Part shown: in pieces, positions 1-64,000 of the stretch | Numbering within the stretch: position 1 is the first letter of the stretch | How the letters are laid out: every line of letters starts with the position of its first letter | Assembly (NCBI RefSeq): GCF_016903815.1 | Contig: NZ_CP069973.1 | Source: Escherichia coli | GTDB taxonomy: Bacteria; Pseudomonadota; Gammaproteobacteria; Enterobacterales; Enterobacteriaceae | Direction: 5' to 3' (one strand) | DNA: 64,000 bases | The notes under the pieces: generated by a model | What the model was told of the DNA's origin: nothing | The model's input: the letters and a program-made list of their open reading frames with translations, nothing else | Databases searched by the model: none | Position numbers and translations under genes: made by a program

Positions 1-761
1 ACGCTGTTAAACGCTGTGCGCCGCCAGTAGCGCGAAGAGAACAAGGTTTTGATGTGTTTATGGGTCGCCGTTGCCACTTCATCGCCCAGTAAAACATGGG
101 GACCAAAATAGCGATGCACGATAGCGTGAGCTTCTGCAAAACGCCCCTGGCGCAGTAGCCAGCGTGGCGATTCTGGCGTTCCCCAGCGTAATAACGTAAT
201 CAACAATGCGGGCAGAGCTGCCGATGCCAGCAGCCAGCGCCAGGCCTCCGGGCTTTCGCTAATAAAGTGATGTCCGGCAATACTTGCCAGCACATAGCCT
301 ACAGTCCACACCACGCTGAACGCGCCCAGCAAAATACCGCGGTGGCGGCGCGGGGAAAATTCAGCCAGCAAGGTGTGACCGACTGAGTAATCGCCTCCCA
401 GACCAATGCCAATCAAAATGCGCAGTCCAATAAGATGCTCTGGCGTGGTGGCAAAAAATTGTAAAAACGAAGCAAGCGTAATCAGCAAAAAGCTGAAGGT
501 GAAGATTTTTTGTCGCCCAATATGGTCGGAGATCCAGCCCAGAACCAGGCTGCCAAGAAACAAACCAAGGAGTGCTGAGCCGCCAATCATTCCCGCCATA
601 AACGGCGTCAGTTGCATGGCGGGCGTAAGCTGAATAATGGCGTAACCAATGACGCCGAGGACATAACCGTCGGTCAGGTGTGCGCCGAAAGTGAGCGCAG
701 CAATGCGGCAGTGAAAACGGTTAAGTGGTAAATCATCCATTCGCACCGGTGAAGTGTTCAT
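1..761 (-). CDS. ygcS: MFS-family transporter, 5' part only (C-terminus lies beyond the window start)
   Basis: Reverse-complement reading from ATG at 759-761 gives MNTSPVRMDDLPLNRFHCRIAALTFGAHL..., hydrophobic MFS-like; AAGGGA RBS upstream; no stop before the window edge, so absent from the ORF track. Confidence 0.8.
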   Translation of the reverse strand, partial: MNTSPVRMDDLPLNRFHCRIAALTFGAHLTDGYVLGVIGYAIIQLTPAMQLTPFMAGMIGGSALLGLFLGSLVLGWISDHIGRQKIFTFSFLLITLASFLQFFATTPEHLIGLRILIGIGLGGDYSVGHTLLAEFSPRRHRGILLGAFSVVWTVGYVLASIAGHHFISESPEAWRWLLASAALPALLITLLRWGTPESPRWLLRQGRFAEAHAIVHRYFGPHVLLGDEVATATHKHIKTLFSSRYWRRTAFNS

Positions 762-854
762 CTTTATCCCTTCATTGTCCGGTAATAAGAACGGCTTCTC
801 GCCTGAGAAGCCGAAAAGGCAACGCCCCGTCATCGCGGAACGCTGCCTGACACA

Positions 855-2309
855 TTATTTTTCAATCGGATAGATAGTACCCGTATTCATAATGCCGTTA
901 GGATCGAACTGCTTTTTCAGACCTTCCAGCAACGTCCACGCGCTGCCGTGTTCCAGCTTGCTCCAGTGAACGCGATGTTTACCAATGCCGTGGTGGTGCA
1001 CCATCGAACCACCGAGGCGAATGGTTTCTTCGCAGATGATTTTGTTGAGCGGATTGTGGTACTTGTCGATTTCCTCTTCCGGCTTACAGTCAACAACGTT
1101 GTAGTCGTAAACGAAGTACATGTTGGTGCCGTTCTGGTAGCTGTGAGAGGAGTGACCGCCCAGCATGGTGATGTCGTCGGCGTGCGGGAACTCGGTACGA
1201 ATACGGTTAATAACGCTTTCGTAGATTTCGTGAATGCAGCTCCAGCAGCCGGACACTTCGGTGGTAAAGCCCATGTTGCCGGTTTTGAGGATCTGCACAC
1301 GTTCGGCAGCTACTTTATCCGGTCCCCAGTTCAGGTTGTTAAACCAGGTTTCGATCAGCTTGCTGTCCACTCGCTGGCATTGCGGGTAACGTGCCACGAT
1401 TTCAGCAATCCCTTCGCCCGTCGCCTTCGCAATGCGAGGGTTACCTTCAGCCATAAAGATCAGCACGCATTTTCCGTCAGCAAAATGGGTGAAGTGTTGG
1501 GTGCCATCTTCAGCGTCATACAAACGAGCGATCGACGGACGATACCCTTCCACCATGATTTCACGCAGGATGTTGAAGCCGGTTTTCATGTCTTCCAGGA
1601 TATAGCCGTAGAAGAGGTTGTTTTCCGGGGTGAACTTAAAGATTTTCACAGTTACTTCAGTGATATAGCACAATGCACCTTCGTTGCCGATGATGATGTG
1701 ACGAATGTCCGGGCCTGCCGCGCGGCGTGGTACGTTTTTAATGCGTGTTACGGTGCCATCAGCCAATACTGCTTCCAGACCAACGACCATATCTTCGATT
1801 GCGCCGTAGAGTGTGGAGAACTGCCCGATACTGCGGGTTGCTACCAGGCCGCCCATCTGCGCCAGCGGCTTTGACTGCGGAGAATGCCCCGTGGTGTAAC
1901 CTTTTTCACGCAACGCGTTTTCCAGCACTTCCAGCGGAACTCCGCATTGCGCCGTGGCCTGCATATTCTCAATATCAATATTAATGATTTGATTCATGGC
2001 AGAGCCGTCGAGCACCACCGAGTTTTCCACAACGGTTTCCAGCCCACCTTCGGTAGCGGAAGCACCGGTACGCGGCACACCGTTAATTTTGTGCGCATTC
2101 ATAAAATTCAGCACACGGGATACTTGTTCTGTGGAACCGAGTTTTACGACCGCTGCCGGAATCGGCAAAGTATAAATGCCATGAATATCCGGAAATTTGC
2201 GAAAACGGTCAATACTGTTCTTCTTTAATACTGTTTCATCGGTAATTACGCGATCTGCACCAACAATTTCCTTTAGCTGGTCGACAATCGCTGCGCGAGA
2301 TAAAGACAT
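855..2309 (-). CDS. ygcU: FAD-linked oxidoreductase
   Basis: 484-aa ORF; length and synteny match K-12 YgcU. Confidence 0.85.
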   Translation of the reverse strand: MSLSRAAIVDQLKEIVGADRVITDETVLKKNSIDRFRKFPDIHGIYTLPIPAAVVKLGSTEQVSRVLNFMNAHKINGVPRTGASATEGGLETVVENSVVLDGSAMNQIINIDIENMQATAQCGVPLEVLENALREKGYTTGHSPQSKPLAQMGGLVATRSIGQFSTLYGAIEDMVVGLEAVLADGTVTRIKNVPRRAAGPDIRHIIIGNEGALCYITEVTVKIFKFTPENNLFYGYILEDMKTGFNILREIMVEGYRPSIARLYDAEDGTQHFTHFADGKCVLIFMAEGNPRIAKATGEGIAEIVARYPQCQRVDSKLIETWFNNLNWGPDKVAAERVQILKTGNMGFTTEVSGCWSCIHEIYESVINRIRTEFPHADDITMLGGHSSHSYQNGTNMYFVYDYNVVDCKPEEEIDKYHNPLNKIICEETIRLGGSMVHHHGIGKHRVHWSKLEHGSAWTLLEGLKKQFDPNGIMNTGTIYPIEK

Positions 2310-2378
2310 AGTAATTCCTTCCTGATAATAAAAATGGAATAATCATTAATAAGAGAAAACAGAAACCACCGTTATGGA

Positions 2379-3164
2379 TTAGCGCACTAAATAACCACCA
2401 TCAACCACTAATAAATGTCCGTTGACATAATTCGATGCCGGACTTGCGAGGAATACGGCTGCGCCCATTAAATCCTGAGTATCGCCCCAACGGTTTGCCG
2501 GAATATGATCAAGAACGCGCTGATTGGTTTCTGGATTACTGCGTGTCGCCAGCGTAATATCTGTTGCATAATAGCCAGGGGCAATACCATTTACCTGAAT
2601 ATTATATTGACCTAGTTCATCACAGTAAGCTTTGGTGAATCCGGCAAGAGCATGTTTAGTGGCAGAATATGCAGGTGACCATTGTCCACCTAAGTAAGAG
2701 AATAATGAACAGATATTAATGATTTTACCGCTTTTCTGCGGGATCATAATTTTTGCAGCTTCATAGCTTAACTCGAATGCGGCGGTCAGGTTCACATCAA
2801 TCATCGGGTCCCAGTCGGCACGACCGAAGTCCAGCACCTTATTCAGCTTACAAATACCGGCATTGTTAATCAGAATATCGACGGTACCGAAACGTTCGCA
2901 ACAGGCGGCGATTATCTTCTGCGGCGCTCCTTCTGCGGTGATATCCACCTGCATGAAGTCCACCTCAACACCCTGTTTTTCAATCATTTCCTTTGTTTCG
3001 CCGTTATCTTTAACGAAGCTTGGAATAAAGATATTTGCGCCTGCTTTGGCCAGCGCCATGGCAAATGCCTGGCCTAAACCGCTATTCCCGCCGGTAACAA
3101 TTGCGGTTTTACCTTTCAGGGAGAAAAAATCCATTGAGAGCGCATTGAGAGATTCGATTGACAT
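2379..3164 (-). CDS. ygcW: short-chain dehydrogenase/reductase (SDR)
   Basis: ORF 2379..3239; TGxxxGxG Rossmann motif (TAIVTGGNSGLG); start set at MSIESL with a GGAG RBS, giving 261 aa. Confidence 0.8.
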   Translation of the reverse strand: MSIESLNALSMDFFSLKGKTAIVTGGNSGLGQAFAMALAKAGANIFIPSFVKDNGETKEMIEKQGVEVDFMQVDITAEGAPQKIIAACCERFGTVDILINNAGICKLNKVLDFGRADWDPMIDVNLTAAFELSYEAAKIMIPQKSGKIINICSLFSYLGGQWSPAYSATKHALAGFTKAYCDELGQYNIQVNGIAPGYYATDITLATRSNPETNQRVLDHIPANRWGDTQDLMGAAVFLASPASNYVNGHLLVVDGGYLVR

Positions 3165-3188
3165 AGTTAGCTCCAATTTCCGTAAGGC

Positions 3189-3235
3189 AAAAAAAAAGAA
3201 AGGTAACTTCCCCCGCGAGAGGGAAGTTACCTTTC
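3189..3235 (-). terminator. Strong hairpin plus U9 tract on the minus strand, in the 5' leader of ygcW
   Basis: Perfect 15-bp stem gaaaggtaacttccc / gggaagttacctttc (3198-3212 / 3221-3235), 8-nt loop, nine A at 3189-3197 on plus (U-run on minus). Confidence 0.55.
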
Positions 3236-3288
3236 TCATTATCTCTGGTAACTGGAGATAATTTTTATCATAAGGGCATAATCGCTAA

Positions 3289-3304
3289 TGTGATCGTAAT
3301 CACA
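3289..3304. promoter_or_regulatory. Perfect-consensus CRP site (TGTGA-N6-TCACA) in the ygcW/yqcE divergent region
   Basis: tgtgatcgtaatcaca read directly; both half-sites match the CRP consensus. Confidence 0.55.
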
Positions 3305-3407
3305 GTGTGATATTCGAATTGTCAAATAATTTTAAAAAGCAGAAGCGTGATTACTCTCACACAACACCACTGCTTTCCATGTTATTTCTTATTGCAATTA
3401 CTAGAGA

Positions 3408-3460
3408 CCTGAGAAAAGTAATCCACCTGAAAGGGCGGCTTACTTTTCTCTTTTTTTTGT
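3408..3460 (+). terminator. Terminator-like hairpin plus T8 tract on the plus strand, in the 5' leader of yqcE
   Basis: Perfect 11-bp stem gagaaaagtaa / ttacttttctc with 23-nt loop, followed by tttttttt, ending 23 bp before the yqcE ATG. Confidence 0.4.
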
Positions 3461-3482
3461 CTATTACAAATGGGAATACGAT

Positions 3483-4760
3483 ATGCAACACAACTCATAT
3501 CGCCGTTGGATAGCCCTCGCGATAATTAGTTTTAGCGGCGGCGTTAGTTTCGACCTGGCTTATTTACGTTATATTTATCAAATTCCCATGGCGAAATTTA
3601 TGGGATTCAGCAATACCGAGATAGGTTTAATAATGAGTACATTTGGTATTGCGGCCATTATTCTTTATGCCCCCAGCGGCGTTATTGCCGATAAATTTTC
3701 ACACCGCAAAATGATTACTTCCGCGATGATCATTACCGGATTACTGGGTCTGTTAATGGCAACATATCCACCGCTGTGGGTAATGCTCTGTATTCAGGTC
3801 GCCTTTGCGATAACCACTATTTTAATGCTGTGGTCGGTGTCGATTAAAGCCGCCTCATTGCTGGGCGATCATAGCGAGCAAGGGAAAATTATGGGCTGGA
3901 TGGAAGGGCTGCGCGGCGTCGGTGTAATGTCGCTGGCGGTGTTTACCATGTGGGTCTTTTCTCGCTTCGCTCCGGATGACAGCGCCAGTCTGAAAACGGT
4001 CATCATCATCTATAGTGTGGTTTACATCTTGTTGGGGATTCTGTGCTGGTTTTTTGTTAGCGATAACAACAATCTGCGCAGTGCCAATAACGAAGAAAAA
4101 CAGTCATTCCAGCTTAGCGACATCCTGGCCGTTTTGCGCATCAGCACCACCTGGTATTGCAGCATGGTGATTTTTGGCGTCTTCACCATCTACGCCATTC
4201 TGAGTTACTCCACCAACTATCTGACCGAAATGTACGGCATGTCGCTGGTGGCGGCGAGCTACATGGGGATTGTGATCAACAAAATCTTCCGCGCGCTGTG
4301 CGGCCCACTTGGCGGCATTATCACCACCTACAGCAAAGTGAAATCCCCTACCCGCGTGATCCAAATCCTTTCCGTACTCGGCTTGCTGGCGTTAACTGCC
4401 CTGCTCGTCACGAACTCTAACCCGCAATCGGTCGCGATGGGGATTGGCCTGATTTTACTGCTGGGATTCACCTGTTACGCCTCACGCGGGCTGTACTGGG
4501 CCTGCCCTGGCGAAGCGAGAACACCGTCTTACATTATGGGCACCACGGTAGGTATTTGTTCGGTGATTGGATTCCTGCCGGATGTCTTCGTTTACCCGAT
4601 TATCGGCTACTGGCAAGACACCCTGCCCGCTGCAGAAGCCTACCGCAATATGTGGCTGATGGGCATGGCGGCGCTTGCCATGGTGATCGTCTTTACCTTT
4701 TTGCTGTTCCAAAAAATTCGTACTGCTGATAGCGCCCCTGCTATGGCTAGCAGCAAGTAA
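3483..4760 (+). CDS. yqcE: MFS-family transporter
   Basis: 425-aa ORF, multiple hydrophobic segments; synteny. Confidence 0.85.
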   Translation: MQHNSYRRWIALAIISFSGGVSFDLAYLRYIYQIPMAKFMGFSNTEIGLIMSTFGIAAIILYAPSGVIADKFSHRKMITSAMIITGLLGLLMATYPPLWVMLCIQVAFAITTILMLWSVSIKAASLLGDHSEQGKIMGWMEGLRGVGVMSLAVFTMWVFSRFAPDDSASLKTVIIIYSVVYILLGILCWFFVSDNNNLRSANNEEKQSFQLSDILAVLRISTTWYCSMVIFGVFTIYAILSYSTNYLTEMYGMSLVAASYMGIVINKIFRALCGPLGGIITTYSKVKSPTRVIQILSVLGLLALTALLVTNSNPQSVAMGIGLILLLGFTCYASRGLYWACPGEARTPSYIMGTTVGICSVIGFLPDVFVYPIIGYWQDTLPAAEAYRNMWLMGMAALAMVIVFTFLLFQKIRTADSAPAMASSK

Positions 4761-4786
4761 GTCCAGAAAATTACAGGAGAAAAATC

Positions 4787-6265
4787 ATGTCGAAAAAATA
4801 CATCATAGGGATTGATGGTGGAAGTCAGAGCACAAAAGTGGTGATGTACGATCTGGAAGGTAATGTGGTTTGCGAAGGCAAAGGCTTATTGCAGCCGATG
4901 CACACGCCAGATGCCGATACCGCAGAACATCCTGACGACGATTTATGGGCATCATTATGCTTTGCCGGTCACGATTTGATGAGTCAGTTTGCCGGAAATA
5001 AAGAAGATATTGTCGGTATTGGTCTGGGATCCATCCGTTGCTGCCGTGCGTTATTGAAAGCCGATGGCACGCCAGCTGCGCCGTTGATTAGCTGGCAGGA
5101 TGCACGCGTTACACGCCCTTACGAACATACGAATCCTGACGTGGCATATGTCACCTCTTTTTCGGGTTATCTGACGCATCGCTTAACCGGCGAGTTTAAA
5201 GACAATATCGCCAACTATTTTGGTCAGTGGCCGGTGGATTATAAGACCTGGGCATGGAGTGAAGATGCCGCAGTCATGGAGAAGTTTAATATCCCCCGTC
5301 ATATGCTGTTTGATGTGCAAATGCCGGGCACTGTTCTTGGGCATATCACTCCTCAAGCCGCTCTGGCGACACATTTCCCGGCTGGGCTGCCGGTTGTTTG
5401 TACCACCAGTGATAAACCGGTAGAAGCACTGGGAGCCGGGTTACTGGATGATGAAACTGCGGTAATTTCTCTTGGCACTTACATCGCGTTGATGATGAAC
5501 GGCAAATTACTACCGAAAGATCCGGTAGCGTACTGGCCGATTATGTCTTCTATTCCGCAAACCTTGCTGTATGAAGGTTACGGTATTCGCAAAGGCATGT
5601 GGACGGTGAGCTGGCTACGCGACATGTTAGGCGAGTCGTTAATTCAGGATGCCAAAGCACAGGATCTTTCACCGGAAGATTTGCTCAACAAAAAAGCGTC
5701 TTGTGTGCCGCCAGGCTGTAATGGTCTGATGACGGTGCTGGACTGGCTGACCAATCCGTGGGAACCGTACAAACGCGGGATTATGATTGGCTTTGATTCC
5801 AGCATGGATTACGCATGGATATATCGTTCGATACTGGAAAGCGTGGCGCTGACGCTGAAGAACAATTACGACAATATGTGTAATGAAATGAATCACTTTG
5901 CAAAGCATGTGATCATTACTGGCGGCGGTTCGAACAGCGATCTGTTTATGCAGATTTTTGCCGACGTGTTCAACCTTCCGGCACGCCGTAACGCCATTAA
6001 TGGTTGTGCAAGCCTGGGGGCAGCGATTAATACGGCGGTAGGTCTGGGGCTATACCCGGATTACGCAACGGCTGTCGACAAAATGGTTCGCGTGAAAGAT
6101 ATCTTTATGCCTGTTGAGAGCAACGCCAAACGCTACAACGCGATGAATAAAGGCATTTTCAAGGAGTTAACCAAACATACTGATGTAATCCTGAAAAAAT
6201 CGTATGAAGTGATGCATGGGGAATTGGGGAATGCGGATTCGATCCAGAGCTGGTCGAATGCGTAA
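4787..6265 (+). CDS. ygcE: FGGY-family carbohydrate kinase
   Basis: 492-aa ORF with N-terminal IGIDGGSQSTK kinase motif; synteny. Confidence 0.85.
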   Translation: MSKKYIIGIDGGSQSTKVVMYDLEGNVVCEGKGLLQPMHTPDADTAEHPDDDLWASLCFAGHDLMSQFAGNKEDIVGIGLGSIRCCRALLKADGTPAAPLISWQDARVTRPYEHTNPDVAYVTSFSGYLTHRLTGEFKDNIANYFGQWPVDYKTWAWSEDAAVMEKFNIPRHMLFDVQMPGTVLGHITPQAALATHFPAGLPVVCTTSDKPVEALGAGLLDDETAVISLGTYIALMMNGKLLPKDPVAYWPIMSSIPQTLLYEGYGIRKGMWTVSWLRDMLGESLIQDAKAQDLSPEDLLNKKASCVPPGCNGLMTVLDWLTNPWEPYKRGIMIGFDSSMDYAWIYRSILESVALTLKNNYDNMCNEMNHFAKHVIITGGGSNSDLFMQIFADVFNLPARRNAINGCASLGAAINTAVGLGLYPDYATAVDKMVRVKDIFMPVESNAKRYNAMNKGIFKELTKHTDVILKKSYEVMHGELGNADSIQSWSNA

Positions 6266-6311
6266 GTGAGGAAGACCGGGCGGGAAACTGCCCGGCCTGA
6301 ACATACCTGAA

Positions 6312-6449
6312 TGGTTATCCCCGCTGGCGCGGGGAACATAAGTTCGACAACTTAAAAAATGATAACAAGTCCGGTTTATCCCCGCTGATGCAGGGAACAT
6401 AATAAAAACTTTAACTAGTTCGGTTTATCCCTGTTTTTACAAGGAATAT
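6312..6449 (-). CRISPR. Degenerate type I-E CRISPR remnant (3 decayed repeats)
   Basis: Repeat-like units at about 6312-6339, 6372-6400 and 6421-6449, each with mismatches or indels versus CGGTTTATCCCCGCTGGCGCGGGGAACTC; followed by an AT-rich leader-like stretch 6450-6900. Confidence 0.6.
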
Positions 6450-6902
6450 TAACTACACTCGATGTCTTTAGAATAAAAGACAATACGAATCGCACTTTAT
6501 CAATTTTCACTTAAAGTATGAACTGGATATCTTTATTCATAAGAACTATTCATCAACAGCGTATAGAGGCGATTATGTAAAACCACTCATTAGCCTCAAA
6601 ACAAAGACAAATTTCCAGATTTATTACTTAATCAATGAATAACAAGCTTAAAAAATACACTGTTATTCTAAAGAAAAAATTAACAGGCATTAATTAATAT
6701 TAAAAAAATAATATGTTAAAATTTCTTAACGGTTTAAGGATTATACAAATAACACTTTGATTAAATTTGATTTTTTGTATCGATAATTGTGAACTTCTCA
6801 TATATGGAGAGCTATTTTGAACATGAGGTGTTACGTGGATATGTTGCTTAATACGAGTACTGCTAATATAAAAACTTGAGAAAGAGATAACGGGTTATAT
6901 GG

Positions 6903-7236
6903 TGGTTTATTCCCGCTGGTGCGGGGAACTCATCAGTGATATCCAACATTGCGGAGCTAAACGCGGTTTATCCCCGCTGGCGCGGGGAACTCTAATATCC
7001 CTGGCGATAATCAACCGGCTTACTCGGTTTATCCCCGCTGGCGCGGGGAACTCGAGAGCGAGGGGAGATTCCGGCAGGGCGTGCACGGTTTATCCCCGCT
7101 GGCGCGGGGAACTCGCGGGTATGCTCCGCTCCGTGTTCGACAAACTCGGTTTATCCCCGCTGGCGCGGGGAACTCAAGGTCGCGGGGACGCCACGGGCAG
7201 TCAATGTCGGTTTATCCCCGCTGGCGCGGGGAACTC
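6903..7236 (-). CRISPR. Type I-E CRISPR array, 6 repeats and 5 spacers, transcribed on the minus strand
   Basis: 29-bp repeats at 6903-6931 (3 mismatches, leader-distal), 6964-6992, 7025-7053, 7086-7114, 7147-7175, 7208-7236; five 32-bp spacers at 6932-6963, 6993-7024, 7054-7085, 7115-7146, 7176-7207. Confidence 0.95.
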
Positions 7237-7440
7237 ACTAAACATAACCTATTATTAATTATTGATTTTTTAAGTCAGTCACAATCTACCAACTTAACAG
7301 AAACACACAAACAACACATCCATTATGTTAAAGAGCACTTAATTCATTGATTGAAAAGCCAAATATTTAAAGTAATTCTATACCGACTAAAATCCACCAA
7401 ACTCCGACGTAATAATTTTCACTCCAACGAAAAATTAACG
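7237..7440 (-). promoter_or_regulatory. CRISPR leader (AT-rich, contains the array promoter)
   Basis: AT-rich sequence directly abutting the perfect repeat at the higher-coordinate end; the degenerate repeat is at the opposite end. Confidence 0.6.
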
Positions 7441-7574
7441 CCACAGAATTTGTAGAAAATGATAATGATTAGTCCAGGATGGGCAAAATGGAGGTTTTTT
7501 AGAGGCGACAAAGAATATAAATGAGTAGAAGTCTTTACAGGTTCCACCCATTTATAACGCTTATAAATGTGTAA

Positions 7575-8246
7575 TCAGGCAATATTTAAATATTTATGTG
7601 TTTGCATCGACAAACGCCAATTACGCGCAATGCAGGTTTCAATGCACAAACGTGTGGCATCATCCTTTTGGCTAATCGGCTGCAGTGCAATGACTCGCGG
7701 TTTATCATCGGTCAGCGTCGCAAGCAATTCATCCAGTGCTTCGATATCACGTACGCGTCCAACTGGGTGTTTGATTTCGTTAGCTCGCTCCAGGGCTTGC
7801 GACAATACTTCATAACCACCACGCATATTTAGCTTTGGCGACACGGTGACCCAGGTATTCGGCGTACAACGCACTTCATGAGTACCGCTGGTTTCTATCT
7901 GGCAGCTAAAACCGTTCTTTTCGAGCAGGTCAGTCAGTGGCAGCAAATCATGAATGCAAGGCTCACCACCCGTAATCACCACATGCCGCGCGGTGTATCC
8001 CTGGCGACCAATGACAGCCAGCAAGTCTTCACTGCTCGCCGCCCCCCACTTATCACTCTCTTTGGTCTTCGCCAGAATGCTGAAAAGGGAGACTTCCCGA
8101 TCCTCAAGCTTTTCCCAGGTGTGTTTGGTGTCGCACCAGGCACAGCCAACCGGGCATCCCTGTAAACGAATAAAAATGGCGGGGACGCCGGTAAAGTAAC
8201 CCTCACCTTGCAGGGTCTGGAACATCTCGTTAATCGGGTACTGCAT
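7575..8246 (-). CDS. queE: 7-carboxy-7-deazaguanine synthase (radical SAM)
   Basis: 223-aa ORF with CxxxCxxC-type motif (GCPVGCAWCDT); synteny. Confidence 0.9.
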   Translation of the reverse strand: MQYPINEMFQTLQGEGYFTGVPAIFIRLQGCPVGCAWCDTKHTWEKLEDREVSLFSILAKTKESDKWGAASSEDLLAVIGRQGYTARHVVITGGEPCIHDLLPLTDLLEKNGFSCQIETSGTHEVRCTPNTWVTVSPKLNMRGGYEVLSQALERANEIKHPVGRVRDIEALDELLATLTDDKPRVIALQPISQKDDATRLCIETCIARNWRLSMQTHKYLNIA

Positions 8247-8539
8247 AGCATTCTCTGTGAAGTGGATAATTGTTAATTATTGCAGATCCTGCCACAACAA
8301 TCATGTCTTATTAACATTCTGTTACAGGCAGGTTTAAAGAAAAATGAGAAACAGATCGTTAATAATAAAAGGGAGTAACGTATTATGTCAGAAATAAATA
8401 AAGTAAAGGGATTTAATCATGTCAAAAACATTCACCAAAATTATACTTATTTTTTCTGTGTTCGTTTTTAATTATAACGAATCTCAAATTACCGATGCCG
8501 CCGTCAATTTATTTATCCAGCTTTAATGGGACATTTATA

Positions 8540-9412
8540 ATGCGCTATTTCATACTAATATTCACATTCGTGTGTTCCTTTATTGCAGCCCAACCAACTA
8601 TTGTCCCATCATTACAGCAACAAGTTACGGATCTTACGAGTAGCTTAAACTCACAAGAAAAGAAAGAACTGACGTACAAGTTAGAATCTATTTTCAATAA
8701 TACCCAAGTGCAAATTGCTGTATTAATTGTTCCCACAACCAAAGACGAGACAATTGAAAAATATGCTACACGGGTTTTTGACAATTGGCGTTTAGGAGAT
8801 GCCAAACGTAATGATGGGATACTGATCATTGTTGCCTGGTCGGATCGTACTGTCCGCATCCAGGTAGGTTATGGGCTGGAAGAAAAGGTAACCGATGCTC
8901 TGGCTGGAGATATCATCCGTAGCAACATGATACCCGCATTTAAACAACAAAAATTAGCTCAGGGATTAGAGCTAGCTATAAACGCTTTGAATAACCAACT
9001 CACTTCACAACACCAATATCCGGCTAATCCTTCAGAAATTGAATCAGCGTCTTCCAGTGATCATTATTACTTTGCTATTTTTTGGGTATTTGCAGTGATG
9101 TTCTTCCCTTTCTGGTTTTTTCATCAAGGCAGTAATTTTTGTCGCGCATGTAAAAGCAGTGTCTGTATTTCAGCAATCTATCTTTTAGATTTATTCCTGT
9201 TCTCCGATAAAACTTTTTCCATTGCTGTATTTTTCTTCTTTTTTACTTTCACCACCATTATGGTCTTTACCTGTTTATGTGTACTTCAGAAAAGAGCATC
9301 TGGTAGAAGTTATCATTCAGACAACAGCGGTTCCGCTGGAGGCTCAGATAGCGGCGGCTTCAGCGATGGTGGCGGTTCTTCTGGCGGTGGCGGCGCATCC
9401 GGTCGCTGGTAA
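8540..9412 (+). CDS. ygcG: TPM-domain membrane protein with Gly/Ser-rich C-terminal tail
   Basis: ORF 8495..9412; start chosen at [14 protein letters not shown] (signal-like) giving 290 aa; C-terminus has hydrophobic segments and a [24 protein letters not shown] tail. Confidence 0.75.
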
Positions 9413-9421
9413 CTCCACCAT

Positions 9422-9447
9422 AAAAAATGCCAGCCCGAAGGCTGGCA
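9422..9447 (-). terminator. Intrinsic terminator of eno (hairpin also usable for ygcG)
   Basis: Stem tgccagcc / ggctggca with cgaa loop; A6 on plus gives a U-run on the minus strand. Confidence 0.6.
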
Positions 9448-9471
9448 TTATCAAATCAGATAAAGTCAGAC

Positions 9472-10785
<1,314 letters not shown>

Positions 10786-10856
10786 TCACTAGTTAAACTG
10801 AAACTCCAGACAAACAACGCGTACCCAGGGTACGCGTTGCCGTTCTAACTTTTTTC

Positions 10857-12509
<1,653 letters not shown>

Positions 12510-12721
12510 TTAGGTTGAAAAGACGATGGAATAACCAGGACGGGAAAGCAGTATACCCGAACATGACCTATGCCACAAACTTTCATTATCCCTCCTCTTC
12601 GCCAGCGCACTATTGAAATCAGGAGTGAGAAAATAGCCCCTTTGGGGTAAATGTTTTTGACGCAAATCAAGCGCTTGTCATTTAAAAAATGACACAAATC
12701 GCGCTTGACCACGTAATTCCC

Positions 12722-13513
12722 TTAGAGATCAATTTCCTGCCGTTTTACCTGTTGCCAGACTTCTTCCATTGTTTCGAGGTCAACACCTGTCATTTCCAGT
12801 CCACGCGCGGCAACAATACGCTCCACTTCGCGAAAACGACGCTCGAATTTTTCGTTCGCTTTTTGCAATGCGATTTCCGCTTTTGTCCCTAAATGACGAG
12901 CCAGATTGACCGTGGCAAACAGCAGGTCGCCCATTTCCTCCTCCAGTTTAGCCTGGTCGATAACAGCCTGCCGTGCCTCGTACATCACCTCGTCGATCTC
13001 TTCGTAGACTTTATCGACTACCGGACCAAGCGTCGTCCAGTCAAAACCAACGTTGGCGCAACGTTTCTGGATTTTTTGCGCACGCATTAAAGCCGGTAAA
13101 CTACGAGGAATATCGTCCAGCGCCGAATGCTGCGCTTTCTGCGCGCGCTCTTCGGTTTTGATTTGCTCCCAACGGGCAAGCACTTCACTACTGTTTTCGG
13201 CAGAACTGTCAGCAAAAACATGCGGATGGCGACGTTCTAATTTATCGCTGATCGCGGCGCATATATCATTAAAGTCAAAGCGCCCTTCTTCCTGAGCCAT
13301 TTGTGCGTAAAACACCACCTGGAACAGCAGATCGCCCAGTTCACCGCGAAGATCGTCAAAATCTTCACGGGCGATGGCGTCCAGCACCTCGTAGGTTTCT
13401 TCAAGGGTGTAAGGCGCAATGGTGGCAAATGTCTGCTCTTTATCCCACGGGCAGCCGTTTTCCGGATCGCGCAGGCGCTGCATGATGGTGAGCAAACGGT
13501 CGATTTGATTCAT
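12722..13513 (-). CDS. mazG: nucleoside triphosphate pyrophosphohydrolase
   Basis: 263-aa ORF; synteny directly downstream of mazEF. Confidence 0.9.
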   Translation of the reverse strand: MNQIDRLLTIMQRLRDPENGCPWDKEQTFATIAPYTLEETYEVLDAIAREDFDDLRGELGDLLFQVVFYAQMAQEEGRFDFNDICAAISDKLERRHPHVFADSSAENSSEVLARWEQIKTEERAQKAQHSALDDIPRSLPALMRAQKIQKRCANVGFDWTTLGPVVDKVYEEIDEVMYEARQAVIDQAKLEEEMGDLLFATVNLARHLGTKAEIALQKANEKFERRFREVERIVAARGLEMTGVDLETMEEVWQQVKRQEIDL

Positions 13514-13584
13514 TAGAATGTCCTGAAAATTGCGGGTCCGTCAGGTGGAAACCTGTGACCAGAATAGAAGTGAGTTAGTAACAC

Positions 13585-13920
13585 CTACCCAATCAGCACG
13601 TTAATTTTGGCTTTAATGAGCTGTAATTCCTCTGGGGCAACCGTTCCTTTCTTCGTTGCTCCTCTTGCCCGCCAGGCGATACTTTTTACCTGATCAGCTA
13701 ACGCTACGCCATCACGTTCCTGACCGGATAAAACAACTTCGAACGGATATCCTTTTGATTGCGTTGTACAAGGAACACACAGACACATACCTGTTTTGTT
13801 GTTGTACATGAACGGACTCAGGACAACAGCCGGACGATGTCCGGCTTGCTCGCTACCTTTTGTCGGGTCAAAATCAACCCAAATCAGATCGCCCATATCG
13901 GGTACGTATCGGCTTACCAT
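13585..13920 (-). CDS. mazF: MazF endoribonuclease toxin
   Basis: 111-aa [39 protein letters not shown]... Confidence 0.95.
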   Translation of the reverse strand: MVSRYVPDMGDLIWVDFDPTKGSEQAGHRPAVVLSPFMYNNKTGMCLCVPCTTQSKGYPFEVVLSGQERDGVALADQVKSIAWRARGATKKGTVAPEELQLIKAKINVLIG

Positions 13921-14168
13921 TACCAGACTTCCTTATCTTTCGGCTCTCCCCAGTCGATATTCTCGTGGAGGTTTTCCGGCGTGATGTCGTTGACCAGTTC
14001 AGCAAGCGTAAATACGGGCTCTTTACGCACTGGCTCAATAATTAATTTGCCATCCACCAGGTCAATCTTCACTTCATCATCAATATTCAGATTGAGCGCC
14101 TGCATTAACGTAGCCGGGATCCGCACCGCCGGTGAATTTCCCCAACGCTTTACGCTACTGTGGATCAT
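13920..14168 (-). CDS. mazE: MazE antitoxin
   Basis: 82-aa [30 protein letters not shown]...; overlaps the mazF start by 1 nt. Confidence 0.95.
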
Positions 14169-14194
14169 AACCCTTTCCTCAAACCGCTATCATA

Positions 14195-14231
14195 TGTAGA
14201 TACAGTATATATCAATCTACATTGTAGATAC
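14195..14231 (-). promoter_or_regulatory. mazEF promoter-operator region (alternating palindrome)
   Basis: tgtagata (14195-14202), atctaca (14215-14221), tgtagata (14224-14231) immediately upstream of the mazE start. Confidence 0.6.
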
Positions 14232-14245
14232 GAGCTAATTTCGGC

Positions 14246-16480
14246 CTAACTCCCGTGCAACCGACGCGCGTCGATAACGTCTGGCACCTGATTGAGTTTA
14301 CCCAGCACGCGGCCCAGCACTTGCAGATTGTAAATCTCAATGGTCATGTCGATAGTCGCCAGTTGCTGTTTAGTGTCGCTACGGCTGGCAACGCCAAGCA
14401 CGTTCACCTTCTCGTTGGCAAGAATGGTCGTGATATCACGCAATAATCCACTGCGATCATTGGCCATCACCCGGACCACCAGCGAATATCCGGCGGAGTA
14501 GCTCTCACCCCATACCGCGTCAACAATGCGTTCTGGCGCATGGGAGCGCAGTTCCGCCAGTTGTTCGCAATCGGCGCGGTGTACTGAAATACCGCGTCCC
14601 TGGGTAATGAAGCCGACAATCTCATCTCCAGGAATCGGCTGACAGCAGCGCGCGATGTGGTGCATCAGGTTGCCGACACCTTCTACCACCACACGACCGT
14701 TATCTTTACTGCGGTTTTGCGGCGTATAGCTTTTTTGCTGAAGTTGCTTCAGCGCGGCGGCATCCTGCTCTTCGGCACTCGGCTTATTAAATTGCGATTG
14801 CAGGAAGTTCACCATCTGATTGAGACGGATATCCCCGCCACCAATTGCCGCCAGCAACTCGTCGACATCATTGAAGTTGTAACGCGGCAGCAGATGTTTT
14901 TCTGCTTCTTTCAGGCTGATCCCCAGATGTTCCAGCTCGTCGTCAAGGATTTGCCGCCCAGCCAGAATGTTTTTGTCACGGTCCTGTTTACGGAACCAGG
15001 CGTGAATTTTCGAACGCCCACGGCTGGTTGTGACGTAACCGAGGTTTGGGTTTAACCAGTCACGGCTGGGGTTCGGCTGTTTCTGGGTGATAATTTCAAT
15101 CTGGTCGCCCATCTGCAGCTGGTAGGTGAACGGCACAATGCGCCCGCCAATTTTTGCCCCGATGCAGCGGTGTCCGACATCACTGTGGATGTGGTAAGCG
15201 AAGTCCAGCGGTGTTGATCCCGCAGGCAAATCAACGACGTCACCTTTCGGCGTAAAGACGTACACCCGGTCGTCAAAGACCTGGCTGCGTACTTCGTCGA
15301 GCATTTCGCCGGAATCAGCCATCTCTTCCTGCCACGCAATCAGTTTACGCAGCCAGGCAATTCGGTCTTCATGTCCCGAACGTGCGCCGCCAGCTGCCGC
15401 GCCTTCTTTATATTTCCAGTGCGCAGCAACACCCAACTCTGCATCTTCATGCATCTGTTTGGTGCGGATTTGGATCTCTACGGTTTTGCCACCTGGTCCC
15501 AGAACCACGGTATGAATAGACTGATAACCGTTTGGTTTCGGGTTAGCGACGTAATCGTCAAACTCATCCGGCAGGTGGCGATAGTGAGTGTGCACTATCC
15601 CCAGTGCGGCATAACAATCCTGTAAACGCTCGGCGACAATACGTACCGCACGCACATCAAACAGCTCATCGAAGGCGAGGTTCTTTTTCTGCATTTTGCG
15701 CCAGATGCTGTAGATGTGTTTCGGACGACCATACACTTCAGCTTTAACGCCTTCAGCTTTCATCTCAGCGCGCAGATGACCGACAAACTCTTCGATATAG
15801 TGTTCGCGGTCGAGACGGCGTTCATGCAACAGTTTTGCGATGCGTTTGTATTCGGTCGGGTGGAGATAACGGAAGCAGTAATCTTCCAGCTCCCATTTCA
15901 GTTGTCCAATCCCAAGACGGTTCGCCAACGGCGCGTAGATATTGGTGCACTCTTTTGCCGCCAGTACGCGTTCATCTTCCGGCGCGTCTTTTACTTCGCG
16001 CAGATGAGCAATACGCTCTGCCAGTTTAATGACCACGCAGCGAAAATCATCGACCATCGCCAATAACATCCGGCGAACGTTATCGACCTGTTCGGAGGAA
16101 ACAGAATCGGTATGCGTCGCTTTCAGCTGGCGGATCGCCGCCATATCACGCACGCCGTGAATAAGGTTAACGACCGACTTACCGACGCACTCACGCAGCA
16201 CATCTTCGCTGACTACGTTGGCATCCGCCAGAGGGAACAGCAGCGCCGCCCGCAGCGTGTCAATGTCCATACTTAATGTCGAGAGGATCTCCACCATCTC
16301 AACACCACGCCACAATAACAGACTGGCATCCGGATGTCCCTGCGTCTGTTGCAGACAATACGCCCAGGTTTCGGCTAAGCACTCACACGACTTCTGGCTG
16401 GTAATACCCAGACTTGCGATCCATTTTTCCGGATCAAATTCACCAGCCTTATTGATATGTGCACTTCTTACCGCAACCAT
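14246..16480 (-). CDS. relA: GTP pyrophosphokinase, (p)ppGpp synthetase I
   Basis: 744-aa ORF; synteny. Confidence 0.95.
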   Translation of the reverse strand: MVAVRSAHINKAGEFDPEKWIASLGITSQKSCECLAETWAYCLQQTQGHPDASLLLWRGVEMVEILSTLSMDIDTLRAALLFPLADANVVSEDVLRECVGKSVVNLIHGVRDMAAIRQLKATHTDSVSSEQVDNVRRMLLAMVDDFRCVVIKLAERIAHLREVKDAPEDERVLAAKECTNIYAPLANRLGIGQLKWELEDYCFRYLHPTEYKRIAKLLHERRLDREHYIEEFVGHLRAEMKAEGVKAEVYGRPKHIYSIWRKMQKKNLAFDELFDVRAVRIVAERLQDCYAALGIVHTHYRHLPDEFDDYVANPKPNGYQSIHTVVLGPGGKTVEIQIRTKQMHEDAELGVAAHWKYKEGAAAGGARSGHEDRIAWLRKLIAWQEEMADSGEMLDEVRSQVFDDRVYVFTPKGDVVDLPAGSTPLDFAYHIHSDVGHRCIGAKIGGRIVPFTYQLQMGDQIEIITQKQPNPSRDWLNPNLGYVTTSRGRSKIHAWFRKQDRDKNILAGRQILDDELEHLGISLKEAEKHLLPRYNFNDVDELLAAIGGGDIRLNQMVNFLQSQFNKPSAEEQDAAALKQLQQKSYTPQNRSKDNGRVVVEGVGNLMHHIARCCQPIPGDEIVGFITQGRGISVHRADCEQLAELRSHAPERIVDAVWGESYSAGYSLVVRVMANDRSGLLRDITTILANEKVNVLGVASRSDTKQQLATIDMTIEIYNLQVLGRVLGKLNQVPDVIDARRLHGS

Positions 16481-16527
16481 CGTCCTCTCCTTTAGGGACC
16501 AGACCTGCCGAAATCGGCAAATCGTAA

Positions 16528-17829
16528 CTATTTAACGCGCGAGAAAAGTACCATCGATTCCAGATGTCCCGTGTGTGGGAACATATCCAGCATCGCCAGT
16601 CGCGCAATGGTATATCCTGCTTTTAATAACGCTTCGCTATCCCGAGCCAGCGTTGCAGGGTTACAGGATACATAAACTATACGAATAGGTTCCAGTTTTA
16701 TAATTTGCTGCATAACACCTGCGGCACCTGCTCGCGCCGGGTCCAGCAACACTTTATCGAAGCCGTTTTTCGCCCACGGCTGCTTTGTGACATCTTCTTC
16801 AAGATTTTCGTGATAAAACGTCACATTGTGTAAGCCATTAAGACGCGCATTCTGCTGGCCTTTTTCCACCAGCGCCGGAACGCCTTCTACACCCACCACA
16901 CTGGCAGCTTGTGTCGCCAATGGCAGTGTAAAGTTGCCCATACCGCAGAACAGATCCAGTACGCGATCTTCAGGTTGCACATCCAGCCATTCCAACGCAC
17001 GCGCTACCATTTTTTGGTTCACACCCGCATTGACCTGAATAAAATCGCGCGGGCTAAAAGTTAAGCGCAACCCGTTTGAGTCATACCAGGGCATCTCACC
17101 AGCGACGGTTTCGAGTATCTCACTATCGGGGGCGAGATACAGATCCAGGCCTTCAGAATGCGAAAAGCGTTCCAGTTTTTCGCGATCAGCCGAACTTAGC
17201 GGTGCGGTATGGCGCAAAATCATCAGCGTGCCGCTGGTTGCCTGTACCAGTTCAACATGACCAAGATGGCGCATAGCTTGTAAGCTGTCCAGGCATGCCC
17301 TGACTTTGGGCAGCAATGCTTCAAGTTGGGGCACTAAAATGGGGCATTGTTTAACGTCGACAATGTCACTGGAGCCCGCTTTGCGAAACCCCATCTGAAG
17401 TTGCTGTGTTTTCGGTAAGTAGTTCAAACTTAAACGCGCGCGACGGCGATAGCCCCAGGGAACATCGGCGATCACTTCAGAGACTTCGTGTTTCATTAAT
17501 CGGGCGAGTGCCGCACTTTTGCTTCGCTGCTGTAAATCCACGCTGGCGTGTTGTTGCTGACAGCCGCCGCATACGCCAAAATGAGGGCAGCGTGGCGTTT
17601 CGCGTTCCGGGTTATCGCTTAACCGGCGCACGACTTTAGCGCGAGCGTACTGTTTTTTATCTTCAGTAACAGTAACTTCCGCGTTTTCCTGTGGCAGTAA
17701 TCCAGGAATAAATAACGCTTTGCCGTTATGTCGCGCCACGCCCTGACCAAAAGAGTCGAGGTCGTTGACTGAAACAGTTATGATCTGACGCGTCGTCGTG
17801 CGTCGTTTTGCAGAGTAGAATTGCGCCAT
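16528..17829 (-). CDS. rlmD: 23S rRNA m5U1939 methyltransferase
   Basis: 433-aa ORF with TRAM and methyltransferase regions and Cys cluster; synteny. Confidence 0.9.
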
Positions 17830-17885
17830 TGGCGAGACTTTCTCAATTTAACAGTGTGACCTTAATTGTCCCATAACGGAACTCC

Positions 17886-20642
17886 ATGACCAACTACAGC
17901 CTGCGCGCACGCATGATGATTCTGATCCTGGCACCGACCGTCCTTATTGGTTTATTGCTGAGTATCTTTTTCGTTGTGCATCGCTATAACGACTTGCAGC
18001 GTCAACTGGAAGATGCCGGAGCCAGCATTATTGAGCCGCTTGCAGTTTCTACTGAATATGGCATGAGCCTGCAAAATCGCGAATCTATCGGTCAGTTAAT
18101 AAGCGTACTGCATCGTCGCCATTCCGATATTGTTCGCGCGATTTCGGTTTATGATGAAAATAACCGACTCTTTGTCACCTCCAATTTTCATCTTGATCCT
18201 TCATCAATGCAGCTCGGCAGCAACGTGCCGTTTCCTCGCCAGCTCACTGTCACTCGTGACGGCGATATTATGATCCTCCGCACGCCGATTATTTCTGAGA
18301 GTTACTCCCCCGACGAATCGCCCAGTAGCGATGCCAAAAATAGTCAAAATATGCTGGGATATATTGCGCTGGAGCTGGATCTTAAATCGGTTCGCTTGCA
18401 GCAATATAAAGAGATCTTTATTTCCAGCGTGATGATGCTGTTTTGTATCGGTATTGCGCTTATTTTTGGCTGGCGCTTAATGCGCGATGTAACCGGTCCG
18501 ATTCGCAACATGGTGAATACCGTCGACCGCATCCGTCGCGGGCAACTCGACAGCCGGGTGGAAGGATTTATGCTCGGCGAGCTGGATATGCTGAAAAACG
18601 GTATCAACTCGATGGCAATGTCGCTGGCTGCTTATCACGAAGAGATGCAGCATAATATCGACCAGGCGACGTCCGATCTGCGTGAAACGCTGGAGCAGAT
18701 GGAAATTCAGAACGTTGAGTTGGATCTGGCGAAAAAGCGCGCCCAGGAAGCGGCGCGTATTAAATCCGAGTTTCTGGCAAATATGTCACACGAGCTGCGT
18801 ACACCACTGAATGGTGTTATTGGCTTTACCCGCCTGACGCTGAAAACAGAATTAACACCAACGCAGCGCGATCACCTGAATACGATTGAACGTTCGGCAA
18901 ATAATTTGCTGGCAATTATTAATGATGTTCTCGACTTCTCGAAACTGGAAGCAGGTAAGCTGATTCTGGAAAGTATTCCATTCCCACTACGCAGCACGCT
19001 GGATGAAGTCGTTACCCTGCTGGCACATTCTTCTCACGATAAAGGGTTGGAACTGACGCTCAATATTAAGAGCGACGTGCCCGATAACGTGATCGGCGAC
19101 CCACTGCGATTACAGCAAATCATCACTAACCTGGTGGGGAATGCAATTAAATTCACCGAGAATGGCAACATTGATATTCTGGTAGAAAAACGTGCGCTGA
19201 GTAATACCAAAGTGCAGATTGAAGTGCAGATTCGGGATACCGGCATTGGTATTCCTGAACGCGATCAATCGCGCTTATTCCAGGCCTTCCGACAGGCTGA
19301 TGCCAGTATTTCCCGCCGTCATGGTGGTACCGGGCTGGGGCTGGTGATTACACAAAAACTGGTTAATGAAATGGGCGGCGATATTTCGTTCCATAGCCAG
19401 CCGAATCGCGGTTCAACTTTCTGGTTCCACATTAATCTCGATCTGAATCCGAACATTATTATCGAAGGGCCATCCACCCAGTGCCTCGCCGGCAAGCGCC
19501 TGGCCTATGTCGAACCAAACTCCGCAGCAGCGCAATGCACGCTGGATATTTTAAGTGAAACGCCGCTGGAAGTGGTTTATAGCCCAACGTTCTCCGCGCT
19601 GCCTCCCGCGCATTACGACATGATGTTGTTAGGCATCGCGGTGACCTTCCGCGAGCCGCTAACAATGCAACATGAGCGATTAGCGAAAGCAGTATCGATG
19701 ACCGATTTTCTCATGCTGGCACTTCCTTGCCATGCACAAGTCAATGCTGAAAAACTTAAGCAAGATGGTATCGGCGCGTGTCTGCTGAAACCATTAACAC
19801 CTACGCGCCTGTTACCTGCCCTGACGGAATTTTGTCATCACAAACAAAACACGCTTTTGCCTGTAACCGATGAAAGTAAGCTGGCAATGACAGTCATGGC
19901 GGTTGATGACAACCCCGCTAACCTGAAACTTATCGGCGCATTGCTGGAAGATATGGTGCAACATGTGGAACTTTGCGATAGCGGGCATCAGGCGGTTGAA
20001 CGGGCGAAACAGATGCCGTTCGATTTGATCTTAATGGATATTCAAATGCCGGACATGGACGGTATTCGGGCCTGCGAACTCATCCACCAGCTCCCCCATC
20101 AGCAACAAACGCCGGTTATCGCGGTAACGGCGCATGCAATGGCCGGGCAAAAAGAGAAGCTGCTTGGCGCAGGGATGAGCGATTATCTGGCGAAACCGAT
20201 TGAAGAAGAACGATTGCATAATTTGCTGTTGCGCTACAAGCCTGGCAGCGGTATTTCCTCTCGCGTCGTGACGCCCGAAGTCAACGAAATTGTGGTGAAC
20301 CCGAATGCGACCCTCGACTGGCAACTGGCACTACGCCAGGCAGCAGGAAAAACCGATTTAGCGCGCGATATGCTGCAAATGTTACTCGATTTCCTGCCTG
20401 AAGTTCGCAACAAAGTTGAGGAACAGCTGGTTGGAGAAAACCCGGAAGGCCTGGTTGATTTGATTCATAAACTGCATGGCAGTTGCGGCTATAGCGGTGT
20501 GCCGCGTATGAAGAATCTCTGCCAACTGATCGAACAACAGCTACGTAGCGGTACTAAAGAAGAAGATTTGGAGCCGGAGCTGCTGGAACTGTTAGACGAG
20601 ATGGATAATGTAGCGCGCGAAGCCAGCAAAATTCTCGGGTAA
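17886..20642 (+). CDS. barA: hybrid sensor histidine kinase BarA
   Basis: 918-aa ORF with two N-terminal TM segments, HAMP, HisKA (HELRTPLN), receiver and HPt domains. Confidence 0.95.
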
Positions 20643-20716
20643 CGGACGTCTTGTCGAGTAGCAATCGGCTTTTTATGACGCTGGTTTCAGATTGGTGACA
20701 AGGTGCCTGTGTTTAT

Positions 20717-20750
20717 GCCGGATGCGGCGTTAACGCCTTATCCGGCCTAC
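20717..20750. repeat. REP palindromic unit
   Basis: gccggatgcggcgttaacgccttatccggcctac. Confidence 0.7.
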
Positions 20751-20835
20751 AAAACCAATTAAATTCAATAAATTAAAAAGTATGTTGGCCTGATACGTAG
20801 CGCAACAGGCAATTTTGCGTTTGGTATCAGTCTCA

Positions 20836-20868
20836 AACCGGCTCCTGAAAGAGCCGGTTTTGGTTTTC
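20836..20868 (+). terminator. Hairpin plus T-rich tract between barA and gudD
   Basis: aaccggctc-ctgaaa-gagccggtt followed by ttggttttctg. Confidence 0.5.
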
Positions 20869-20872
20869 TGTC

Positions 20873-22213
20873 TTAACGCACCATGCACGGGCGCTTGTTA
20901 TCAAACGTCCAGCCAGGAATCAGATACTGCATTCCCATCGCATCGTCTCGCGCACCAAGCCCGTGTTTCTGATACAGCTCGTGGGCTTTCATCACCTGAT
21001 CCATATCGATTTCTACGCCCAATCCTGGTTTTTGCGGCACCTGTACCAGCCCGCCTTTGATCTCAAACGGTTCTTTGGTCAGACGCTGATTGCCTTCCTG
21101 CCAGATCCAGTGCGTATCAATAGCAGTAATTTTACCCGGTGCAGCAGCGGCTACATGGGTAAACATCGCCAGGGAAATATCGAAGTGGTTGTTAGAGTGT
21201 GAACCCCAGGTCAGGCCAAATTCATGGCACATTTGCGCCACACGTACCGAACCTTGCATCGTCCAGAAATGCGGATCCGCCAGCGGGATATCAACGGATT
21301 GTAACGAGAGCGTATGGCCCATCTGCCGCCAGTCGGTGGCGATCATATTGGTTGCGGTCGGCAGGCCAGTCGCGCGACGGAACTCCGCCATCACTTCACG
21401 CCCGGAGAAACCTTGCTCCGCACCACACGGATCTTCTGCATAAGCCAGCGAACCTTTCAGGTATTTACCGATTTTAATCGCTTCGTTCAGCGACCAGGCA
21501 CCGTTAGGATCGAGGGTAATACGCGCCTGTGGGAAGCGTTGCGCCAGTGCCACAATAGATTCTGCTTCTTCTTCCCCGGCCAGTACACCGCCCTTCAGTT
21601 TGAAATCGTTGAAGCCATATTTTTCATATGCCGCTTCCGCCAGGCGCACCACCGCATCCGGCGTCATCGCTTCTTCGTGACGCAGGCGATACCAGTCACA
21701 TTTATCATCCGGCTGGCTTTGATACGGCAGCGGTGTGGCTTTGCGATTACCGACGAAGAACAGATAACCGAGCATTTCGACTTCGCTACGCTGTTGACCA
21801 TCGCCCAGCAGCGATGCCACGTTAACCCCCAGATGCTGCCCCAGCAGATCCAGCATTGCCGCTTCTATCCCGGTAACTACATGAATAGTGGTCCGCAGGT
21901 CAAATGTCTGCAAACCGCGCCCACCGGCATCACGATCGGCAAATGTATTACGCACCAGCGTCAGAACGTTTTTGTATTCACCCAGCGTTTTACCCACCAC
22001 CAGCGGAATCGCATCTTCCAGCGTTTTACGGATTTTCTCGCCGCCGGGAATTTCCCCTACGCCAGTGTGACCAGAATTATCTTTGATAATCACAATATTA
22101 CGCGTGAAGAACGGTGCGTGTGCACCACTCAGATTCATCAGCATACTGTCATGGCCCGCCACCGGGATGACCTGCATTTCAGTAACAACAGGCGTCGTAA
22201 ATTGAGAACTCAT
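20873..22213 (-). CDS. gudD: glucarate dehydratase
   Basis: ORF 20873..22237; start set at [10 protein letters not shown] giving 446 aa; enolase-superfamily. Confidence 0.9.
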
Positions 22214-22233
22214 ATTTATGTCCTTTTTCAAAA

Positions 22234-23574
22234 TCAATGACGGCCGAAAACGGGACGTTTACGGTCAAAGGTCCAGCCGGGGATCAGGTACTGCATCGGG
22301 CCCGCGTCGTTACGCGCACCGCCAGGCAGACGTTTATAGGCCTCATGCGCCTTTTGTACCTGCTCCCAGTCCAGTTCCACGCCCAGACCGGGCGCATCAG
22401 GAACGGCAATTTTTCCGTTTTTAATCTCCAGCGGATTTTTGGTCAGGCGACAATCGCCCTCCTGCCAAATCCAGTGGGTATCGATAGCGGTAGGATTACC
22501 CGGTGCCGCCGCACCCACATGGGTAAACATCGCCAGAGAGATATCAAAGTGGTTATTGGAATGGCAGCCCCAGGTCAGCCCCCAGTCGTCGCAAAGCTGC
22601 GACACGCGGACTGCACCGGAAAGCGTCCAGAAGTGCGGATCGGCAAGTGGAATATCTACCGCATTGAGCATCACCGCATGGCCCATTTCGCGCCAGTTGG
22701 TGGCGATCATGTTAGTCGCGACGGGCAAGCCGGTCGCCCGTCGAAACTCCGCCATCACTTCACGTCCGGAGAAACCCTGTTCTGCGCCACATGGATCTTC
22801 GGCATAGGTGAGAACATCATTCAGCCCTTTGCACAGAGAAATAGCTTCATCAAGCAGCCATGCTCCGTTGGGATCAACGGTAATCCGCGCATCCGGGAAG
22901 CGTTTCTTCAATGCACGAACAGTGTCGATTTCTTGCTCGCCAGGTAACACGCCGCCCTTAAGTTTGAAATCTTTAAAGCCATAGCGATCCTGTGAAGCTT
23001 CCGCCAGACGCACAACGGCTTCGCTGTTCATCGCTTTCTGATGCCGCAATTGATACCACTCATGGTTGCCCGGCGTATTTTCCAGATAAGGAAGATCGGT
23101 TTTGGTCCGATCACCGATATAAAACAGATAACCGAGGACGGTAATAGCATCGCGTTGCTTGCCTGGCCCTAACAGTTCGCAGACCGGAACATTCAGCGCC
23201 TTACCTAGCAGGTCAAGCAAGGCGGCTTCCAGCGCCGCCACGGCATTAACGCGCAATTCAAAAGTCCAGGCACCTTTGCCGAAGGTATCAAAATCGGCTG
23301 CCTGATTACCTTTATGCACCTGCTGAACCACTTTATTCAGTCGTGCGATCTCCTGGCCCAACACCATCGGAATAGCATCGACCAGTGTTTGATAAATCAC
23401 CTCTCCGCCTGGCGCTTCACCAATGCCGGAATGTCCGGCATTATCGGTGAGTACCACGATATTGCGGGTGAAATATGCGTTATGTGCACCACCAATATTA
23501 AGCAACATGCTGTCATGCCCGGCCACCGGAATGACTTTCATATCAGTAATAACAGGACTGGATTGTGTCGTCAT
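22234..23574 (-). CDS. gudX: glucarate dehydratase-related protein (paralog of gudD)
   Basis: 446-aa ORF, clear paralogy to gudD across its length. Confidence 0.9.
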
Positions 23575-23575
23575 C

Positions 23576-24928
23576 TTATTGCCCCGCGACAGGTTTCAGC
23601 TCGATACGCTTGATATCGCCCACCAGCACCAGGTAGCTCAGCACCGCGATTAAGGCATGAACACCAACATAAATCAGCGCCCCATTAAACGAGCCAGTCG
23701 TGCCAACGATATAACCAATTGCGATTGGCGTGACGATGCCAGAAATGTTACCGAACATGTTGAACAGGCCACCGGAAAGACCGCTGATCTCTTTTGGCGC
23801 GGTATCTGCCATTACTGCCCAACCCAGCGCCCCGATGCCCTTACCGAAGAAGGCCAGCGCCATAAAACCGATGATCATCCACTCAACGTTGACGTAGTTG
23901 CAGAACACCATCACCATCGACAGCAACATGCCCATTACGATCGGTGTTTTACGCGCAATGTTCAGCGATCCCGTGCGGCGCATCAGCCAGTCGGAAATAA
24001 TCCCACCCAGCACACCGCCGATAAAACCGCAAACCGCCGGAACGGAAGCCACAAAGCCCGCTTTCAGAATCGACATCCCACGCGCCTGCACCAGATAAAC
24101 CGGAAACCAGGTAATGAAAAAGTAAGTCAGGGCGTTGATACAGTACTGACCGATATAAACGCCGATCATCATCCGTGACCCGAGCAGCTGTTTGATCTGC
24201 CCCCACTTCACGCTGAACGGCACTTTAACTTTGGTATTTTGCTGATCCATATTGATCAGCGCGCCACCCGCGGCGATGTACTCCAGCTCTTTCTGATTTA
24301 CACCCGGATGTTGATTTGGCTCGTGGATGACTTTCAACCAGATAAAGCTGATGACAATGCCCAGACCGCCCATAAAGAAGAAGACGTGTGACCAGCCCAC
24401 TTCATGCGTCAGCCAGCCCATAATCGGCGCGAAGATCACCGTTGCGAAGTATTGAGCGGAGTTAAAAATCGACACCGCCGTTCCCCTTTCCTGCGCCGGA
24501 AACCAGGCCGCAACAATGCGACTGTTGCCGGGGAAAGATGGCGCTTCAGCAAGCCCGACCAGGAAGCGCAGCGTAAACAGGGCAACGATAATGCCGAATC
24601 CACTAAAAATATCGACGAAGCCTTGCAGCAAGGTAAACATCGACCAGATAAAGATCGACCAGAAGTAGACGCGTTTTGAACCAAAACGATCCAGCAACCA
24701 ACCACCAGGGATCTGTCCGATAACATAAGCCCATGAGAAAGCAGAGAACACATAGCCCATTCCCACGGGATCAAGGCCGATATCTTTGGCCATTTCCGAA
24801 CCGGCAATAGAAAGCGTAGCGCGGTCGCCGTAGTTGAAGGATGTGACGATAAACAACATCACCACTATCCAGTAACGAGCATTTGTGCGTTTTTCCACAC
24901 TGCTCGCAGCCTGACTTAAAGAACTCAT
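23576..24928 (-). CDS. gudP: glucarate/galactarate MFS transporter
   Basis: 450-aa hydrophobic ORF; synteny. Confidence 0.9.
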
Positions 24929-25362
24929 TGTTGCACTCCTGAAAATTCGCGTTAGCCACGCTCACTCTGGACTGCGACATCGCCAGGAAATCAGAGGTGA
25001 CGTAGGGTGTTTTTTGCCGTTTTTATAGGTCGTTCGCCGAATACGGCGCGTGTTTATATCTGGCAATAGCAGTATAAAAAGCGCGCCATAGCGGCTCACC
25101 GTGCAACAACACAACATTAATGCGTTCAATGAGGCCCGATTTTGGCATTAGCCCTGGACGGTGGAATCCACTTCACGGAAATGAAAACAAGAACAAGAAA
25201 GGAAGGGTTAAAACGAAGAAATAAAGAAGAGTATGAAATGGATCGCTTGACTCCAGGCAAACGCCAGTAAAAATCCGCGCTATGAAGCAGTTTTTACTGG
25301 CATTTGCCTGAAAAGATTCGATTCAGCACCGCTAAAACGGCATTTACCGCTCGCTGAACGTA

Positions 25363-25812
25363 TCAGGACAACAGCGTGCCCCAATGTTCGACCCACGGAT
25401 TTGATTCCGTTTCCGGTTCCGGGTTCTCACTGGCGTCAATCAACAGCATTTCGCCAACCCGCTGAGCGCTCTGTTCCTGCAACAAGGCATCGAACTGTTT
25501 GCCGCCATTGCAGAAATTCACATAACTACTGTCGCCGAGCGCAATCACGCCATAACGCAGATTCGGCTGGAAGCCCAGACTATCTTTGATTCCCTGAAAG
25601 AGCGGCACAATGCTATCAGGAAGGTCGCCCTGCCCGGTCGTGGACGTAACCACCAGAACATACTTATCCTGATAGGGCAGCCAGTCGCTTAATTCAGGAT
25701 CTTCAAATACCGTTGCTTTGTGGCCCTGCGCGGTCAGAATTGCTTCCGCTTCTTCCGCCACTAACAGCGAATTTCCGTACATAGTGCCGACAAAAATACC
25801 AATTTCCGCCAT
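25363..25812 (-). CDS. yqcA: flavodoxin-like protein
   Basis: 149-aa [26 protein letters not shown]... Confidence 0.85.
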
Positions 25813-25829
25813 ACCGTTTTCTCCCTGGA

Positions 25830-26612
25830 TTAGGAACTTATCTCTCCATCCTGACCCGATGGCGCACTGAACTCAACCCTTTCATTTTCAGGAAGCAGAC
25901 CCCGCCAGCCAAATTGTGATAACGCCTGCATCCAGGTGTCGTCCAGGCCCGCGTGAATAGTCAGCGGCTCGCCAGTAAAAGGATGCGTCAATGACAACTG
26001 ACTGGCATGCAGCATTAACCGCTGAAGGCCAAAATGTTCAGCACCGCTGCGATTCTGGCGTAAATCACCATGTTTGCTGTCGCCAATAATCGGGTGGCGC
26101 AAATGGGCAAGATGGCGACGGAGCTGGTGCTTACGTCCAGTTTTCGGCTCCAGTTCCACCAGGCCGTAGCGCGTGGTCGGGTAACGTCCGGTCGCTATCG
26201 GCATTTCTACGGTCGCCAGACCGCGATAATGCGTCACTGCTGGCTGTGGGCCTTTATCTTCGCGGGCAAATTTATCAGCGATTTTGTCCAGTTCTTCCAC
26301 CAGTGGATAATCCAGAACTGCTTCTTCCATCAACCAGCCGCGCACAATCGCATGGTAACGTTTCTGGATTTGGTGCTGTTCAAACTGTTGTGCCAGCAGC
26401 CGTCCGGCCTCGCTGGATAATCCCATCAACAACACACCAGAAGTGGGTCGGTCCAGACGATGAGCAGTAAACACATGCTGGCCTATCTGGTCACGCACGG
26501 TTTGCATGACCACTACTTTCTCGTCGCGATCCAGCCAGCTGCGGTGAACCAGCCAGCCGGAGGGTTTATTTACCGCAACCAGCCATTCATCCTGATAGAG
26601 TATTTCCAGCAT
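25830..26612 (-). CDS. truC: tRNA pseudouridine65 synthase
   Basis: 260-aa ORF with RluA-family motif ([12 protein letters not shown]). Confidence 0.9.
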
Positions 26613-26941
26613 TAGCTCGCATCATCCGCAAAAAGAGCATCCAGTTTTTCCAGCTCAGCCAGAATAAGCGCGCGTTGCGGGTGGTCCGTCGCCAGCGCCA
26701 TTTCATAATAGGGTGCAACGGCAAAAGCGCCCGGTAACGGCTGGTTGTTATCTAACAAATCGTGCATTCGCGGGATCAGCACCCACTGCAACCACTCCAG
26801 TGGTTCCATGGTGTCCATAAAGAACGGTTGGGTACTGTTAAATTGATGCGGCTGGGGTTCATCGTTTTGCCAGTGCTGATGTTCACGCAGTAATGCTTCA
26901 AGCGCCTGCAGCTGGAGACGAACGCGGTCATGAGTGGTCAT
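26612..26941 (-). CDS. yqcC: DUF446-family protein
   Basis: 109-aa ORF; stop/start overlap with truC. Confidence 0.8.
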   Translation of the reverse strand: MTTHDRVRLQLQALEALLREHQHWQNDEPQPHQFNSTQPFFMDTMEPLEWLQWVLIPRMHDLLDNNQPLPGAFAVAPYYEMALATDHPQRALILAELEKLDALFADDAS

Positions 26942-26984
26942 AAAGCAACCTCAATAAGAAAAACTGCCGCGAAGGATAGCAGGA

Positions 26985-27352
26985 ATAAAAAAAGGGAGCA
27001 CTGTATTCACAGTGCTCCCGGTTCGTTTCGCAGCATTCCAGCTACTTTTGTTGCTCCCTGCTCATCCTTGACAACTTTTCCTCTGGCCTTGCGGCCAATC
27101 GTTCATCCTGAACTATTGCTTCCTGCTCACACCACCCCGATGTGATACTTCATCCTGAAGTGTCCCTGGCCTTCCTGACCCACCGAATCATCCTGACCGG
27201 TTCTCATTCTCCATCCTGGAGGTGTCCTTTAACGCGTCCTGCGTCATCCTCTTCGCTTCATCCAGAAGCCTTTCCCTGAAACACCATCCTGGTGTGTCCT
27301 TCAGAAGTGTCATCATCCTGATGTTCACTTCGTTGTCTGACTCCCTGTCGAC
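26985..27352 (-). ncRNA. csrB: CsrB sRNA (CsrA-sequestering, many GGA motifs)
   Basis: Minus strand starts GTCGACAGGGAGTCAGACAACGAAG (RC of 27328-27352), carries about 18 CAGGA(U)G-type repeats (seen as catcctg on plus) and ends in hairpin GGGAGCACTGTGAATACAGTGCTCCC plus U-run near 26985. Confidence 0.93.
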
Positions 27353-27525
27353 GAAGATAGAATCGTCTTTTTCGCGAAGACTTACAAGGCGCTTACAGAC
27401 AATGCCTTAAGGAAAATTTCATATGAAAGTTAAGAATTGACAAGCAATATATTGATTTTAAATGAAAATAACGATTCTTATCTTTTTAAGTATTCGCTTA
27501 TTTCCTGGCGATCTCCTACAGAGTC

Positions 27526-27543
27526 TGTAAGAGATCTCTCACA
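27526..27543. promoter_or_regulatory. UvrY (BarA/UvrY) binding palindrome upstream of csrB
   Basis: Perfect 18-bp palindrome tgtaagagatctctcaca about 175 bp upstream of the csrB 5' end. Confidence 0.75.
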
Positions 27544-27562
27544 ACCAGATGGGGTATTTGGA

Positions 27563-28108
27563 TTACAGAAGAGGCTTAAGTTGATTAAGGAATTCCGCAA
27601 GATTTGAGGCTAAATGCGTCCGTTTACGTGTTCCCAGCGTCTCTTTGCACACTTCACCGGAGAGATTACACACCGAGATGACCTCTAACTCTTCTTCCAG
27701 CGTCGCGATAAATAGCGTGGGCGGCAGTTTTAGCCTTTTCTGAGTCACCAGATGACCAATCAGATTTTCCTGCACCCGACGGAAATCGTCTTCACTCCAG
27801 GTTTGCAGCAATGTCAGTTTGATATCGCCAAACTGCGCGTGCATATCCCCGGCAAACTGAGTCGTATAAAAGGTATGAATCGTGGGTTGTATCACAATAT
27901 CAAAAGCGCGTTCAACCGCGTTTACATTTTGTTCCCCGGTAAACGGCTGGGGTTGCCAGTATACGGCATCTTCGGTAGTTGAAATAATGCACGGTGAAGG
28001 AACGCCGTACAGTTCCTCACTCAACGGCCAGCTTTTATGCTCTTCATGCCACGCATCGCAGTAACATGCAGTAAAATCTTTCAGGGCTTGTGCGGTCAAA
28101 TCGTCCAC
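27563..28108 (-). CDS. syd: SecY-interacting protein Syd
   Basis: 181-aa ORF; synteny. Confidence 0.9.
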
Positions 28109-28175
28109 TAATTTCTCTCTTCACTTAAACCAGATACACTTGTCGTTTAGTTTATCTGGTTTATGACGGTGAAAC

Positions 28176-29024
28176 ATGTCTTCTTATGCAAACCATCAGG
28201 CACTTGCGGGCCTGACTCTTGGAAAATCAACCGATTACCGGGATACCTATGACGCCAGCCTACTGCAAGGCGTTCCGCGTAGTCTGAATCGCGATCCGCT
28301 GGGTCTGAAAGCGGATAACCTGCCTTTTCACGGTACGGATATCTGGACGCTATATGAACTTTCCTGGCTGAATGCGAAAGGTTTGCCGCAGGTCGCCGTC
28401 GGTCATGTTGAACTTGATTACACCAGCGCAAATCTGATTGAGTCGAAGAGTTTTAAGCTCTATCTCAACAGTTTTAACCAGACGCGTTTTAATAACTGGG
28501 ATGAGGTGCGCCAGACGCTGGAGCGCGACTTAAGCACTTGCGCTCAGGGTAAGATTAGCGTGGCGTTATATCGTCTTGATGAACTGGAAGGCCAGCCGAT
28601 AGGTCATTTTAATGGCACTTGCATTGATGACCAGGATATCACTATCGATAACTATGAATTCACTACTGACTATCTGGAGAATGCCACCTGTGGTGAAAAA
28701 GTAGTGGAAGAGACGCTTGTCAGCCACCTGCTGAAATCAAACTGCCTGATCACCCATCAACCAGATTGGGGTTCGATCCAAATTCAGTATCGTGGACGCC
28801 AAATTGACAGAGAAAAACTGCTGCGTTACCTGGTCTCATTCCGTCATCACAACGAGTTCCACGAACAGTGCGTGGAACGCATCTTTAATGACCTGTTACG
28901 CTTCTGCCAGCCAGAAAAATTGAGCGTTTACGCACGTTATACCCGTCGTGGCGGTCTGGACATTAACCCGTGGCGCAGTAATAGCGATTTTGTCCCATCG
29001 ACCACAAGACTGGTTCGGCAATAA
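28176..29024 (+). CDS. queF: NADPH-dependent 7-cyano-7-deazaguanine reductase
   Basis: 282-aa ORF; synteny. Confidence 0.9.
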
Positions 29025-29135
29025 ATTTTTTCTCAATTTTGCGTGCTGGATTCACGCAGAAGGTTGTGAAAGGTCATCAGGCAGGGCTATTGTAATCAAA
29101 GGGAATGACGATATTCGTCCCATAAGGAGTTTTTC

Positions 29136-30500
29136 TTGATTACACATATTAGCCCGCTTGGCTCCATGGATATGTTGTCGCAGCTGGAAGTGGATATGCT
29201 TAAACGCACCGCCAGCAGCGACCTCTATCAACTGTTTCGCAACTGTTCACTTGCCGTACTGAACTCCGGTAGTTTGACCGATAACAGCAAAGAATTGCTG
29301 TCTCGTTTTGAAAATTTCGATATTAACGTCTTGCGCCGTGAACGCGGCGTAAAGCTGGAACTGATTAATCCCCCGGAAGAGGCTTTTGTCGATGGGCGAA
29401 TTATTCGCGCTTTGCAGGCCAACTTGTTCGCGGTCCTGCGTGACATTCTCTTCGTTTACGGGCAAATCCATAACACCGTTCGTTTTCCCAACCTGAATCT
29501 CGACAACTCCGTCCACATCACTAACCTGGTCTTTTCCATCTTGCGTAACGCTCGCGCGCTGCATGTGGGTGAAGCGCCAAATATGGTGGTCTGCTGGGGC
29601 GGTCACTCAATTAACGAAAACGAGTATTTGTATGCCCGTCGCGTCGGAAACCAGCTGGGCCTGCGTGAGCTGAATATCTGCACCGGCTGTGGTCCGGGAG
29701 CGATGGAAGCGCCGATGAAAGGTGCTGCGGTCGGACACGCGCAGCAGCGTTACAAAGACAGTCGTTTTATTGGTATGACAGAGCCGTCGATTATCGCCGC
29801 TGAACCGCCTAACCCGCTGGTCAACGAATTGATCATCATGCCAGATATCGAAAAACGTCTGGAAGCGTTTGTCCGTATCGCTCACGGTATCATTATCTTC
29901 CCTGGCGGTGTGGGTACGGCAGAAGAGTTGTTGTATTTGCTGGGAATTTTAATGAACCCGGCCAACAAAGATCAGGTTTTACCATTGATCCTCACCGGCC
30001 CGAAAGAGAGCGCCGACTACTTCCGCGTACTGGACGAGTTTGTCGTACATACGCTGGGCGAAAACGCGCGCCGCCATTACCGCATCATCATTGATGACGC
30101 CGCTGAAGTCGCTCGTCAGATGAAAAAATCGATGCCGCTGGTGAAAGAAAATCGCCGCGACACTGGTGACGCTTACAGCTTTAACTGGTCAATGCGCATT
30201 GCACCAGATTTGCAAATGCCGTTTGAGCCGTCTCACGAGAATATGGCTAATCTGAAGCTTTACCCGGATCAACCTGTTGAAGTGCTGGCTGCCGACCTGC
30301 GCCGTGCGTTCTCCGGTATTGTGGCGGGTAACGTAAAAGAAGTCGGTATTCGCGCCATTGAAGAGTTTGGTCCTTACAAAATCAACGGCGATAAAGAGAT
30401 TATGCGTCGTATGGACGACCTGCTACAGGGTTTTGTTGCCCAGCATCGTATGAAGTTGCCAGGCTCAGCCTACATCCCTTGCTACGAAATCTGCACGTAA
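29136..30500 (+). CDS. ppnN: nucleotide 5'-monophosphate nucleosidase (LOG-like)
   Basis: 454-aa ORF (ygdH); synteny. Confidence 0.88.
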
Positions 30501-30649
30501 TCTCCCCTCCCCCGGTGACGTTTGTTGCCGGGTTTTCTCGTTTTTGGTCACTTACTCATCAACTCATTTCATTTGTTATATGAATGTTTCTTACCACCCT
30601 CACGCGACAAATATCATCACAGTCAATATGTCATACAATTTATATTGCA

Positions 30650-30665
30650 ACGCAAACGTTTCCCT
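30650..30665. promoter_or_regulatory. PurR-box-like motif between ppnN and sdaC
   Basis: ACGCAAACGTTTCCCT fits the PurR operator pattern ANGMAAACGTTTNCNT at every specified position; about 390 bp upstream of the sdaC ATG. Confidence 0.35.
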
Positions 30666-31056
30666 ATTTTCATAAACCGTATTTTATCGCTATGAAAAAG
30701 AAATTATCGCCATGATTAACTAAAAGTATTGATTTTTTCAGTTCAACCTACATATATTGCGCGCCCCGGAAGAAGTCAGATGTCGTTTAATGGGCAAATA
30801 TTGCCCTTAAATTCTCTTTTACTTTTAATTTACAGAGTAAAGCGTTGGGATAATCTATCTTCCAAGTAGATTATTGTATTTGGGATCAAGATCACTGATA
30901 GATACATAACTTGTGTGTATCTTTCCGCCCTCAAATTATTACGGCGGTAAATGATTAAGCCATCGCCGATAGACAGATTTCATTTTTACGGTCAGGCACC
31001 TTCCCGGGCTGAACTGGCTAAAAGCTGAATTATTTGCATTCCTCCAGGAGAAATAG

Positions 31057-32346
31057 ATGGAAACGACTCAAACCAGCACGATTGCGTCGAAAGACTCTCG
31101 TAGTGCCTGGCGCAAGACAGACACCATGTGGATGCTGGGCCTTTACGGCACGGCAATCGGCGCGGGCGTGCTGTTCCTGCCAATCAACGCCGGTGTTGGC
31201 GGTATGATCCCGCTGATCATCATGGCTATCCTTGCGTTCCCGATGACGTTTTTTGCTCACCGCGGCCTGACTCGCTTCGTACTGTCTGGTAAAAACCCGG
31301 GCGAAGACATCACCGAGGTTGTAGAAGAACACTTTGGTATTGGCGCAGGTAAACTGATTACCCTGCTCTACTTCTTCGCTATCTACCCGATCCTGCTGGT
31401 TTATAGCGTGGCAATCACCAATACCGTTGAAAGCTTCATGTCTCACCAGCTGGGTATGACGCCACCGCCGCGTGCGATTCTGTCGCTGATCCTGATCGTG
31501 GGTATGATGACCATCGTTCGCTTCGGTGAGCAGATGATCGTTAAAGCGATGAGTATTCTGGTATTCCCGTTTGTTGGCGTACTGATGCTGCTGGCTCTGT
31601 ACCTGATCCCGCAGTGGAACGGCGCTGCACTGGAAACGCTGTCTCTGGACACTGCATCTGCAACCGGAAACGGTCTGTGGATGACCCTGTGGCTGGCAAT
31701 TCCGGTAATGGTGTTCTCGTTCAACCACTCTCCGATCATCTCTTCTTTCGCCGTTGCGAAGCGTGAAGAGTACGGCGATATGGCAGAACAGAAATGCTCG
31801 AAGATCCTGGCATTCGCACACATCATGATGGTGCTGACCGTAATGTTCTTCGTCTTCAGCTGTGTACTGAGCCTGACTCCGGCAGACCTGGCTGCGGCTA
31901 AAGAGCAGAACATCTCGATTCTGTCTTACCTGGCTAACCACTTTAACGCACCGGTTATCGCGTGGATGGCTCCGATTATCGCGATTATCGCTATCACCAA
32001 ATCCTTCCTCGGTCACTACCTGGGCGCACGTGAAGGCTTCAACGGTATGGTGATTAAATCTCTGCGTGGTAAAGGTAAGTCTATCGAAATCAACAAGCTG
32101 AACCGTATCACTGCGCTGTTCATGCTGGTAACGACCTGGATTGTTGCCACCCTGAACCCGAGCATCCTGGGTATGATTGAAACCCTGGGCGGCCCAATCA
32201 TCGCGATGATCCTGTTCCTGATGCCGATGTACGCAATTCAGAAAGTACCGGCAATGCGTAAGTACAGCGGTCACATCAGCAACGTATTCGTTGTCGTGAT
32301 GGGTCTGATTGCAATCTCCGCAATCTTCTACTCTCTGTTCAGCTAA
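31057..32346 (+). CDS. sdaC: serine:H+ symporter
   Basis: 429-aa hydrophobic [34 protein letters not shown]... Confidence 0.95.
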
Positions 32347-32403
32347 GTCCTTTCGCGCCGCTTTCGGGCGGCGCTTCCTCCGTTTTAACGCGATGTATTT
32401 CCT

Positions 32404-33771
32404 ATGATTAGCGTATTCGATATTTTCAAAATCGGCATTGGCCCTTCCAGTTCTCATACCGTTGGACCAATGAAAGCGGGTAAACAATTTACCGACGATC
32501 TGATTGCCCGTAACCTGCTTAAAGACGTGACCCGCGTGGTGGTTGACGTGTACGGCTCGCTCTCTCTGACCGGTAAAGGCCACCACACTGATATCGCCAT
32601 TATTATGGGCCTGGCGGGTAACCTGCCGGATACCGTGGATATCGATTCCATCCCTGGTTTTATTCAGGATGTGAATACTCATGGTCGCCTGATGCTGGCA
32701 AACGGTCAGCATGAAGTGGAGTTCCCGGTTGATCAGTGCATGAACTTCCATGCAGACAACCTTTCTCTGCATGAAAACGGTATGCGCATTACCGCGCTGG
32801 CGGGCGATAAAGTCGTTTACAGCCAGACTTACTACTCTATTGGCGGTGGCTTTATCGTTGATGAAGAGCATTTTGGCCAGCAGAATAGCGCACCGGTTGA
32901 AGTTCCTTATCCGTACAGTTCAGCAGCCGATCTGCAAAAACATTGTCAGGAAACCGGGCTGTCACTCTCTGGCCTGATGATGAAAAATGAGCTGGCGCTG
33001 CACAGCAAAGAAGAGCTGGAACAGCACCTGGCGAACGTATGGGAAGTCATGCGTGGCGGTATTGAGCGCGGTATTTCCACCGAAGGCGTGTTGCCTGGCA
33101 AACTGCGCGTTCCACGCCGTGCTGCGGCACTACGCCGGATGCTGGTCAGCCAGGATAAAACCACCACTGACCCGATGGCGGTTGTTGACTGGATCAACAT
33201 GTTTGCACTGGCAGTGAACGAAGAGAACGCTGCTGGCGGACGCGTGGTGACTGCGCCGACTAACGGTGCGTGCGGGATTATCCCGGCAGTGCTGGCGTAC
33301 TACGACAAGTTTATCCGCGAAGTGAACGCTAACTCACTGGCTCGTTACCTGCTGGTAGCCAGTGCCATTGGTTCTCTTTATAAGATGAACGCGTCAATTT
33401 CTGGTGCTGAAGTCGGCTGCCAGGGTGAAGTTGGTGTGGCGTGCTCAATGGCGGCGGCTGGTCTGGCAGAGCTGTTAGGTGCAAGCCCGGCGCAGGTGTG
33501 CATCGCGGCGGAAATCGCCATGGAGCACAACCTCGGTCTGACGTGTGACCCGGTCGCCGGACAGGTCCAGGTGCCATGCATCGAGCGTAACGCCATTGCG
33601 GCAGTAAAAGCGGTGAACGCCGCACGTATGGCGCTACGCCGTACCAGCGAGCCGCGCGTCTGCCTCGATAAAGTTATCGAAACCATGTACGAAACAGGTA
33701 AAGATATGAACGCCAAGTACCGCGAAACCTCTCGCGGCGGCCTGGCAATGAAGATCGTTGCCTGCGATTAA
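32404..33771 (+). CDS. sdaB: L-serine dehydratase 2
   Basis: 455-aa [29 protein letters not shown]... Confidence 0.95.
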
Positions 33772-34638
<867 letters not shown>

Positions 34639-34644
34639 CGGCGA

Positions 34645-34672
34645 GCCGGATACGCCGCAAACGTCGTATCCG
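34645..34672. terminator. Bidirectional hairpin between convergent xni and fucO
   Basis: ccggatacg-ccgcaaacgt-cgtatccgg perfect stem. Confidence 0.5.
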
Positions 34673-34692
34673 GCATTATCACATCAGCGCAT

Positions 34693-35841
34693 TTACCAGG
34701 CGGTATGGTAAAGCTCTACAATATCCTCAAGCGTTGCTTCACGCGGGTTGCCACCGGTACAAACATCATTCAGTGCCGCCTGCGCCAGTGCCGGAATGTC
34801 TTCCTTGCGTACCCCAACATCACGCAAATGTGGCGGAATACCGACATCACGGTTGAGAGCAAACACCGCTTCAACAGCGGCATTACGCGCCTCTTCCAGG
34901 CTCATACCTTCCACTTTCACGCCCATAACGCGCGCGATATCGCGGTACTTCTCACCGGTAAAGTCAGCGTTATAGCGCATGACATGCGGTAGCAGGATGG
35001 CGTTTGCAACACCGTGTGGAGTGTTATAAAACGCGCCCAGTGGATGCGCCATACCATGCACCAACCCTAACCCAACATTCGAGAAGCCCATACCCGCAAC
35101 ATACTGCCCGAGCGCTATTTCTTCTCCGGCATCCTTATCACCAGCAACCGATCCTCGCAGCGCCCCAGCAATGATTTCAATCGCTTTAATGTGCAGTGCA
35201 TCGGTTAGCGCCCACGCGCCACGGGTAATATACCCCTCAATAGCATGAGTGAGCGCATCGACACCCGTCGCAGCTTTCAGCGCTGGAGGCATACCATCCA
35301 TCATGTCAGCGTCAATAAACGCCACCTGCGGGATATCATGCGGATCAACGCAAACAAACTTGCGCCGTTTTTCTTCGTCAGTGATCACGTAGTTAATGGT
35401 CACTTCTGCCGCAGTGCCTGCTGTGGTGGGGATTGCCAGAATCGGTACACTGGGTTTATTGGTCGGGGAAAGCCCTTCCAGGCTACGCACATCGGCAAAC
35501 TCCGGGTTGTTGCTGATAATGCCAATCGCTTTACAAGTATCCTGTGGAGAACCACCACCAATAGCGATCAGGTAATCCGCGCCGCTATTCTGGAATACAC
35601 CGAGCCCTTCTTTGACGACAGTAATTGTTGGGTTGGGCACTACGCCGTCGTAAATCGCCCATGCCAGCCCTGCAGCATCCATCTTATCGGTCACTTTCGC
35701 CACCACGCCGCATTGCACCAGCGTTTTATCGGTGACGATCAGCGCCTTCTGATAACCACGGCGTTTCACCTCATCGGTTAAAGCCCCAACAGCACCCCGA
35801 CCAAACCATGCCGTTTCGTTCAGAATCATTCTGTTAGCCAT
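34693..35841 (-). CDS. fucO: L-1,2-propanediol oxidoreductase (lactaldehyde reductase)
   Basis: ORF 34693..35844 (MMANRMILNE...); iron-containing alcohol dehydrogenase; start at first or second Met. Confidence 0.93.
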   Translation of the reverse strand: MANRMILNETAWFGRGAVGALTDEVKRRGYQKALIVTDKTLVQCGVVAKVTDKMDAAGLAWAIYDGVVPNPTITVVKEGLGVFQNSGADYLIAIGGGSPQDTCKAIGIISNNPEFADVRSLEGLSPTNKPSVPILAIPTTAGTAAEVTINYVITDEEKRRKFVCVDPHDIPQVAFIDADMMDGMPPALKAATGVDALTHAIEGYITRGAWALTDALHIKAIEIIAGALRGSVAGDKDAGEEIALGQYVAGMGFSNVGLGLVHGMAHPLGAFYNTPHGVANAILLPHVMRYNADFTGEKYRDIARVMGVKVEGMSLEEARNAAVEAVFALNRDVGIPPHLRDVGVRKEDIPALAQAALNDVCTGGNPREATLEDIVELYHTAW

Positions 35842-35868
35842 CATCCTTCTCCTTGTTGCTTTACGAAA

Positions 35869-36516
35869 TTACTCTTCAATTCGTAACCCATAGGTTTTGA
35901 ATTTCTCCAGCACTACGGCAATCTCTTCATCGCTCAGCACTGGCACCGGGTCCGTAATCGCCAGGGTCGTCAGGTAAAGTTGCGCCAGCACTTCAACTTC
36001 ATGCGCCAGCCATAACGCTTTTTCCAGATTCACCTCACAAGCGATAAGCCCATGATGTTGTAACAAAGTTGCCTTACGATTTTTGAGAGCCAGCGCAACA
36101 TGTTCAGAAAGTTCACGTGTTCCAAAGGTCGCATAAGGCGCGCAAGGAATAGAATTACCGCCCGCCGCCGCAATCATGTAGTGAATAGCGGGGATCGGTC
36201 GGTTAAGAATGGAAACTGCCGTGCAATGAACGGCATGATTGTGAACAACCGCGTTGGCATCCGGTCTGCTTTGATAGGCTGCCATATGGAAACGCCACTC
36301 GCTGGAAGGAATCTTACCTTCTTCGTATTTGCCGTTGCCATCAACATAGACAATCATATTCTCCGTCATTCTTTCATAAGGAATACCGCTGGGAGTAATC
36401 AACATGCCGTTTTCAAAACGTGTGCTGACATTCCCCGCTGTCCCCTGATTTAACCCAAGGCGCGTCATTTCCAGACAGGTTTCAATTATTTCACGGGATA
36501 AACGTGTTCTTTCCAT
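35869..36516 (-). CDS. fucA: L-fuculose-1-phosphate aldolase
   Basis: 215-aa ORF MERTRLSREIIETCLEMTRLGLNQGTAGNVS... Confidence 0.95.
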   Translation of the reverse strand: MERTRLSREIIETCLEMTRLGLNQGTAGNVSTRFENGMLITPSGIPYERMTENMIVYVDGNGKYEEGKIPSSEWRFHMAAYQSRPDANAVVHNHAVHCTAVSILNRPIPAIHYMIAAAGGNSIPCAPYATFGTRELSEHVALALKNRKATLLQHHGLIACEVNLEKALWLAHEVEVLAQLYLTTLAITDPVPVLSDEEIAVVLEKFKTYGLRIEE

Positions 36517-36648
36517 TTCTATTCTCCAGATACAGTTTCAGCTCGCCTTGTTGCGTAAAACAGCACCGCAAATGAAGACGGGGTTATTTTTAGTAAGGGG
36601 AGGCCACTGAATATCATTGTTCAGTAGCCTGATATCTTTTGGCGATTA

Positions 36649-37647
36649 TTATTTTTTTCTTATGCGCTTAATTAATTTCATTCCTACTTTAACTGTTTTT
36701 TTGACTGGTCTTTCTTCGATCGCGCTTAACATCATTTCGAACGCTTTTTCTGCCCAGGCATTTTCATCCTGCTGCATTGACCAGACATTGTTGGCGAGAA
36801 ATCCCAGCATAGGATGTTCATCGAAAGTGCCAATATTGATTTCTGGCGGTACAGCGCCAAGACGGTCGCGAATCGCGCGGACAGCGCCTTCAAGCACAGG
36901 CAAAGACGAGGCGATAAATGCCTGCGGACATCCCTGCTCTTCAATGAGTTTTTCCATAATGACATAGCCGCCTTCCGGAGTATTTACCGGACCTTCCCGC
37001 ACCCAATCGCGATGGGTAATCCCTTTTTTTGCCAACGCATTCAAATAACCTGTCAGACGATCGCTGATACTCGGCAAACCGGCATCTCCCAGCAAAAACC
37101 ATACTGGAGCCTGCCCGGCCTCAAGAATATTTTGCGTCAGCTTTTCTCCGCCAGAAATATTATTACTCTCTACCAATGCGTTATCGGTATATTTAAAATC
37201 ACGATCGAGTAAAACCATGGGCTTACGAATTTTGCGTAAATGATGCTGCTGATTTTCCAGCGTCGAAGGAACAATAAAAAGACCATCTACATTTCGTGCG
37301 ATAAATGCTTTCGTCAATTTATTTTCATAGTCAACATCATCATAAGTGCAACTGATTGTAAGTTGATATCCGGAACGTCGACAGCGTTGTTCGAGTTTTT
37401 CTGCCAGCGTAGCAAAAAAGACGTTGGATATGTTGGGAACAATCAACCCTAATGTATCAGTTTTGTTAAGCTTAAGGCTGCGAGCGGAATGATTAATGAT
37501 ATAACCATAGCGTTCAACATATTCATTGATACGCGTTTGGGTTTTGACGCTGATTCGATATTGTTCCGCTTTTCCATTTAGCACCAGTCGCACGGTCGTA
37601 ACCGATAAATTCAGGTCGCTGGCTATCTGCTCTACTGTTTTAGCCAT
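36649..37647 (-). CDS. LacI/GalR-family transcriptional regulator
   Basis: 332-aa ORF with N-terminal HTH (MAKTVEQIASDLNLSVTTVRLVLNG...) and periplasmic-binding-like effector domain. Confidence 0.85.
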   Translation of the reverse strand: MAKTVEQIASDLNLSVTTVRLVLNGKAEQYRISVKTQTRINEYVERYGYIINHSARSLKLNKTDTLGLIVPNISNVFFATLAEKLEQRCRRSGYQLTISCTYDDVDYENKLTKAFIARNVDGLFIVPSTLENQQHHLRKIRKPMVLLDRDFKYTDNALVESNNISGGEKLTQNILEAGQAPVWFLLGDAGLPSISDRLTGYLNALAKKGITHRDWVREGPVNTPEGGYVIMEKLIEEQGCPQAFIASSLPVLEGAVRAIRDRLGAVPPEINIGTFDEHPMLGFLANNVWSMQQDENAWAEKAFEMMLSAIEERPVKKTVKVGMKLIKRIRKK

Positions 37648-37711
37648 AGGTATTTCCCAGTTAACATCCAGACGTCAAATCACAATCATAAAAGTATTTT
37701 CAACTTTTGTC

Positions 37712-39292
37712 TTATTGCATCAGTTGGTTAACCGCCTGTTGTTGCTCCCAAAGCGTCAGGTAAACCCGGTATTTACGCTCTAAAAATTCACGGCGTTGTG
37801 GATTTACCTGAATAATCTCTCCGGCTTCAACCATTGCTTTACACGCAGATGTAAAATCCCCCCATGCTCCGCTGGCAACAGCGCCGCTAATTGCTGCGCC
37901 CAACGTAACGGCATCTTCTTCTTGCATCAGGTGGATATCGCAACCTGTCACGTCTGCATATTCGCGTAGCCATAAAGGGTTGTGCGTTGCACCACCACAT
38001 AATGTTAATCGGGTAATGGTATGCCCATTTTCCCGCAGAGTTTCAATAATATGTCTGGTGCCAAAGGCTATTGCCTGTAAAGTCGCAAGATAAAGTCGCG
38101 CGAGCTGATTTTCACCACGCTCCAGTGTTAAGCCATAAACACTGCCTCTGGCATCGGGCCGCGCTCGTGGCGAACGGTTGCCGTGATGATCGGCAAGCAC
38201 ATGTAAATTTCGTGTGGGTTCTGACTCGTTAGCTTCAAGGGCTGCTACCCATTCATTAATCAGTTGAATCGGATGACATCCGCGTTGCTGCGCCTTGTGA
38301 AAAAGATTTGCGCTTGCCCCTGACTCCTGAAGCGTCCACTCCACCAGCGCCCCTGCGGCGCTTTGCCCGCCTTCGGTTAGCCAGTAATTTGGCAACATGG
38401 CCGACCAGTATGGCCCCCAGACGCCAGGGGTGAATATCTCTTTTTCACTACACAGCATATGGCAGTTCGACGTTCCGCTTATCAATGCCAGCGTTCCTAA
38501 TGGGTGAGCGCCAGCCAGCGCCACGCCACCGGCATGGGCATCAATCAAGCCACTGGCCACGATAACATTAGTCGTTAATCCTAACTCTTCAGCAGCTGTG
38601 GCGGTTAACGTTCCCACGGCAGCGCCAGGCGGAAGAATGTCGGCAGGAATTCTTTCAAGCATATCGGTCAGGTCTATCGATTCCAGTAAGCTATGGCTAA
38701 AGCGTTGCTCATGAGCTAGATAATTCCATTTACACGTTAGCGTGCATAATCCCGCGACGTCTCGCCCTGTTGCTTTCCAGACCAGAAAATCCGCCAGATC
38801 GAAAAAGCGATGAGCGGCCTGCCAGGTTTGCGGTAGATGCGTCTTCAACCAACGTAACTTTGGTAACTCCATCTCGACGCTCACTTCGCCGCCAACGTAG
38901 CGCAATGCGGGATCCTTCATTGCGTTAATCTGCGCCGTCTCGACAGTTGCACGATGATCCATCCACATAATAATGTCGTGATTCGCAGATCCACCGGACG
39001 AAACCGCTAAACCCTGGCCTTGTTCATCAAGAACAACCAGCGAGCAGGTAGCGTCAAAACCCAGTGAGCGAATTGCGGAAATGGGGATGCCTGCCAAAGC
39101 TGTCGCCTCTTTCACCGTTTTACAAACTTGTTGCCAGATCTCTGCCGAAGACTGTTCGACACGCTCGCCGCCAGGGCGAAACTGGGAGACGGGCGCAGTA
39201 GCGAATGCCAGCCTGTGGCCACTGGCACTGTAAACGCCTGCCCTGACACTGGCCGATCCGACATCGACACCGAGAAAATAACCGTTGTGCAT
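37712..39292 (-). CDS. FGGY-family pentulose-type kinase (candidate D-ribulokinase)
   Basis: ORF 37712..39412; start set at MHNGYFLGVDVGSASVRAGVY with AGGGAGG RBS (527 aa); DHHGNRSP motif typical of the ribulokinase/pentulose-kinase branch. Confidence 0.8.
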   Translation of the reverse strand: MHNGYFLGVDVGSASVRAGVYSASGHRLAFATAPVSQFRPGGERVEQSSAEIWQQVCKTVKEATALAGIPISAIRSLGFDATCSLVVLDEQGQGLAVSSGGSANHDIIMWMDHRATVETAQINAMKDPALRYVGGEVSVEMELPKLRWLKTHLPQTWQAAHRFFDLADFLVWKATGRDVAGLCTLTCKWNYLAHEQRFSHSLLESIDLTDMLERIPADILPPGAAVGTLTATAAEELGLTTNVIVASGLIDAHAGGVALAGAHPLGTLALISGTSNCHMLCSEKEIFTPGVWGPYWSAMLPNYWLTEGGQSAAGALVEWTLQESGASANLFHKAQQRGCHPIQLINEWVAALEANESEPTRNLHVLADHHGNRSPRARPDARGSVYGLTLERGENQLARLYLATLQAIAFGTRHIIETLRENGHTITRLTLCGGATHNPLWLREYADVTGCDIHLMQEEDAVTLGAAISGAVASGAWGDFTSACKAMVEAGEIIQVNPQRREFLERKYRVYLTLWEQQQAVNQLMQ

Positions 39293-39344
39293 AAAGCCTC
39301 CCTGACGCTGGAGATAACGGGGATGAAAATTCATCCCCAATTTT

Positions 39345-40295
39345 TTATTTCTTACCGAATGGGTGCAGGAGTTTGTCGATTTCTGGCGTGTTAATATTCT
39401 CGGCATTAACAAATTTCACGGGAATATCGATCTCTTTTTCAACGGCTTGCCCCGAAAGGGCCGCGTTCAACGTTTTGATCCCTTGATAGCCAATCTGGTA
39501 TGCATCCTGAACAACAAAGCCCTGAATGACGCCGTTCTTCAGGAAGTTAATAATCGCTTCCGTACTATCAAAACCAATGACCTTCACCTTACCTTTCAGA
39601 TTCTGGCTATCAATGGCATTCGCCACCCCGAGCGTTGAACCTTCATTGGTGCCATAGATCCCAGCAAGATCGGGATTGGCCTGAATCATATCGATAGTTT
39701 TATCCATCGCTTTTTGCGGGTCACCATCGCTGTACTGAACGGGTAAGACTTTAATGTCAGGATATTTTTCTTTCATACGCTCCATGAAGCCTTCCGAGCG
39801 TTCAATAGCGGAAGATGTTCCTGCAACGTGCGCGATAATCCCAACTTTCCCTTTATTATTTACCTGCGAGGCTAAGGCATCAGCTGCCTGAGCACCTGCT
39901 TTACGGTTATTGGTGGCGACAAAACTCACCGGAATGTCTGAATTGATGCCTGAATCAAAGGTCACCACTTTGATACCGCGTGAATTTGCCGTTTCTACCA
40001 GTGGGGCGAGCGCATTCGCGTCGAGGGCTGCCAGAAGCAAGCCATTCGGTTTCTGCGCCATCGCATTTTCGACTAACTGAATTTGCTCGGCTATTTGCGT
40101 TTCATCAGCCGGGCCAACATAGCTGGTTTTATCCCCCAACTCTTTAGCCGCAGCTTCAGTCCCCATTTTTACGGTTTGCCAGAATTCATGTTGGAAACCT
40201 TTACTAACAACCGGAAGATTTAAATCCTTCGCCAGTGCGCTGGAACTTACGCAAGCCAGCAGAGATAACGCATAGATAAAATGCCTGGTTTTCAT
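39345..40295 (-). CDS. periplasmic sugar-binding protein (RbsB-like) of the ABC transporter
   Basis: ORF 39345..40418; start set at MKTRHFIYALSLLACVSSSALA (signal peptide) giving 316 aa. Confidence 0.8.
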   Translation of the reverse strand: MKTRHFIYALSLLACVSSSALAKDLNLPVVSKGFQHEFWQTVKMGTEAAAKELGDKTSYVGPADETQIAEQIQLVENAMAQKPNGLLLAALDANALAPLVETANSRGIKVVTFDSGINSDIPVSFVATNNRKAGAQAADALASQVNNKGKVGIIAHVAGTSSAIERSEGFMERMKEKYPDIKVLPVQYSDGDPQKAMDKTIDMIQANPDLAGIYGTNEGSTLGVANAIDSQNLKGKVKVIGFDSTEAIINFLKNGVIQGFVVQDAYQIGYQGIKTLNAALSGQAVEKEIDIPVKFVNAENINTPEIDKLLHPFGKK

Positions 40296-40368
40296 TGTTG
40301 TACTCCGTTCTGAGTGAATCACCCTTAACGTCAGGGCAGTTGTTTCCCGATAAAACAGGGAGCCTAAG

Positions 40369-41352
40369 TCAACGAATCTTTTTGCGTAATGTATCGAGGT
40401 AAACGGCAGCGACCACAACGACGCCCATCGCGACCATTTGCCAGAACTGGGAGACGCCCATTAAATTGAGGCCATTTTTCAGTACACTCATAATGAAAGC
40501 GCCAATGATTGTGCCGCCAATAGTGCCAATACCGCCCATTAAGCTGGTTCCGCCAATCACTACCGCGGCAATAGCTTCCAGTTCATAACCCACACCTACC
40601 GTCGGTTGTCCGGAGTTGAGACGAGATGCCAGAATGACACCTGCAATCCCCGTTAATAATCCACAGAAGGCATAGACGAAAATTTTCACGCGCTGAACTT
40701 TAATACCAGAAAGATGAGCAGCAACTTCATTACTGCCTACGGCATAGACATAGCGACCAATGACGGTTTTCTTCAGGATGTAAGCGCCGACAAGCGCTAC
40801 AATGACAAGGTAGAAAACAGGATAAGGCAGCACATCAAATAAGCGTCCCTGAGCGAGCGTTTTGAACATCGGGTAATCGGCAAAATAGATGGCGCGCCCG
40901 TCGGTCATCACCATATTGATACCTCTGACGGACATCATCAGGCCCAAGGTAGCGATAAATGGTGGAATGGTCATTTTAGTGACCAACAAACCATTCACAT
41001 AGCCGCACATTCCACCGGCTAAAACACCGGCAATAATACACACTGGCAGCGGCAGGCCCAGTGTGGCGCAAATCCCCACGGCGACACCAGAAAAAGCCAC
41101 CACGGAGCCCAATGAAAGATCGATGCCCGCGGTAATAATGACGAAAGTTACCCCAATGGCCATAATGCCGATAACCGACGTTTGCAGAGCAATCGTCATG
41201 ATATTTTCGGTATTAAAGAAAAAGGGAGAGCTGAAACTAAAAAACAGCACTAATATAATTAAGCTAAAAAGAGGCGCAAGGCGCATCAAAAGTTCTTTAT
41301 TTATCTTTATTTTCTTATTATTACTGTCTGGAGAGGTTACAGAGATAGTCAT
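40369..41352 (-). CDS. sugar ABC transporter permease (RbsC-like)
   Basis: 327-aa hydrophobic ORF with multiple TM segments. Confidence 0.8.
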   Translation of the reverse strand: MTISVTSPDSNNKKIKINKELLMRLAPLFSLIILVLFFSFSSPFFFNTENIMTIALQTSVIGIMAIGVTFVIITAGIDLSLGSVVAFSGVAVGICATLGLPLPVCIIAGVLAGGMCGYVNGLLVTKMTIPPFIATLGLMMSVRGINMVMTDGRAIYFADYPMFKTLAQGRLFDVLPYPVFYLVIVALVGAYILKKTVIGRYVYAVGSNEVAAHLSGIKVQRVKIFVYAFCGLLTGIAGVILASRLNSGQPTVGVGYELEAIAAVVIGGTSLMGGIGTIGGTIIGAFIMSVLKNGLNLMGVSQFWQMVAMGVVVVAAVYLDTLRKKIR

Positions 41353-41355
41353 AAT

Positions 41356-42870
41356 TTAATCCTCTAACGTCGCGTATTGCATAATTTTTTCTTGTGTCGC
41401 TTCTTTTGCGCTAAGTTCGCCGGTAATTCGACCACTGCGCATCACTAAAATACGGTCGCACATTCCTAACACCTCAGGCAATTCAGAGGAGATCATGATG
41501 ATTGATTTCCCTTTTGCCACCAGGCGATTCATTAACTCATAGATTTCCAGTTTGGCGCCAACATCAATGCCGCGAGTGGGTTCATCGAAGATTAAAATAT
41601 CAGTATCTTTACACACCCAACGTGCAATTATAATTTTCTGCTGGTTTCCTCCACTTAGATTTAATGCCGCCTGTTCAAGATTTGGCGTTTTAATCCTTAA
41701 CGCTTTTACCTGTTCCTCACTGGTTTGTTGGCAACGACGCGAATCGACATTCCCAAAACGATCGGAATATTCAGGGTAGTTTCCTAACATAATATTTCGT
41801 TCAACAGATAAATTCAGCGCCAGCCCTTCTTTTTTGCGGTCTTCCGTCAGGTAACTAATTCCCTGCTGAATAGCATCCGAAATATCTTTAATAACGGTTT
41901 CCTTACCATTTAATTTTAGCGTTCCGCTGTCAATAGAATCCGCACCAAAAATCGCACGCGCAAGTTCAGTACGCCCCGCGCCCATCAGTCCGGCAAAGCC
42001 GAGGATCTCGCCACGATAAAGCGTAAAATTAATATCGTTCAGGACGCCTTTGCGCGTCAGTCCGTTTACCTCCAGAACCGGAATCCGCTGCTGCAAGGCC
42101 TCGCGGCGGGGATAGATATTCCCTAAATCGCGACCAACCATCATGGCAATCAGATCGCTGATTTTTACGCACTCATAATCCACCGTGCTGATGTACTGAC
42201 CATCACGCATTACAGTCGCACGGTCGGCAATTAGCGCCAACTCTTCCAGACGGTGGGAGATATAAACAATGCCGGTCCCCTGCTCTTTCAATAACCGGGT
42301 GACGCGAAATAAGCTTTCAATTTCAGTTTCTGTTAACGCCGCAGTAGGTTCATCCATAATGAGAATCCTGGCGTTAACTGAAATGGCCTTGGCAATTTCT
42401 ACCATCTGCTGCTGAGCTACCGTAAGGTCGGCAACCAGAGTATCTGGTTTGATCGCCAAATTTAATTTTTGCAAAATTTCAATCGTCGCCTGGCGTTGCT
42501 GTTTTTCATCCAGACGCCAGCGATTTTTTTTACAAAACTCCCTGCCGATAAAAATATTTTCTTCTACTGTAAGCTCGGGAAATAAATTAAATTCCTGGTG
42601 AATAATAGTAATACCTACGTTTTGCGCACTTAACGGATCAGAAAATGAGACTGGTTTATCTTCAAAAATTATTTCGCCTTCATCAGGTTGATAAACCCCC
42701 GACAAAATTTTCATTAAGGTAGATTTTCCTGCACCATTTTCACCTAATAATGCATGAACCTCGCCCCGGCGTAGGGAAAATTGCACGTCATTAAGCGCCA
42801 ACACTCCAGGAAAGCGTTTGGTGATATGCTTCATTTGCAAAAATGTTTCGGACATTGCAGCTTTCCTCAA
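41356..42870 (-). CDS. sugar ABC transporter ATP-binding protein with two NBDs (RbsA/CUT2-like)
   Basis: 504-aa ORF with Walker A GENGAGKST, second P-loop GLMGAGRTE and signature LSGGNQQK. Confidence 0.85.
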   Translation of the reverse strand: MRKAAMSETFLQMKHITKRFPGVLALNDVQFSLRRGEVHALLGENGAGKSTLMKILSGVYQPDEGEIIFEDKPVSFSDPLSAQNVGITIIHQEFNLFPELTVEENIFIGREFCKKNRWRLDEKQQRQATIEILQKLNLAIKPDTLVADLTVAQQQMVEIAKAISVNARILIMDEPTAALTETEIESLFRVTRLLKEQGTGIVYISHRLEELALIADRATVMRDGQYISTVDYECVKISDLIAMMVGRDLGNIYPRREALQQRIPVLEVNGLTRKGVLNDINFTLYRGEILGFAGLMGAGRTELARAIFGADSIDSGTLKLNGKETVIKDISDAIQQGISYLTEDRKKEGLALNLSVERNIMLGNYPEYSDRFGNVDSRRCQQTSEEQVKALRIKTPNLEQAALNLSGGNQQKIIIARWVCKDTDILIFDEPTRGIDVGAKLEIYELMNRLVAKGKSIIMISSELPEVLGMCDRILVMRSGRITGELSAKEATQEKIMQYATLED

Positions 42871-42987
42871 TAATCAGAAACTGAAAATGTGAAGTACGGC
42901 ATAAACGTCGCTACTAAAGCCATCTCCACTGTGATACGAATAACCTTTGAATAAATATTCATCGCATCAATCTATTCTTCGCATTTT

Positions 42988-43003
42988 GCTAACTCGAGTT
43001 AGC
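42988..43003. promoter_or_regulatory. 16-bp perfect palindrome GCTAACTCGAGTTAGC (candidate operator), upstream of the ABC operon
   Basis: Read directly; 118 bp upstream of the ATPase start codon on the minus strand; identical to the site at 43227. Confidence 0.5.
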
Positions 43004-43226
43004 GATCGCCTTTTAAAGCTATTTTAGGTATACAAATTAGCCAAATCATTTGAGTTAAAACTGTGATGCATAACCATTAAAATCTAATAACCATATGATT
43101 ATACGTAAAATTTATTTTTCTCCCGCTAAATAATAATTTGACAGAGATCGTATTTTAACCACTTCTCGTGAAGCCCCTCACATTTCAACAACAAAAAAGT
43201 TGTGCATAAAAAGCCTACAAACCTAA

Positions 43227-43242
43227 GCTAACTCGAGTTAGC
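43227..43242. promoter_or_regulatory. 16-bp perfect palindrome GCTAACTCGAGTTAGC (candidate operator), upstream of fucI
   Basis: Read directly; 83 bp upstream of the fucI ATG; identical to the site at 42988, 239 bp away. Confidence 0.5.
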
Positions 43243-43324
43243 AAATAATGACCAATACTACTGCTTCGGTGGTTTCCTTTCTCCGCCTTAGCAGAGCGCC
43301 AATAAAGCGAGATGAGGAATCCTG

Positions 43325-45100
43325 ATGAAAATTAATACGTTACCGAAAATTGGTATCCGCCCGGTTATTGACGGTCGTCGCATGGGTGTTCGTGAGTCGC
43401 TTGAAGAACAAACAATGAATATGGCGAAAGCCACGGCCACACTGCTGACCGAGAAACTGCGCCATGCCTGCGGAGCTGCCGTCGAGTGTGTCATTTCCGA
43501 TACCTGTATCGCGGGTATGGCTGAAGCCGCTGCTTGCGAAGAAAAATTCAGCAGCCAGAATGTAGGCCTCACCATTACGGTAACGCCTTGCTGGTGCTAT
43601 GGCAGTGAAACCATCGACATGGATCCAACCCGCCCGAAAGCCATTTGGGGCTTTAACGGCACTGAACGTCCCGGCGCTGTTTACCTGGCAGCGGCTCTGG
43701 CAGCTCACAGCCAGAAAGGCATCCCGGCATTCTCCATTTACGGTCATGACGTTCAGGATGCCGATGACACATCGATTCCAGCCGATGTTGAAGAAAAACT
43801 GCTGCGCTTTGCCCGCGCCGGTTTGGCAGTCGCCAGCATGAAAGGTAAAAGCTATCTGTCGCTGGGCGGCGTTTCGATGGGTATCGCTGGTTCCATCGTT
43901 GATCACAACTTCTTTGAATCCTGGCTGGGAATGAAAGTCCAGGCGGTGGATATGACCGAACTGCGTCGCCGTATCGATCAGAAGATTTACGACGAAGCCG
44001 AACTGGAAATGGCGCTGGCCTGGGCTGATAAAAACTTCCGCTACGGCGAAGATGAAAATAACAAACAGTATCAACGCAATGCCGAGCAAAGCCGCGCAGT
44101 TCTGCGCGAAAGTTTACTGATGGTGATGTGTATCCGCGACATGATGCAAGGCAACAGCAAACTGGCCGATATTGGTCGCGTGGAAGAATCACTTGGCTAC
44201 AACGCCATCGCTGCGGGCTTCCAGGGACAACGCCACTGGACCGATCAATATCCCAATGGTGACACTGCCGAAGCGATCCTCAACAGTTCATTTGACTGGA
44301 ATGGCGTGCGCGAACCCTTTGTCGTGGCGACCGAAAACGACAGTCTTAACGGCGTGGCAATGCTAATGGGTCACCAGCTCACCGGCACCGCTCAGGTATT
44401 TGCCGATGTGCGTACCTACTGGTCACCAGAAGCAATTGAGCGTGTAACGGGGCATAAACTCGATGGACTGGCAGAACACGGCATCATCCATTTGATCAAC
44501 TCAGGTTCTGCTGCGCTGGACGGTTCCTGTAAACAACGCGACAGCGAAGGTAACCCGACGATGAAGCCACACTGGGAAATCTCTCAGCAAGAGGCTGACG
44601 CTTGCCTCGCCGCTACCGAATGGTGCCCGGCGATCCACGAATACTTCCGTGGCGGCGGTTACTCTTCCCGCTTCCTTACCGAAGGCGGCGTCCCGTTCAC
44701 CATGACTCGTGTCAACATCATCAAAGGCCTGGGACCGGTACTGCAAATCGCGGAAGGCTGGAGCGTGGAATTGCCGAAGGATGTGCATGACATCCTCAAC
44801 AAACGCACCAACTCAACCTGGCCAACCACCTGGTTTGCACCGCGCCTCACCGGTAAAGGGCCGTTTACGGATGTGTACTCGGTAATGGCGAACTGGGGCG
44901 CTAACCATGGGGTTCTGACCATCGGCCACGTTGGCGCAGACTTTATCACTCTCGCCTCCATGCTGCGTATCCCGGTATGTATGCACAACGTTGAAGAGAC
45001 CAAAGTGTATCGTCCTTCTGCCTGGGCTGCGCACGGCATGGATATTGAAGGCCAGGATTACCGCGCTTGCCAGAACTACGGTCCGTTGTACAAGCGTTAA
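43325..45100 (+). CDS. fucI: L-fucose isomerase
   Basis: 591-aa [41 protein letters not shown]...; GAGGAA RBS. Confidence 0.95.
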
Positions 45101-45178
45101 TACATTACTCCCTGATGTGATGCCCGGTCGCTCCGGCTACCGGGCCTGAACAAGCAAGAGTGGTTAGCCGGATAAGCA

Positions 45179-46627
45179 ATGTTATCCGGCTATATTGCAG
45201 GAGCGATTATGAAACAAGAAGTTATCCTGGTACTCGACTGTGGCGCGACCAATGTCAGGGCCATCGCGGTTAATCGGCAGGGCAAAATTGTTGCCCGCGC
45301 CTCAACGCCTAATGCCAGCGATATCGCGATGGAAAACAACACCTGGCACCAGTGGTCTTTAGACGCCATTTTGCAACGCTTTGCTGATTGCTGTCGGCAA
45401 ATCAATAGTGAACTGACTGAATGCCACATCCGCGGTATCGCCGTCACCACCTTTGGTGTGGATGGCGCTCTGGTAGATAAGCAAGGCAATCTGCTCTATC
45501 CGATCATTAGCTGGAAATGTCCGCGAACAGCAGCGGTTATGGACAATATTGAACAGTTGATCTCCGCACAGCGGTTGCAGGCTATTTCTGGCGTCGGAGC
45601 CTTTAGTTTCAATACGTTATATAAGTTGGTGTGGTTGAAAGAAAATCATCCACAACTGCTGGAACGCGCGCACGCCTGGCTCTTCATTTCGTCGCTGATT
45701 AACCACCGTTTAACCGGCGAATTCACTACTGATATCACGATGGCCGGAACCAGCCAGATGCTGGATATCCAGCAACGCGATTTCAGTCCGCAAATTTTAC
45801 AAGCCACCGGTATTCCACACCGACTCTTCCCTCGTCTGGTGGAAGCGGGTGAACAGATTGGTACGCTACAGAACAGCGCCGCAGCAATGCTCGGCTTACC
45901 CGTTGGCATACCGGTGATTTCCGCAGGTCACGATACCCAGTTCGCCCTTTTTGGCGCAGGTGCCGAACAAAATGAACCCGTGCTCTCCTCCGGTACATGG
46001 GAAATTTTAATGGTTCGCAGCGCCCAGGTTGATACTTCGCTGTTAAGTCAGTACGCCGGTTCCACCTGCGAACTGGATAGCCAGGCAGGGTTGTATAACC
46101 CAGGTATGCAATGGCTGGCATCCGGCGTGCTGGAATGGGTGAGAAAACTGTTCTGGACGGCTGAAACACCCTGGCAAATGTTGATTGAAGAGGCTCGTCT
46201 GATCGCGCCTGGCGCGGATGGCGTGAAAATGCAGTGTGATTTATTGTCGTGTCAGAACGCTGGCTGGCAAGGAGTGACGCTTAATACTACGCGGGGGCAT
46301 TTCTATCGCGCGGCGCTGGAAGGGTTAACTGCGCAATTACAGCGCAATCTACAGATGCTGGAAAAAATCGGGCACTTTAAAGCCTCTGAATTATTGTTAG
46401 TCGGCGGAGGAAGTCGCAACACATTGTGGAATCAGATTAAAGCCAATATGCTTGATATTCCGGTAAAAGTTCTCGACGATGCCGAAACGACCGTCGCAGG
46501 AGCTGCGCTGTTCGGTTGGTATGGCGTAGGGGAATTTAACAGCCCGGAAGAAGCCCGTGCACAGATTCATTATCAGTACCGTTATTTCTACCCGCAAACT
46601 GAACCTGAATTTATAGAGGAAGTGTGA
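45179..46627 (+). CDS. fucK: L-fuculokinase
   Basis: 482-aa FGGY kinase ORF; synteny. Confidence 0.93.
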
Positions 46628-46628
46628 A

Positions 46629-47051
46629 ATGCTGAAAACAATTTCGCCGTTAATTTCTCCCGAACTATTGAAAGTGCTGGCAGAGATGGGACATGGAGAT
46701 GAAATTATTTTTTCCGATGCTCACTTTCCCGCCCATTCGATGGGACCGCAGGTGATCCGCGCTGATGGCCTGTTGGTGAGCGACTTGCTCCAGGCGATTA
46801 TCCCGTTATTTGAACTGGACAGTTACGCACCGCCGCTGGTGATGATGGCAGCGGTAGAAGGTGACACTCTCGATCCTGAAGTAGAACGACGTTACCGTAA
46901 TGCGCTTTCACTACAAGCCCCGTGTCCTGACATCATCCGCATCAATCGTTTTGCGTTTTATGAACGGGCGCAAAAAGCCTTTGCGATCGTTATCACAGGC
47001 GAACGAGCGAAGTACGGGAATATTCTTTTAAAAAAAGGGGTAACACCGTAA
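46629..47051 (+). CDS. fucU: L-fucose mutarotase
   Basis: 140-aa ORF; synteny. Confidence 0.93.
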
Positions 47052-47108
47052 TCTCATACCGGTACGCCCGCATGACGCGGGCGGTTATCGAATGATGGGG
47101 TGAAAAAT

Positions 47109-47840
47109 ATGAAAGCGGCACGCCAGCAAGCGATAGTCGACCTGCTGCTGAACCATACCAGCCTGACCACGGAAGCTCTCTCTGAACAGCTAAAGGTCAG
47201 TAAAGAAACCATTCGTCGCGATCTCAATGAATTACAGACGCAGGGTAAAATTCTGCGCAATCATGGACGCGCTAAATATATCCACCGTCAAAATCAAGAC
47301 AGTGGCGATCCCTTTCACATCAGGCTGAAAAGCCATTATGCGCATAAAGCAGATATCGCGCGCGAGGCGCTCGCGTGGATTGAAGAAGGGATGGTGATAG
47401 CCTTAGACGCCAGTTCAACTTGCTGGTATCTGGCACGCCAGTTGCCTGACATCAACATTCAGGTCTTCACCAATAGCCATCCGATTTGCCATGAACTCGG
47501 TAAACGCGAACGCATTCAACTGATCAGTTCCGGCGGCACACTTGAGCGCAAATATGGCTGTTACGTCAATCCCTCGCTGATTTCCCAACTTAAATCGCTG
47601 GAAATCGATCTGTTTATTTTTTCTTGTGAAGGGATCGATAGCAGCGGCGCACTGTGGGACTCCAATGCCATCAACGCTGATTACAAATCGATGCTATTAA
47701 AACGTGCCGCGCAATCGTTGTTATTGATTGATAAAAGTAAATTTAATCGTTCAGGGGAAGCCCGCATCGGGCATCTGGATGAGGTAACGCACATTATTTC
47801 TGATGAGCGCCAGGTTGCAACTTCTTTGGTAATAGCCTGA
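47109..47840 (+). CDS. fucR: DeoR-family L-fucose operon activator
   Basis: ORF 47100..47840; start set at MKAARQQAIVDLLLNHTSL giving 243 aa. Confidence 0.9.
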   Translation: MKAARQQAIVDLLLNHTSLTTEALSEQLKVSKETIRRDLNELQTQGKILRNHGRAKYIHRQNQDSGDPFHIRLKSHYAHKADIAREALAWIEEGMVIALDASSTCWYLARQLPDINIQVFTNSHPICHELGKRERIQLISSGGTLERKYGCYVNPSLISQLKSLEIDLFIFSCEGIDSSGALWDSNAINADYKSMLLKRAAQSLLLIDKSKFNRSGEARIGHLDEVTHIISDERQVATSLVIA

Positions 47841-47883
47841 CGGAAAGGGTAGCAGGCCGGAGACGACGCCCCGGCCTTGCCTG

Positions 47884-48984
47884 TTATCGCTCGTCGCGAC
47901 GACCACCCACCGCAGCCCAGATGCGGCGGACGTGCACCGTCACTTCTTCGCGATCGTGATACAACTGCCGCGCCTGAATCTGAGCATTTATGCCATGTTC
48001 ATCAAGCTGTGCCTGAATATACGCCAGATTGTGTGACACTTCTTCGTAGCGTTTTTTCATCGGCAGTTTGAGGTTGAAAATGGTTTCACGACACCAGCCA
48101 TTAACCAGCCACTGCGCCATCAATGCCGCAACTTTCGCCGGTTTTTCAACCATATCGCATACCATCCAGGAGATATTGCTGCGCGTCGGACGGAATTTGA
48201 AACCGTCTTCCCGCAGCCACGTCACCTGTCCGGTATCCATCAGACTTTGCGCCATCGGGCCGTTGTCGACGGAATAAACCCACATGTTGCGCTTCACCAG
48301 TTGGTAGGTCCAGCCGCCAGGGCAAGCGCCTAAATCCACCGCCCACATCCCGTTCGCCAGGCGTTCATCCCACTCATCCGCAGGAATAAACACATGAAAT
48401 GCCTCTTCCAGTTTGAGTGTGGAACGACTCGGCGCATCTGCCGGAAATTTCAGGCGCGGAATGCCCATATAGAACGGCGAATTATTGTTGCTGTATGAGT
48501 AACCGGTATAGCAGCAGCCTGGTGCAATAAAGAATACATGCACAACCGGACGCTTCGGCGTTTCATAGTTCGCCAGCACCCCAGCATCGCGCAAGGCAGC
48601 GCGTAGCGGCACGGTGAATTTACGGCAGAATTTCAGCAACTCTTTGCTTTCGTTGGTATCGGCAACTTCAACACGCAGTTCACCGCCCTTCTCTACTACA
48701 CCCTGTAACATGCCGACAATGGGGGTAATACGATCTTCTGGCGGCAAATGCTGCAGGAGTTCCCCCACCACAAACCACTGGCGGGCAAAAATTAATGAAC
48801 TGAACGGCAGCTCACGGATTAACTTATCGCCATCATCAGGTTGATAACATTCATAAATGACATAACCCGCATTCTCTTTCACGCGGGCAAAACCGAAAAT
48901 TTCCCGCTGGCCGGCTTTATCGGTAATTTCTGCGGCGCACTCTTTTTCAAACCCCGGACGGCACAGCAATACAACCTTATTCAT
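47884..48984 (-). CDS. rlmM: 23S rRNA 2'-O-ribose C2498 methyltransferase
   Basis: 366-aa ORF; synteny. Confidence 0.9.
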
Positions 48985-49372
48985 GACTTACGCCCTTGCG
49001 CTTTAAACGGATAGCACCAACTAACATTAACGCCCAGCCCGCAAGGAAGCTCACGCCGCCAACCGGAGTGACAAACGCCCACAAACGCAGATGGGACAGT
49101 GCCAGGCAATAAAGGCTGCCGCTGAACAGCACCGTGCCTAACGCGAGGAAAACGCTACTCCAGTAAAACCAGATACTGATGCGACGCTGCATTGCCACCG
49201 CCAGACCTAAGATCGCCAGCGTATGAAACGCCTGGTATTCGAGACCGGTCTGGATCCAGCCCATCTCAACGGCCCCCATGGTTTTACTTAACACATGCGC
49301 GCCAAAAGCGCCCAGAGCCACAAAAATGAAGCCGCTAATGGCGGCGAAAATCAGCATAAAACGGCTGGTCAT
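48977..49372 (-). CDS. ygdD: DUF423 inner-membrane protein
   Basis: 131-aa hydrophobic ORF; overlaps the rlmM start. Confidence 0.85.
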
Positions 49373-49390
49373 GGTCGTACCCTACGTAAA

Positions 49391-50308
49391 TTATTGTTCA
49401 TAACGAAAGCGGAATTTTTCTTGTTCAGCAGCGGCTTTCGCCAGGATCCATTGACGAAAGGCGGCTATTTTACCCAGTTCTGCCTGGCTGTCATGACAAA
49501 CCAGATAAAAAGCGTTTTTACTGACCAGAACATCATTAAACGGGCAAACAAGACGTCCGGCCTCGATTTCAGATTGCGCCATCACGTTATTTGCCAGCGC
49601 CACTCCCTGCCCGTGGATAGCCGCTTGCAGCACCATGGCGCTATGGCTAAAAATTGGCCCTTGCTGAACGTTGATATGATTTAACCCCAACTGTCGGGTA
49701 TATGTCTGCCAGTCACGGCGCGACGCATCATGTAATAACGTATGTTTAGCCAGATCTTCCGGGGTCTTCAAGGGTTTTTCGCCAGTCAGCAGTAGCGGCG
49801 AACACACCGGCAATAAATATTCGGCGTACAGTTTTTCCACCCGTAGCCCCGGCCAGTTGCCCCGACCATAAAATATCGCCACATCAACATCATCCGCCAG
49901 CTTATCTTCCTGACGATCAACCGCCTGGATTCGAACGTCAATTCCCGGATAAGCTGAATTAAAGCTGGAAAGTCGCGGAACCAACCAATGAATGGCGAAA
50001 CTGGGGAGTAAACTGACCGTCAACGCCCCCTTGGCGCTACGGGCCTGGAGTTTACGCGTCGCTTCGGTTAATTGCGAAAATATCTCTTTGATATCGAGGA
50101 AATAGCTTTGCCCTTCCTCGGTCAGCAGGAGTGAACGATTACGGCGGCGGAACAGTTTTAGCCCCAAAAAATCCTCAAGAGACTTGATTTGATGACTTAC
50201 TGCGGCCTGGGTCACAAAAAGCTCTTCTGCTGCGCGAGTGAAACTTAAATGGCGTGCTGCAGCATCAAAAACTCGTAAGGCATTTAGCGGTGGTAATCGT
50301 TTAGACAT
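49391..50308 (-). CDS. gcvA: LysR-family glycine cleavage regulator
   Basis: 305-aa ORF with LysR HTH (MSKRLPPLNALRVFDAAARHLSFTRAAEEL...). Confidence 0.95.
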   Translation of the reverse strand: MSKRLPPLNALRVFDAAARHLSFTRAAEELFVTQAAVSHQIKSLEDFLGLKLFRRRNRSLLLTEEGQSYFLDIKEIFSQLTEATRKLQARSAKGALTVSLLPSFAIHWLVPRLSSFNSAYPGIDVRIQAVDRQEDKLADDVDVAIFYGRGNWPGLRVEKLYAEYLLPVCSPLLLTGEKPLKTPEDLAKHTLLHDASRRDWQTYTRQLGLNHINVQQGPIFSHSAMVLQAAIHGQGVALANNVMAQSEIEAGRLVCPFNDVLVSKNAFYLVCHDSQAELGKIAAFRQWILAKAAAEQEKFRFRYEQ

Positions 50309-50436
50309 GGCTTTTAAACTTTGATGTTAAATGAATTTAACAATTAGATCACACTGTGTAACCTATTAGTTTTTTTAATCTGAGCCATTATAAATTGTCC
50401 GTTGAGCTTCTACCAGCAAATACCTATAGTGGCGGC

Positions 50437-50642
50437 ACTTCCTGAGCCGGAACGAAAAGTTTTATCGGAATGCGTGTTCTGGTGAACTTTTGGCTTACGG
50501 TTGTGATGTTGTGTTGTTGTGTTTGCAATTGGTCTGCGATTCAGACCATGGTAGCAAAGCTACCTTTTTTCACTTCCTGTACATTTACCCTGTCTGTCCA
50601 TAGTGATTAATGTAGCACCGCCTAATTGCGGTGCTTTTTTTT
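50437..50642 (+). ncRNA. gcvB: GcvB sRNA
   Basis: Starts ACTTCCTGAGCCGGAACGAAAAG, contains the G/U-rich region GTTGTGATGTTGTGTTGTTGTGTTTG and ends in hairpin GCACCGCCTAATTGCGGTGC plus U-run; divergent from gcvA. Confidence 0.9.
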
Positions 50643-50658
50643 ACCTTGCGATCGCGAA

Positions 50659-50886
50659 TTACTGATCCAGTTCGACCATCTCTTTCACGTCAGTACGGTT
50701 GATCTGCTGTTTGTTGCCATTAGCGTCTTTATACGAAATCATACCGGTATCGTTATCAGTCTGTGGTTTGCCGTCAGAGACGATGGTACGTCCGTCATTG
50801 GTGTGCATCACATAGTTCGAACCGGAACAGGCGCTCAGGGCAAAAGTCAGCATACAGGCAGAAATAATTGCGGCAGTCTTTTTCAT
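50659..50886 (-). CDS. ygdI: small lipoprotein (DUF903)
   Basis: ORF 50659..50889; [20 protein letters not shown] lipobox. Confidence 0.85.
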
Positions 50887-51077
50887 CATCTTCTCCTTAA
50901 AGCGATTAATAAATCTTAATAGTATTGATTAACAGGCTAAAATTAACGCCTAACACTATTCAGCATATGTTACTGACGCGGCTTCGCCAGGATATCCAGA
51001 TAATTCTGATGGTTAGCACTCTCCTTGTATCAAAGTGAATTTTGCGTCACGATCGGTGCATCAAGCCGAGGAGTACC

Positions 51078-52283
51078 ATGAACGTTTTTAATCCCGCGCA
51101 GTTTCGCGCCCAGTTTCCCGCACTACAGGATGCGGGCGTCTATCTCGACAGCGCCGCGACCGCGCTTAAACCTGAAGCCGTGGTTGAAGCCACCCAACAG
51201 TTTTACAGTCTGAGCGCCGGAAACGTCCATCGCAGCCAGTTTGCCGAAGCCCAACGCCTGACCGCGCGTTATGAAGCTGCACGAGAGAAAGTGGCGCAAT
51301 TACTGAATGCACCGGATGATAAAACTATCGTCTGGACGCGCGGCACCACTGAATCCATCAACATGGTGGCACAATGCTATGCGCGTCCGCGTCTGCAACC
51401 GGGCGATGAGATTATTGTCAGCGTGGCAGAACACCACGCCAACCTCGTCCCCTGGCTGATGGTCGCCCAACAAACTGGAGCCAAAGTGGTGAAATTGCCG
51501 CTTAATGCGCAGCGACTGCCGGATGTCGATTTGTTGCCAGAACTGATTACTCCCCGTAGTCGGATTCTGGCGTTGGGTCAGATGTCGAACGTTACTGGCG
51601 GTTGCCCGGATCTGGCGCGAGCGATTACCTTTGCTCATTCAGCCGGGATGGTGGTGATGGTTGATGGTGCTCAGGGGGCAGTGCATTTCCCCGCGGATGT
51701 TCAGCAACTGGATATTGATTTCTATGCTTTTTCAGGTCACAAACTGTATGGCCCGACAGGTATCGGCGTGCTGTATGGTAAATCAGAACTGCTGGAGGCG
51801 ATGTCGCCCTGGCTGGGCGGCGGCAAAATGGTTCACGAAGTGAGTTTTGACGGCTTCACGACTCAATCTGCGCCGTGGAAACTGGAAGCTGGAACGCCAA
51901 ATGTCGCTGGTGTCATAGGATTAAGCGCGGCGCTGGAATGGCTGGCAGATTACGATATCAACCAGGCCGAAAGCTGGAGCCGTAGCTTAGCAACGCTGGC
52001 GGAAGATGCGCTGGCGAAACGTCCCGGCTTTCGTTCATTCCGCTGCCAGGATTCCAGCCTGCTGGCCTTTGATTTTGCTGGCGTTCATCATAGCGATATG
52101 GTGACGCTGCTGGCGGAGTACGGTATTGCCCTGCGGGCCGGGCAGCATTGCGCTCAGCCGCTACTGGCAGAATTAGGCGTAACCGGCACACTGCGCGCCT
52201 CTTTTGCGCCATATAATACAAAGAGTGATGTGGATGCGCTGGTGAATGCCGTTGACCGCGCGCTGGAATTATTGGTGGATTAA
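51078..52283 (+). CDS. csdA: cysteine sulfinate desulfinase / cysteine desulfurase
   Basis: ORF 51042..52283; start set at [16 protein letters not shown] giving 401 aa; class V aminotransferase. Confidence 0.9.
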
Positions 52284-52726
52284 TGACAAACCCGCAATTC
52301 GCCGGACATCCGTTCGGCACAACCGTAACCGCAGAAACGTTACGCAATACCTTCGCACCGTTGACGCAATGGGAAGATAAATATCGCCAGTTGATCATGC
52401 TGGGGAAACAGCTTCCGGCATTGCCAGACGAGTTAAAAGCGCAGGCTAAAGAGATTGCCGGATGCGAAAACCGCGTCTGGCTGGGATATACAGTGGCTGA
52501 AAACGGCAAAATGCATTTCTTTGGCGACAGCGAAGGGCGCATTGTGCGCGGCCTGCTGGCGGTGTTGTTGACTGCCGTTGAGGGGAAAACCGCCGCCGAG
52601 TTGCAGGCACAGTCACCACTGGCATTGTTTGATGAGCTGGGATTACGTGCGCAGCTTAGCGCCTCACGCAGCCAGGGGTTAAATGCGTTAAGCGAGGCGA
52701 TTATCGCTGCGACGAAGCAGGTTTAA
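52283..52726 (+). CDS. csdE: sulfur acceptor protein CsdE
   Basis: 147-aa SufE-like ORF; translationally coupled to csdA. Confidence 0.9.
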
Positions 52727-52738
52727 GCACAGAACCGG

Positions 52739-52768
52739 GTCGGATAAGACGTTCGCGTCTCATCCGAC
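52739..52768. terminator. Bidirectional hairpin between convergent csdE and tcdA
   Basis: gtcggataagacg-ttcg-cgtctcatccgac. Confidence 0.5.
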
Positions 52769-52776
52769 CTGATTGT

Positions 52777-53583
52777 TTAACCCTGACGCGCCGCTTTCGC
52801 CATCATCTTCTTCAGCGCATGAGAAACCGCAACAAACCCAAAGGTGGCGGTCACCATCGTTGCCGCGCCAAATCCAGATGCACAATCCATCCGCTTCGGC
52901 CCTTCTGCCGTGGCTTTCATCGCACACACCGTACCGTCTGACTGCGGGTACACCAGCGCTTCAGTAGAAAACACGCAATCCACGCCGAGCTTACCTTTAC
53001 TGTTTTTCACTACGCCAAAATCGCTTTTCAGGCGCTCGCGCAACTTCGCCGCCAGCGGGTCCTGAATCGTTTTCGCCAGATCGGTAACCTGAATCTGCGT
53101 CGGATCAATCTGCCCACCCGCGCCACCAGTTGTGACCAGTGGGATTTTATTGCGCCGACAATAAGCAATCAGCGCCGCTTTGGGCCGTACACTATCAATG
53201 GCATCAATCACGTACGAATAACCCACGCTCATATACTGCGCTACGTTATCCGGCGTCACGAAATCATCCACCACCGTTACACGGCACTCCGGGTTAATCT
53301 GGCGAATACGCTCCGCCATAACTTCCGCTTTTGCCAGCCCAACGTTATCGCGCAGGGCATGAATTTGCCGATTGGTATTGGTGACGCACACATCATCCAT
53401 ATCGATAAGCGTGATTGCGCCAATCCCCGTGCGCGCCAGCGCTTCCGCCGCCCAGGAACCGACACCACCGATACCAACCACACAAATATGCGCGTCAGCA
53501 AACAGTTGCAACGCTTTTTCACCATACAGACGCGCTGTGCCACCAAAACGCTGACGCCATGCATCACTAATTACCACAGACAT
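52777..53583 (-). CDS. tcdA: tRNA threonylcarbamoyladenosine dehydratase
   Basis: 268-aa ThiF/MoeB-like ORF (VVGIGGVGSWAAEALARTGIG). Confidence 0.9.
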   Translation of the reverse strand: MSVVISDAWRQRFGGTARLYGEKALQLFADAHICVVGIGGVGSWAAEALARTGIGAITLIDMDDVCVTNTNRQIHALRDNVGLAKAEVMAERIRQINPECRVTVVDDFVTPDNVAQYMSVGYSYVIDAIDSVRPKAALIAYCRRNKIPLVTTGGAGGQIDPTQIQVTDLAKTIQDPLAAKLRERLKSDFGVVKNSKGKLGVDCVFSTEALVYPQSDGTVCAMKATAEGPKRMDCASGFGAATMVTATFGFVAVSHALKKMMAKAARQG

Positions 53584-53635
53584 AGCACCTCAGAATTAAA
53601 AAGGGCGAGGTTATCCCTCACCCTAAACGCATAAA

Positions 53636-53735
53636 TGCCTGATGCGCTACGCTTATCAGGCCTACATAACTCCTGCAATATTTTGGATTTGCATGATTTG
53701 TAGGCCGGATAAGGCGTTCACGCCGCATCCGGCAT
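53636..53735. repeat. BIME: two REP units in opposite orientation
   Basis: gcctgatgcgctacgcttatcaggcctac and aggccggataaggcgttcacgccgcatccggcatg; flanked by near-identical direct repeats gaggttatccctcaccct / gaggttacccctcaccct. Confidence 0.75.
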
Positions 53736-53821
53736 GAACAACGCGCACTTAGTCAATAATCAGGATGTGAGGTTACCCCTCACCCTGTCATATCCGTAAA
53801 AACGGCATACAGAATATCACA

Positions 53822-54919
53822 TCAGCCGCTAAAGACGTTACCTGCGCCCGGGGCGGTTTTCAGCACCCAGACACGTCCATAGTGGTTGTACCAACCTGCG
53901 CGGTGTCCGGCTTCCGGCCCGATCCCTTGATAGATATCGAAGTGTTGGCCTTTGATTGCACCACCGACATCCAGCGCCACCATCAGACGCAGTTCGTACT
54001 GACCATTAAATTTGCCGTTATTATCCAGCAACGGCACTTCTGCCAGCAAGGTAGTACCTGGCGGAATAATGGAACGATCAGAGGCAACTGACGCGCGACC
54101 AACCAGCGGCACCGCACTTGCCCCTTTCACCGGAGCAAAAGATTGCGGTTTAAAGAAGACGAAAGACGGGTTCTGTTCCAGCAGCTCGCGAACCTCGGCT
54201 TCACTGTGTGTTTCGCCCCAGTGACGAATCGCCTGCATCGACATATCTTCTTTTTTCACTTCGCCACGGTCGATCAGCACCTTACCAATGCTGCGATAGG
54301 CATGACCGTTTTTCCCTGCATAGCTGAAAAAGTTAAGCGGACTGCCATCACCAAAGTCGATATACCCACTACCCTGCACATCCATAATGAAGTTATCCAT
54401 CAGGGAGTTACTGTAAGCGAGAATATATTTATCACTCAATGCCCCCGCGTAGATCTCCGCACGAGACGGCAGACGACCACGTTTTGGCGGCATACGGTAA
54501 ATAGGATACTGGAACTCGCCCTGGCGGGTATGGCGCGCCTGAATTACCGGCGTGTAATAACCGGTAAACTGCACGTTACCATAGTTGTCGGCACCTTCCA
54601 TCTGCCAGGCATCAATGCCGAACTGGCGCATATTGCGGGTATCACCGCCTGCGCGCAGCCACTCTTGCACCGCGTTATAAACATTACTCTGGTTGCCATA
54701 CAGACGCGGTGACGAATTACGGATATGGTTAATTTGCTCGGCAAAATCACCGGCGTTAATCGGCGCGCCAACGGCATCTGGCTGGTTCACCAGAGAGAAA
54801 GGCTGGGTAAATTTCCCGTCTTTATATTGCTGTCCGCGATCGGTTGGTTTGGAAGAGCAGGCGGCAAGCATTGCCACAACCGTGCCCATAAGAAGGTACT
54901 TTACCCAACGTCCTTTCAT
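53822..54919 (-). CDS. mltA: membrane-bound lytic murein transglycosylase A
   Basis: Track ORF 53822..55201 runs antisense over the tRNA genes; true start set at MKGRWVKYLLMGTVVAMLAACSS (lipobox) giving 365 aa. Confidence 0.9.
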   Translation of the reverse strand: MKGRWVKYLLMGTVVAMLAACSSKPTDRGQQYKDGKFTQPFSLVNQPDAVGAPINAGDFAEQINHIRNSSPRLYGNQSNVYNAVQEWLRAGGDTRNMRQFGIDAWQMEGADNYGNVQFTGYYTPVIQARHTRQGEFQYPIYRMPPKRGRLPSRAEIYAGALSDKYILAYSNSLMDNFIMDVQGSGYIDFGDGSPLNFFSYAGKNGHAYRSIGKVLIDRGEVKKEDMSMQAIRHWGETHSEAEVRELLEQNPSFVFFKPQSFAPVKGASAVPLVGRASVASDRSIIPPGTTLLAEVPLLDNNGKFNGQYELRLMVALDVGGAIKGQHFDIYQGIGPEAGHRAGWYNHYGRVWVLKTAPGAGNVFSG

Positions 54920-55127
54920 TGTTCTCTTCTTCAGGTTAAAAAATAAGGCGCAACGAAGATAACAAACCGCCGCGTTTAATGAAATGAGCAGCCTCTCCCT
55001 GACGCAAATTTTGCACAAAAAATAGGCTTTAGTGATTTGTTTTTGTTCAAAATCATGCCAAATCCGTGATCGGGGTAAAAAAAAGGTTGCATGAAAACGC
55101 GAGCGGAGTATAGTGCGCATCCACGGA

Positions 55128-55204
<77 letters not shown>

Positions 55205-55237
55205 ATTAAAATTTGATGAAGTAAAGCAGTACGGTGA

Positions 55238-55314
<77 letters not shown>

Positions 55315-55347
55315 ATCAAATTTGATGAAGTAAAAGCAGTACGGTGA

Positions 55348-55424
<77 letters not shown>

Positions 55425-55432
55425 ATTATTGA

Positions 55433-55455
55433 ACACCCTAACGGGTGTTTTTTTG
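55433..55455 (+). terminator. Intrinsic terminator of the tRNA-fMet operon
   Basis: acaccc-taac-gggtgt followed by ttttttt. Confidence 0.8.
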
Positions 55456-55497
55456 TTTCTGGTCTCCCATAAAAAAGCGCCATTCAGCGCCTTTTTA

Positions 55498-56751
55498 TCA
55501 TCCCCTTCTCGCCAGCGTCGCCCCATCGGCAAAATACGCTTTAATCCCCGCAAGAATAGACTCCGCAACTTCCTGCTGGAAAGTCGCCGTTTTCAGTTTA
55601 CGCTCTTCCTCAACGTTACTGATAAACGCCGTTTCGACCAGAATGGAGGGAATATCTGGTGCCTTTAGTACGGCAAACCCGGCCTGTTCAACTTGATTTT
55701 TATGCAGCTTGTTGATTTTACCGAGCTTATTCAGTACCGCTTTACCAAACTTCAGGCTGTCGGCAATGGTCAGCGACTGTACCATATCGAACATGGTGTG
55801 GTCGACATAGCGGTCACCGCTTTTGCTCACGCCACCAATCAAGTCCGAGGCGTTCTGGGTTTGTGCCAGATATTTTGCCGCAGTACTGGTTGCACCTTTG
55901 GTTGAGAGCGCAAACACAGAGGAACCGCTCGGCTGACGACTGGTAAAGGCGTCGGCATGGATAGAGACAAACAGGTCAGCACGCTGTTTCTGGGCTTTTG
56001 CTACGCGCACTTGCAATGGAATGAAGATGTCTTCATTGCGCGTCATGTACACCTTCATATTGCCCTCTTTCTCGATCAGAGAGCGCAAACGGCGAGCTAT
56101 TTGCAATACCACATCTTTTTCGCGCGTTTTGTATTTCCCCACCGCACCGGAGTCTTCGCCACCGTGGCCAGGGTCAAGCATAATGACAATCGGACGATCG
56201 CGCCCTGCTTTACCCGGTTGTGGACCACTTTGCGCTGGCGGCACCTGCTTTTCGAGGTCGCCTTTGTTGTAATCCTCCAGCAGCGCCAGCAGCGGGTCCT
56301 GCATATCCTGTGCATTGGCCGGATAGAGGTCCATCACCAGACGCTCTTTAAACCCGGCGACCGGCGCAAGGGCAAACAGCTGCGGTTTTACGTTTTGCTT
56401 TAATTCAAAAACCATGCGTACGGTTTGCGGGTCAAATTGCCCGACGCGCGCCGACTTGATGAACGGGTCGTCTGCACGAATTTGTGCCGCCATCCCCTTG
56501 AGTACCGAGTTCAGGTTTACATCTTCGATATCCACCACCACGCGTTCCGGGTTACTCAACGCGAACTGCTTATATTTCAGCTGACGATTTGATTCTACCG
56601 TCACACGGGTGTAGCTGGACGCAGGCCAGACGCGCACCGCCACGACCTGGCTAACCGCAGCCAGGCTGACCTGACTTACGCTCAATAGCCACATGGCGCC
56701 CGCGCCTTGCAGTAAACGACGACGGCTGATTGCAGTGTTGGATCCTGACAT
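55498..56751 (-). CDS. amiC: N-acetylmuramoyl-L-alanine amidase AmiC (Tat signal)
   Basis: ORF 55498..56841; start set at [23 protein letters not shown] (twin-arginine signal) giving 417 aa. Confidence 0.9.
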
Positions 56752-56982
56752 GCCTCTCCCGAGCAAAAGAAATCTAAGCTGTGTAACAAGTAAACGACTA
56801 ATTTGACCGGAAACTTTAGCGAAAGACGCATAATCTGTCATCTAATAAACGGTAAACATTCTTTTTATATTCACGGCATTACTGATAAAAAAGTCGCTCT
56901 CGCATAAAATTTACACTTGCACCCTGCGAAAAAACAGAATAAAAATACACTAATTTCGAATAATCATGCAAAGAGGTGTGCC

Positions 56983-58314
56983 GTGGTAAAGGAACGTAAA
57001 ACCGAGTTGGTCGAGGGATTCCGCCATTCGGTTCCCTATATCAATACCCACCGGGGAAAAACGTTTGTCATCATGCTCGGCGGTGAAGCCATTGAGCATG
57101 AGAATTTCTCCAGTATCGTTAATGATATCGGGTTGTTGCACAGCCTCGGCATCCGTCTGGTGGTAGTCTATGGCGCACGTCCGCAGATCGACGCAAATCT
57201 GGCTGCGCATCACCACGAACCGCTATATCACAAGAACATACGTGTGACCGACGCCAAAACACTGGAACTGGTGAAGCAGGCTGCAGGAACATTGCAACTG
57301 GATATTACTGCTCGCCTGTCGATGAGTCTCAATAACACGCCGCTGCAGGGCGCGCATATCAACGTCGTTAGTGGCAATTTTATTATTGCCCAGCCGCTGG
57401 GCGTCGATGACGGCGTGGATTACTGCCATAGCGGGCGTATCCGGCGGATTGATGAAGACGCGATCCATCGTCAACTGGACAGCGGTGCAATAGTGCTAAT
57501 GGGGCCGGTCGCTGTTTCAGTCACTGGCGAGAGCTTTAACCTGACCTCGGAAGAGATTGCCACTCAACTGGCCATCAAACTGAAAGCTGAGAAGATGATT
57601 GGTTTTTGCTCTTCCCAGGGCGTCACTAATGACGACGGTGATATTGTCTCAGAACTTTTCCCTAACGAAGCGCAAGCGCGGGTAGAAGCCCAGGAAGAGA
57701 AAGGCGATTACAACTCCGGTACGGTGCGCTTTTTGCGTGGCGCAGTGAAAGCCTGCCGCAGCGGCGTGCGTCGCTGTCATTTAATCAGTTATCAGGAAGA
57801 TGGCGCGCTGTTGCAAGAGTTGTTCTCACGCGACGGTATCGGTACGCAGATTGTGATGGAAAGCGCCGAGCAGATTCGTCGCGCAACAATCAACGATATC
57901 GGCGGTATTCTGGAGTTGATTCGCCCGCTGGAGCAGCAAGGTATTCTGGTGCGCCGTTCTCGCGAGCAGCTGGAGATGGAAATCGACAAATTCACCATTA
58001 TTCAGCGCGATAACACGACTATTGCCTGCGCCGCGCTCTATCCGTTCCCGGAAGAGAAGATTGGGGAAATGGCCTGTGTGGCAGTTCACCCGGATTACCG
58101 CAGTTCATCACGGGGCGAGGTTCTGCTTGAACGCATTGCCGCTCAGGCGAAGCAGAGCGGCTTAAGCAAATTGTTTGTGCTGACCACGCGCAGTATTCAC
58201 TGGTTCCAGGAACGTGGATTTACCCCGGTGGATATTGATTTACTGCCCGAGAGCAAAAAGCAGTTGTACAACTACCAGCGTAAATCCAAAGTGTTGATGG
58301 CGGATTTAGGGTAA
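56983..58314 (+). CDS. argA: N-acetylglutamate synthase
   Basis: ORF 56917..58314; start set at GTG 56983 ([26 protein letters not shown]) giving 443 aa. Confidence 0.88.
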
Positions 58315-58326
58315 GCGACGAAAATC

Positions 58327-58367
58327 GCCGGATGCGACATGCGTAACACTCGTGCGTCGCATCCGGC
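58327..58367. repeat. REP-like palindrome / bidirectional terminator between argA and recD
   Basis: gccggatgcgac ... gtcgcatccggc, perfect 12-bp arms. Confidence 0.7.
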
Positions 58368-58375
58368 AATTACGT

Positions 58376-60202
58376 TTATTCCCGCGAACTAAACAACGCC
58401 GCCAGACCACTGCGCCGCTCAGTACGAGTGGCGATTGCCGCACTTAATATACGCTCATCGGCATACAGCGACAGACGGCGACGCGCGCGGGTCACCGCGG
58501 TGTATACCAGCTCTCGCGTTACTACCGGCGTGCGTTGGCTCGGTAAAATCAACGCCGCATGGTCGAACTCCGATCCCTGCGATTTATGTACCGTCATCGC
58601 CCACGTAGTTTCGTGCTCTGGCAAGCGACTCGGTTGCACAGACTTAATATTGCCGTCCGGCATCGCAAACCAGACGCGCGTCCCCTGCCCGCGATCCAGC
58701 GCAATACCGATATCGCCATTAAACAACCCAAGCGCGCTGTCATTACGGGCAATCATCACCGGTCGGCCTTCGTACCAACGAGAGTGCGGATGACGATGAA
58801 TTTTGCGCTTCTGTTGCATAAACTGCTCAATTCGCTCATTCAGTCCAGCCACGCCAAACGGCCCTTCCCGCAGGGCGCACAAAAGCTGGTACTCATTGAA
58901 CGCCTGAATGATTAAATCCGGCTCGGCACGCGCTTGCAGCAGATCCAGATAACGTCCGTAACCCGCAAGAGCTTCCTCAAGCATCGCAATATAATCTTCG
59001 CCGCTCTGTAAAAGTCGTTTTTCGATATCAGTAAAATCCTGCTGAAAAACGGTTTTCACTGCCGTTTTATCACCACGATTGATCGCCGCAGCTAACTGAC
59101 CAATGCCAGAATCGCTGCCGAAACGATAGCTTTTTTGCAGCAGGCAGAGACTGTCGCGCAAAGATGCCGCTTCTGTGCCGGTTCCTGCCGGAACGTGAGT
59201 CCCCGTCAGGCGGCTTAGCTGCCTGGCACGCTCGGCGGTAAAGCCCGCGTTGGCATAAGCGCAGATATCGCCCAGCACAGCCCCAGCCTCAACCGAGGCC
59301 AGTTGATCACGATCGCCGAGAAAGATCACTCGCGCATGATCTGGCAAGGCGTCGATCAGTCTCGACATCATAGGCAGATCGATCATTGACGCTTCATCTA
59401 CCACCAGCACATCAAGATGCAGCGGGTTACCGGCATGATGACGTAAACGCTGGCTACCCGGCTGCGCACCCAGCAATCGGTGCAAAGTGCTGGCATCTTC
59501 CGGAATGCGTTTCTTTTGTTCATCGCTCAGCGGTAACTGTCGCAAAGCCTTGCCGAGAGATTCGGTTAAGCGCGCGGCAGCTTTACCCGTTGGTGCAGCC
59601 AGACGGATACGGCAGCGTTCGCCGTCGGCCATTTGAATTAACGCTGCCAGCAACTTCGCCACGGTGGTCGTTTTACCGGTGCCTGGGCCGCCGGAAATCA
59701 CCGAGATCCGCCGCGTCAGCGCCACTGCCGCCGCAACTTTTTGCCAGTTAATTTCATCGCTTACTGGAAAAAGTTTGTCCAGGGTTTGCGCCAGTAGAGC
59801 TTCATCAACCTCGATGGCATGATTCACCTCATTGAAGAAGCGCGCTACCGTCCGCTCGTTACACCACATGCGATTCAAATAAAGACGATCGCCACAGAGG
59901 ATCATCGGCGTGGGTTCATCTCCCCGGCTGACCGCTTGTGAAGCCAGCAAGCATTCTTCCCAATTTTGTAGCTCACCGATTTCACTGACACAGGTCGCCA
60001 ACAGCGGATGCGACGCCTCGTTATTTTCCAGTCGTGAAAGCGGTAAACAGACATGCCCTTCCCCGGCGTCGTGGCTTAACAGGGCTGCCGCGAGGGTGAC
60101 GGCAGGATGTTCATCTCCCGCCACGGTCAGGGCAAATTGCACATCCAGCGGGCGTAGCTGTTTGTGCTCCACAGCTTCCAGTAATTGCTTTTGCAATTTC
60201 AT
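58376..60202 (-). CDS. recD: exodeoxyribonuclease V alpha subunit
   Basis: 608-aa ORF with Walker [10 protein letters not shown]. Confidence 0.95.
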
Positions 60203-63200
60203 TACGCCTCCTCCAGGGTCATACCGGCAAACATCTCATCCATCAGGTCAATCAACCCTGCATTGGGTCGGGTTGTGTAAATCCCCTGTTGCGGATGTTC
60301 TTTATCAACGCCACGCAGGAACAGATAGATAACGCCGCCAAAGTGACGATCATAGTCGTAATCAGCAATGCGATGGCGCAGATAACGATGCAGCGCCAGG
60401 GTATAAAGCTGATATTGCAGATCATAGCGGTGTGCCTGCATCGCTGCTGCCATAGCCTGTTGGGTGTAAGCCGAACTGTCTTCACCCAACCAGTTGGATT
60501 TATAGTCGAGCAGGTAATAACGCCCTTCGTGGCGGAACACCAGGTCGATAAAGCCTTTTAACATGCCACGTACCTGCATGAACTCTAGCGGCGGGCAGCC
60601 TGCGGATAGCGGGTCAAACTGGCGGATTAACGTATCAAGCTGACTGGCGATAAGCGGTTCACTAATCGGCAGATAAAACTCCATCTCCACCTGTTTATTG
60701 CGGGCGGAAAGTTGACTCAGGCTTACGCCGGTTTCATTGAGAGGTGCCTGGAGGACAGCCGTGATCCACTCGGTCAATACCGGTTCCCACTGCGATTCAA
60801 AGCCGCCGAGTTCCAGTTTTTCCCGCACCCAGTTCGGGTCAACCGGCTGGGTAAAATCCAGGTCTTCAAACAAACTGTGCAAGAATGTCCCTGGTGACGC
60901 ACCGCGCGGGAACTGATGCGGTGTTAACGTCGGTTCTTCAACGACGCTGACCACGCCTGCGGCATCAACATCCAGCCGTGGCATCAGATCCTGAGCGATA
61001 CCGTGACCACGCTGCTGCAAACCGGAGTAGCTGGTGACACGCCAGTTATCGCCGGGCAATCGTTGTAGCGTCCTCGCATTCAGTTCTGCAGTTAAAGCAT
61101 CATTAACCTGCCAGGGCTGTTTATCACCCGTTTGTGCCGTTTGCCAGGCAATATCATCATCGCATAACGCTTCAATACAGGTGCGAAGCCCTGCCGCATC
61201 TTGCGGTTCCCCTTTTTGCAGCAAACGCCCGAGCGCACTTTGGTGGACGTCGGTGTCACCTTTTTTATCGCCACGACGGCGCACCAGCGGTGCAACGCCG
61301 AGACTGCAATGCCAAACCGAACGTGTCAGCGCCACGTAAAGCAAACGCAGATCTTCCGCCAGACGTTCGGCCTCCGCGAGGTCGACGCTTTCTGGCGCAG
61401 CATTAAGATCCAGAACTGCCTCAAACGAGTGGCGATCGTGATAAAACGCCTGCTCCTGGACGCGGAAATTGGTGATAAACGGCAGCCAGACCAATGGATA
61501 TTCCAGCCCTTTCGATTTGTGGATCGTGACAATCTGCACCAGATGTTTATCACTTTCGAGACGCATTTGTTGGCTGGAGGCATTACTGTCTGGCTCGAGG
61601 ATATGTTGCGATAACCAGCGTACCAGCGCATGTTCACTTTCCAGCTGCGTTCCGGCTTCTTGTAGCAGTTCGCTGATATGCAAGATATCGGTAAGACGCC
61701 GCTCACCGCCTGCCGTTGCCAGCAAGTTTTCTGCAATGTTACGCGCCGACATCAGCGCCCGCAGCATCGGCATAACGCCACGTTTGCGCCAGATTTGCCG
61801 ATAACCATCGAACTCTTCAACTACCGCATCCCACGCATGTTCGTCATTATTCAGCGTTTCGATATCCAGCGCGTTCAGCCCCATCATTGACGTTGCCAGC
61901 GCACTACGCAGGGTGTTCTCACGTTCGGGCGTCATCACCGCCTGCAACAACCAAAGCATTTCCTGCGCTTCCAGAGTTTCAAAAACACTGTCGCGGTTCG
62001 AAAGGTAAACGGAAGGGATTTCCAGCAACGTTAAGGCATCGCGCACCTGGGCGGCCTCCTGGCGGCTGCGCACCAGCACACTGATGTCCGAAGCACGCAC
62101 CGGACGCGCGTCGTCGCCGTTCATCAGCAACGCTTCGCCCCTCTGTCCGGCTTGTAGCCAGTCGCGGATTTGCGCAGCACATACCTGCGCCATGGTACTT
62201 TGATAATCGCCAACGCCGCAGCTTTCGCCTTCCATCAGCCACATTTTCATCGCAGGCTGCGTTTCACCTTTAAATACAAAACGTAACGCCTGATTTTTCC
62301 CGGCTGATTTCACTGGAATAAACGGTATTTCGCGAAACATGAACGCGTCATCAGTCTGGCTGAAAAGCTTATTCACGCTGTTCACCATTCCTGGTGCGGA
62401 ACGCCAGTTGGTGTCTAAAGTGTAGTGGGCGTGAACTTCGCTACGCGCCTTCATATAAGTGAAGATATCCGCACCCCGGAATGCATATATGGCCTGCTTC
62501 GGGTCGCCAATTAGCAACAATGCGGTTTCCGGCTGATGGTGCCAGATACGGCGAAAAATTCGGTACTGCTGGGGGTCGGTATCCTGAAATTCATCGATCA
62601 TTGCCACCGGGAATCGCGTACGGATCGCCGCTGCCAACACCTCACCGCTTTCGCTACGCAGCGCGGAATCGAGCCGACTTAACATGTCATCAAAACCCAA
62701 TTCGCCACGGCGGCGTTTTTCACGCGCTACTGTTTCGCGGATCTCAGCCAATGCGCGGGTGATCACCAGATCGCGGATCGACAATGGTTCTGCAAGCAGT
62801 TGATCGATCGCCTCAAACAGTGGATGTCGCGGGGTTTCCCCCCCGGCCTTCGTGCGATCTTCTAAGAAACGCTGGGAGAATTTTTCCAGCGACTCCGGCA
62901 ACTGATAACTGTTTGTCTCTTCTTCTGCCCAGGCGCTGATCTTGTCGATCCATTTAGCCTGATTGCTACGGTTAAACTTGCGTCGCTCAATACCAGAAGA
63001 TTCGATCAGCGCATCCAGTTCACCCACTGCGTCGCGCCACTGCTGTTTTACCGTATCAATACGCGCCACAATTTGCGCGTGACGGGAAGCCAGCGTTTCA
63101 TCATCGGGCGGCGGTGCTTTGATAACCGGCGCTTCGCCTTGCAGATAACGATTAATATCGCGCAGCAACGCCTGCGGCCCTTTCCAGGTTTCAAAGACGA

Positions 63201-63744
63201 CCTGGGCTATTTCACGCGGCAGCGGGTAGCAGTGGCGACGCCAGAAATCGGCGCAGGCCTGGTAGCGTAGCAGAGACTCATCTTCAATCAGCTGCTGCTC
63301 AAACAGCATGCCGGATTCAAAGGCATTCAGGTTGAGCATGCGCTGGCAAAAGCCGTGAATAGTAAAGACTGCCGCTTCATCCATCTGCCGTTCGGCTAAC
63401 AACAACCACTGCGCGGCTTGCGCTTTATCGTCGATCTCTTCCAGCAGGCGTTCGTACAGTGGATTGTCGGTGGTTTCACGCAGACAGGCGATGCGCAACT
63501 CGTGGATATTGCTACGGATACGACCGCGCAATTCTGCCGTGGCAGCCTCGGTAAAGGTGACCACCAGCAGTTCTTCAACGGTCAGCGGGCGGGGAAAGGC
63601 GGCGGAACCGCCTAGTCCAAGTAACAGGCGCAAATAGAGCGCCGCAATCGTAAAGGTTTTGCCTGTGCCGGCAGAGGCTTCAATCAGGCGCTCACCCTGT
63701 AAGGGCAAGCGCAAAGGATCTAGTGTCTCGGCGACATCACTCAT
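60202..63744 (-). CDS. recB: exodeoxyribonuclease V beta subunit
   Basis: ORF 60202..63753; start set at [32 protein letters not shown] giving 1180 aa; 1-nt overlap with recD. Confidence 0.95.
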
Positions 63745-64000
63745 TCTTTTCACTCATCAGGGGCATTGTTTGCTGCAACGCGCTGACGTTCTCCCACACT
63801 TTCCAGCCTTCAGGGTGTACATATTCGGCTTTCCCGTTCTGGCTGCCGGAAATCTGCGACAGAATAGCCATGCCTTGCGGCTCGACCACCGCCTGATGGA
63901 AGAAATCAGCAAGTTTTTGCGGCGTCAGCAGTTTTATCTGGGCCACGATTTTATCACGCGAATCGAAGCGCATATTGCCGCGATCGAAATCTTTACTTAA
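63737..64000 (-). CDS. ptrA: protease III (pitrilysin), 3' end only
   Basis: Minus-strand frame open to the window edge, ending ...[12 protein letters not shown]; overlaps the recB start. Confidence 0.8.
   Translation of the reverse strand, partial: LSKDFDRGNMRFDSRDKIVAQIKLLTPQKLADFFHQAVVEPQGMAILSQISGSQNGKAEYVHPEGWKVWENVSALQQTMPLMSEKNE

Follow-up and report, generated by a model that had tools for sequence, protein, structure and literature searches.

A single-copy inverted repeat between yqcA and gudP of Escherichia coli as a probable 3'-end hairpin of the yqcC-truC-yqcA transcript

On the chromosome of Escherichia coli, the genes gudX, gudP, yqcA, truC, and yqcC all lie on the minus strand, and the spacer between yqcA and gudP carries a long, near-perfect inverted repeat. 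The question raised by this locus is what such a repeat does between two co-directional transcription units, and whether it acts as DNA, as a binding site in the control region of gudPXD, or as RNA, in the transcript of the genes that precede it. The present analysis covers a window of 64,000 nucleotides of E. coli DNA, whose positions are used throughout; the genes that frame the repeat, and the nearest RNA gene, are as follows.

23576-24928, minus strand: gudP, with its start at 24928.
25363-25812, minus strand: yqcA, with its stop codon at 25363-25365.
26984-27343, beyond yqcC: CsrB, from an Rfam search of the window.

The spacer is 437 bp long and is the same as that of strain MG1655 apart from positions 25340 and 25360. 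The repeat corresponds to NC_000913.3 2922427-2922481 and is identical there letter for letter, and no annotated feature exists at these K-12 coordinates. It lies 54 nt from the stop codon of yqcA and 327 nt from the gudP start, which bears out the placement of 55-110 bp past yqcA and about 330 bp before gudP given by an earlier, sequence-only reading.

Direct sequence comparison confirmed the dimensions given by the same reading, namely a 19-bp stem with one mismatch and a 17-nt loop. The arms, aggcaaacgccagtaaaaa (25255-25273) and tttttactggcatttgcct (25291-25309), are separated by a 17-nt spacer and contain a single C/A mismatch (25262/25302); an extra pair, 25254/25310, extends them to 20 bp with the same one mismatch (25254-25273 / 25291-25310), and weaker pairing widens the repeat further. 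With loops of 3-40 nt and at most one mismatch allowed, it is the longest inverted repeat of the 64-kb window, while the longest in each of 30 dinucleotide-preserving shuffles measured 12-15 bp. The repeat was found in 5425 of 5426 complete E. coli genomes, in 4313 of them with at least 99% identity across the surrounding 95 nt. Five variant alleles of E. coli showed three SNPs: G25315T, outside the arms; G25279A, in the loop; and G25300A, in an arm, where a C-G pair of the sense strand becomes U·G. The repeat is a genuine, non-random, and conserved feature.

An intergenic palindrome, into the base of which an IS66-family element has inserted in one strain, might be regarded as the remnant of a repeat family or mobile element (REP/BIME, ERIC, or MITE), or as a chance palindrome. 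REP/BIME elements are likewise intergenic hairpins that follow genes and could stabilise the upstream mRNA, but the present repeat is single-copy and A/T-rich in its middle, and it has no visible resemblance to the REP consensus. Megablast and sensitive blastn searches place it at a median of one position per genome in the 5425 genomes, no second copy of the arm sequence was found in the window with up to three mismatches allowed, and the yqcA-gudP context is constant in the 25 loci of various genera that carry the element (described below). Since the repeat is also far beyond chance, an origin of either kind is hardly credible. REP-like elements do sit at the equivalent region in Enterobacter and in the Citrobacter freundii group.

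The C/A mismatch of the plus strand becomes a G·U pair on the minus strand, which is the sense strand for both yqcA and gudP, and the minus-strand RNA can form a hairpin of 27 pairs (23 + 4) with one bulged A. Its parts can be listed as follows.

25246-25308, minus strand: the 27-bp RNA hairpin proper.
25239-25325, minus strand: extended imperfect palindrome around it, with 35-nt arms that are 77% complementary.
25291-25310, minus strand: 5' arm of the sense RNA hairpin (right arm on the plus strand), CAGGCAAAUGCCAGU, then A5 at 25295-25291; it contains the palindrome GGCAAATGCC.
25274-25290, minus strand: hairpin apex, a 4-bp stem CUGC (25290-25287)/GCGG (25278-25275) with an 8-nt loop and the bulged A at 25274.
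25254-25273, minus strand: 3' arm of the sense RNA hairpin (left arm on the plus strand), U5 at 25273-25269, then ACUGGCGUUUGCCUG; it pairs with 25291-25310.
25326-25362, minus strand: a weaker upstream hairpin, UUCAGCGAGCGG...GCGGUGCUGAA, right after the yqcA stop, in place of the CCCTCCC...GGGAGGG hairpin of other genera.

Written out on the sense strand, the stem reads GGCAAAUGCCAGU-AAAAA-CUGC-(8-nt loop)-GCGG-A-UUUUU-ACUGGCGUUUGCC. The 63-nt core of the hairpin folds at -40.1 kcal/mol (z = -9.2), and in a 181-nt context the minimum free energy has z = -6.1 on the minus strand, against -3.0 on the plus strand, where the hairpin is 8 kcal/mol weaker. In all six Escherichia sequences, which are close relatives, the sense-strand fold is favoured over the antisense one by 4-12 kcal/mol, because the positions that depart from Watson-Crick pairing are G·U on the sense strand; in one Escherichia lineage (L004), the sense strand carries C·A and A·C mismatches. 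The hairpin is also the sole strong structure before gudP in Escherichia, since the G+C-rich hairpin that other genera carry straight after the yqcA stop is missing from this genus. A third terminator-like hairpin, seen in some genera just before the conserved Block D (see below), is likewise missing. An Rfam 15 search of the whole window at gathering scores assigned no family to the repeat (CsrB, GcvB, tRNAs, and ES036 were found elsewhere), and a permissive search of 24800-25500 returned only chance-level miRNA and snoRNA matches with E values of at least 0.3.

The internal order of the hairpin is informative. Within the stem, A5, the short inner hairpin, and U5 follow one another and are wrapped in 13 or more further pairs, and A5 and T5 flanking one hairpin is the layout of a bidirectional-type intrinsic terminator. 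The sequence-only reading had noted no flanking U-run on either strand; this is correct for the sequence outside the 19-bp stem, but the A5 and U5 tracts inside the stem had been overlooked. Like terminators of this type, the E. coli element shows the A5/hairpin/U5 order past the last gene of an operon and on the sense strand; unlike them, it has before the U-tract a stem of only 4 bp, with -2.8 kcal/mol. It differs from intrinsic terminators also in that its pairing runs 13-18 bp past the U-tract, which is thereby buried in the 27-bp stem, and in that nothing U-rich follows the full stem: the sequence after it is GGAGUCAAG, and the next 8 nt, GAGUCAAG, include one U. A scan of the minus strand from 24850 to 25450 for canonical terminators, defined by a G+C-rich stem of at least 5 bp with a U-rich tail beginning 0-2 nt after it, called none. 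The earlier judgement that the repeat is not a canonical terminator is therefore true of the E. coli sequence, but it does not extend to the orthologous hairpins of other genera, which are terminator-like.

These hairpins were located by a YqcA scan of species-representative genomes, which gave 80 loci, with gudP next after yqcA in most of them. A recognisable module is present in 25 sequences, from Escherichia, several Citrobacter, Salmonella, Silvania, Kosakonia, Phytobacter, Superficieibacter, and others, and in every one of these 25 loci it lies in the yqcA-gudP spacer. It consists of Block A (ACTGAATCGwGTTAGC), Block B (GGGCAAATGCCnGTAAAA), a variable middle of constant length, Block C1 (GGCATTTTCA), and Block U2 (GTCAAGCGACCTGTTTCACACTC), and is followed by about 40 unalignable nucleotides and then by Blocks D and E beside a promoter-like GTGAGn-17-TATACT. 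In the E. coli window, these blocks take the following positions.

25312-25327, minus strand: Block A, GCTGAATCGAATCTTT, a quasi-palindrome centred on CG in the form found in other genera.
Within the right arm 25291-25310, minus strand: Block B, the palindrome GGCAAATGCC, conserved in 25 of 25 module-bearing sequences.
25229-25251, minus strand: Block U2, GTCAAGCGATCCATTTCATACTC, also kept in species without the hairpin.
25140-25186, minus strand: Block D, TTTTCATTTCCGTGAAGTGGATTCCACC...GGGCTAATGCCAAAA, the invariant core of the gudP upstream region, including the palindrome D2.
25071-25118, minus strand: Block E, AATGTTGTGTTGTTGCACGGTGAG (25118-25095), then the gudP promoter-like pair, with -35 GTGAGC (25099-25094), a 17-nt spacer, and -10 TATACT (25076-25071).

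An equivalent pair, GTGAGA-17-TATACT, was called promoter-like in two Citrobacter loci, and, judged by the E. coli pair, the predicted gudP start lies about 215 bp downstream of the hairpin. The repeat thus lies where a terminator of the upstream operon would be expected, downstream of yqcA on the sense strand and about 215 nt before the predicted gudP promoter. The whole module is missing from more than 40 species that retain gudP along with the conserved core promoter blocks D and E; Enterobacter, the Citrobacter freundii group, Buttiauxella, and Trabulsiella are among them.

Where the module is present, its middle commonly forms a terminator-like hairpin. Orthologous hairpins in Citrobacter, Salmonella, and Superficieibacter are terminator-like and carry a T-run. 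In Citrobacter sp. MGH106 (L009), the middle reads CCTTTC-ATTT-GAAAGG followed by GTTTTTAC, and this orthologous inner hairpin was called terminator-like on both strands; a separate scan found a hairpin with a T-run at the orthologous site in four more genera (L023, L065, L067, and L073). Among the 25 module sequences, 17 have an A-run of four or more and 18 a T-run of four or more. Folding of segments of 61-63 nt (53 nt in Salmonella), scored as z against shuffles, gave values from -1.5 to -6.4 for the 11 bearers of the T-run outside Escherichia, 9 of which are at or below -2.5, and values of +0.4, -0.3, -0.6, -0.6, and -2.2 (the last in L051) for five sequences that lack it. Across genera, a stable hairpin and a sense-strand T-run are mostly present together or both absent.

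The inner stems themselves differ between Escherichia lineages and between genera (CUGC/GCGG, CCUUUC/GAAAGG, CCGC/GCGG, CCCUU/AAGGG, CCGCU/AGUGG), while the potential to form a hairpin is retained in the clade with the T-run. The stem beside the A and U tracts covaries, from CCAG/CUGG to CCUG/CAGG to CCCG/CGGG, and at the pair 43:75, 7 sequences have A-U, 7 have C-G, and 3 have U-A. Of all cells, 70% are paired; sliding the partner columns leaves no more than 48%, and the observed covariation score was reached by one of 500 shuffles. This is the pattern expected of a structure under selection as a terminator on the sense strand, in many cases of the bidirectional kind, which has decayed in one clade and gone with the whole module in others.

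In Escherichia, two substitutions on the 3' side (TTTTCAT to TTTGCCT) have made the outer arms complementary and produced the long stem. The inner stem has an energy of -2.8 kcal/mol in the window sequence, 0 in two Escherichia lineages, and -4.8 in one, compared with -5 to -9 kcal/mol elsewhere. With these observations, the reading that we consider probable is that the repeat forms the 3' end of the yqcC-truC-yqcA transcript, as a sense-strand hairpin that descends from an intrinsic terminator; the suggestion of an RNA processing or stability element in the sequence-only reading came close to this. The minus-strand RNA hairpin would separate the yqcC-truC-yqcA operon from the co-directional, inducible gudPXD. 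The ancestral element would have been an intrinsic terminator made of A-tract, hairpin, and U-tract, bidirectional in many genera and apparently still in place in Citrobacter, Salmonella, Superficieibacter, and their relatives. In the line to Escherichia, the inner stem before U5 would then have weakened, while the outer stem gained about 6-10 pairs to give the 27-bp hairpin.

The sequence directly 3' of the hairpin offers a candidate for the remaining step of 3'-end formation.

25176-25255, minus strand: a pyrimidine-rich, G-poor, rut-like tract, directly 3' of the hairpin on the sense strand.

Over 78 nt from the base of the stem, the C/G ratio of this tract is 2.1-2.9, where the 99th percentile of the window is 2.0, as a test of composition only; at the equivalent tract of most genera the ratio is 2 or higher, though the sequence there is unalignable. 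Dar and Sorek (2018; PMC6061677) report that the ends of Rho-dependent transcripts lie at stable stem-loops that no U-run follows, and that rut sites come directly after them. The E. coli element resembles these protective stem-loops in being very stable, in having no U-rich sequence after it, and in being followed directly by a tract in which C exceeds G. It differs from the Rho-dependent ends described there in that the locus has no entry in the published Rho-region tables that were searched. In the Term-seq and Rho-region tables of Adams et al. (2021), yqcA, gudP, and coordinates of the form 29224xx are absent, and the TERMITe and SMRT-Cappable-seq tables have no entry for the yqcA-gudP locus; such missing 3'-end entries may reflect low expression. 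A literature search for yqcA and gudP together returned nothing useful.

By analogy with such ends, the hairpin is possibly now the protective hairpin of a Rho-dependent end, a specific variant that is less certain than the general claim of a 3'-end hairpin. Some transcripts may end at the internal U5, aided by A/U pairing, and the weakness of the inner stem in Escherichia makes termination there probably inefficient. Transcripts that pass U5 would form the full 27-bp hairpin and might then be released by Rho on the C-rich, G-poor tract, after which the released RNA would be trimmed back to the hairpin, which would block 3'-5' exonucleases. The structure, its conservation, the joint occurrence of hairpin and T-run across genera, and the downstream base composition are direct observations; from them we infer that a transcript ends here, that intrinsic and Rho-dependent release may share in forming its end, and that gudP is thereby insulated.

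An RNA hairpin of this size admits other roles. By its predicted fold, with 27 pairs and one bulged A, it would be long enough for RNase III, for which about 20 bp of nearly continuous double-stranded RNA is the criterion, and the duplex exceeds two helical turns; cleavage could uncouple yqcA from the downstream RNA. Equally, Blocks A and B together with the hairpin could constitute a small RNA derived from the 3'UTR, such as a ProQ ligand, being A-rich on its 5' side and ending in a U-tail, given that both blocks would fall in the yqcA 3'UTR just before the terminator hairpin and are conserved across genera. Both proposals appear improbable: no Rfam family matches at any threshold, in the tables derived from RIL-seq, yqcA figures only through its coding sequence, as a minor node, with neither a 3'UTR nor an intergenic RNA listed, the Hfq CLASH tables contain nothing for the locus, no conserved promoter came to light, and Blocks A and B persist in the clade without the terminator.

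A role on the opposite strand was also considered, either as the terminator of an unannotated transcript or small ORF diverging from the gudP promoter region or as a promoter directed antisense into yqcA. The bidirectional layout supplies a T-run on the plus strand as well, and four genera keep that one only; a promoter-like match, TTGACT-16-AAAAAT, exists on the plus strand at 25247-25274; and one RefSeq genome (PGAP) has, as a hypothetical gene, a 42-aa ORF (25142-25270) whose end falls in the left arm. From the shared ATG, however, the ORF ranges from 3 to 29 aa across the genomes compared, its sequences are unrelated, and one Escherichia lineage has a premature stop, so that the small protein (42 aa, or 29 aa from the ATG), conserved in neither length nor sequence, looks like a spurious annotation and was set aside. 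The promoter was rejected as well: its -10 match is the A-tract itself, and by eye no -10-like hexamer occurs at that position in the genera without the T-run or in the species that keep U2 only. The antisense fold is, moreover, the weaker one in Escherichia, and a plus-strand function is accordingly very unlikely.

The 3'-end hairpin leaves one set of observations less well accounted for, namely the conservation of the flanking blocks. The outer parts of the arms (GGCAAATGCC, which is Block B, and GGCATTTTCA, which is Block C1) are conserved even in genera without the hairpin, where they are unable to pair, which means that something beyond RNA pairing constrains them. Block D is kept whether or not a species has the hairpin module. 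Blocks A and U2 stand 75-77 nt apart in 18 species (67 nt in Salmonella), and U2 and D 70-71 nt apart in 26 species (60 nt in two others); block spacing is thus fixed to within 1 nt, with few exceptions that are off by about 10 nt, while the sequence between the blocks is unalignable and saturated with substitutions. As judged from the alignment, this looks like the DNA helical phasing of protein sites. The right arm also resembles the D2 palindrome (TTGGGCTTATGCCCCAAA type) of the core gudP region. A position weight matrix derived from the D2 of orthologues in other species ranks the E. coli D2 first and the right arm 10th-14th among about 128,000 positions of the window, and the motif GGC-N4-GCC occurs three times in the 437-nt intergenic region.

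From these features it can be proposed that the repeat is a protein-binding site at the level of DNA, in which the arms are two inverted copies of a palindrome of the GGCAwwwGCC type, also found in D2, and form with Blocks A and U2 a phased array of putative gudPXD regulator sites. The repeat shares with palindromic operators a nearly perfect palindromic DNA sequence and a place ahead of a regulated operon, and it has one D2-like arm and neighbours at fixed spacing; unlike such operators, it has far larger arms (20 bp) and a far larger spacer (17 bp), an arrangement atypical of a transcription-factor operator. The compensatory changes in the stem keep pairing rather than sequence; they and the joint occurrence of hairpin and T-run indicate that selection acts on pairing. 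More than 40 species with gudP and Blocks D and E dispense with the element, and its distance of about 215 bp from the predicted promoter is large. The matrix match is only suggestive, with about 0.1 expected per intergenic region and the left arm at rank 60. A DNA-level role for the flanks, and possibly for the arms, is on this balance unlikely as the main explanation, and is nonetheless best treated as a serious rival or as a second layer.

The particular regulator that the sequence-only reading had named as an example, CdaR, did not gain from the comparison. The proposal, by which CdaR binds the repeat to control gudPXD, has in its favour the position of the repeat upstream of a CdaR-activated operon and an 8-mer of the right arm, GCAwwwGC, that is also found upstream of garP-garD and of cdaR; its presence in all three regions was matched in 0 of 5000 shuffles, but the motif was defined post hoc and is not relied on here. 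The arm motifs, at their best, match the gar and cdaR promoters no more closely than they match shuffles, and a matrix built from the gar and cdaR sites gives the arm a score of 6.0, which is to be expected 0.64 times in 437 nt. Those sites have a different half-site, TGTGCA...TGCACA, and the sequence GCATTTGCACAATG, identical in the gar and cdaR regions and absent from the arms, appears from this comparison to be a better candidate for the CdaR box. The absence of the module from many gudP-bearing species that keep Blocks D and E, together with its distance from the promoter, also counts against CdaR, and a search of the literature found no published CdaR site or footprint. The repeat is therefore most unlikely to be a CdaR operator.

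Individual blocks suggest other regulators. Block A of other genera resembles LacI-family or Cra operators, and U2 contains a CRP-like half-site, TGTGA-N6-TCGCT (plus strand), that is degenerate in E. coli. Neither candidate was retained for E. coli: the E. coli copy of Block A is one position off the strict consensus for a Cra box and more than three mismatches from the ideal palindrome, and no link between Cra and gudP was found in the literature; for U2, besides its degeneracy, a CRP genomic-SELEX paper lists garP<>garD and neither gudP nor yqcA. A likeness between the module and the gudP ribosome-binding site (CGAATcTTTTCAGG and CGAATTTTCAGG) is confined to Escherichia and was judged to be due to chance. 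A broader proposal, which we regard as doubtful, would make the repeat the centre of a cross-genus array of about 250 bp with fixed spacing, comprising A (LacI/Cra-like), B, C1, U2 (CRP-like), and D, on which a putative nucleoprotein complex would assemble in the gudPXD control region; in Escherichia, two of its sites would have been made into a palindrome, so that the DNA could double as a protein site and as the 3'-end hairpin of yqcA, or as an insulator cleaved by RNase III.

The 3'-end hairpin of the yqcA operon, although unannotated, is an ordinary kind of element. If the reading is correct, it would explain why a constitutive operon for tRNA modification and a flavodoxin does not leak into the neighbouring glucarate operon, which is tightly induced, and it would add a 3'-end element at NC_000913.3 2922427-2922481 to the map of E. 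coli K-12. It would also provide a small example of terminator evolution, in which the inner stem of a bidirectional-type terminator is lost while a long outer one arises, a change that possibly represents a shift from intrinsic to Rho-dependent 3'-end formation. The blocks at fixed spacing suggest, in addition, undescribed upstream control elements of gudPXD beyond CdaR. None of these implications would surprise a specialist, and the fixed-spacing blocks are the more intriguing loose end.

The spacer between yqcA and gudP, both on the minus strand, contains an array of conserved segments, designated Blocks A, B, C1, U2, D and E in order from yqcA towards gudP, alongside the following elements:

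25095-25327, minus strand: Blocks A to E, conserved across genera (loci L004-L083).
25312-25327, minus strand: Block A, GCTGAATCGAATCTTT, a CG-centred quasi-palindrome.
25071-25099, minus strand: gudP promoter-like pair GTGAGC-17-TATACT, directly 3' of conserved Block E.
25142-25270, plus strand: 42-aa TTG-start ORF with its stop codon inside the left arm of the hairpin (25254-25273).

Among loci L004-L083, the distances between the blocks are constant to +/-1 nt while the intervening sequence is unalignable, and the rare departures from this spacing are shifts of about 10 nt, a pattern suggestive of protein sites set in helical phase upstream of gudPXD. Block A, whose counterpart in genera other than Escherichia reads ACTGAATCGwGTTAGC, forms a quasi-palindrome similar to operators of the LacI family and Cra; the E. 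coli version lies one position off the strict Cra consensus.

An identical 14-mer, GCATTTGCACAATG, is common to the MG1655 garP-garD spacer (L086) and the region upstream of cdaR (L087), both controlled by CdaR, the activator of gudPXD. Together with a third site of similar sequence, GAGCATATGCACA, these suggest a palindromic box, TGTGCAwwTGCACA, which is regarded as a candidate CdaR operator and for which no earlier description was found in the literature. Block E of gudP, TGTGTTGTTGCACG, adjoins the -35 element and matches this box at 10 of 14 positions. A plus-strand TATAAA (25073-25078) overlaps the -10 element of the promoter-like pair, an arrangement that could permit divergent transcription.

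Counted from the ATG at 25182, the plus-strand ORF encodes 29 aa, and it is annotated in NZ_AP045179.1 as a hypothetical protein (WP_001296328.1). As a gene it is probably a spurious call, since it is not conserved between genera and one Escherichia lineage carries a truncated version.

The hairpin of E. coli 2014C-4135 (L002, NZ_CP027310.1) is itself intact, with ISEc23, an element of the IS66 family, inserted at its base. The two matches on either side of the insertion overlap by 8 bp, CTTGACTC (25246-25253), consistent with a target-site duplication.

Elsewhere in the window, the following features were recorded, the RNAs comprising CsrB, GcvB, ES036 (CssrF) and three tRNA genes:

3197-3236: inverted repeat, second in length in the whole window, AGAAAGGTAACTTCCCCC / GAGGGAAGTTACCTTTCT (arms of 18 bp, loop of 4 nt).
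26984-27343 (minus), 50437-50642 (plus), 53658-53700 (minus), 55128-55421 (plus): known RNAs at Rfam gathering scores.

The region downstream of yqcA varies among genomes. Several genera (L025, L026, L048, L049, L051, L067, L074) carry a third terminator-like hairpin ending in TTTTCATTT of Block D, giving up to three tandem hairpins between yqcA and the gudP promoter, against the single one in E. coli. In loci L012, L015-L018, L021, L054, L057, L070 and L075, which come from Escherichia albertii, from several Citrobacter and from a few further genera, the fetched flank has no gudP after yqcA; in L017 it is present about 2 kb further from yqcA. Judged by this absence across several genera, the junction 3' of yqcA is a site of gene-content change.

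Follow-up and report, generated by a model that had tools for sequence, protein, structure and literature searches.

An intact csrB with its upstream UvrY inverted repeat, in the neighborhood of barA, on an Escherichia coli chromosome

The BarA-UvrY-CsrB-CsrA circuit governs carbon storage, biofilm formation, motility and virulence. An initial annotation of a 64-kb stretch of E. coli DNA (hereafter the window, meaning the whole stretch analyzed) placed csrB, an upstream palindrome for UvrY and the sensor gene barA within it and labeled the arrangement a known circuit. This raises the question of whether csrB is intact here and equipped with the control elements described for K-12, and whether its proximity to barA carries any functional meaning. 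With regard to the first part, we consider it almost certain that the locus is an intact, orthologous E. coli csrB with its complete known control region, and no sequence evidence contradicting the csrB reading was found at the locus. The label of a known circuit was apt; the csrB locus has been described before and contributes no component, arrangement or mechanism that is new. The value of the analysis lies in correct annotation, namely in labels for csrB, the UvrY and IHF sites and barA, and in the removal of two false ORF calls.

The window is a segment of E. coli chromosome that is identical to strain 7/2 (NZ_CP023820.1) at 50,215 of 50,215 compared positions. A 751-bp query around csrB is likewise 100% identical to strain 7/2 and finds a match in 5,425 of 5,426 complete E. 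coli genomes. The matching records include one that is classed as a plasmid, not as a chromosome; a single complete genome lacks any match to the csrB region.

The csrB gene and its RNA

A scan of the whole window with Rfam models identified CsrB (RF00018) on the minus strand at 26984-27343, with a score of 382.9 bits (E = 2e-111) against a gathering score of 71 bits; the match spans model positions 1-356 of 356 and is not truncated. In this alignment the 11 GGA hairpins and the terminator are free of flagged non-canonical pairs. When the K-12 gene (b4408, 369 nt) was transferred onto the window it fell on 26984-27352 with no indels and with 367 of 369 bases identical, and it follows from this one-to-one mapping that the 5′ end of csrB is GTCGACAGGGAGTC at 27352, as in K-12. 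A covariance-model scan and an alignment to K-12 had been named in the initial annotation as ways to check the identification, and both, the former far above its cut-off and the latter with equal length and the same 5′ end, bear it out. The gene, its terminator and its two neighbors are as follows.

26984 to 27352, minus strand: csrB, encoding the 369-nt CsrB sRNA (+1 at 27352, 3′ end at 26984; Rfam RF00018 and K-12 b4408 mapping)
26984 to 27019, minus strand: csrB intrinsic terminator, an 11-bp stem (GGGAGCACTGT/ACAGTGCTCCC) with a 4-nt loop, then TTTTTTTATT (terminator scan and Rfam terminal hairpin)
26612 to 26941, minus strand: yqcC, downstream neighbor of csrB (ORF list; annotated in K-12 and strain 7/2)
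27563 to 28108, minus strand: syd, upstream neighbor of csrB (NF003439, 284.6 bits; ORF list; K-12 and strain 7/2 annotations)

The terminator consists of a GC-rich 11-bp hairpin (27019-26994) followed by seven T residues (TTTTTTT). With the full RF00018 model matched and both stem and U-tract in place, the earlier description of csrB as intact and complete with its terminator is correct. The span it gave, 26985-27560, does contain csrB, but the 3′ end lies at 26984 rather than 26985, and the strand, which is minus, had been left unstated. The two substitutions relative to K-12, C52A and G340A, both fall outside GGA. The first turns the CAGGAC of GGA site 3 into AAGGAC, and the second converts a G-U pair in the terminator stem of K-12 to A-U, a change that would strengthen the stem compared with that of K-12.

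K-12 CsrB binds CsrA and sequesters it through GGA motifs (PMC5027483). The sense strand of csrB has 22 GGA trinucleotides versus 2 on the antisense strand, and mononucleotide shuffles of the gene yield a mean of 12.3 (sd 2.8); the published count for the 369-nt K-12 RNA is also 22 (Vakulskas et al. 2016, PMC5027483). The initial annotation had put the number at about 18. GGA-rich repeats are indeed present, but their count is 22, and "about 18" is an older count of CAGGA(U/A/C)G-like repeats. Among the GGA sites, 9 match CAGGA(U/A/C)G exactly, 12 match it with no more than one mismatch and 16 with no more than two. In the predicted minimum-free-energy fold, 17 of the 22 GGA are unpaired (9 in hairpin loops, 8 in other single-stranded regions), and the mean unpaired probability in the predicted fold is 0.81 at GGA versus 0.44 over the whole of CsrB. 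From the sequence and its likeness to K-12 we infer that CsrB of this strain would sequester CsrA through these GGA sites.

Within csrB the ORF list holds no ORF of 50 or more amino acids on the sense strand. On the opposite strand it holds two entries that overlap the gene.

26930 to 27145, plus strand: spurious ORF of 71 aa (ORF1), antisense to the csrB 3′ half and terminator
27222 to 27410, plus strand: spurious ORF of 62 aa (ORF2), antisense to the csrB 5′ part and promoter

Both have ATG or GTG starts and both stay open in two other E. coli genomes, K-12 among them (tblastn, 97-100% identity), as one might expect if they were real small-protein genes antisense to csrB. There is practically no chance that they are, given that the frames are broken in relatives, that their variable columns are evenly spread and that they belong to no NCBIfam family. 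Specifically, alignment of the orthologous regions from 15 other Enterobacteriaceae, namely E. albertii and members of 14 further genera, revealed premature stops in ORF1 in all 15 relatives and in ORF2 in 13 of 15. Despite 98% DNA identity, the E. albertii copy of ORF1 has a 1-bp insertion and ends at codon 16. That of ORF2 ends at codon 50, and Citrobacter, like several other genera, has a stop at codon 14 of this frame. The variable columns are distributed 34/37/37 over the three codon positions of ORF1 and 41/36/41 over those of ORF2, with no third-position excess, and a search of NCBIfam families returned no match for ORF1, ORF2 or a third ORF at 27437-27607. ORF1 and ORF2 are artefacts of reading the csrB complement, in agreement with how the initial annotation had treated them; the scarcity of stop codons on the plus strand would stem from its being the C/T-rich complement of a G/A-rich RNA.

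Natural variation at the gene itself includes one disruption. In E. coli 1919D62, a swine isolate, a 1,258-bp insertion with an IS3-family transposase (locus 2743-4000) splits csrB at RNA nucleotides 92-94 and is accompanied by a 3-bp duplication. In 22 of the 5,425 matching E. coli genomes altogether, coverage of the 751-bp csrB query falls below 80%.

The control region upstream of csrB

Four elements were placed in the control region, listed here from the most distal to the most proximal.

27526 to 27543, no strand assigned: 18-bp nearly perfect inverted repeat, the UvrY-P site; TGTGAGAGATCTCTTACA in csrB sense, -191 to -174
27512 to 27520, minus strand: extra UvrY half-site TGTAGGAGA, -168 to -160, 5 bp downstream of the repeat; read from the sequence
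27445 to 27457, minus strand: IHF consensus core AATCAATATATTG (WATCAANNNNTTR), -105 to -93, centered at about -99; perfect consensus match
27359 to 27387, minus strand: putative weak core promoter with a -35 element TTGTAA (27387-27382), a 17-bp spacer and a -10 element GATTCT (27364-27359); read manually, below the scan threshold

The 18-mer quoted in the initial annotation, TGTAAGAGATCTCTCACA, occurs once in the window, at 27526-27543, where chance alone would give 0.02 matches per window even with 3 mismatches allowed. It had been called a perfect palindrome, which overstates its symmetry, as only 8 of 9 positions pair and its reverse complement differs from it at 2 bases. The distance of about 175 bp to csrB that accompanied this description is accurate for the near edge, at 174 bp from +1 (27352); the repeat extends to 191 bp upstream and its center is at -182.5. 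In the form TGTRAG-N6-CTYACA, the sole exact match in the window is again 27526-27543. A search of the 64-kb window for further UvrY boxes of this form with up to 2 mismatches gave 3 matches versus 5.5 expected, and of these the csrB site alone is real.

Zere et al. 2015 (PMC4682653) describe the same sequence at E. coli csrB as an "18 nt nearly perfect palindrome" centered at -183/-182. By ChIP-exo and DNase I footprinting, the K-12 repeat is bound by phosphorylated UvrY; it forms the center of the upstream UvrY ChIP-exo crosslinking region of K-12 csrB, and crosslinking there is abolished when barA is disrupted (PMC4682653). The 18-mer in the window is identical letter for letter to the footprinted K-12 sequence and has the same center, so its designation as a UvrY site stands. 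Identity with K-12 supports the view that the window 18-mer is the UvrY-P site, and it would be expected to be bound in this strain as well.

The position of the repeat might suggest a different role. It lies only 20 bp past the stop codon of syd (27563), on the same strand, and its RNA could form a 7-bp hairpin, as would befit a transcription terminator for syd; alternatively it might be the site of another regulator. A terminator scan, however, detected nothing terminator-like at the repeat, and no U-tract follows it. Moreover, the identical K-12 sequence is footprinted by UvrY-P, with barA-dependent crosslinking (PMC4682653), and elsewhere the same 18-mer keeps a conserved distance to CsrB-like genes, including Vibrio loci that have no adjacent syd. 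We therefore regard a role as syd terminator or as another regulator's site, in place of a UvrY site, as exceedingly improbable, and treat the repeat as the UvrY site in what follows.

The extra half-site next to the repeat has been described for both K-12 and Salmonella csrB (PMC4682653). Of 100 oriented loci from other species among the matches listed, about half carry a TGTRRGANA-like 9-mer where the half-site would be.

A perfect match to the IHF consensus sits between the repeat and the core promoter. It is a predicted site, and the consensus has 7 occurrences in the window versus 2.8 expected. At K-12 csrB, Zere et al. (PMC4682653) located a putative IHF site between the UvrY crosslinking sites that lie upstream and those proximal to the promoter. 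In published experiments (PMC4682653, PMC5027483), both optimal binding of UvrY and transcription of csrB depend on IHF, and ihf mutants of K-12 have about 10-fold less of the transcript. A scan for sigma-70 consensus sites upstream of csrB +1 identified none, which fits an activator-dependent promoter.

The circuit that these elements would serve is known from sequences that are identical to the window at the repeat and near-identical elsewhere (PMC4682653, PMC5027483). BarA senses carboxylates (acetate, formate) and autophosphorylates on H302, from which the phosphoryl group passes to D718, H861 and finally D54 of UvrY (PMC4682653, PMC5027483). By analogy, BarA in this strain would sense carboxylates and phosphorylate UvrY; UvrY-P would bind the upstream repeat with the assistance of IHF and thereby promote csrB transcription; and the GGA sites of CsrB would then sequester CsrA dimers. 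IHF-induced bending likely brings the distant UvrY-P to RNA polymerase. In the published system, cleavage of CsrB is blocked by CsrA bound at GGA sites 20 and 21, a block that CsrD relieves (PMC4682653, PMC5027483). Every sequence element that the circuit requires at csrB is present and essentially that of K-12, from which we infer that binding and expression would follow in this strain too.

Compared with K-12 csrB (b4408), csrB of the window has the same 369-nt length and ends, 22 GGA, an identical repeat at -182.5 with the same half-site TGTAGGAGA, an IHF consensus at the matching position and unchanged neighboring genes, and it differs by 2 substitutions in the RNA and 5 in the promoter region. 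The csrB gene of Salmonella enterica, controlled by SirA, has the same 18-nt repeat at -182/-181 together with the extra half-site and a putative IHF site (PMC4682653), but it is an orthologue in another species and was compared by the description in that paper only. In E. coli, csrC also specifies a UvrY-P-activated, GGA-rich, CsrA-sequestering sRNA with an upstream repeat (PMC4682653); unlike csrB, it belongs to another Rfam family and lies at another locus, outside the window, its repeat is far less symmetric (TGTGAGACATTGCCGATA), and it is without an IHF site or IHF dependence (PMC4682653).

The five control-region substitutions relative to K-12 are at 27380, 27439, 27444, 27448 and 27451. 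None lies in the UvrY site, and the one at 27380 falls just downstream of the -35-like hexamer. The other four cluster within 13 bp (27439-27451) around the IHF core; the two inside the core, at 27448 and 27451, hit N positions and spare every specified position. The promoter allele of the window is a minority one: over 27395-27505 (111 bp), 399 of the 5,425 complete E. coli genomes share it with 99% identity or more; a 61-bp segment containing the repeat reaches this identity in 4,364 of 5,425. It is conceivable, if unlikely, that the minority allele alters IHF bending or promoter strength and so gives this lineage its own CsrB level and a different CsrA set-point.

The repeat and CsrB-type genes in other genomes

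We used the 18-mer (TGTRAGAGATCTCTYACA) as a query against 100,044 species genomes and recovered at least 120 loci, which are drawn from Enterobacterales, Vibrionaceae, Shewanella, Halomonadaceae, Alcanivorax and Kangiellaceae. GGA trinucleotides were counted in the 500 nt beginning 120 nt from the repeat, for which the background is about 6. Among the matches listed, 100 of 125 occurrences have 15 or more GGA (typically 20-35) on one side only, and the GGA-dense region starts a median of 171.5 nt from the repeat, at about 170-185 bp.

In scans with Rfam models, each of 19 Enterobacterales loci gave a full-length CsrB match adjoining the repeat (178-380 bits), with the start of the CsrB model 164-242 nt from the repeat in all 19 and 180-184 nt from it in 12. 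The RF00018 gathering score is reached in 10 of 11 Vibrionaceae loci versus 0 of 9 other loci, and in the Shewanella (two loci), Halomonadaceae, Alcanivorax and Kangiella loci scanned no Rfam family reaches gathering beside the repeat. Next to the repeat, the number of GGA per 500 nt is 25-29 in Shewanella, compared with 10-17 in Halomonadaceae and Alcanivorax; the GGA-rich neighbors in these three groups are probably Csr/Rsm-type sRNAs that lie beyond the curated models.

Gene neighborhoods are also shared. Syd and YqcC flank the repeat/CsrB pair in at least 50 loci of other Enterobacterales and Vibrionaceae, and Syd, YqcC and TruC flank it throughout Enterobacterales and in part of the Vibrionaceae. 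The association of the repeat with CsrB-type genes is general, as already published, which makes the window a typical member.

The same logic of control extends further. Pseudomonas RsmY, RsmZ and RsmX and the Vibrio CsrB paralogues follow it, with a kinase of the GacS/BarA type, a regulator of the GacA/UvrY type, a TGTAAG-N6-CTTACA box upstream and a decoy RNA with multiple GGA. The Pseudomonas Rsm RNAs are shorter than CsrB and of different families. The exact 18-mer of the window stands beside GGA-rich genes in Vibrionaceae and Shewanella too, but Vibrionaceae differ in having several paralogous copies per genome with weaker RF00018 matches (80-137 bits). Photobacterium indicum (locus 2618-4808) has a tandem array of three CsrB-family copies (117-137 bits) inside 1.9 kb, in a stretch with two copies of the 18-bp repeat; two other loci (L073 and L027) also have two.

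The broad sample bears on a further idea, that the asymmetric position of the repeat (G distally, A proximally) reflects a strong constraint through polar binding. In Enterobacterales the two orientations of this asymmetry are represented 38:3, and in Vibrionaceae 21:12 plus 13 fully symmetric A/A sites. Because the Enterobacterales sites amount to one orthologous locus, and the paralogue-rich Vibrionaceae reach only 21:12, we rejected polarity as a strong constraint; the orientation bias is probably a matter of inheritance.

A copy of the 18-mer was also recovered from a MAG labeled Porphyromonadaceae (Bacteroidota), at 14541-14558, with no GGA-rich neighbor. Either chance or misbinning probably accounts for it.

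barA and the gene order of the window

The sensor gene stands on the other side of yqcC and truC from csrB, on the opposite strand.

17886 to 20642, plus strand: barA, encoding a tripartite sensor kinase of 918 aa (ORF list; NCBIfam NF008318)

The protein scores 1623.9 bits against the NCBIfam equivalog NF008318 (cut-off 890) over residues 1-917, and shows 0 amino-acid differences from K-12 BarA, with H302, D718 and H861 present. The barA stop (20642) and the csrB 3′ end (26984) are 6,342 bp apart; both the identity of the gene, by NF008318 and the K-12 match, and the spacing of about 6.3 kb were thus rightly stated before. The gene for UvrY lies outside the window.

The order in the window is rlmD, barA, gudD, gudX, gudP, yqcA, truC, yqcC, [csrB], syd, queF, and it is that of K-12 MG1655. 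As in K-12 and strain 7/2, csrB is situated between syd and yqcC with all three on one strand.

A sensor kinase gene so close to the target of its own circuit might be there for a reason, such as co-regulation, co-transfer or local signaling, and the two genes are indeed separated by about 10 kb or less in E. coli, E. albertii, Enterobacter, Cedecea and probably Pantoea. Against this, barA is on the opposite strand with six unrelated genes between it and csrB, the signal runs via UvrY, which is encoded elsewhere, and the loci of Hafnia, Rahnella, Dickeya, Vibrio and Shewanella showed no BarA match in the 6-9 kb of available sequence past truC. It follows from this distribution of BarA that the linkage exists only in part of the Enterobacterales and varies with the gud operon. 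In E. albertii (locus 2516-7354), for example, barA and yqcA have no gudPXD operon between them, so that just 1,725 bp separate the barA stop from the csrB 3′ end. Linkage of barA and csrB as a general feature was rejected on the grounds that only part of the Enterobacterales has it. We consider a functional basis for the 6.3-kb proximity very unlikely; as the signal carrier UvrY is diffusible, the proximity of barA reads as inherited gene order rather than a mechanistic link.

Other features of the window were noted along the way. The RefSeq (PGAP) feature table of strain 7/2 lists tRNAs, and ncRNA features for csrB and gcvB are absent from it despite full-length Rfam matches (382.9 and 199 bits). 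The GcvB sRNA lies at 50437-50642 on the plus strand of the window (Rfam 199 bits, full length). At 53658-53700 on the minus strand, in the tcdA/mltA spacer, is a match to the sRNA ES036 (CssrF) of 46.5 bits (gathering score 37.6). Three identical tandem tRNA genes at 55128-55421 (plus strand) are tRNA-Met in the annotation of strain 7/2 and occupy the position of metZWV in K-12. Finally, the interval between fucA and fucI (~36649-42855) holds five minus-strand genes in strain 7/2, which is identical to the window here, and fucP in K-12. The five genes encode a LacI-family regulator, an FGGY-family carbohydrate kinase, and the binding protein, permease and ATPase of an ABC transporter, and fucP appears to have been replaced in the window and strain 7/2.

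Follow-up and report, generated by a model that had tools for sequence, protein, structure and literature searches.

A conserved PurR box far upstream of sdaC and adjacent to a YieP site in Escherichia coli

The spacer between ppnN and sdaC in Escherichia coli carries a PurR operator that is almost certainly real, bound in vivo and already catalogued. We think it very probable that this operator forms part of a far-upstream control region of sdaCB, through which PurR would exert mild tuning. PurR, a dimeric repressor of the LacI family, binds DNA once it carries hypoxanthine or guanine. As a discovery the site carries little weight, because it was published in 2011; its interest lies in its regulatory effect and in a possible contribution of PurR to an occupancy peak that has been attributed to the regulator YieP. 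Our analysis adds to the 2011 report the conservation of the box across genera, its fixed spacing from sdaC and its relation to YieP sites and promoters.

A PurR-bound operator between ppnN and sdaC

The window, by which we mean the entire 64-kb stretch of DNA that was analysed, comes from a non-K-12 E. coli and contains ppnN (nucleotide 5'-monophosphate nucleosidase; 29136..30500, + strand) and, downstream on the same strand, sdaC (L-serine:H+ symporter; 31057..32346, + strand). The latter assignment follows the list of open reading frames (ORFs) and the MG1655 RefSeq annotation; sdaC is the first gene of sdaCB and the presumed target of the operator. In a BLAST comparison with 5,426 complete E. 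coli genomes, the flanking ORFs were ppnN and sdaC in essentially all. The intergenic region is 556 bp long; it differs from that of MG1655 at five positions, all of which lie outside the box. The operator, ACGCAAACGTTTCCCT, occupies 30650..30665 (+ strand match), which corresponds to U00096.3 2,927,822-2,927,837 (window-to-U00096.3 offset, +2,897,172). It starts 150 bp past the ppnN stop codon (30500), beyond the ppnN terminator, and 391 bp separate its end from the sdaC ATG (31057). The initial annotation had placed it about 150 bp from ppnN and about 390 bp from sdaC in a 556-bp leader, in agreement with these ORF ends and starts.

Several features identify the sequence as a PUR box, the first of which is a unique pattern match. 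ACGCAAACGTTTCCCT is an imperfect 16-bp palindrome with a CpG at its centre. It agrees with ANGMAAACGTTTNCNT at all specified positions, as had been claimed on first inspection, and it follows the 16-bp pattern ACGCAAACGTTTGCGT with the central CG. Scanning both strands of the window returned 30650-30665 as the sole ANGMAAACGTTTNCNT match, and 0 of 100 dinucleotide-preserving shuffles yielded one. We also scored the window with a symmetrised PurR matrix built from the 27 other motif sites in Table 1 of Cho et al., with the sdaC site excluded. On this leave-out matrix the box reaches 20.8 bits and ranks approximately eighth of 28, comparable to the sites at purC, purL and glyA; the second-highest score anywhere in the window is 11.6 bits. 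According to the exact score distribution, a score of at least 20.8 bits has a probability of 3.6e-8 per position, so that ~0.17 such sites are expected per 4.64-Mb genome and 2e-5 per 500-bp spacer.

Direct evidence for binding was published by Cho et al. in 2011 (NAR 39:6456, PMC3159470). Table 1 of that study lists a PurR ChIP-chip region at 2,925,514-2,926,070 (U00096.2), assigned to the transcription unit sdaC-sdaB, with the motif AGGGAAACGTTTGCGT at U00096.2 2,925,844-2,925,859. AGGGAAACGTTTGCGT is the reverse complement of the window box, and the coordinates concur after the 1,978-bp shift between U00096.2 and U00096.3; the published entry and the window box are therefore the same site. 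Its log2 enrichment was 2.08 with adenine versus 0.83 without, the former being the top value of the table and common to purC, purMN, purEK and glyA, and it was among only 13 sites occupied without added adenine (PMC3159470). Published ChIP-chip thus documents both occupancy in vivo and purine-enhanced binding on this exact sequence, which bears out the operator identity that the initial annotation had proposed.

The initial annotation had also asked whether the site was catalogued, and had suggested that PurR control would make sense because serine feeds one-carbon and purine metabolism. The site has been listed since 2011 in Table 1 of Cho et al., who had already drawn the same inference, namely that PurR exerts direct control over serine transport, which feeds N10-formyl-THF (PMC3159470). 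Both the site and the rationale have therefore been known since that year. Our literature search found no published electrophoretic mobility shift assay (EMSA) or footprint at the sdaC box nor, for PurR together with ppnN or ygdH, anything that ties the site to ppnN. In RegulonDB v8.0, only three new sites of the Cho ChIP set are described as validated with strong evidence, and these appear from the companion evidence paper to be codBA, tsx and xanP. That companion paper counts 23 curated PurR sites (2013), which rest on gel-shift or footprint data, and 'sdaC' is absent from its text. The sdaC site apparently never entered core RegulonDB, a gap that probably led a later occupancy study to call the locus unannotated, and it needs database curation.

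A further PurR-like sequence overlaps codons 6-11 of sdaC (31072-31087). This sequence, ACCAGCACGATTGCGT, contains a perfect PurR right half-site, CGATTGCGT and scores 8.9 bits; at a distance of 422 bp from the main box, it ranks second among the PurR-like matches of the locus. Chance probably explains it, as ~0.05 matches of this quality are expected per 500 bp, and it is inseparable from coding constraint. We considered it as a looping partner for the main box and dropped the idea in view of this expected frequency, of the conserved coding sequence in which it lies and because PurR is not known to form tetramers.

Conservation and spacing of the box in Enterobacteriaceae

We scanned one genome per species, which gave 80 Enterobacteriaceae SdaC loci. 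The ppnN gene lies directly upstream in 76 of these and, with MG1655 added, 77 ppnN-sdaC spacers were each scored with the leave-out PurR matrix. In 48 of the 77, the best match scores 14 bits or more (16 bits or more in 45 of these 48) and is situated 370-397 bp before the sdaC ATG. Another 12 spacers carry a weaker box of 9.7-13.9 bits at the same position, for a total of 60 of 77. By chance, ~0.003 matches of at least 14 bits are expected per spacer, equivalent to ~0.3% of 500-bp spacers. The genera that bear the box include Escherichia, Salmonella, Citrobacter, Enterobacter, Klebsiella and Raoultella, as well as Kluyvera, Lelliottia, Leclercia, Cedecea and Pseudescherichia; it has been lost in Kosakonia, Yokenella, Trabulsiella, Pluralibacter, Siccibacter, Klebsiella indica and some Buttiauxella.

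The position of the box is fixed relative to sdaC and not to ppnN. Among the 48 spacers whose box reaches 14 bits or more, the ATG lies on average 387 bp from the box (standard deviation 7.8), and exactly 389 bp from it in 20, whereas the distance from the ppnN stop codon to the box ranges over 52-262 bp with a standard deviation of 40. The letters of the box turn over between genera and yet stay PurR-like, as in ACGCAAACGATTACCT, AGCCAATCGTTTGCGT and AAGCAATCGATTGCTT; the 60 bp on its 5' side hold almost no information across genera, and these flanks are unalignable. The E. coli strains MG1655, UTI89, O157:H7 and 2012C-4502 share one and the same box, and adjoining bases vary among them. Judged from these comparisons, the box is under purifying selection, because its distance to the ATG is fixed and its turnover is PurR-like amid diverged flanks. 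On the same comparative grounds, we assign it to the 5' edge of the sdaC control region and not to ppnN. Conservation this deep and spacing this constant speak for a function of the PurR site at its non-canonical position far upstream.

Two further features of the alignment concern the surroundings of the box. In the Klebsiella/Raoultella clade (loci L007, L008, L010 and L016-L019) and in L006, it lies 370-371 bp from the ATG instead of ~389 bp, which indicates a deletion of ~19 bp in the downstream control region with the box kept; in the Klebsiella/Raoultella clade the box also has the opposite 'orientation' (AGCCAATCGTTTGCGT). Approximately 10 bp 3' of the box, at 30675-30690, is the motif AACCG-N5-TTATC (for example, aaccgtgatttatcag), which is kept in most box-retaining genera (L005-L081) and is dissimilar to the PurR matrix.

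Promoters and YieP sites around the box

To the 5' side of the box, a terminator scan identified the ppnN intrinsic terminator at 30511..30545 (+ strand), which consists of a hairpin at 30511-30532 with nine stem pairs (six of them G-C) followed by a T-tract. The only promoter-consensus match within 30450-31100 lies to the 3' side, at 30729..30758 (+ strand). This distal sigma-70-like candidate, TTGATT-18-TATATT, is followed by a GC-rich discriminator and is kept as TTGATT-18-TATCTT in Salmonella and as TTGGTT-18-TATCTT in Citrobacter. Its predicted start, near 30765, would place the centre of the box at approximately -108. Transcription from this candidate, which is located ~290 bp 5' of the sdaC ATG, would produce a long leader with the CRP site described below inside it.

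A conservation profile over the 77 loci peaks, within the spacer, in the block 30866-30955. This block includes a predicted near-consensus CRP site at 30881..30896, with the sequence TGGGATCAAGATCACT in the window and TGAGATCAAGATCACT in MG1655, a change that is one of the five spacer differences between the two; from its resemblance to the consensus TGTGA-N6-TCACA, we take it to be the putative CRP site of sdaC. A proximal promoter region is predicted from sequence and conservation at 30918..30942 (+ strand), where there are two candidate -10 hexamers. With TATCTT (30918-30923), the CRP site would be centred near -41.5 and the box near -272; with TATTAC (30937-30942), the corresponding predicted positions are -61.5 and -293. 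An inverted repeat at 30925-30947 (CCGCC, a 13-nt AT-rich loop and GGCGG) also falls in this most conserved block, across the candidate proximal -10 and start region, and might form a leader hairpin or serve as a binding site for a protein. The available literature, including PMC10882989, describes sdaC as controlled by CRP and Lrp. Frendorf 2024 reports that sdaC is CRP-dependent and that its promoter is mutated in cya suppressors (+ATT and +A), and it states that experiments have yet to verify an sdaC promoter (PMC10882989). Likewise, our literature searches found no experimentally mapped sdaC start site.

This arrangement sets the sdaC box apart from the canonical operators of the pur regulon. 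The boxes of purF, purT, purC, purMN, purHD and glyA share with it the 16-bp palindrome, a similar matrix score and PurR binding in vivo that is enhanced by adenine and hence by hypoxanthine. According to the main text of Cho et al., however, canonical boxes overlap the -35 or -10 element or lie downstream of the start, as in purB and purR, and they bring about clear repression (PMC3159470), whereas every predicted sdaC start lies at least ~108 bp downstream of the box. We rejected the possibility that the operator lies inside a core promoter, since the promoter scan of either strand found no consensus at the box. At its distances from the predicted starts, the box would also not be placed to block initiation or elongation. 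Among LacI-family sites, ~7% are located more than 200 bp from the start codon (PMC4052901). The PurR site of prsA, described as far upstream (He, Choi and Zalkin 1993, as cited in PMC4052901), resembles the sdaC box in its distance from the gene; the sdaC box, in addition, abuts a YieP activator site.

The two YieP sites are given in the Methods of a protein-occupancy (IPOD-HR) study from the Freddolino laboratory (PLoS Biol 2021, PMC8282354). Site 1, ATTTGTTATATGAAT, maps to 30571..30585 (U00096.3 2,927,743-757), and site 2, ATATGTCATACAATT, maps to 30626..30640 (U00096.3 2,927,798-812), which leaves 9 bp between site 2 and the PurR box downstream of it. That study found a strong peak upstream of sdaC, presented it as representative of 'orphan' peaks without an annotated site, and attributed it to YieP; YieP at sdaC is documented by ChIP-exo, EMSA and reporter data (PMC8282354). 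The peak and the PurR box fall within the same 60-bp neighbourhood. The peak is present in rich defined medium and absent in minimal medium and in stationary phase, whereas the ChIP-exo binding of YieP was observed in glucose minimal medium, the condition from which the IPOD peak is absent. PurR binding is to be expected in rich defined medium, where the same study shows it at purC (PMC8282354).

These observations lead us to consider, tentatively and with the balance somewhat against it, that the rich-medium 'YieP' peak is largely or partly purine-loaded PurR, and that PurR and YieP form a conserved composite distal element. A PurR share in the peak is suggested because the peak is absent in minimal medium despite YieP binding, and because adenine raises the PurR enrichment at the site from 0.83 to 2.08. 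The pulldown that identified YieP used U00096.3 2,927,790-2,927,975 as bait, corresponding to 30618-30803 of the window; before this step the lysate had been run over baits carrying the lexA and purR promoters, and the analysis was confined to a ~25 kDa band (PMC8282354). The bait fragment contains the PurR box. PurR has a mass of ~38 kDa, and the pulldown could not have found it, because the lysate had been pre-depleted on the purR promoter and only the ~25 kDa band was taken. From sign epistasis in reporters combining yieP and site-scramble changes, the authors of the occupancy study infer that another regulator acts at the sdaC promoter; a purR-deletion IPOD-HR data set exists, and PurR is unconsidered at the sdaC locus (PMC8282354). 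In a composite element PurR would act without promoter occlusion, and it is possibly this second regulator, or possibly even a positive one.

Possible regulatory effect of PurR on sdaCB

The initial annotation had proposed that PurR controls serine uptake and degradation through this site. The bound operator is established; as to control, our literature search, which covered Cho et al. in its main text, found no documented PurR-dependent change in sdaCB expression. That main text names other genes as newly found repressed targets, reports that 57% of the bound genes were unchanged in expression and reports no gene directly activated by PurR (PMC3159470). In the iModulon compendium, sdaC is absent from PurR-1 and PurR-2 and is assigned to the Crp module; the compendium includes adenine and purR-deletion conditions, and the glucose minimal medium tested keeps sdaC low. 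The sdaC mRNA amounts to 317 TPM in rich defined medium with purines versus 18 TPM in minimal medium, a ~20-fold difference (PMC8282354). Since sdaC is that much higher in purine-containing medium, any repression must be small beside other inputs, and sdaCB clearly stays on when PurR occupies the site. The proposal of PurR control is thus weakened by the membership of sdaC in the Crp module, by the absence of overlap with a predicted core promoter and by this ~20-fold increase.

The mechanism that we propose combines these elements. The PurR dimer, loaded with hypoxanthine or guanine, binds the high-affinity box, as shown by ChIP, adenine dependence and sequence. The box abuts the YieP activator site and would lie ~108 bp from the distal candidate start and ~270-290 bp from the CRP-dependent proximal region. 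At these distances from the predicted promoters, PurR presumably cannot use the canonical occlusion of RNA polymerase here, and its distal position beside YieP suggests that it tunes sdaCB and does not act as an on/off switch. Repression at peripheral far-upstream PurR targets is only few-fold. When purines are plentiful, PurR may down-tune sdaCB in a mild and condition-dependent manner by interfering with upstream activation, by YieP and through the upstream promoter architecture, and CRP, Lrp and YieP would stay the dominant controls. To mild repression by such anti-activation we give a little less than an even chance. It would fit the logic of PurR at glyA and gcvTHP, where one-carbon need is lower. 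The locus could serve as a tractable case of a distal LacI-family repressor beside an activator, and of a link between purine status and serine catabolism.

The opposite sign of regulation seems to us rather improbable, although several observations speak for it. PurR could play a positive or architectural role by bending the DNA beside YieP when purines are plentiful, thereby aiding sdaCB activation or relieving repression, so that serine surplus to one-carbon and purine synthesis is then imported and deaminated. The ~20-fold rise in sdaC occurs in purine-containing rich medium, and only there is the strong occupancy peak seen. That peak fits the adenine dependence of PurR better than it fits YieP, which is bound in minimal medium. 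A far-upstream position beside an activator site is typical of co-activators and not of repressors, and the fixed distance to the downstream control region suggests a spacing-dependent function. Against these points, the main text of Cho et al. contains no gene that PurR directly activates (PMC3159470), Lrp with leucine, YieP and other inputs can explain the difference between rich and minimal medium, and sdaC is missing from the PurR iModulons. A role for PurR as a roadblock is less probable again and, in our judgement, unlikely. PurR bound past the ppnN terminator would in this case halt read-through from ppnN into sdaCB at high purine levels, as it does inside purB, which PurR represses by blocking elongation according to PMC3159470 and PMC4052901. 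On the strand shared with ppnN, the box does follow the terminator of that gene, and in several genera it sits only ~15-30 bp past the T-tract. However, a roadblock would not need the observed fixed distance to sdaC, and the ppnN terminator looks competent, so that read-through should be small.

It is very unlikely that the site is silent, a high-affinity PurR sequence that arose by chance and regulates nothing. This reading would accommodate the 57% of PurR-bound genes without an expression change in the main text of PMC3159470, the place of sdaC outside the PurR expression modules and a box position that does not fit repression. Nevertheless, 48 of 77 species have a box of 14 bits or more at the same position, compared with ~0.3% by chance, with compensated turnover and diverged flanks, a pattern that is hard to account for unless purifying selection maintains the box. 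We give very little credence to the remaining alternative, in which the box serves an unannotated transcript or small ORF, or another LacI-family protein, such as RbsR or Cra, that recognizes a AAACGTTT-like core. LacI-family operators have a central core in common. The motifs of PurR and RbsR are similar (PMC4052901), the spacer is long (556 bp), and mechanically called ORFs of 43-57 amino acids overlap the box. However, the flanks of the box, including these ORFs, are not conserved between genera, and promoter consensus is absent on either strand at the box. An Rfam scan of 30400-31150 at an E-value of at most 1 gave no match and hence no known RNA element. The unannotated transcript that the initial annotation had offered as a second target for PurR therefore receives no support, given also the ppnN terminator upstream. 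As for the identity of the binding protein, direct PurR ChIP with adenine dependence names PurR itself.

Follow-up and report, generated by a model that had tools for sequence, protein, structure and literature searches.

Between fucA and fucI, E. coli K-12 carries the gene for the fucose symporter FucP. In the window, by which we mean the whole 64-kb stretch of E. coli DNA analysed here, five other genes occupy this place, which raises the question of what they are, how they came to be there and which sugars they serve. In K-12, the fucPIKUR/fucAO regulon combines the MFS symporter FucP with FucR, an activator that works with fuculose-1-P, and with CRP. We found that an ABC sugar importer, a D-ribulose kinase and a LacI-type repressor stand in for fucP and the control region that belongs to it. 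The locus is intact and has been described before: it is the less common form of the E. coli fucose locus, the one known from E. coli B/BL21. The replacement is real but already known; new here is the conservation across genera of two identical 16-bp palindromes and a CRP-like site in its divergent control region.

Gene content of the locus

As the initial annotation had proposed, five intact genes lie on the minus strand between the starts of fucA (36516) and fucI (43325), at the coordinates given there (Table 1). The K-12-type locus holds only a 546-bp control region and fucP between the same two genes, and K-12 has none of the five. A tblastn search of the 64-kb window with K-12 FucP upheld the reported absence of fucP (best E = 0.18), and the fuc enzymes are intact as described, with fucO, fucA, fucI, fucK, fucU and fucR all matching RefSeq proteins.

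FucI, FucK, FucA, FucO, FucU and FucR are common to the window and K-12 at 99-100% identity, and both loci share a divergent two-operon layout around a control region of ~0.5 kb, with CRP in K-12 matched by a CRP-like site in the window. In contrast, the transporter is of the ABC rather than the MFS class, the control-region sequences are unrelated, the four FucR operators of K-12 are missing, and the window has a LacI-type repressor and a second kinase in addition.

Table 1. Features of the fucose locus, numbered from the first position of the window
Feature	Position	Strand	Description and basis
fucO	34693..35841	-	K-12-like, 99.1%
fucA	35869..36516	-	L-fuculose-phosphate aldolase, chimeric; alignment
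Haplotype-specific tract	36298..43340	.	pairwise alignment with the K-12-type locus, sliding identity over 30 bp
Stem-loop in 132-bp LacI-fucA spacer	36601..36630	-	-33.4 kcal/mol, z = -2.95 (134-nt spacer folded)
LacI-family regulator	36649..37647	-	332 aa, WP_001140843.1; NCBIfam, RefSeq
darK	37712..39292	-	FGGY pentulose kinase, 526 aa; TIGR01315, 531 bits against cut-off 409
Intercistronic stem-loop directly after binding-protein gene	39319..39338	-	-19.6 kcal/mol, z = -3.0
Periplasmic sugar-binding protein	39345..40295	-	316 aa; signal peptide, type-I PBP fold
ABC permease	40369..41352	-	327 aa, RbsC/AraH-like; NCBIfam profiles
ABC ATPase	41356..42855	-	499 aa, two fused NBDs; NCBIfam profiles
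Divergent control region	42856..43324	.	469 bp, 36% GC; alignments, footprint over 19 loci
O1	42988..43003	.	perfect 16-bp palindrome GCTAACTCGAGTTAGC; candidate LacI operator
CRP-like site	43167..43182	.	CGTGA-N6-TCACA; footprint alignment
O2	43227..43242	.	second identical palindrome; candidate LacI operator
fucI-fucK-fucU-fucR	43325..47840	+	K-12-like (98.9-99.7% nt) from about fucI codon 6 on

Identity with the E. coli B allele

Although the five genes were correctly placed in the position of fucP, the initial annotation missed that this is a well-known E. coli B allele, identical in BL21 and REL606. From sdaB to rlmM, alignment gives 100% nucleotide identity to BL21(DE3), apart from the IS1 in BL21's fucA, and the REL606 locus is the same, likewise with IS1 in fucA. 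Both B strains share the five genes and their fucA/fucI position with the window but carry fucA::IS1, whereas fucA is intact in the window strain, which is identical to E. coli 7/2, from human faeces in Sweden. The LacI regulator, binding protein, permease and ATPase have the same WP accessions in the window and in REL606/BL21(DE3), and the kinase gene differs by ~0.1% of nucleotides.

The locus is the classical E. coli B "L-fucose-D-arabinose" cluster with the D-ribulokinase DarK. The 1994 map by Elsinghorst & Mortlock reportedly has fucP still in place, with 5.2 kb of inserted DNA separating it from fucA; in contrast to that reported map, the window sequence is without fucP and its net gain is 4,913 bp. 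A later publication lists DarK as inserted into the fucose locus (PMC12307932, which cites Elsinghorst & Mortlock 1994), and the variant with an ABC transporter instead of fucP was published in 2023 by Saif et al. as 'Variant 2', with BL21 as its representative and a permease called 'yjfF' (PMC10221146). The ABC transporter likewise takes the place of fucP in the window, and the published frequency of Variant 2, with 50/1058 genomes and 3/40 isolates, is similar in magnitude to the 381/5426 found here. The same publication is silent on the LacI regulator, the kinase and its link to D-arabinose, the junctions, and BL21's fucA::IS1.

Junctions and mode of replacement

The island had been delimited as 36517-43324; its place holds, but its size does not, because both breakpoints fall inside fucA and fucI and the foreign tract is slightly larger (~36298-43340). 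More specifically, identity to K-12 falls from ~99% to ~75% at about codon 73 of fucA and the tract ends at about codon 6 of fucI. The tract spans ~7.0 kb, with the same net gain of 4,913 bp over K-12, and is 100% identical to that of BL21(DE3). The fucA gene is chimeric: its 3' 429 nt are K-12-like (99.3%), while its 5' 219 nt are island-type, with 75.6% identity to K-12 and 90.4% to E. whittamii. The FucA protein WP_000442593.1 is identical in three E. coli island haplotypes.

The island is AT-richer than its surroundings, as had been noted (46.1% GC against 51.7-52.1% in the flanks), and unevenly so, with 36.2% GC in the control region and 52.6% in darK. Also in agreement with the initial annotation, hallmarks of a mobile element are missing: the ORF list and protein matches of the window contain no transposase or integrase, no tRNA lies nearer than 55128, and no terminal direct or inverted repeats are present at the tract ends. 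Junctions inside genes, together with the lack of mobility genes, tRNA and terminal repeats, argue for allelic replacement by homologous recombination, the mode suggested previously. The segment would accordingly appear to be an old allelic replacement, kept as a minority haplotype (~7%) in E. coli.

Distribution and direction of replacement

Among 5,426 complete E. coli genomes, the island occurs in 381-382 and fucP in 5,042, each at one place per genome. The two are mutually exclusive, and no carrier of the island has fucP elsewhere. In other species, the cassette is flanked by fucA and fucI (E. whittamii, at least 14 Citrobacter, Enterobacter, Lelliottia, Huaxiibacter, Buttiauxella, Atlantibacter, Pluralibacter and Serratia) or is collinear with fucIKU(R) or fucIKUAO (Sodalis, Acerihabitans and Vibrio); none of these cassette-bearing loci has a close fucP. 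All five island genes are under purifying selection (dN/dS 0.01-0.19; LacI 0.04-0.10).

Contrary to the direction assumed by the initial annotation, the LacI/ABC haplotype may, as a tentative reading, be the vertically inherited Escherichia-Citrobacter arrangement. The incoming segment would then be the K-12-type one, comprising the fucA 5' end, the control region with the FucR operators and fucP, which rose to ~93% of E. coli. In a comparison of E. coli, E. whittamii and Citrobacter, the divergence of island-type segments follows the species tree (88-91% identity with E. whittamii and 72-82% with Citrobacter, next to 90-93% and 77-84% for flanking genes), and the K-12-type fucA 5' segment is the outlier, with 72% to E. 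whittamii, 67% to Citrobacter and 76% to the island type. Furthermore, xni to rlmM synteny is equal in E. whittamii and Citrobacter, and island dS within E. coli (0.014-0.08) equals that of the flanking fuc genes. However, fucP is carried by 93% of E. coli, Salmonella is reported to be fucP-type (PMC10221146), and among Escherichia species representatives the cassette is present only in E. whittamii, whose fucIKU is unusually far from that of E. coli (81-85%), so this lineage has a recombination history of its own. Such a reversal would affect the history of the locus alone and would not conflict with the functional model below.

D-arabinose utilization and probable transporter substrates

The darK product is the kinase that acts on D-ribulose in the D-arabinose pathway of E. 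coli B. It is encoded by the sole kinase gene within the B-specific segment; ECD_02649 is assigned to the D-ribulokinase reaction RBK_D1 (PMC6150544), the kinase is named DarK in PMC12307932, and B strains grow on D-arabinose while K-12 does not (PMC3446290, PMC6150544).

We regard it as probable that the tract, as an old allelic replacement, encodes an L-fucose/D-arabinose ABC importer, DarK and a LacI repressor under CRP/LacI control. In exchange for the fucA 5' end, the FucR/CRP control region and the fucP gene of K-12, the tract would supply three functions: a CUT2-type ABC importer, the D-ribulokinase and a LacI-family repressor. L-fucose and D-arabinose, the presumed substrates, would both enter through the ABC system and be isomerised by FucI. 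L-fuculose would then follow the FucK/FucA route as in K-12, and D-ribulose would be converted by DarK to D-ribulose-5-phosphate and enter the pentose-phosphate pathway, which would let carriers grow on D-arabinose without mutation.

In the profile search, none of the three ABC components reaches any NCBIfam equivalog cut-off: the ATPase reaches 589 bits with the RbsA model (cut-off 745), with XylG, GguA and AraG similar and also under cut-off, and the permease reaches 304 bits with RbsC (cut-off 398) and 249 with AraH (cut-off 378). The best PDB matches of the binding protein (AF2 model pLDDT 91.4) are 4RXT (36% identity) and 4WUT (37%), the latter crystallised with D-fucose, of the enantiomeric series opposite to L-fucose. 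From its genomic setting, we infer a CUT2-type importer for L-fucose and its structural analogue D-arabinose, since the occurrence of the cassette in, or fused to, fuc loci across genera argues that it is the importer of the locus. The ABC cassette also persists where darK is absent. Of the two options offered initially, an ABC system that imports fucose or a locus rewired for a different sugar, probably both apply: DarK adds D-arabinose, and the conserved neighbourhood points to fucose/D-arabinose import.

It is unlikely that the transporter instead serves the D-arabinose branch (D-arabinose/D-ribulose) or another pentose and not L-fucose, with carriers importing fucose poorly via unrelated low-affinity systems and trading fucose for D-arabinose use. 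BL21 grows on fucose no better than a K-12 delta-fucP mutant (PMC10221146) and REL606 is fucose-negative and D-arabinose-positive (PMC3446290), but this evidence is confounded because both carry fucA::IS1, which alone explains weak fucose growth. The BL21 metabolic model does give B strains a D-arabinose ABC uptake reaction, DARBabcpp (PMC6150544); the same candidate operator lies in front of a GH172 enzyme gene in Lelliottia and Huaxiibacter, whose product is a relative of alpha-D-arabinofuranosidases, and D-ribulose-specific ABC systems exist elsewhere in E. coli and Citrobacter (PMC12307932). Nevertheless, all isolates in PMC10221146 fermented fucose, three fucP-negative ones included, and the cassette is kept in the fuc locus, with no close fucP there, in many darK-less species (C. 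amalonaticus, C. sedlakii, Buttiauxella, two Atlantibacter, Serratia DD3, Sodalis, Acerihabitans and V. mimicus).

The Rbl (C. rodentium) and Aau (EHEC) D-ribulose systems (Cottam et al. 2025, PMC12307932) are also CUT2-type pentose ABC importers, and Rbl is paired with an FGGY D-ribulokinase feeding the pentose-phosphate pathway, like DarK. However, their genomic context is another and their kinase is of a different clade according to PMC12307932, whereas the window cassette is part of the fuc locus and needs FucI to turn D-arabinose into D-ribulose. No close relationship was seen between their binding proteins and that of the window, whose closest matches of known structure are 4RXT and 4WUT.

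A recently acquired genomic island, or mobile cargo for an unrelated sugar such as ribose, that deleted fucP would fit the lower GC (46% against 52% in the flanks) and the database name 'ribose transport system', but is highly improbable and effectively refuted by the junction and synteny data, given the missing integrase, transposase, tRNA and terminal repeats, breakpoints inside homologous genes, one chimeric FucA common to three E. coli haplotypes ~1.5% apart, a position and fuc linkage that recur over many genera, and transporter scores below the RbsABC cut-offs.

Control region and candidate operators

The divergent control region stands in place of the K-12 fucA-fucP control region, which holds all known FucR and CRP operators, including four FucR operators that all lie within the replaced DNA (PMC11894529). 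In the CRP-like site, both half-sites are invariant over the 19 loci, and it is a putative CRP site, assigned solely by its consensus match. O1 lies 133-148 bp upstream of the ATPase start codon. O2, at a distance of 239 bp from O1, precedes the start codon of fucI by 83-98 bp, and when flanks are included the two sites form a perfect 19-nt inverted pair. They are the only two matches with at most 3 mismatches in 64 kb, against 0.13 expected.

In all enterobacterial loci that have a LacI gene and take in the control region, both palindromes are kept, 238-240 bp apart. In Vibrio, the palindrome is single-copy and adjoins LacI/darK, and it is absent from K-12 and from Vibrio loci without LacI. 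The palindromes therefore track the LacI gene and are likely its operators, although Sodalis and Acerihabitans, which have the palindrome and no LacI gene within 20 kb, count against this.

The best NCBIfam match of the regulator is the FruR/ScrR subfamily (TIGR02417), but at 234 bits, well under the cut-off of 390, it is not a Cra/ScrR orthologue; the Cra/FruR-ScrR branch is its nearest family match. The Cra consensus is a 16-bp palindrome with a central CG and GCT...AGC ends. O1 and O2 resemble it, as perfect 16-bp palindromes with a CG centre and GCT...AGC ends.

On this sequence evidence, we propose that the LacI regulator represses both divergent operons, one reading leftward (ATPase-permease-SBP-darK-lacI-fucA-fucO, probably ended by fucO) and one rightward (fucIKUR), with operon boundaries that are likewise predicted. 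Both would be governed from the 469-bp spacer, by the repressor, with a presumed effector and presumed occupancy of O1/O2, and by CRP at the conserved site. Only 30 bp separate the LacI gene from fucA in Lelliottia and Huaxiibacter, which suggests co-transcription. Promoter scans gave no strong sigma-70 matches. At least nine LacI-bearing loci are without any fucR, the new control region has no conserved FucR box of the K-12 type, and FucR in carriers is under purifying selection; its retention without a conserved FucR box makes the regulatory picture incomplete.

The stem-loop between the LacI gene and fucA is stable and was rejected as a canonical terminator owing to its missing U-tract. Citrobacter has a hairpin of different sequence at the position matching the stem-loop that follows the binding-protein gene.

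An ABC-transporter cassette in the position of fucP

In place of fucP, the interval between fucA and fucI holds five intact genes, as the initial annotation had claimed, and spans 6,808 bp compared with 1,895 bp in K-12. K-12 itself was correctly said to lack these genes: at this point the K-12-type locus consists of a 546-bp control region plus fucP and nothing more. Likewise, no fucP-like ORF was found in the window (tblastn with K-12 FucP, best E = 0.18), and the island is AT-richer than its flanks, with 46.1% GC against about 52%. An Rfam scan of positions 34000-48000 returned no families, and consensus scans for promoters and terminators gave no enrichment over shuffled sequences, the promoter scans being uninformative. 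Elsewhere in the window, three tandem tRNA-Met genes (55128-55424) lie in their usual arrangement beside mltA/amiC; they are the same in BL21 and unrelated to the island.

Genes of the fucA-fucI region in the window
Feature	Position	Strand	Product length
fucA	35869-36516	minus	
LacI-family regulator	36649-37647	minus	332 aa
FGGY-family kinase (darK)	37712-39292	minus	526 aa
Periplasmic binding protein	39345-40295	minus	316 aa
Permease	40369-41352	minus	327 aa
Two-NBD ATPase	41356-42855	minus	499 aa
fucI	43325-45100	plus	

Identity with the E. coli B allele

Because the whole stretch from sdaB to rlmM is 100% identical at the nucleotide level to that of BL21(DE3), except for an IS1 element in the BL21 fucA, the locus in the window is the E. 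coli B fucose/D-arabinose allele of the fuc locus. The regulator, binding protein, permease and ATPase carry the same accessions in BL21, and REL606 encodes the same proteins. The window also matches, at 100% identity, E. coli strain 7/2, a human faecal strain from Sweden.

The locus has long been known as the E. coli B allele, and the exchange of fucP for an ABC transporter has already been published. Elsinghorst and Mortlock reportedly described an extra 5.2-kb segment bearing darK in 1994; the net size difference from the K-12 locus is 4,913 bp. D-arabinose is reported to support growth of REL606 and BL21(DE3) without mutation, but not of K-12, and the kinase ECD_02649, placed 'between fucA and fucI', was given the D-ribulokinase reaction (PMC3446290, PMC6150544). 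The locus corresponds as well to 'Variant 2' of the fuc operon, with an ABC transporter instead of fucP; this variant, represented by BL21, was counted in 50 of 1,058 genomes and 3 of 40 isolates (PMC10221146). What is added here is incremental and consists of the exact breakpoints, the frequency of 7% with its strict exclusivity towards fucP, the confounding effect of fucA::IS1, the linkage of transporter and fuc genes across genera, a candidate operator pair with a CRP site, and the frequent absence of FucR from LacI-bearing loci.

The state of fucA bears directly on the published phenotypes. The gene is intact in the window strain and split by IS1A in BL21(DE3) (NC_012971.2, 2765631-2767055) and REL606 (NC_012967.1, 2821970-2823394). 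The slow growth of BL21 on fucose was taken as a sign of poorer fucose import by the ABC transporter (PMC10221146), and REL606 was scored fucose-negative (PMC3446290). Since fucA::IS1 alone blocks the pathway, these phenotypes say nothing on transport, and the comparisons of fucose growth in print between BL21 or REL606 and K-12 are confounded. The window strain, with its intact fucA, would be a proper test organism for fucose transport by the ABC system.

Junctions and origin by recombination

The window is about 99-100% identical to the K-12-type locus through fucO and the 3' 429 nt of fucA, after which fucA identity falls to about 75% near position 36298 and stays low until the start of the gene. 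At the opposite end, the differences from the K-12 type are confined to the first 5-6 codons of fucI. Given these breaks inside fucA and fucI, the foreign tract is placed at about 36298-43340, and it was exchanged by homologous recombination within the two genes. This agrees with the initial annotation, which had proposed a recombinational replacement rather than a mobile element on the grounds that integrase, transposase and tRNA junction were lacking: we detected no mobility gene, no tRNA within 12 kb and no terminal repeats. A mobile genomic island was accordingly rejected, as the junctions lie inside genes and tRNA, IS and terminal repeats are absent.

Three E. coli haplotypes share an identical chimeric FucA (WP_000442593.1), which indicates one ancestral event followed by diversification. 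Within E. coli, the island genes have a dS of 0.014-0.08, the same as the fuc genes beside them, and all five island genes are under purifying selection (dN/dS 0.01-0.19).

Distribution in E. coli

Of 5,426 complete E. coli genomes, 381-382 (7.0%) carry the island, in each case as a single chromosomal copy, and 5,042 of the same set have the K-12 control region with fucP. Because the two sets are complementary and sum to essentially all genomes, carriers have no fucP anywhere, as the initial annotation would require. The carriers include the B strains and E. coli C, along with isolates of human, pig, poultry, cattle, wildlife and water origin, and fall into two haplotype classes, about 100% and about 98.3-98.7% identical to the window. 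Two carriers, NZ_CP137737.1 and NZ_CP066839.1, depart from the intact form: one has its island interrupted by an ISKpn26 element, and the other matches only 66% of the kinase and binding-protein query, pointing to partial deletion or disruption. Among roughly 5,400 fucI/fucP matches, one lies on a record typed as plasmid rather than chromosome.

For E. coli, fucose released from the mucus of the gut serves both as a key nutrient and as a signal. FucP is entirely lacking from about 7% of complete genomes of the species, among them BL21, REL606 and E. coli C; these genomes instead encode a predicted ATP-dependent importer, another regulator and a branch for D-arabinose. This bears on fucose feeding and 2'-fucosyllactose work in BL21, and it affects the assignment of transport reactions in metabolic models of B strains.

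Relatives in other taxa

A scan with the binding protein, covering one genome per bacterial species, returned 55 loci. The position xni-fucO-fucA-cassette-fucI-K-U-(R)-rlmM is common to E. whittamii and at least 14 Citrobacter species, and the cassette also sits between fucA and fucI in Enterobacter hormaechei, Lelliottia, Huaxiibacter, Pseudenterobacter, Pluralibacter, Buttiauxella, Atlantibacter and one Serratia. The three ABC genes directly precede fucI-K-U-R in Sodalis and Acerihabitans and stand in line with fucIKUAO in Vibrio, and a Clostridiales MAG has the order binding protein gene-fucU-fucI-fucK-fucA. No close fucP was found in the loci of these relatives.

The E. whittamii locus carries the LacI/ABC/darK cassette, yet has no fucR between fucU (about 3721 in that locus) and rlmM. 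Its fucI, fucK and fucU are 81-85% identical to those of E. coli in nucleotide sequence (dS about 1.0-1.2), compared with about 93% (dS about 0.5) for the genes flanking them, and the E. whittamii locus is a mosaic as well.

The ABC transporter and its substrate

The transporter is a CUT2-type set, composed of an ATPase of about 500 aa with two fused NBDs, one RbsC-like permease and a periplasmic binding protein of type I. The proteins match the RbsA/XylG/AraG, RbsC/AraH and RbsB/AlsB models of NCBIfam at the domain level, and every equivalog cut-off is missed. The name RbsABC ribose transporter, found in some databases, was therefore rejected: the scores are 589 bits against a cut-off of 745 for RbsA, 127 against 337 for RbsB and 304 against 398 for RbsC, and the genomic context is fuc, not rbs.

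The structure of the binding protein was predicted with AF2 from a 32-sequence alignment (pLDDT 91; the single-sequence version, at pLDDT 43, was unusable) and is confidently a PBP type-I fold. The nearest solved structures, in agreement with a Foldseek search of the PDB, are 4RXT, whose ligand we take to be D-arabinose, and 4WUT, both of which are just 36-37% identical. The ligand of 4WUT is D-fucose, as supported by a preprint. Our literature search found no characterised homologous ABC transporter for fucose or D-arabinose.

The main evidence on function comes from gene linkage. The transporter is linked to fucI, fucK, fucU or fucA, with no fucP in the locus, at about 35 loci from Enterobacteriaceae, Sodalis, Acerihabitans and Vibrio, and in addition in the Clostridiales MAG. 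Since this linkage is conserved over large distances and independently of darK, we infer that the ABC system imports sugar for the fuc locus itself, with L-fucose and its analogue D-arabinose as the likely cargo. FucI accepts D-arabinose as well as L-fucose. The initial proposal, that fucose would enter through the ABC system or that the locus serves a different sugar, holds up, probably with both applying.

Control region, regulator and candidate operators

The regulator combines an N-terminal HTH with a PBP-like effector domain and aligns over its full length to many LacI-family models, in agreement with the RefSeq annotation. Its nearest branch is the Cra/FruR-ScrR subfamily (TIGR02417), yet membership was rejected at 234 bits against a cut-off of 390. 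We found nothing in the literature on this LacI-type repressor.

The spacer of 469 bp that separates the ATPase gene from fucI has no sequence relation to the K-12 control region. The latter contains all four FucR operators and CRP sites (PMC11894529). Within the spacer, the perfect 16-bp palindrome GCTAACTCGAGTTAGC, with CG at its centre, occurs twice, at 42988-43003 (O1) and 43227-43242 (O2). These are the sole matches in the 64 kb with up to three mismatches allowed (0.13 expected), and the two sites plus flanking bases make up a perfect 19-nt inverted pair. In a footprint of 19 loci from at least six genera, both palindromes stand out as conserved blocks amid freely diverging DNA, together with a CRP-like site, CGTGA-N6-TCACA (43167-43182), a TGTGA block and the fucI ribosome-binding site.

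The palindrome tracks the LacI gene across genomes, with the exception of Sodalis and Acerihabitans. More specifically, it occurs twice, 238-240 bp apart, in every enterobacterial LacI-bearing locus that contains the control region, and once beside LacI/darK in four Vibrio loci; none was found in K-12 or in two Vibrio loci without LacI. In Sodalis sp. dw_96 and Acerihabitans arboris, one perfect copy lies upstream of ATPase-permease-binding protein-fucIKUR (7343 and 7374 of the respective loci), and the 20-kb loci of both hold no LacI homologue. Furthermore, fucR is missing from at least nine LacI-bearing loci, E. whittamii among them, which leaves the LacI protein as the sole regulator encoded there.

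Due to the conservation of the palindromes, their association with the LacI gene and these absences of fucR, we propose that the LacI-family repressor would control both divergent operons through the candidate operators O1 and O2, with CRP as a putative co-activator at the spacer. The leftward operon probably runs from the ATPase gene through fucO, because the gap between the LacI gene and fucA is short (132 bp in the window, just 30 bp in Lelliottia and Huaxiibacter) and both intercistronic stem-loops lack U-tracts.

FucR is intact and constrained in the E. coli carriers, with no recognisable K-12-type box; no boxes of this type, taken to be four ATGACCG repeats, are conserved in the new control region. 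The Escherichia, Citrobacter and Enterobacter groups all keep a GATCG(T/A)ATTTT block (43146-43156 in the window), located some 20 bp upstream of the CRP-like site. Given its loose resemblance to the repeats of ATGACCGT type in the K-12 control region, this block could represent a FucR half-site.

In Lelliottia (12351-13793 of its locus) and Huaxiibacter (about 15743-17183), the 16-bp operator is present a third time, about 100 bp upstream of an operon of two genes adjoining fucA. The products of this operon are a GH172/DUF2961 enzyme and a symporter of the GPH family, and the enzyme matches alphaFFase1 (PDB 7V1V, E = 3e-162) and is kin to an exo-alpha-D-arabinofuranosidase (8IC8). This hints that the repressor regulon in these two genera may include D-arabinofuranoside use.

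Relative age of the two haplotypes

The island-type segments are 88-91% identical to E. whittamii and 72-82% to Citrobacter, compared with 90-93% and 77-84% for the flanking core genes. The K-12-type fucA 5' segment is the outlier, with 72% identity to E. whittamii, 67% to Citrobacter and 76% to the island type. As the divergence of the island thus tracks its flanks, these values fit an ABC haplotype inherited vertically in the Escherichia-Citrobacter lineage and a fucP module that was brought in, a tentative reading to which we give less than even weight; the comparison covered E. whittamii and Citrobacter, with the fucP type represented by E. coli only. A protein search with the K-12 FucA N-terminus, bearing on the direction of replacement, returned almost only short fragments.

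More broadly, the LacI/ABC haplotype could be the ancestral fuc locus of Escherichia and Citrobacter, with a LacI repressor that senses a free sugar and acts at two conserved operators, and not FucR with fuculose-1-phosphate, as the master switch of fucose and D-arabinose catabolism, a reading that we consider less likely than not. If true, two anciently diverged, functionally alternative modules for fucose uptake and regulation would form a long-lived polymorphism in E. coli (about 7% versus 93%), and competition for mucus-derived fucose could be affected.

The darK kinase

The kinase passes the curated cut-off of TIGR01315 (FGGY-family pentulose kinase; 531 bits against 409) and scores only 56 bits with the FucK model. 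By homology, the island would therefore encode a D-ribulokinase distinct from FucK. The gene is found in only part of the cassette-bearing loci. Its GC content of 52.6%, against 43-47%, prompted the idea of a late insertion into the LacI-ABC cassette. This was ruled out by remnants of the darK 3' end between the binding-protein and LacI genes in two C. amalonaticus loci (about 10950-11200), and by Vibrio, which likewise pairs darK and LacI with an ABC-fuc operon. Since the 3' remnants survive, darK was lost secondarily in C. amalonaticus rather than originally missing.

Directly after the binding-protein gene, a stable stem-loop is predicted on the minus strand at 39319-39338 (-19.6 kcal/mol, z = -3.0), and Citrobacter retains a hairpin of different sequence at this position. 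Lying between the transporter genes and darK, this element may act in mRNA stability or attenuation.

Follow-up and report, generated by a model that had tools for sequence, protein, structure and literature searches.

Gene content of the fuc locus

The DNA analysed here is a stretch of 64,000 nucleotides (the window) carrying the fuc locus of an E. coli strain. The interval between fucA and fucI encoded a LacI-type regulator, a kinase, a substrate-binding protein, a permease, and an ATPase, and fucP was missing from it. ORFs, NCBIfam and Pfam matches, and RefSeq annotation bore out the first-pass annotation, which had described this island as holding a regulator and a full ABC importer and lacking fucP. 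On the minus strand, fucO (lactaldehyde reductase, 34693..35844) was 99.1% identical to K-12, and the adjacent fucA (35869..36516, 215 aa) was a mosaic of a K-12-like 3' part of 430 nt and a donor-like 5' part of 218 nt. The same strand carried the gene of a 332-aa LacI-family regulator (36649..37647; NCBIfam/Pfam matches and PGAP name), a proposed repressor of divergent promoters, followed by the kinase gene (37712..39292) and the genes of a CUT2-type ABC importer. The latter encoded a periplasmic sugar-binding protein of 316 aa (39345..40295; Peripla_BP_4, E 5e-70), a permease of 327 aa (40369..41352; BPD_transp_2, RbsC/AraH-like, below the equivalog cut-offs), and an ATPase of 499 aa with its start as called by PGAP (41356..42855; two ABC_tran domains, RbsA/XylG-like, below the cut-offs). 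A divergent control region (42856..43324), in place of the K-12 fucA-fucP promoter region, separated the ABC-darK operon from fucI on the plus strand. Downstream of this region were fucI (L-fucose/D-arabinose isomerase, 43325..45100; ORF list, RefSeq annotation, and comparison with K-12), fucK (L-fuculokinase of a separate FGGY branch, 45209..46627; 20% identical to DarK), fucU (fucose mutarotase, 46629..47051; RefSeq annotation), and fucR (DeoR-type activator, 47109..47840), which was kept although its K-12 target promoter region had been replaced.

The kinase gene was an intact minus-strand ORF of 1581 nt encoding 526 aa, with an ATG at 39292, GGAGG just 5' of this ATG, and its end at 37712. 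A mechanical ORF list had started the kinase at a TTG at 39412; this start was rejected, the ATG at 39292 with its GGAGG being preferred. The coordinates matched those of RefSeq CDS WP_029701938.1 exactly, in a 100%-identical genome. RefSeq labels the kinase only as an 'FGGY-family carbohydrate kinase', and the partner genes are also named generically. Based on the ORF, the ATG and ribosome-binding site, the TIGR01315 and Pfam matches, and the identity to BL21(DE3) given below, we annotated the gene as darK, an FGGY-family pentulose kinase (D-ribulokinase).

The kinase belongs to the FGGY pentulose kinase subfamily

The kinase matched Pfam FGGY_N with 93.2 bits (cut-off 28.8, E 2.5e-26), FGGY_C with 166.1 bits (cut-off 27, E 1.1e-48), and NCBIfam TIGR01315 (FGGY pentulose kinase) with 531.3 bits against a cut-off of 408.7 (E 2.8e-159, residues 6-520 of 526). 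These E-values indicated that the family match was not due to chance. In an alignment with AraB, XylB, LsrK, GlpK, and FucK, residues D10, G12, D251, G273, T274, G433, and G434 were invariant. With both Pfam domains above their gathering scores and the conserved FGGY residues all present, the earlier assignment to the FGGY family held. The same alignment gave identities of 18-26% to AraB, XylB, LsrK, and GlpK of K-12 and to FucK of the window. The kinase scored below the equivalog cut-offs for AraB (NF003154, 276.9 < 428; TIGR01234, 216.3 < 583.25), XylB (158.7 < 380.25), GlpK (99.5 < 590.35), LsrK (92.6 < 528), FucK (55.7 < 470.9), and GntK (85.2 < 648.55). Glycerol kinase and LsrK, the other specificities that the first-pass annotation had named, therefore failed at their own cut-offs, whereas the TIGR01315 cut-off was passed. 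The motif LADHHGNRSPRARPDARG was found in the translation, and the form DH[HY]GNRSP was present in all of the 120 closest homologues (120/120). The corresponding position read DWFNGRRTP in AraB and PYLSGERTP in XylB, and nothing aligned there in FucK, in agreement with the view of DHHGNRSP as a mark of the pentulose-kinase branch that sets the protein apart from FucK.

Family membership by itself leaves the specificity of the kinase unfixed. The enzyme might prefer another ketose (L-ribulose, xylulose, or a ketohexose formed by FucI from L-galactose or D-altrose), with D-ribulose as a side substrate. Such a preference would fit TIGR01315 being a 'subfamily' model and not an equivalog, and would fit the paralogues of about 60% identity that lie in unrelated clusters together with a 550-aa protein resembling FucI, a lyase of the DHDPS type, and a BNR protein, an arrangement pointing to a family with more than one specificity. 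We nonetheless regard it as very improbable, since the AraB, XylB, LsrK, and GlpK models were clearly failed, the ability of B strains to use D-arabinose is assigned to this locus in the literature, and a common operator (see below) ties the module to a GH172 gene, GH172 being a family that includes exo-alpha-D-arabinofuranosidases.

The kinase is DarK of the E. coli B-type locus

The first-pass annotation had raised a possible D-ribulokinase serving D-arabinose catabolism, mentioned a darK segment beside fucA in E. coli B, and suggested a comparison with the fuc region of B genomes. This comparison showed that BL21(DE3) and REL606 carry the same island, with the same kinase among the same neighbours. 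The window kinase was identical at 525 of 526 aa to the gene at the same position in both strains (99.9% at the nucleotide level), the sole amino acid change being L265 in the window and S in the B strains. As with DarK of E. coli B (ECD_02649 / WP_000551482.1 in BL21(DE3)), the gene occupied the slot between the LacI-type regulator and binding-protein genes, with the same flanks. The whole stretch from xni to rlmM was 100% identical to BL21 in nucleotide sequence, save for darK (99.9%, one or two bases) and the IS1 in fucA of B: fucA was intact in the window, whereas in BL21(DE3) and REL606 it is split by IS1. The locus had also been supposed to differ from that of E. coli B in its ABC importer, its regulator, and its lack of fucP; this supposition fell, as the sequenced B genomes show all three. 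The mismatch is with a 1994 description of E. coli B, reportedly at the level of a restriction map.

The only kinase gene in the fuc-locus segment absent from K-12 was darK (BL21(DE3), REL606), and because of this map position the purified D-ribulokinase is equated with this ORF. In published work, the B-strain gene between fucA and fucI (ECD_02649) has been assigned the reaction RBK_D1, and the kinase gene is already called DarK or RBK_D1. D-arabinose supports growth of REL606 and BL21(DE3) but not of K-12, and DarK is stated in the literature to be needed for this growth. Judged by sequence identity, the window kinase and DarK, the D-ribulokinase encoded in the B-type fuc locus of E. coli, are one and the same. 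The kinase was therefore already known; the first-pass finding was correct, and there is nothing new in the kinase itself.

Mosaic origin, distribution, and relatives

On either side of position ~36298, the identity of fucA to K-12 was 99.3% versus 75.6%, and the right junction of the replacement lay at the first codons of fucI. The locus is a mosaic: crossing over within fucA and at the beginning of fucI imported the central part of a fuc cluster resembling that of Gibbsiella. No fucR was present in the donor-like clusters L005, L006, and L018. The B-type allele was found in approximately 381 of 5426 complete E. coli genomes (~7%), where it was mutually exclusive with fucP.

A minimal module in Nissabacter consisted of fucI, a darK orthologue (67% identity), and the regulator gene; fucK, fucA, and ABC genes were all missing. 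The fuc cluster of Endozoicomonas contained a DarK orthologue of 50% identity with HHGNRSP. The darK-type kinase gene always adjoined fucI, even where the ABC genes were absent, as in Nissabacter.

More distant relatives were also noted. Paralogues about 60% identical to the kinase sit in quite different clusters. A search for distant DNA revealed a second TIGR01315-like gene in 72 E. coli genomes, located in an unrelated cluster of the DHDPS/BNR/MFS type. A Klebsiella homologue (P0047, 62% identity) was considered as RbtK and rejected, being in a plasmid DHDPS/BNR/MFS cluster and not in a ribitol operon.

The ABC importer

The closest solved structures to the binding protein (AF2 model, pLDDT 92) were 4rxt and 4wut, and D-fucose is the confirmed ligand in 4wut. 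Vibrio, Endozoicomonas, and Clostridiales have homologues of the binding protein within their fuc clusters. The idea of an ABC importer specific for D-arabinose was dropped, since in Vibrio and Clostridiales importers of this type occur with fuc genes where DarK is absent.

The regulator and the divergent control region

No homology to K-12 was found in the control region (42856..43324), which shared conserved blocks with cluster L005 and Gibbsiella. It contained two exact 16-bp copies of the palindrome GCTAACTCGAGTTAGC, 239 bp apart, at 42988..43003 (O1) and 43227..43242 (O2), the second lying 83-98 bp upstream of the fucI ATG. The palindrome was unchanged in L005, Gibbsiella, and Nissabacter and had 1-2 mismatches in Scandinavium, and both copies were kept perfect in clusters whose genes were only 72-90% identical at the nucleotide level. 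Both are probable operators. In Nissabacter, a copy was also present in front of the GH172 gene; this third copy and the pair in the control region are possibly new. Between the two palindromes, a pattern match identified a CRP-like site, TGTGAGGGGCTTCACG (43167..43182, minus strand), within a block conserved in L005 and Gibbsiella, to which CRP may bind. Scans of 36400-43450 for sigma-70 promoters and terminators returned counts at the level of shuffled sequence, with no signal above chance.

The best NCBIfam match of the island regulator was fruct_sucro_rep (TIGR02417), at 234.4 against a cut-off of 389.55, and placement in the Cra/FruR-ScrR subfamily was rejected as this cut-off was not reached. 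Pfam identified periplasmic-binding-protein domains and a weak LacI HTH, and PGAP labels the protein a LacI family regulator; by these matches it belongs to the LacI family and forms a subgroup of its own. It shared 71% identity with the regulator of Nissabacter, which adjoins the same palindromes. Both the ABC-darK-regulator(-fucAO) operon and the divergent fucIKU genes are most likely controlled by the LacI-type repressor of the island. Its binding sites would be the two 16-bp palindromes, identical to each other, within the replaced promoter region, where CRP would act as well. This pairing of repressor and operators, like the effector of the LacI-type protein, is proposed. A further reading, tentative and in our judgment slightly less than evenly probable, is that this protein ('DarR') binds GCTAACTCGAGTTAGC and controls ABC-darK-fucAO and fucIKU, that FucR is left without its K-12 targets, and that the ancestral regulon served a D-arabinofuranoside pathway. 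Classically, D-arabinose is the natural inducer of the fucose enzymes in B and not in K-12. If the DarR reading is true, it would explain this puzzle from the 1980s, the ancestral source of D-arabinofuranoside could be, for example, actinobacterial arabinan, and the D-arabinose catabolism of gut E. coli would be linked to D-arabinofuranoside-containing glycans. The regulatory wiring around darK appears to be undescribed so far.

The proposed D-arabinose pathway

Taken with the route and regulation proposed here, we consider it highly probable that the gene is darK, encoding the D-ribulokinase of the L-fucose/D-arabinose locus found in B-type E. coli. D-arabinose would probably enter through the adjacent CUT2-type ABC importer, which would also stand in for the missing FucP. 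FucI would convert D-arabinose to D-ribulose, and DarK, as an ATP-dependent FGGY kinase, would phosphorylate D-ribulose on O5, so that D-ribulose-5-phosphate could enter the pentose phosphate pathway with FucK and FucA dispensable. For the window protein, we infer the C5 product from the family and from the growth on D-arabinose of B strains carrying fucA::IS1; the product of the D-ribulokinase RbtK is D-ribulose-5-phosphate.

The first-pass annotation had implied that the kinase makes D-ribulose-1-phosphate, which FucA then cleaves. The position of fucA directly downstream of the island and in the same orientation would suit this route, and FucA is said, from work ascribed to LeBlanc and Mortlock, to cleave D-ribulose-1-phosphate in D-arabinose-positive mutants of K-12, which counts in its favour. 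It is nevertheless extremely improbable. The kinase of that route is FucK, which the locus already encodes; the product listed for the D-ribulokinase branch is the 5-phosphate; the Nissabacter module has no aldolase; and both REL606 and BL21(DE3) use D-arabinose despite the IS1 in fucA, so FucA is not needed. The D-ribulokinase and its supply by FucI thus survived from the earlier pathway logic, but the step through D-ribulose-1-phosphate and FucA, which belongs to the FucK route, did not.

These results place a B-type fuc/dar allele in a non-B strain, and predict that this strain uses D-arabinose and transports fucose by means other than FucP. In the ~7% of E. coli strains that carry it, DarK would open a way for D-arabinose, a rare sugar, to reach the pentose phosphate pathway. 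The practical gain is one of annotation, the RefSeq names of darK and its partners being generic. Caution is due with published fucose phenotypes of BL21 and REL606 that were blamed on the missing fucP, as both strains are also fucA::IS1.

Comparison with known systems

The Rbl system of Citrobacter rodentium resembles the present locus in having a TIGR01315-type FGGY D-ribulokinase (RblK) beside a CUT2 ABC importer. This architecture, together with the published requirement of RblK for growth on D-ribulose and the identical kinase reaction, would fit a kinase for direct scavenging, in which the importer takes up free D-ribulose, the kinase traps it, and neither FucI nor D-arabinose is involved. 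We consider this unlikely. Among the PDB matches of the binding protein, AauA (9i1m) ranked 47 with 69.5 bits, compared to 189 bits for 4rxt, whereas components of Rbl and Aau share ~60% identity. The locus encoded no Rbl/Aau-type binding protein, no KpsF-like isomerase, and no isomerase other than FucI. The kinase is here coupled to FucI, and its gene always lies beside fucI, with or without ABC genes. Kinases of fuc loci also fall in a clade and context apart from the Rbl-like ones (Cottam et al.); DarK and BL21 are unmentioned in the supplementary files of that study. Scavenging of D-ribulose could be a role added to D-arabinose catabolism by DarK, and not an exclusive one.

'Variant 2' of the fuc operon (Saif et al. 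2023), in which an ABC transporter replaces fucP and BL21 is the representative, is the same locus type. The frequencies reported there, 50 of 1058 genomes and 7.5% among isolates, are in line with the 381 of 5426 found here. That study dealt with fucose transport only, and made no link to DarK and D-arabinose, to the LacI-type regulator, or to fucA::IS1 of BL21.

The L-ribulokinase AraB represents the nearest classical FGGY branch (26% identity), and both kinases share the position of an xGxRxP motif. AraB differs in carrying DWFNGRRTP instead of DHHGNRSP, and the kinase failed both AraB equivalog models; AraB can act promiscuously on D-ribulose as a kinase. RbtK of the Klebsiella ribitol operon (EC 2.7.1.47) is expected to share with DarK the conversion of D-ribulose to D-ribulose-5-phosphate, and belongs to the same family, having been retrieved with TIGR01315 by Cottam et al. 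The two differ in their supply, as RbtK receives D-ribulose from ribitol dehydrogenase, whereas DarK would receive it from FucI.

The kinase gene and its locus

The kinase gene occupies 37712-39292 on the minus strand. A mechanical ORF list gave an ORF at 37712..39412 (-) starting from TTG, but by sequence the start was an ATG at 39292 with GGAGG just before it, and the RefSeq CDS (WP_029701938.1) spans exactly 37712-39292 in the strain 7/2 genome, where the region is 100% identical to the window. The TTG starts of the ORF caller at 39412, 40418, and 42870 overextended the kinase, binding-protein, and ATPase ORFs, for which PGAP placed ATGs at 39292, 40295, and 42855; a 249-aa ORF at 43340-44089 (-), antisense to fucI, was rejected as spurious. 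The 526-aa product contains LADHHGNRSPRARPDARG and, in a Pfam search, both FGGY domains. The genes fucO and fucA and those for the LacI-type regulator, kinase, periplasmic binding protein, permease, and double-ABC ATPase are on the minus strand, divergent from fucI, fucK, fucU, and fucR on the plus strand. No fucP was found at the fuc locus of the window in the ORF list, NCBIfam, Pfam, or RefSeq annotation. The position of the kinase and the layout of the island (importer, kinase, and regulator between fucA and fucI), as described in the first-pass annotation, were thus confirmed.

Between darK and the binding-protein gene is a gap of 52 nt containing a strong 8-bp GC-rich stem-loop (39319-39338, GGGGATGAAAATTCATCCCC). 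The coding (-) strand lacks a T-run there, and the stem-loop may affect mRNA stability or act as a partial attenuator, tuning the binding-protein:kinase expression ratio. The regulator gene and fucA are 132 bp apart, and the intervening DNA has an 11-bp inverted repeat with an 8-nt spacer (36601-36630, AGGCCACTGAA / TTCAGTAGCCT), which could be terminator-like or a binding site.

The kinase within the FGGY family and its identity with DarK of E. coli B

In an NCBIfam search, the kinase passed TIGR01315, the FGGY-family pentulose kinase model, with 531 bits against a cut-off of 408.7. It failed all other kinase models (score/cut-off: AraB 277/428 and 216/583, XylB 159/380, GlpK 99/590, LsrK 93/528, GntK 85/649, and FucK 56/471), including those for glycerol kinase and LsrK, which had been named as alternative placements. 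Its identity by alignment was 26% to K-12 AraB, 20% to XylB, 18% to LsrK, 21% to GlpK, and 20% to the FucK of the window, and the full set of invariant FGGY residues in this alignment was retained. At the motif position AraB carries DWFNGRRTP, XylB PYLSGERTP, GlpK PAFTGLGAP, and FucK a gap, whereas DH[HY]GNRSP was present in 120 of the 120 best database homologues (57-100% identity). The argument that DHHGNRSP marks the pentulose-kinase branch, unlike FucK, therefore held. Among solved structures, the closest was 3gg4/3l0q (461 bits), which comes from structural genomics and is uncharacterised, ahead of AraB (3qdk, 173 bits).

Paralogues of DarK within TIGR01315, at about 60% identity, were seen in Dickeya (locus L020, 8001-15945), one Klebsiella plasmid (L007, 6001-13596), and 72 E. 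coli genomes (C10: L009, 5618-12579). Their conserved cluster comprises a FucI-like protein of about 550 aa (weak Fucose_iso_C match), a DHDPS-like lyase, a BNR_2 protein, an MFS transporter, and a LacI regulator, with an enolase-superfamily protein and an SDR in place of the BNR_2 protein in E. coli C10, and looks like an uncharacterised ketose pathway. Since these paralogues sit in that other type of cluster, the specificity of the kinase is not readable from family membership alone.

The locus had been thought to differ from that of E. coli B in its ABC importer, its regulator, and the lack of fucP. This was not so. The fuc regions of BL21(DE3) (NC_012971 2765631-2779523) and REL606 (NC_012967) have the same order as the window, fucA-regulator-kinase-binding protein-permease-ATPase-fucI, without fucP, so all three are features of E. 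coli B. The kinase of the window differs from that of BL21(DE3) and REL606 at 1 residue in 526, and gene by gene from xni to rlmM the window was 100% identical to BL21, with darK alone at 99.9%. Identity at 525 of 526 residues in the same place next to fucA supported the proposal that the kinase is the D-ribulokinase DarK.

The probable D-arabinose route

L-fucose isomerase is well known to convert D-arabinose to D-ribulose as a side reaction. The most likely route is FucI to DarK to D-ribulose-5-phosphate: FucI would turn D-arabinose into D-ribulose, and DarK would phosphorylate D-ribulose to D-ribulose-5-phosphate, a pentose-phosphate intermediate, bypassing FucA. The D-ribulokinase branch is recorded with D-ribulose-5-phosphate as product. 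A route via D-ribulose-1-phosphate through FucK and FucA had been implied instead, and three observations argued against it and favoured the 5-phosphate. IS1 interrupts fucA in each of the two sequenced B strains, which still use D-arabinose (Yoon et al. 2012; Kim et al. 2018). The minimal module of Nissabacter sp. consists of fucI and, transcribed divergently, an orthologue of darK (67% identity) and the regulator (71% identity); fucK, fucA, and the ABC genes were not found in this module, so fucose cannot be its substrate. In the fuc cluster of Endozoicomonas, a DarK orthologue (50% identity, HHGNRSP) adjoins FucK and FucA, indicating that DarK and FucK coexist as distinct functions. Of the earlier proposal, the kinase as putative D-ribulokinase of a D-arabinose route was kept, and the FucA/D-ribulose-1-phosphate branch was dropped.

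The ABC importer

The nearest solved relatives of the binding protein were 4rxt (189 bits, about 36-42% identity) and 4wut (179 bits), and a confident AF2 model (pLDDT 92) gave the same top structural matches. D-fucose is present in 4wut, and 4rxt presumably contains D-arabinose. Homologues at 53-69% identity lie within fuc clusters elsewhere: in a Vibrio, where the cluster lacks DarK and has a DeoR regulator; in Endozoicomonas; and in a Clostridiales bacterium, where the homologue adjoins diol dehydratase genes. Because of this embedding, the importer is best read as a fucose-cluster ABC importer, with L-fucose and its structural analogue D-arabinose as likely substrates. An importer of D-arabinose only, or of D-ribulose, was disfavoured by these homologues, the Vibrio one lacking DarK, and by the distance (69 bits) of the island protein from AauA, the EHEC D-ribulose/L-arabinose binder. 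The fucose-importer reading fits the finding of Saif et al. 2023 that every clinical isolate without fucP carried the ABC permease and was able to ferment fucose.

Distribution and origin of the island

Of 5426 complete E. coli genomes, 381 carried the island (at least 80% of the 7 kb at 36400-43400) and 5039 carried K-12 fucP; since the counts sum to 5420/5426, a single locus exists in two alternative allelic forms. Two island sequence types were found, at at least 99% (about 195 genomes) and 97.6-98% identity (about 188). The former is shared by laboratory B strains and by isolates from humans, pigs, birds, and poultry, a range that suggests recombinational spread within E. coli. Compared to K-12, fucA (35869-36516) is 99.3% identical over its 3' 430 nt and 75.6% over its 5' 218 nt, with a junction near 36298. 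Identity is gone upstream of fucA and is back within the first codons of fucI, of which codons 3-5 (43331-43339) differ. This profile indicated that homologous recombination had replaced the segment, through crossovers located within fucA and within fucI; an insertion was ruled out by the chimeric fucA and the altered fucI codons.

Candidate donors matching the replaced segment exist. In Gibbsiella quercinecans (kinase 80% identical), the cluster lies in an unrelated chromosomal context and lacks fucR and fucP; fucU-fucK-fucI there is divergent from ATPase-permease-SBP-kinase-LacI-fucA-fucO. This layout recurs in a Scandinavium genome. An Escherichia-like genome carries the whole Gibbsiella-type cluster, likewise lacking fucR, at its fuc site; identity to the window is 92-93% in the flanks and 84-90% in the island genes.

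The control region

The K-12 fucA-fucP intergenic region, including the FucR-dependent promoters, is gone from the window and replaced by a new 469-bp divergent region between the ATPase gene and fucI. Within this region, the 16-bp palindrome GCTAACTCGAGTTAGC occurs twice, as exact copies (42988-43003 and 43227-43242), and between them lies a CRP-like site TGTGAGGGGCTTCACG (43167-43182, -) in a block conserved in the Escherichia-like genome and Gibbsiella. In these two loci both palindromes are perfect and keep the same 239-bp spacing, the other intergenic DNA being 71-88% identical; those of Scandinavium have 1-2 mismatches. In the Nissabacter locus (L019), the DNA separating fucI from darK holds two perfect copies (7706 and 7923), and a third exact copy (13482) precedes a GH172 gene by 94 bp; an MFS_2 transporter gene comes after the GH172 gene. 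The GH172 family includes exo-alpha-D-arabinofuranosidases. The palindrome resembles the Cra box. Since it has the form of a LacI-family operator, and the LacI-family regulator is the sole regulator common to the window, Escherichia-like, Gibbsiella, Scandinavium, and Nissabacter loci, GCTAACTCGAGTTAGC is probably the operator of the LacI-type regulator of the island. If so, the ancestral regulon would lead from D-arabinofuranosides through D-arabinose and D-ribulose to Ru5P. Elsinghorst and Mortlock (1988) reportedly found that D-arabinose induces the fucose enzymes in B and not in K-12, for which such control would account. Promoter scans of the locus were uninformative.

The fucR gene (47109-47840) is kept at 99.7% identity to K-12 despite replacement of the promoter region on which FucR acts, and was not found in the donor-like clusters of Gibbsiella, Scandinavium, and the Escherichia-like genome. 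This allele may leave FucR partly orphaned.

Comparison with the published E. coli B system

The gene or locus has been covered in four studies, so the finding is already known, and the kinase is already known as DarK. Yoon et al. 2012 listed the D-arabinose utilisation genes as B-specific, with REL606 D-arabinose positive and K-12 negative, and added the reaction RBK_D1 to their model. Kim et al. 2018 assigned RBK_D1 to ECD_02649, located "between fucA and fucI", and reported that D-arabinose supports growth of BL21(DE3). The same locus is fuc "Variant 2" of Saif et al. 2023, with the ABC transporter replacing fucP (50/1058 genomes, 7.5% of isolates), and Cottam et al. 2025 found that the TIGR01315 proteins they retrieved from Escherichia fall into three clades. 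The operator and regulon observations may be the only new part.

The window has 7456 bp between the fucA stop and the fucI start and K-12 has 2543 bp, which makes the net gain 4913 bp. A 1994 cloning paper reportedly placed an extra segment of about 5.2 kb with darK between fucA and fucP. The net gain is compatible with this restriction-map estimate, and such a map could not have revealed replacement of fucP itself. In E. coli B, fucA is split by IS1 (BL21(DE3), L003 13631-15055; REL606, L014 11970-13394), whereas in the window fucA is intact and IS1 is absent. The missing fucP as the sole published cause of poor fucose growth in B strains (Yoon et al. 2012; Saif et al. 2023) may be confounded by this fucA::IS1.

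Follow-up and report, generated by a model that had tools for sequence, protein, structure and literature searches.

Two identical copies of the perfect 16-bp palindrome GCTAACTCGAGTTAGC were found in the 454-bp non-coding region that separates fucI from a divergent ABC transporter operon in the fucose locus of B-type Escherichia coli. They are very probably the operators of a Cra/FruR-like regulator of the LacI family, which is encoded in the same genomic island at 36649-37647. This assignment draws mainly on the comparison of genomes, in which the motif follows the regulator while the neighbouring genes change. The stretch of DNA that was analysed, 64 kb long, is called the window throughout.

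Twin palindromes and the island that carries them

The palindrome is of even length, with the arms GCTAACT and AGTTAGC on either side of a central CG, and it occurs exactly twice in the 64-kb window, with a start-to-start distance of 239 bp (Table 1). No third site with up to three mismatches was detected within the window, for which dinucleotide shuffles gave an expectation of 0.13. When the window was scored with a weight matrix made from the orthologous sites, both copies reached 30.4 bits, the maximum of the matrix, and the runner-up position obtained 5.1. The two copies extend into a perfect 19-nt inverted repeat (TTT.../...AAA) flanking 223 bp. This extension is not fixed, as a natural E. 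coli SNP is located at 43245. The SNPs of three divergent E. coli alleles (98.7-99.1% identical, the lowest-ranked match included) all fell outside both palindromes.

Operators of the LacI family have been described as even palindromes of 16-22 bp with a central CG, located 30-140 bp upstream of start codons (PMC4052901). The right copy (O_R) ends 82 nt before the ATG of fucI, and the left copy (O_L) is separated by 132 nt from the ATG of the ATPase gene at 42855; both sites thus fit the range of roughly 30-140 bp 5' of a start codon. This ATG is the most likely start of the ATPase gene, being the RefSeq call, preceded by a GAGGAA ribosome-binding site and followed by an N-terminus, MSETFLQMKHITKRF, that is kept across genera. 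An earlier sequence-only reading of this DNA had reported two identical 16-mers 239 bp apart with the architecture of a LacI/GalR-type operator, as well as a gene for a LacI-family regulator in the island. The coordinates and the number of copies in the 64 kb were confirmed, the length, the central CG and the start-codon distances agree with the published description, and the regulator gene was found to belong to the Cra/FruR branch. The distance of about 83 bp proposed for the fucI side was measured as 82 nt. On the other hand, the value of about 118 bp given for the ABC operon had to be corrected to 132 nt, since the start is the ATG at 42855 and not the TTG at 42870. The CTCGAG core had been regarded as a consequence of the palindrome and not as a sign of engineering, which is borne out by the natural occurrence of the sequence in 381 of the complete E. 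coli genomes as well as in numerous other genera.

The window contains the B-type version of the fuc locus, in which a 6.8-kb island carries an ABC transporter, the D-ribulokinase DarK and the LacI-family regulator. Homology to K-12 ends at 36486, inside the 5' end of fucA, and restarts at 43313, 12 bp before the fucI ATG. Between 36487 and 43312 no similarity to K-12 was found, and hence nothing of a FucR control region of the K-12 type. The island (36487-43312) occupies the place where K-12 has the 5' end of fucA, the entire control region of fucA/fucP, and fucP itself, and both palindromes lie inside island DNA. The K-12 regulatory DNA has therefore been replaced at this locus. As read from its sequence, the K-12 intergenic region carries repeated ATGACCG boxes. 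FucR boxes were also considered for the B-type region and were rejected: a single weak ATGACC was seen at 43247-43252, and it is not kept in Escherichia whittamii or Citrobacter.

The 454-bp region was complete in 381 of 5,426 complete E. coli genomes (about 7%), with one copy per chromosome. Its identity was at least 98.7% among the matches listed, the lowest band of the tool being 95-99%. The carriers include B, BL21, C41/C43 and strain C. In BL21 the annotated order is fucO, fucA, LacI-family regulator, FGGY kinase, ABC sugar-binding protein, permease and ATPase, with fucI, fucK, fucU and fucR running divergently; fucA is disrupted by IS1 in BL21 and intact in the window. The 132-bp gap that separates the regulator gene from fucA showed neither a convincing promoter nor a convincing terminator, so that the left unit may run from the ATPase gene to fucO and include the regulator gene. 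The gene content of the locus has been described before. It corresponds to the L-fucose/D-arabinose cluster of E. coli B with darK (Elsinghorst & Mortlock 1994, as cited in PMC12307932) and to the "variant 2" fucose operon, in which the ABC transporter takes the place of fucP (PMC10221146). In the accessible literature on this locus no mention was found of an operator, of the twin palindromes, of the promoter architecture or of a role of the regulator. A literature search with the 16-mer returned only irrelevant shRNA hairpin oligonucleotides with an XhoI loop.

Table 1. Genes and predicted control elements of the B-type fuc locus (window coordinates)
Feature	Position	Strand	Basis
O_L, predicted left operator, GCTAACTCGAGTTAGC, ABC-operon side	42988..43003	.	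exact consensus; 0-2 mismatches in 18 of 20 aligned species; no E. coli SNPs inside
O_R, predicted right operator, GCTAACTCGAGTTAGC, fucI side	43227..43242	.	exact consensus; 60 bp from the start of the right CRP site in 20/20 species
LacI-family (Cra/FruR-like) regulator gene, predicted cognate repressor	36649..37647	-	best NCBIfam match TIGR02417, 234 bits, below the cut-off of 389.55
Sugar ABC transporter ATPase, first gene of the left unit	41356..42855	-	annotation and family match
ABC transporter permease	40369..41352	-	annotation and family match
ABC transporter periplasmic sugar-binding protein	39345..40295	-	annotation and family match
FGGY pentulose kinase, DarK D-ribulokinase of E. 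coli B	37712..39292	-	TIGR01315 above cut-off; DarK identity from PMC12307932
fucA, L-fuculose-phosphate aldolase, probably co-transcribed with the island genes	35869..36516	-	annotation and K-12 comparison
fucO, lactaldehyde reductase	34693..35844	-	annotation and K-12 comparison
fucI, L-fucose/D-arabinose isomerase, first gene of the right unit fucIKUR	43325..45100	+	annotation and K-12 comparison
fucK, fucU, fucR	45209..47840	+	RefSeq starts taken over from BL21
Predicted -10, ABC-operon promoter, TAGCTT	43016..43021	-	TAGnnT in nearly all 20 species (TAC in one)
Predicted -35, ABC-operon promoter, TTGGCT (TTGGCT / TTGTCG), 17 bp from -10	43039..43044	-	conserved block TTAGCCAAAT / TTCGACAAA
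Left CRP-like site, TGTGA-N6-ACCAT, about 61 bp upstream of the predicted ABC start	43062..43077	.	TTGTGA conserved in 20 species, 73-74 bp from O_L
Central block, TTTGACAGAGATCGTATTTTAACCACTTCT	43137..43166	.	kept in the group of Escherichia, Citrobacter, Pluralibacter and Enterobacter
Right CRP site, CGTGA-N6-TCACA, centred 61.5 bp upstream of the predicted fucI start	43167..43182	.	zero mismatches in 20/20 species
Predicted -35, fucI promoter, TTGTGC (TTGT(G/C))	43200..43205	+	TTGT kept in 19/20 species
Predicted -10, fucI promoter, TAAGCT, overlapping the first 3 nt of O_R	43224..43229	+	CTAAGC / CTATGC in 20/20 species

The regulator and its probable sites across genera

The regulator has 332 aa and aligned over its full length with LacI-family models and with the structures of Cra, PurR and CcpA. 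Its best family matches were the fructose/sucrose repressor subfamily and Cra, and the closest solved structures were those of Cra/FruR from Vibrio cholerae and E. coli. The score remained below the cut-offs of TIGR02417 (Table 1) and of NF008452 (218 bits against 385), and the protein is thus not a Cra/FruR equivalog. Judged from its sequence, it is a paralogue of Cra/FruR. The hinge reads ARSLK, with the leucine kept, and the helix-turn-helix region is almost invariant in 16 orthologues. The equivalents of FruR N73, R149 and R197 are conserved as well; a prediction of the effector from these residues was dropped, because they represent family-wide sugar contacts that do not discriminate.

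A profile made from the 16 orthologues was searched over 100,044 species genomes, which yielded 77 loci, 75 of them with close orthologues. The identity to the regulator of the window ranged from 96% in E. whittamii down to about 49-54% in Proteus and Gilliamella, with Citrobacter, Pluralibacter, Lelliottia, Enterobacter, Atlantibacter, Buttiauxella, Serratia, Dickeya, Brenneria and Klebsiella in between. A one-genome regulog of Proteus mirabilis, "PMI2934", which appears in the supplement of PMC4052901, may represent the Proteus orthologue.

In the 77 loci (1.48 Mb), 120 sites were found within two mismatches of the 16-mer, where 0.39 were expected. All 94 sites with at most one mismatch were intergenic, though 83% of this DNA is coding, and 90 of them were located within 181 bp of a gene start. 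These near-exact sites adjoin fucI, the ABC operon, darK-like kinase genes or the regulator gene. The consensus is GCTAAyTCGArTTAGC (as a search motif, GCTAAYTCGARTTAGC), with only positions 6 and 11 relaxed, to 0.9 bit; the sites were gathered by their similarity to the E. coli sequence and the motif model is biased accordingly. The sequence-only reading had named occurrence at many unrelated loci as the mark of a dispersed repeat. Every extra copy found was intergenic and linked to the regulator, and the proposal that the palindromes serve as operators of the island regulator gained support from comparative genomics.

The arrangement of the window was observed in 27 loci: two sites at a spacing of 238-240 bp lie between fucI and the ABC operon, and darK is an optional gene. 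A single site is present between fucI and the regulator gene in Superficieibacter, and between fucI and a darK-regulator pair in Chimaeribacter. In these two genera, and also in Lelliottia and Huaxiibacter, an additional site lies 5' of an operon that encodes a DUF2961 protein and a glycoside symporter of the GPH family. The more distant group (49-61% identity) has the site 30-100 bp 5' of a gene for a darK-like pentulose kinase, which is followed by a gene for a protein with an L-fucose-isomerase C-terminal domain; often a second site is found about 60-75 bp 5' of the regulator gene. Klebsiella, Mixta and Franconibacter encode a 53%-identical relative with a site of the autoregulatory type, together with a pair of sites in a sugar-acid-like cluster, flanked by the gene of an MFS transporter and by an uncharacterised one. 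No match to fucR was obtained, even at E = 1e-3, in Pluralibacter, Pseudenterobacter, Atlantibacter and other loci that keep the sites (L016-L025 and L030-L034 of our set). In these clusters, which lack fucR and retain the twin sites, the LacI-type protein is the only regulator.

Predicted promoters, spacing and alternative readings

The intergenic regions of 20 species were aligned, and promoter elements were assigned from the conserved blocks. The operators, two CRP-type sites and promoter-like hexamers appeared as conserved blocks at fixed distances. The TTGTGA half-site of the left CRP-like site (TGTGA at 43062-43066) has one mismatch in five of the 20 species, the window included, and its second half-site is weak. 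The central block is not conserved in Atlantibacter, Buttiauxella and Serratia. The hexamers TAAGCT, TAGCTT, TTGTGC and TTGGCT are moderate matches to the consensus; a generic promoter scan did not report them and gave just two weak matches, neither of them conserved. The alignment suggests a fucI promoter that starts near 43236, with CRP at -61.5 and O_R covering -10 to +7. It also suggests an ABC promoter starting near 43009, with the CRP-like site near -61 and O_L at about +6 to +21, that is, near +13.

The location of O_R over the predicted -10 and +1 and that of O_L downstream of the predicted start are typical of repressors, and the constitutive mutants reportedly known from E. coli B fit the loss of a repressor. 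It is therefore considered unlikely that the island regulator binds these sites and acts as an activator or dual regulator, in the way of V. cholerae FruR with fructose-1-phosphate. That protein, whose structure is closely related, works as an activator at an operator placed between -35 and -10, from which its effector does not release it (PMC7897506), and the predicted fucI promoter, with an 18-bp spacer and weak hexamers, could be read in the same sense. Most LacI-family regulators repress, however, and 72% are autoregulated (PMC4052901).

With regard to spacing, the distance between operator and start codon is variable, with values of 39 to 152 bp towards the ABC operon and of 82 to 103 bp towards fucI. 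Within the module the distances hardly change: in the 20 species, those from each operator to its neighbouring CRP half-site are given in Table 1, and TTGTGA and CGTGA are 105-106 bp apart. The two outer distances follow from promoter geometry, which does not explain the middle one. The 88-89 bp between the CRP sites keep their length even in Atlantibacter, Buttiauxella and Serratia, where their identity to E. coli is 30-38%. The conservation of length despite sequence drift suggests a coupling between the two halves, which might take the form of a loop that joins operator-bound regulators and encloses two CRP-bent sites. The inter-operator distances of three architectures (239, 365-376 and 219 bp) were phase-coherent at a fitted 10.4 bp per turn (R = 0.84, nominal p of about 0.02), a hint that comes from few and partly non-independent points. 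As read from its sequence, the regulator carries no C-terminal tetramerisation extension of the LacI type. According to PMC7897506, FruR is a tetramer in E. coli and a dimer in V. cholerae.

The published Cra motif, gcTGAAtCGaTTCAgc (PMC5888115), shares with GCTAACTCGAGTTAGC the frame of a 16-bp even palindrome, the central TCGA and the outer GC, with 12 of 16 bases identical. The departures are symmetric and confined to positions 4/13 and 6/11, the arms being TAAC/GTTA where Cra sites have TGAA/TTCA, so that GCTAACTCGAGTTAGC does not match the conserved arms of the Cra motif. A symmetric change at two positions per half-site is expected of a paralogue with altered DNA specificity. At the protein level, the N-terminal regions of both regulators align without gaps, NGKAxQYRxSxKT included, and the hinge-helix leucine is common to them, whereas the recognition helix reads SVTTVRLVLNG in the island regulator and SRTTASYVING in Cra, with four positions reported as different.

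If the palindromes were sites of Cra itself, the fucose/D-arabinose genes would be coupled to glycolytic flux by a global regulator. The 12 matching positions in the same frame would allow this, but the mismatches fall on the arm positions G4/C13 and A6/T11, which matter for Cra and are written as capitals in its motif. Moreover, the orthologous sites have a near-invariant A4 and C or T at position 6, which makes them a distinct motif, and they track the paralogous regulator gene, even occurring just 5' of it, whereas all these genomes have Cra in any case. Direct control by Cra is thus very improbable. While Cra, known from E. coli and other Gammaproteobacteria, is a global regulator, the island regulator appears as a local one, tied to pentose/deoxyhexose genes.

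A function in RNA, with the palindromes serving as hairpins, terminators or processing sites, was also considered, given that a terminator scan flagged 43242-43227 on the minus strand as a weak stem-loop followed by a T-rich tail. The stem is only 6 bp long and its loop 4 nt, there is nothing to terminate between divergent genes, where the sites lie, and the sequence is conserved and not co-varying, with positions 6 and 11 changing independently (e.g., GCTAACTCGAATTAGC), all of which leaves such a function extremely doubtful. An origin of the two copies as the terminal inverted repeats of some small mobile element, or as scars left when the island was inserted, with no regulatory role, can be practically dismissed: a 19-nt perfect inverted repeat around 223 bp in a horizontally exchanged island would suit it, but there are no more copies in the 64 kb, no target-site duplication was seen beside the 261-bp unit on reading the flanks, the module is conserved with fixed internal distances in at least 10 genera, and the copies, including single ones at other regulon promoters, are intergenic and promoter-proximal.

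Proposed control of L-fucose and D-arabinose genes

With the palindromes read as operators of the island regulator, a dimer would be bound at each 16-bp site, with the conserved hinge-helix leucine acting as a lever at the central CpG. O_R would overlap the -10 and the start of a CRP-dependent fucI promoter. O_L would occupy about +6 to +21 of a CRP-dependent promoter from which the ABC transporter genes, darK and the regulator gene, and probably also fucA-fucO, would be transcribed. As long as no inducer is present, the two divergent units, and with them the regulator's own gene, would be shut. A sugar signal, most likely L-fucose and/or D-arabinose or a close metabolite, would then turn on both units together with cAMP-CRP, possibly with the two operator complexes interacting through a loop, as the 238-240 bp spacing would permit. 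Joint expression is needed because each sugar takes genes from both sides: for D-arabinose, the right unit supplies FucI and the left unit DarK; for L-fucose, the right unit supplies FucI and FucK, the left unit FucA and FucO.

The fucose enzymes and the D-ribulokinase of E. coli B are reportedly under coordinate regulation, and constitutive mutants are said to be constitutive for all these enzymes. The apparent inducers were reportedly L-fucose and D-arabinose, and not ketose phosphates. Such coordinate control and such mutants would be expected of a repressor that binds sugar and has two identical operators. That the regulator is repeatedly accompanied by a pentulose kinase and a FucI-type isomerase argues for substrates of the D-arabinose type. 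The link with a DUF2961 protein in four genera points in the same direction, since this family corresponds to GH172, which includes alpha-D-arabinofuranosidases. In BL21, fucI is induced on fucose (PMC10221146). BL21 grows on D-arabinose (PMC6150544), and it does so with fucA disrupted by IS1.

The predicted arrangement resembles that of the lac operon, with LacI O1 at +11, auxiliary operators and CRP at -61.5. Both would have an operator over or just downstream of the start and a class I CRP geometry, and more than one operator and a constrained inter-operator length are common to them. In contrast to lac, two equal perfect operators would serve two divergent promoters here, and the regulator has no LacI-type C-terminal tetramerisation extension.

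In the fuc regulon of K-12, FucR is an activator of the DeoR family with fuculose-1-phosphate as inducer, and the divergent fucAO and fucPIKUR units depend on CRP. The window shares with it fucO, fucA, fucI, fucK, fucU and fucR as well as the divergent layout and a predicted dependence on CRP. It differs in lacking fucP and the K-12 regulatory DNA, in place of which it has a LacI-type regulator and its two predicted operators; many related loci are devoid of fucR altogether. From the missing K-12 DNA and the loci without fucR we infer that FucR control has been lost. The K-12 model, with FucR and fuculose-1-phosphate, would then not be applicable, the K-12 control DNA being absent.

More tentatively, the control region could be a phase-locked divergent switch, in which a Cra-like repressor forms a loop round two CRP sites and senses free L-fucose and D-arabinose directly. 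A loop would account for a spacer whose length is kept within 1 bp while its sequence drifts to near-random. If this reading holds, the regulatory logic has changed from an activator that senses a ketose phosphate to a repressor that senses the sugars, in about 7% of E. coli and in many other Enterobacterales.

The operator/regulator pair is apparently undescribed, though of a well-known kind. This version of the fucose locus, for which a regulatory scheme has apparently never been established, is present in E. coli B, BL21, REL606 and C and in about 7% of the sequenced E. coli. The operator, the candidate repressor and the predicted promoter map provide a testable account of the coordinate induction by L-fucose and D-arabinose in E. 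coli B. A symmetric operator with a candidate repressor that is related to Cra and has another DNA specificity may serve as a sugar-responsive switch that is orthogonal to others. Spacing constraints in divergent promoters could be studied with the spacer of invariant length and its two CRP sites. The locus offers a natural example of regulator replacement inside one species.

Elements of the fucI control region

The operator/CRP model, with its twin 16-bp palindromic operators and two CRP sites between the ABC-transporter operon and fucI, accounts for neither of two further elements of the spacer. The intergenic alignment revealed a TGA triplet that is found at a fixed position in 19 of the 20 species, being replaced by TAA in Citrobacter youngae, while the surrounding sequence is otherwise divergent. 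In E. coli, a TATAAT lies immediately beside this triplet on the minus strand. The second element is a 30-bp block of narrower conservation. Either could mark a second promoter or the site of another factor.

In the fucI leader, a stem-loop was predicted. An equivalent hairpin of different sequence, with apparent compensatory changes, was predicted in the Citrobacter and Lelliottia leaders. The stem-loop has no U-tail; it might serve to stabilise the mRNA or have a regulatory role. On the other side of the control region, the longest ORF of the ABC ATPase begins with a TTG at 42870; RefSeq places the start at the ATG at 42855, in agreement with the N-terminal conservation and with the ribosome-binding site.

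Features of the window and compared loci
Feature	Locus	Coordinates	Strand	Remark
TGA triplet	window	43096-43098
30-bp block	window	43137-43166		TTTGACAGAGATCGTATTTTAACCACTTCT; conserved only in the Escherichia, Citrobacter and Enterobacter group
Stem-loop	window	43258-43296		fucI 5' UTR; CUGCU..GGUGG-loop-CCGCC..AGCAG
Hairpin	window	36596-36632	-	AGGCUACUGAA ... UUCAGUGGCCU; 11-bp stem, inside regulator gene/fucA gap
fucA	window	35869-36516
fucR	window	47109-47840
fucA, IS1-disrupted	L001 (BL21)	4222-5646
DUF2961/GPH-family symporter operon, operator-preceded	L019	10949-13800
	L030	11043-13945
	L034	11002-13925

fucA, fucO and fucR

The hairpin in the 132-bp gap between the gene of the Cra/FruR-like island regulator and fucA has no U-tail. 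Since this gap contains neither a clear promoter nor a clear terminator, transcription of the island genes may continue through fucA-fucO. The window fucA is intact, whereas that of BL21 is interrupted by IS1; the window therefore lies outside the BL21 lineage, despite their identical control region.

fucR is kept in the E. coli, Citrobacter, Buttiauxella and Serratia DD3 loci. No fucR was found in L016-L025 and L030-L034 (Pluralibacter, Pseudenterobacter, Atlantibacter and others), where the same twin-operator module is present. In B-type E. coli, where a 6.8-kb island replaces fucP and the K-12 fucA/fucP regulatory region, fucR is present and the K-12 FucR target DNA is absent.

Reach of the operator in other genera

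A regulator relative (52-53% identical) with the same operator was found in Klebsiella, Mixta, Franconibacter and others (L051, L052, L055, L057, L062, L070, L072, L073 and L075). One site lies ~60 bp upstream of the relative's own gene. In most of these loci, two sites separated by 219-376 bp lie next to an MFS transporter gene, whose cluster also encodes a DapA-like aldolase, an SDR and a dehydratase of the enolase superfamily; in L075 there is a single site. Judged from these sequences, the relative would share the DNA specificity of the window regulator and control a different regulon.

In L019, L030, L034, L021, L032 and L074, the same operator also precedes an operon whose products are a glycoside symporter of the GPH family and a protein with a DUF2961 domain (Pfam PF11175). 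DUF2961 corresponds to the GH172 family, which includes alpha-D-arabinofuranosidases. This arrangement suggests that in some genera the regulon reaches to D-arabinoside-type substrates.
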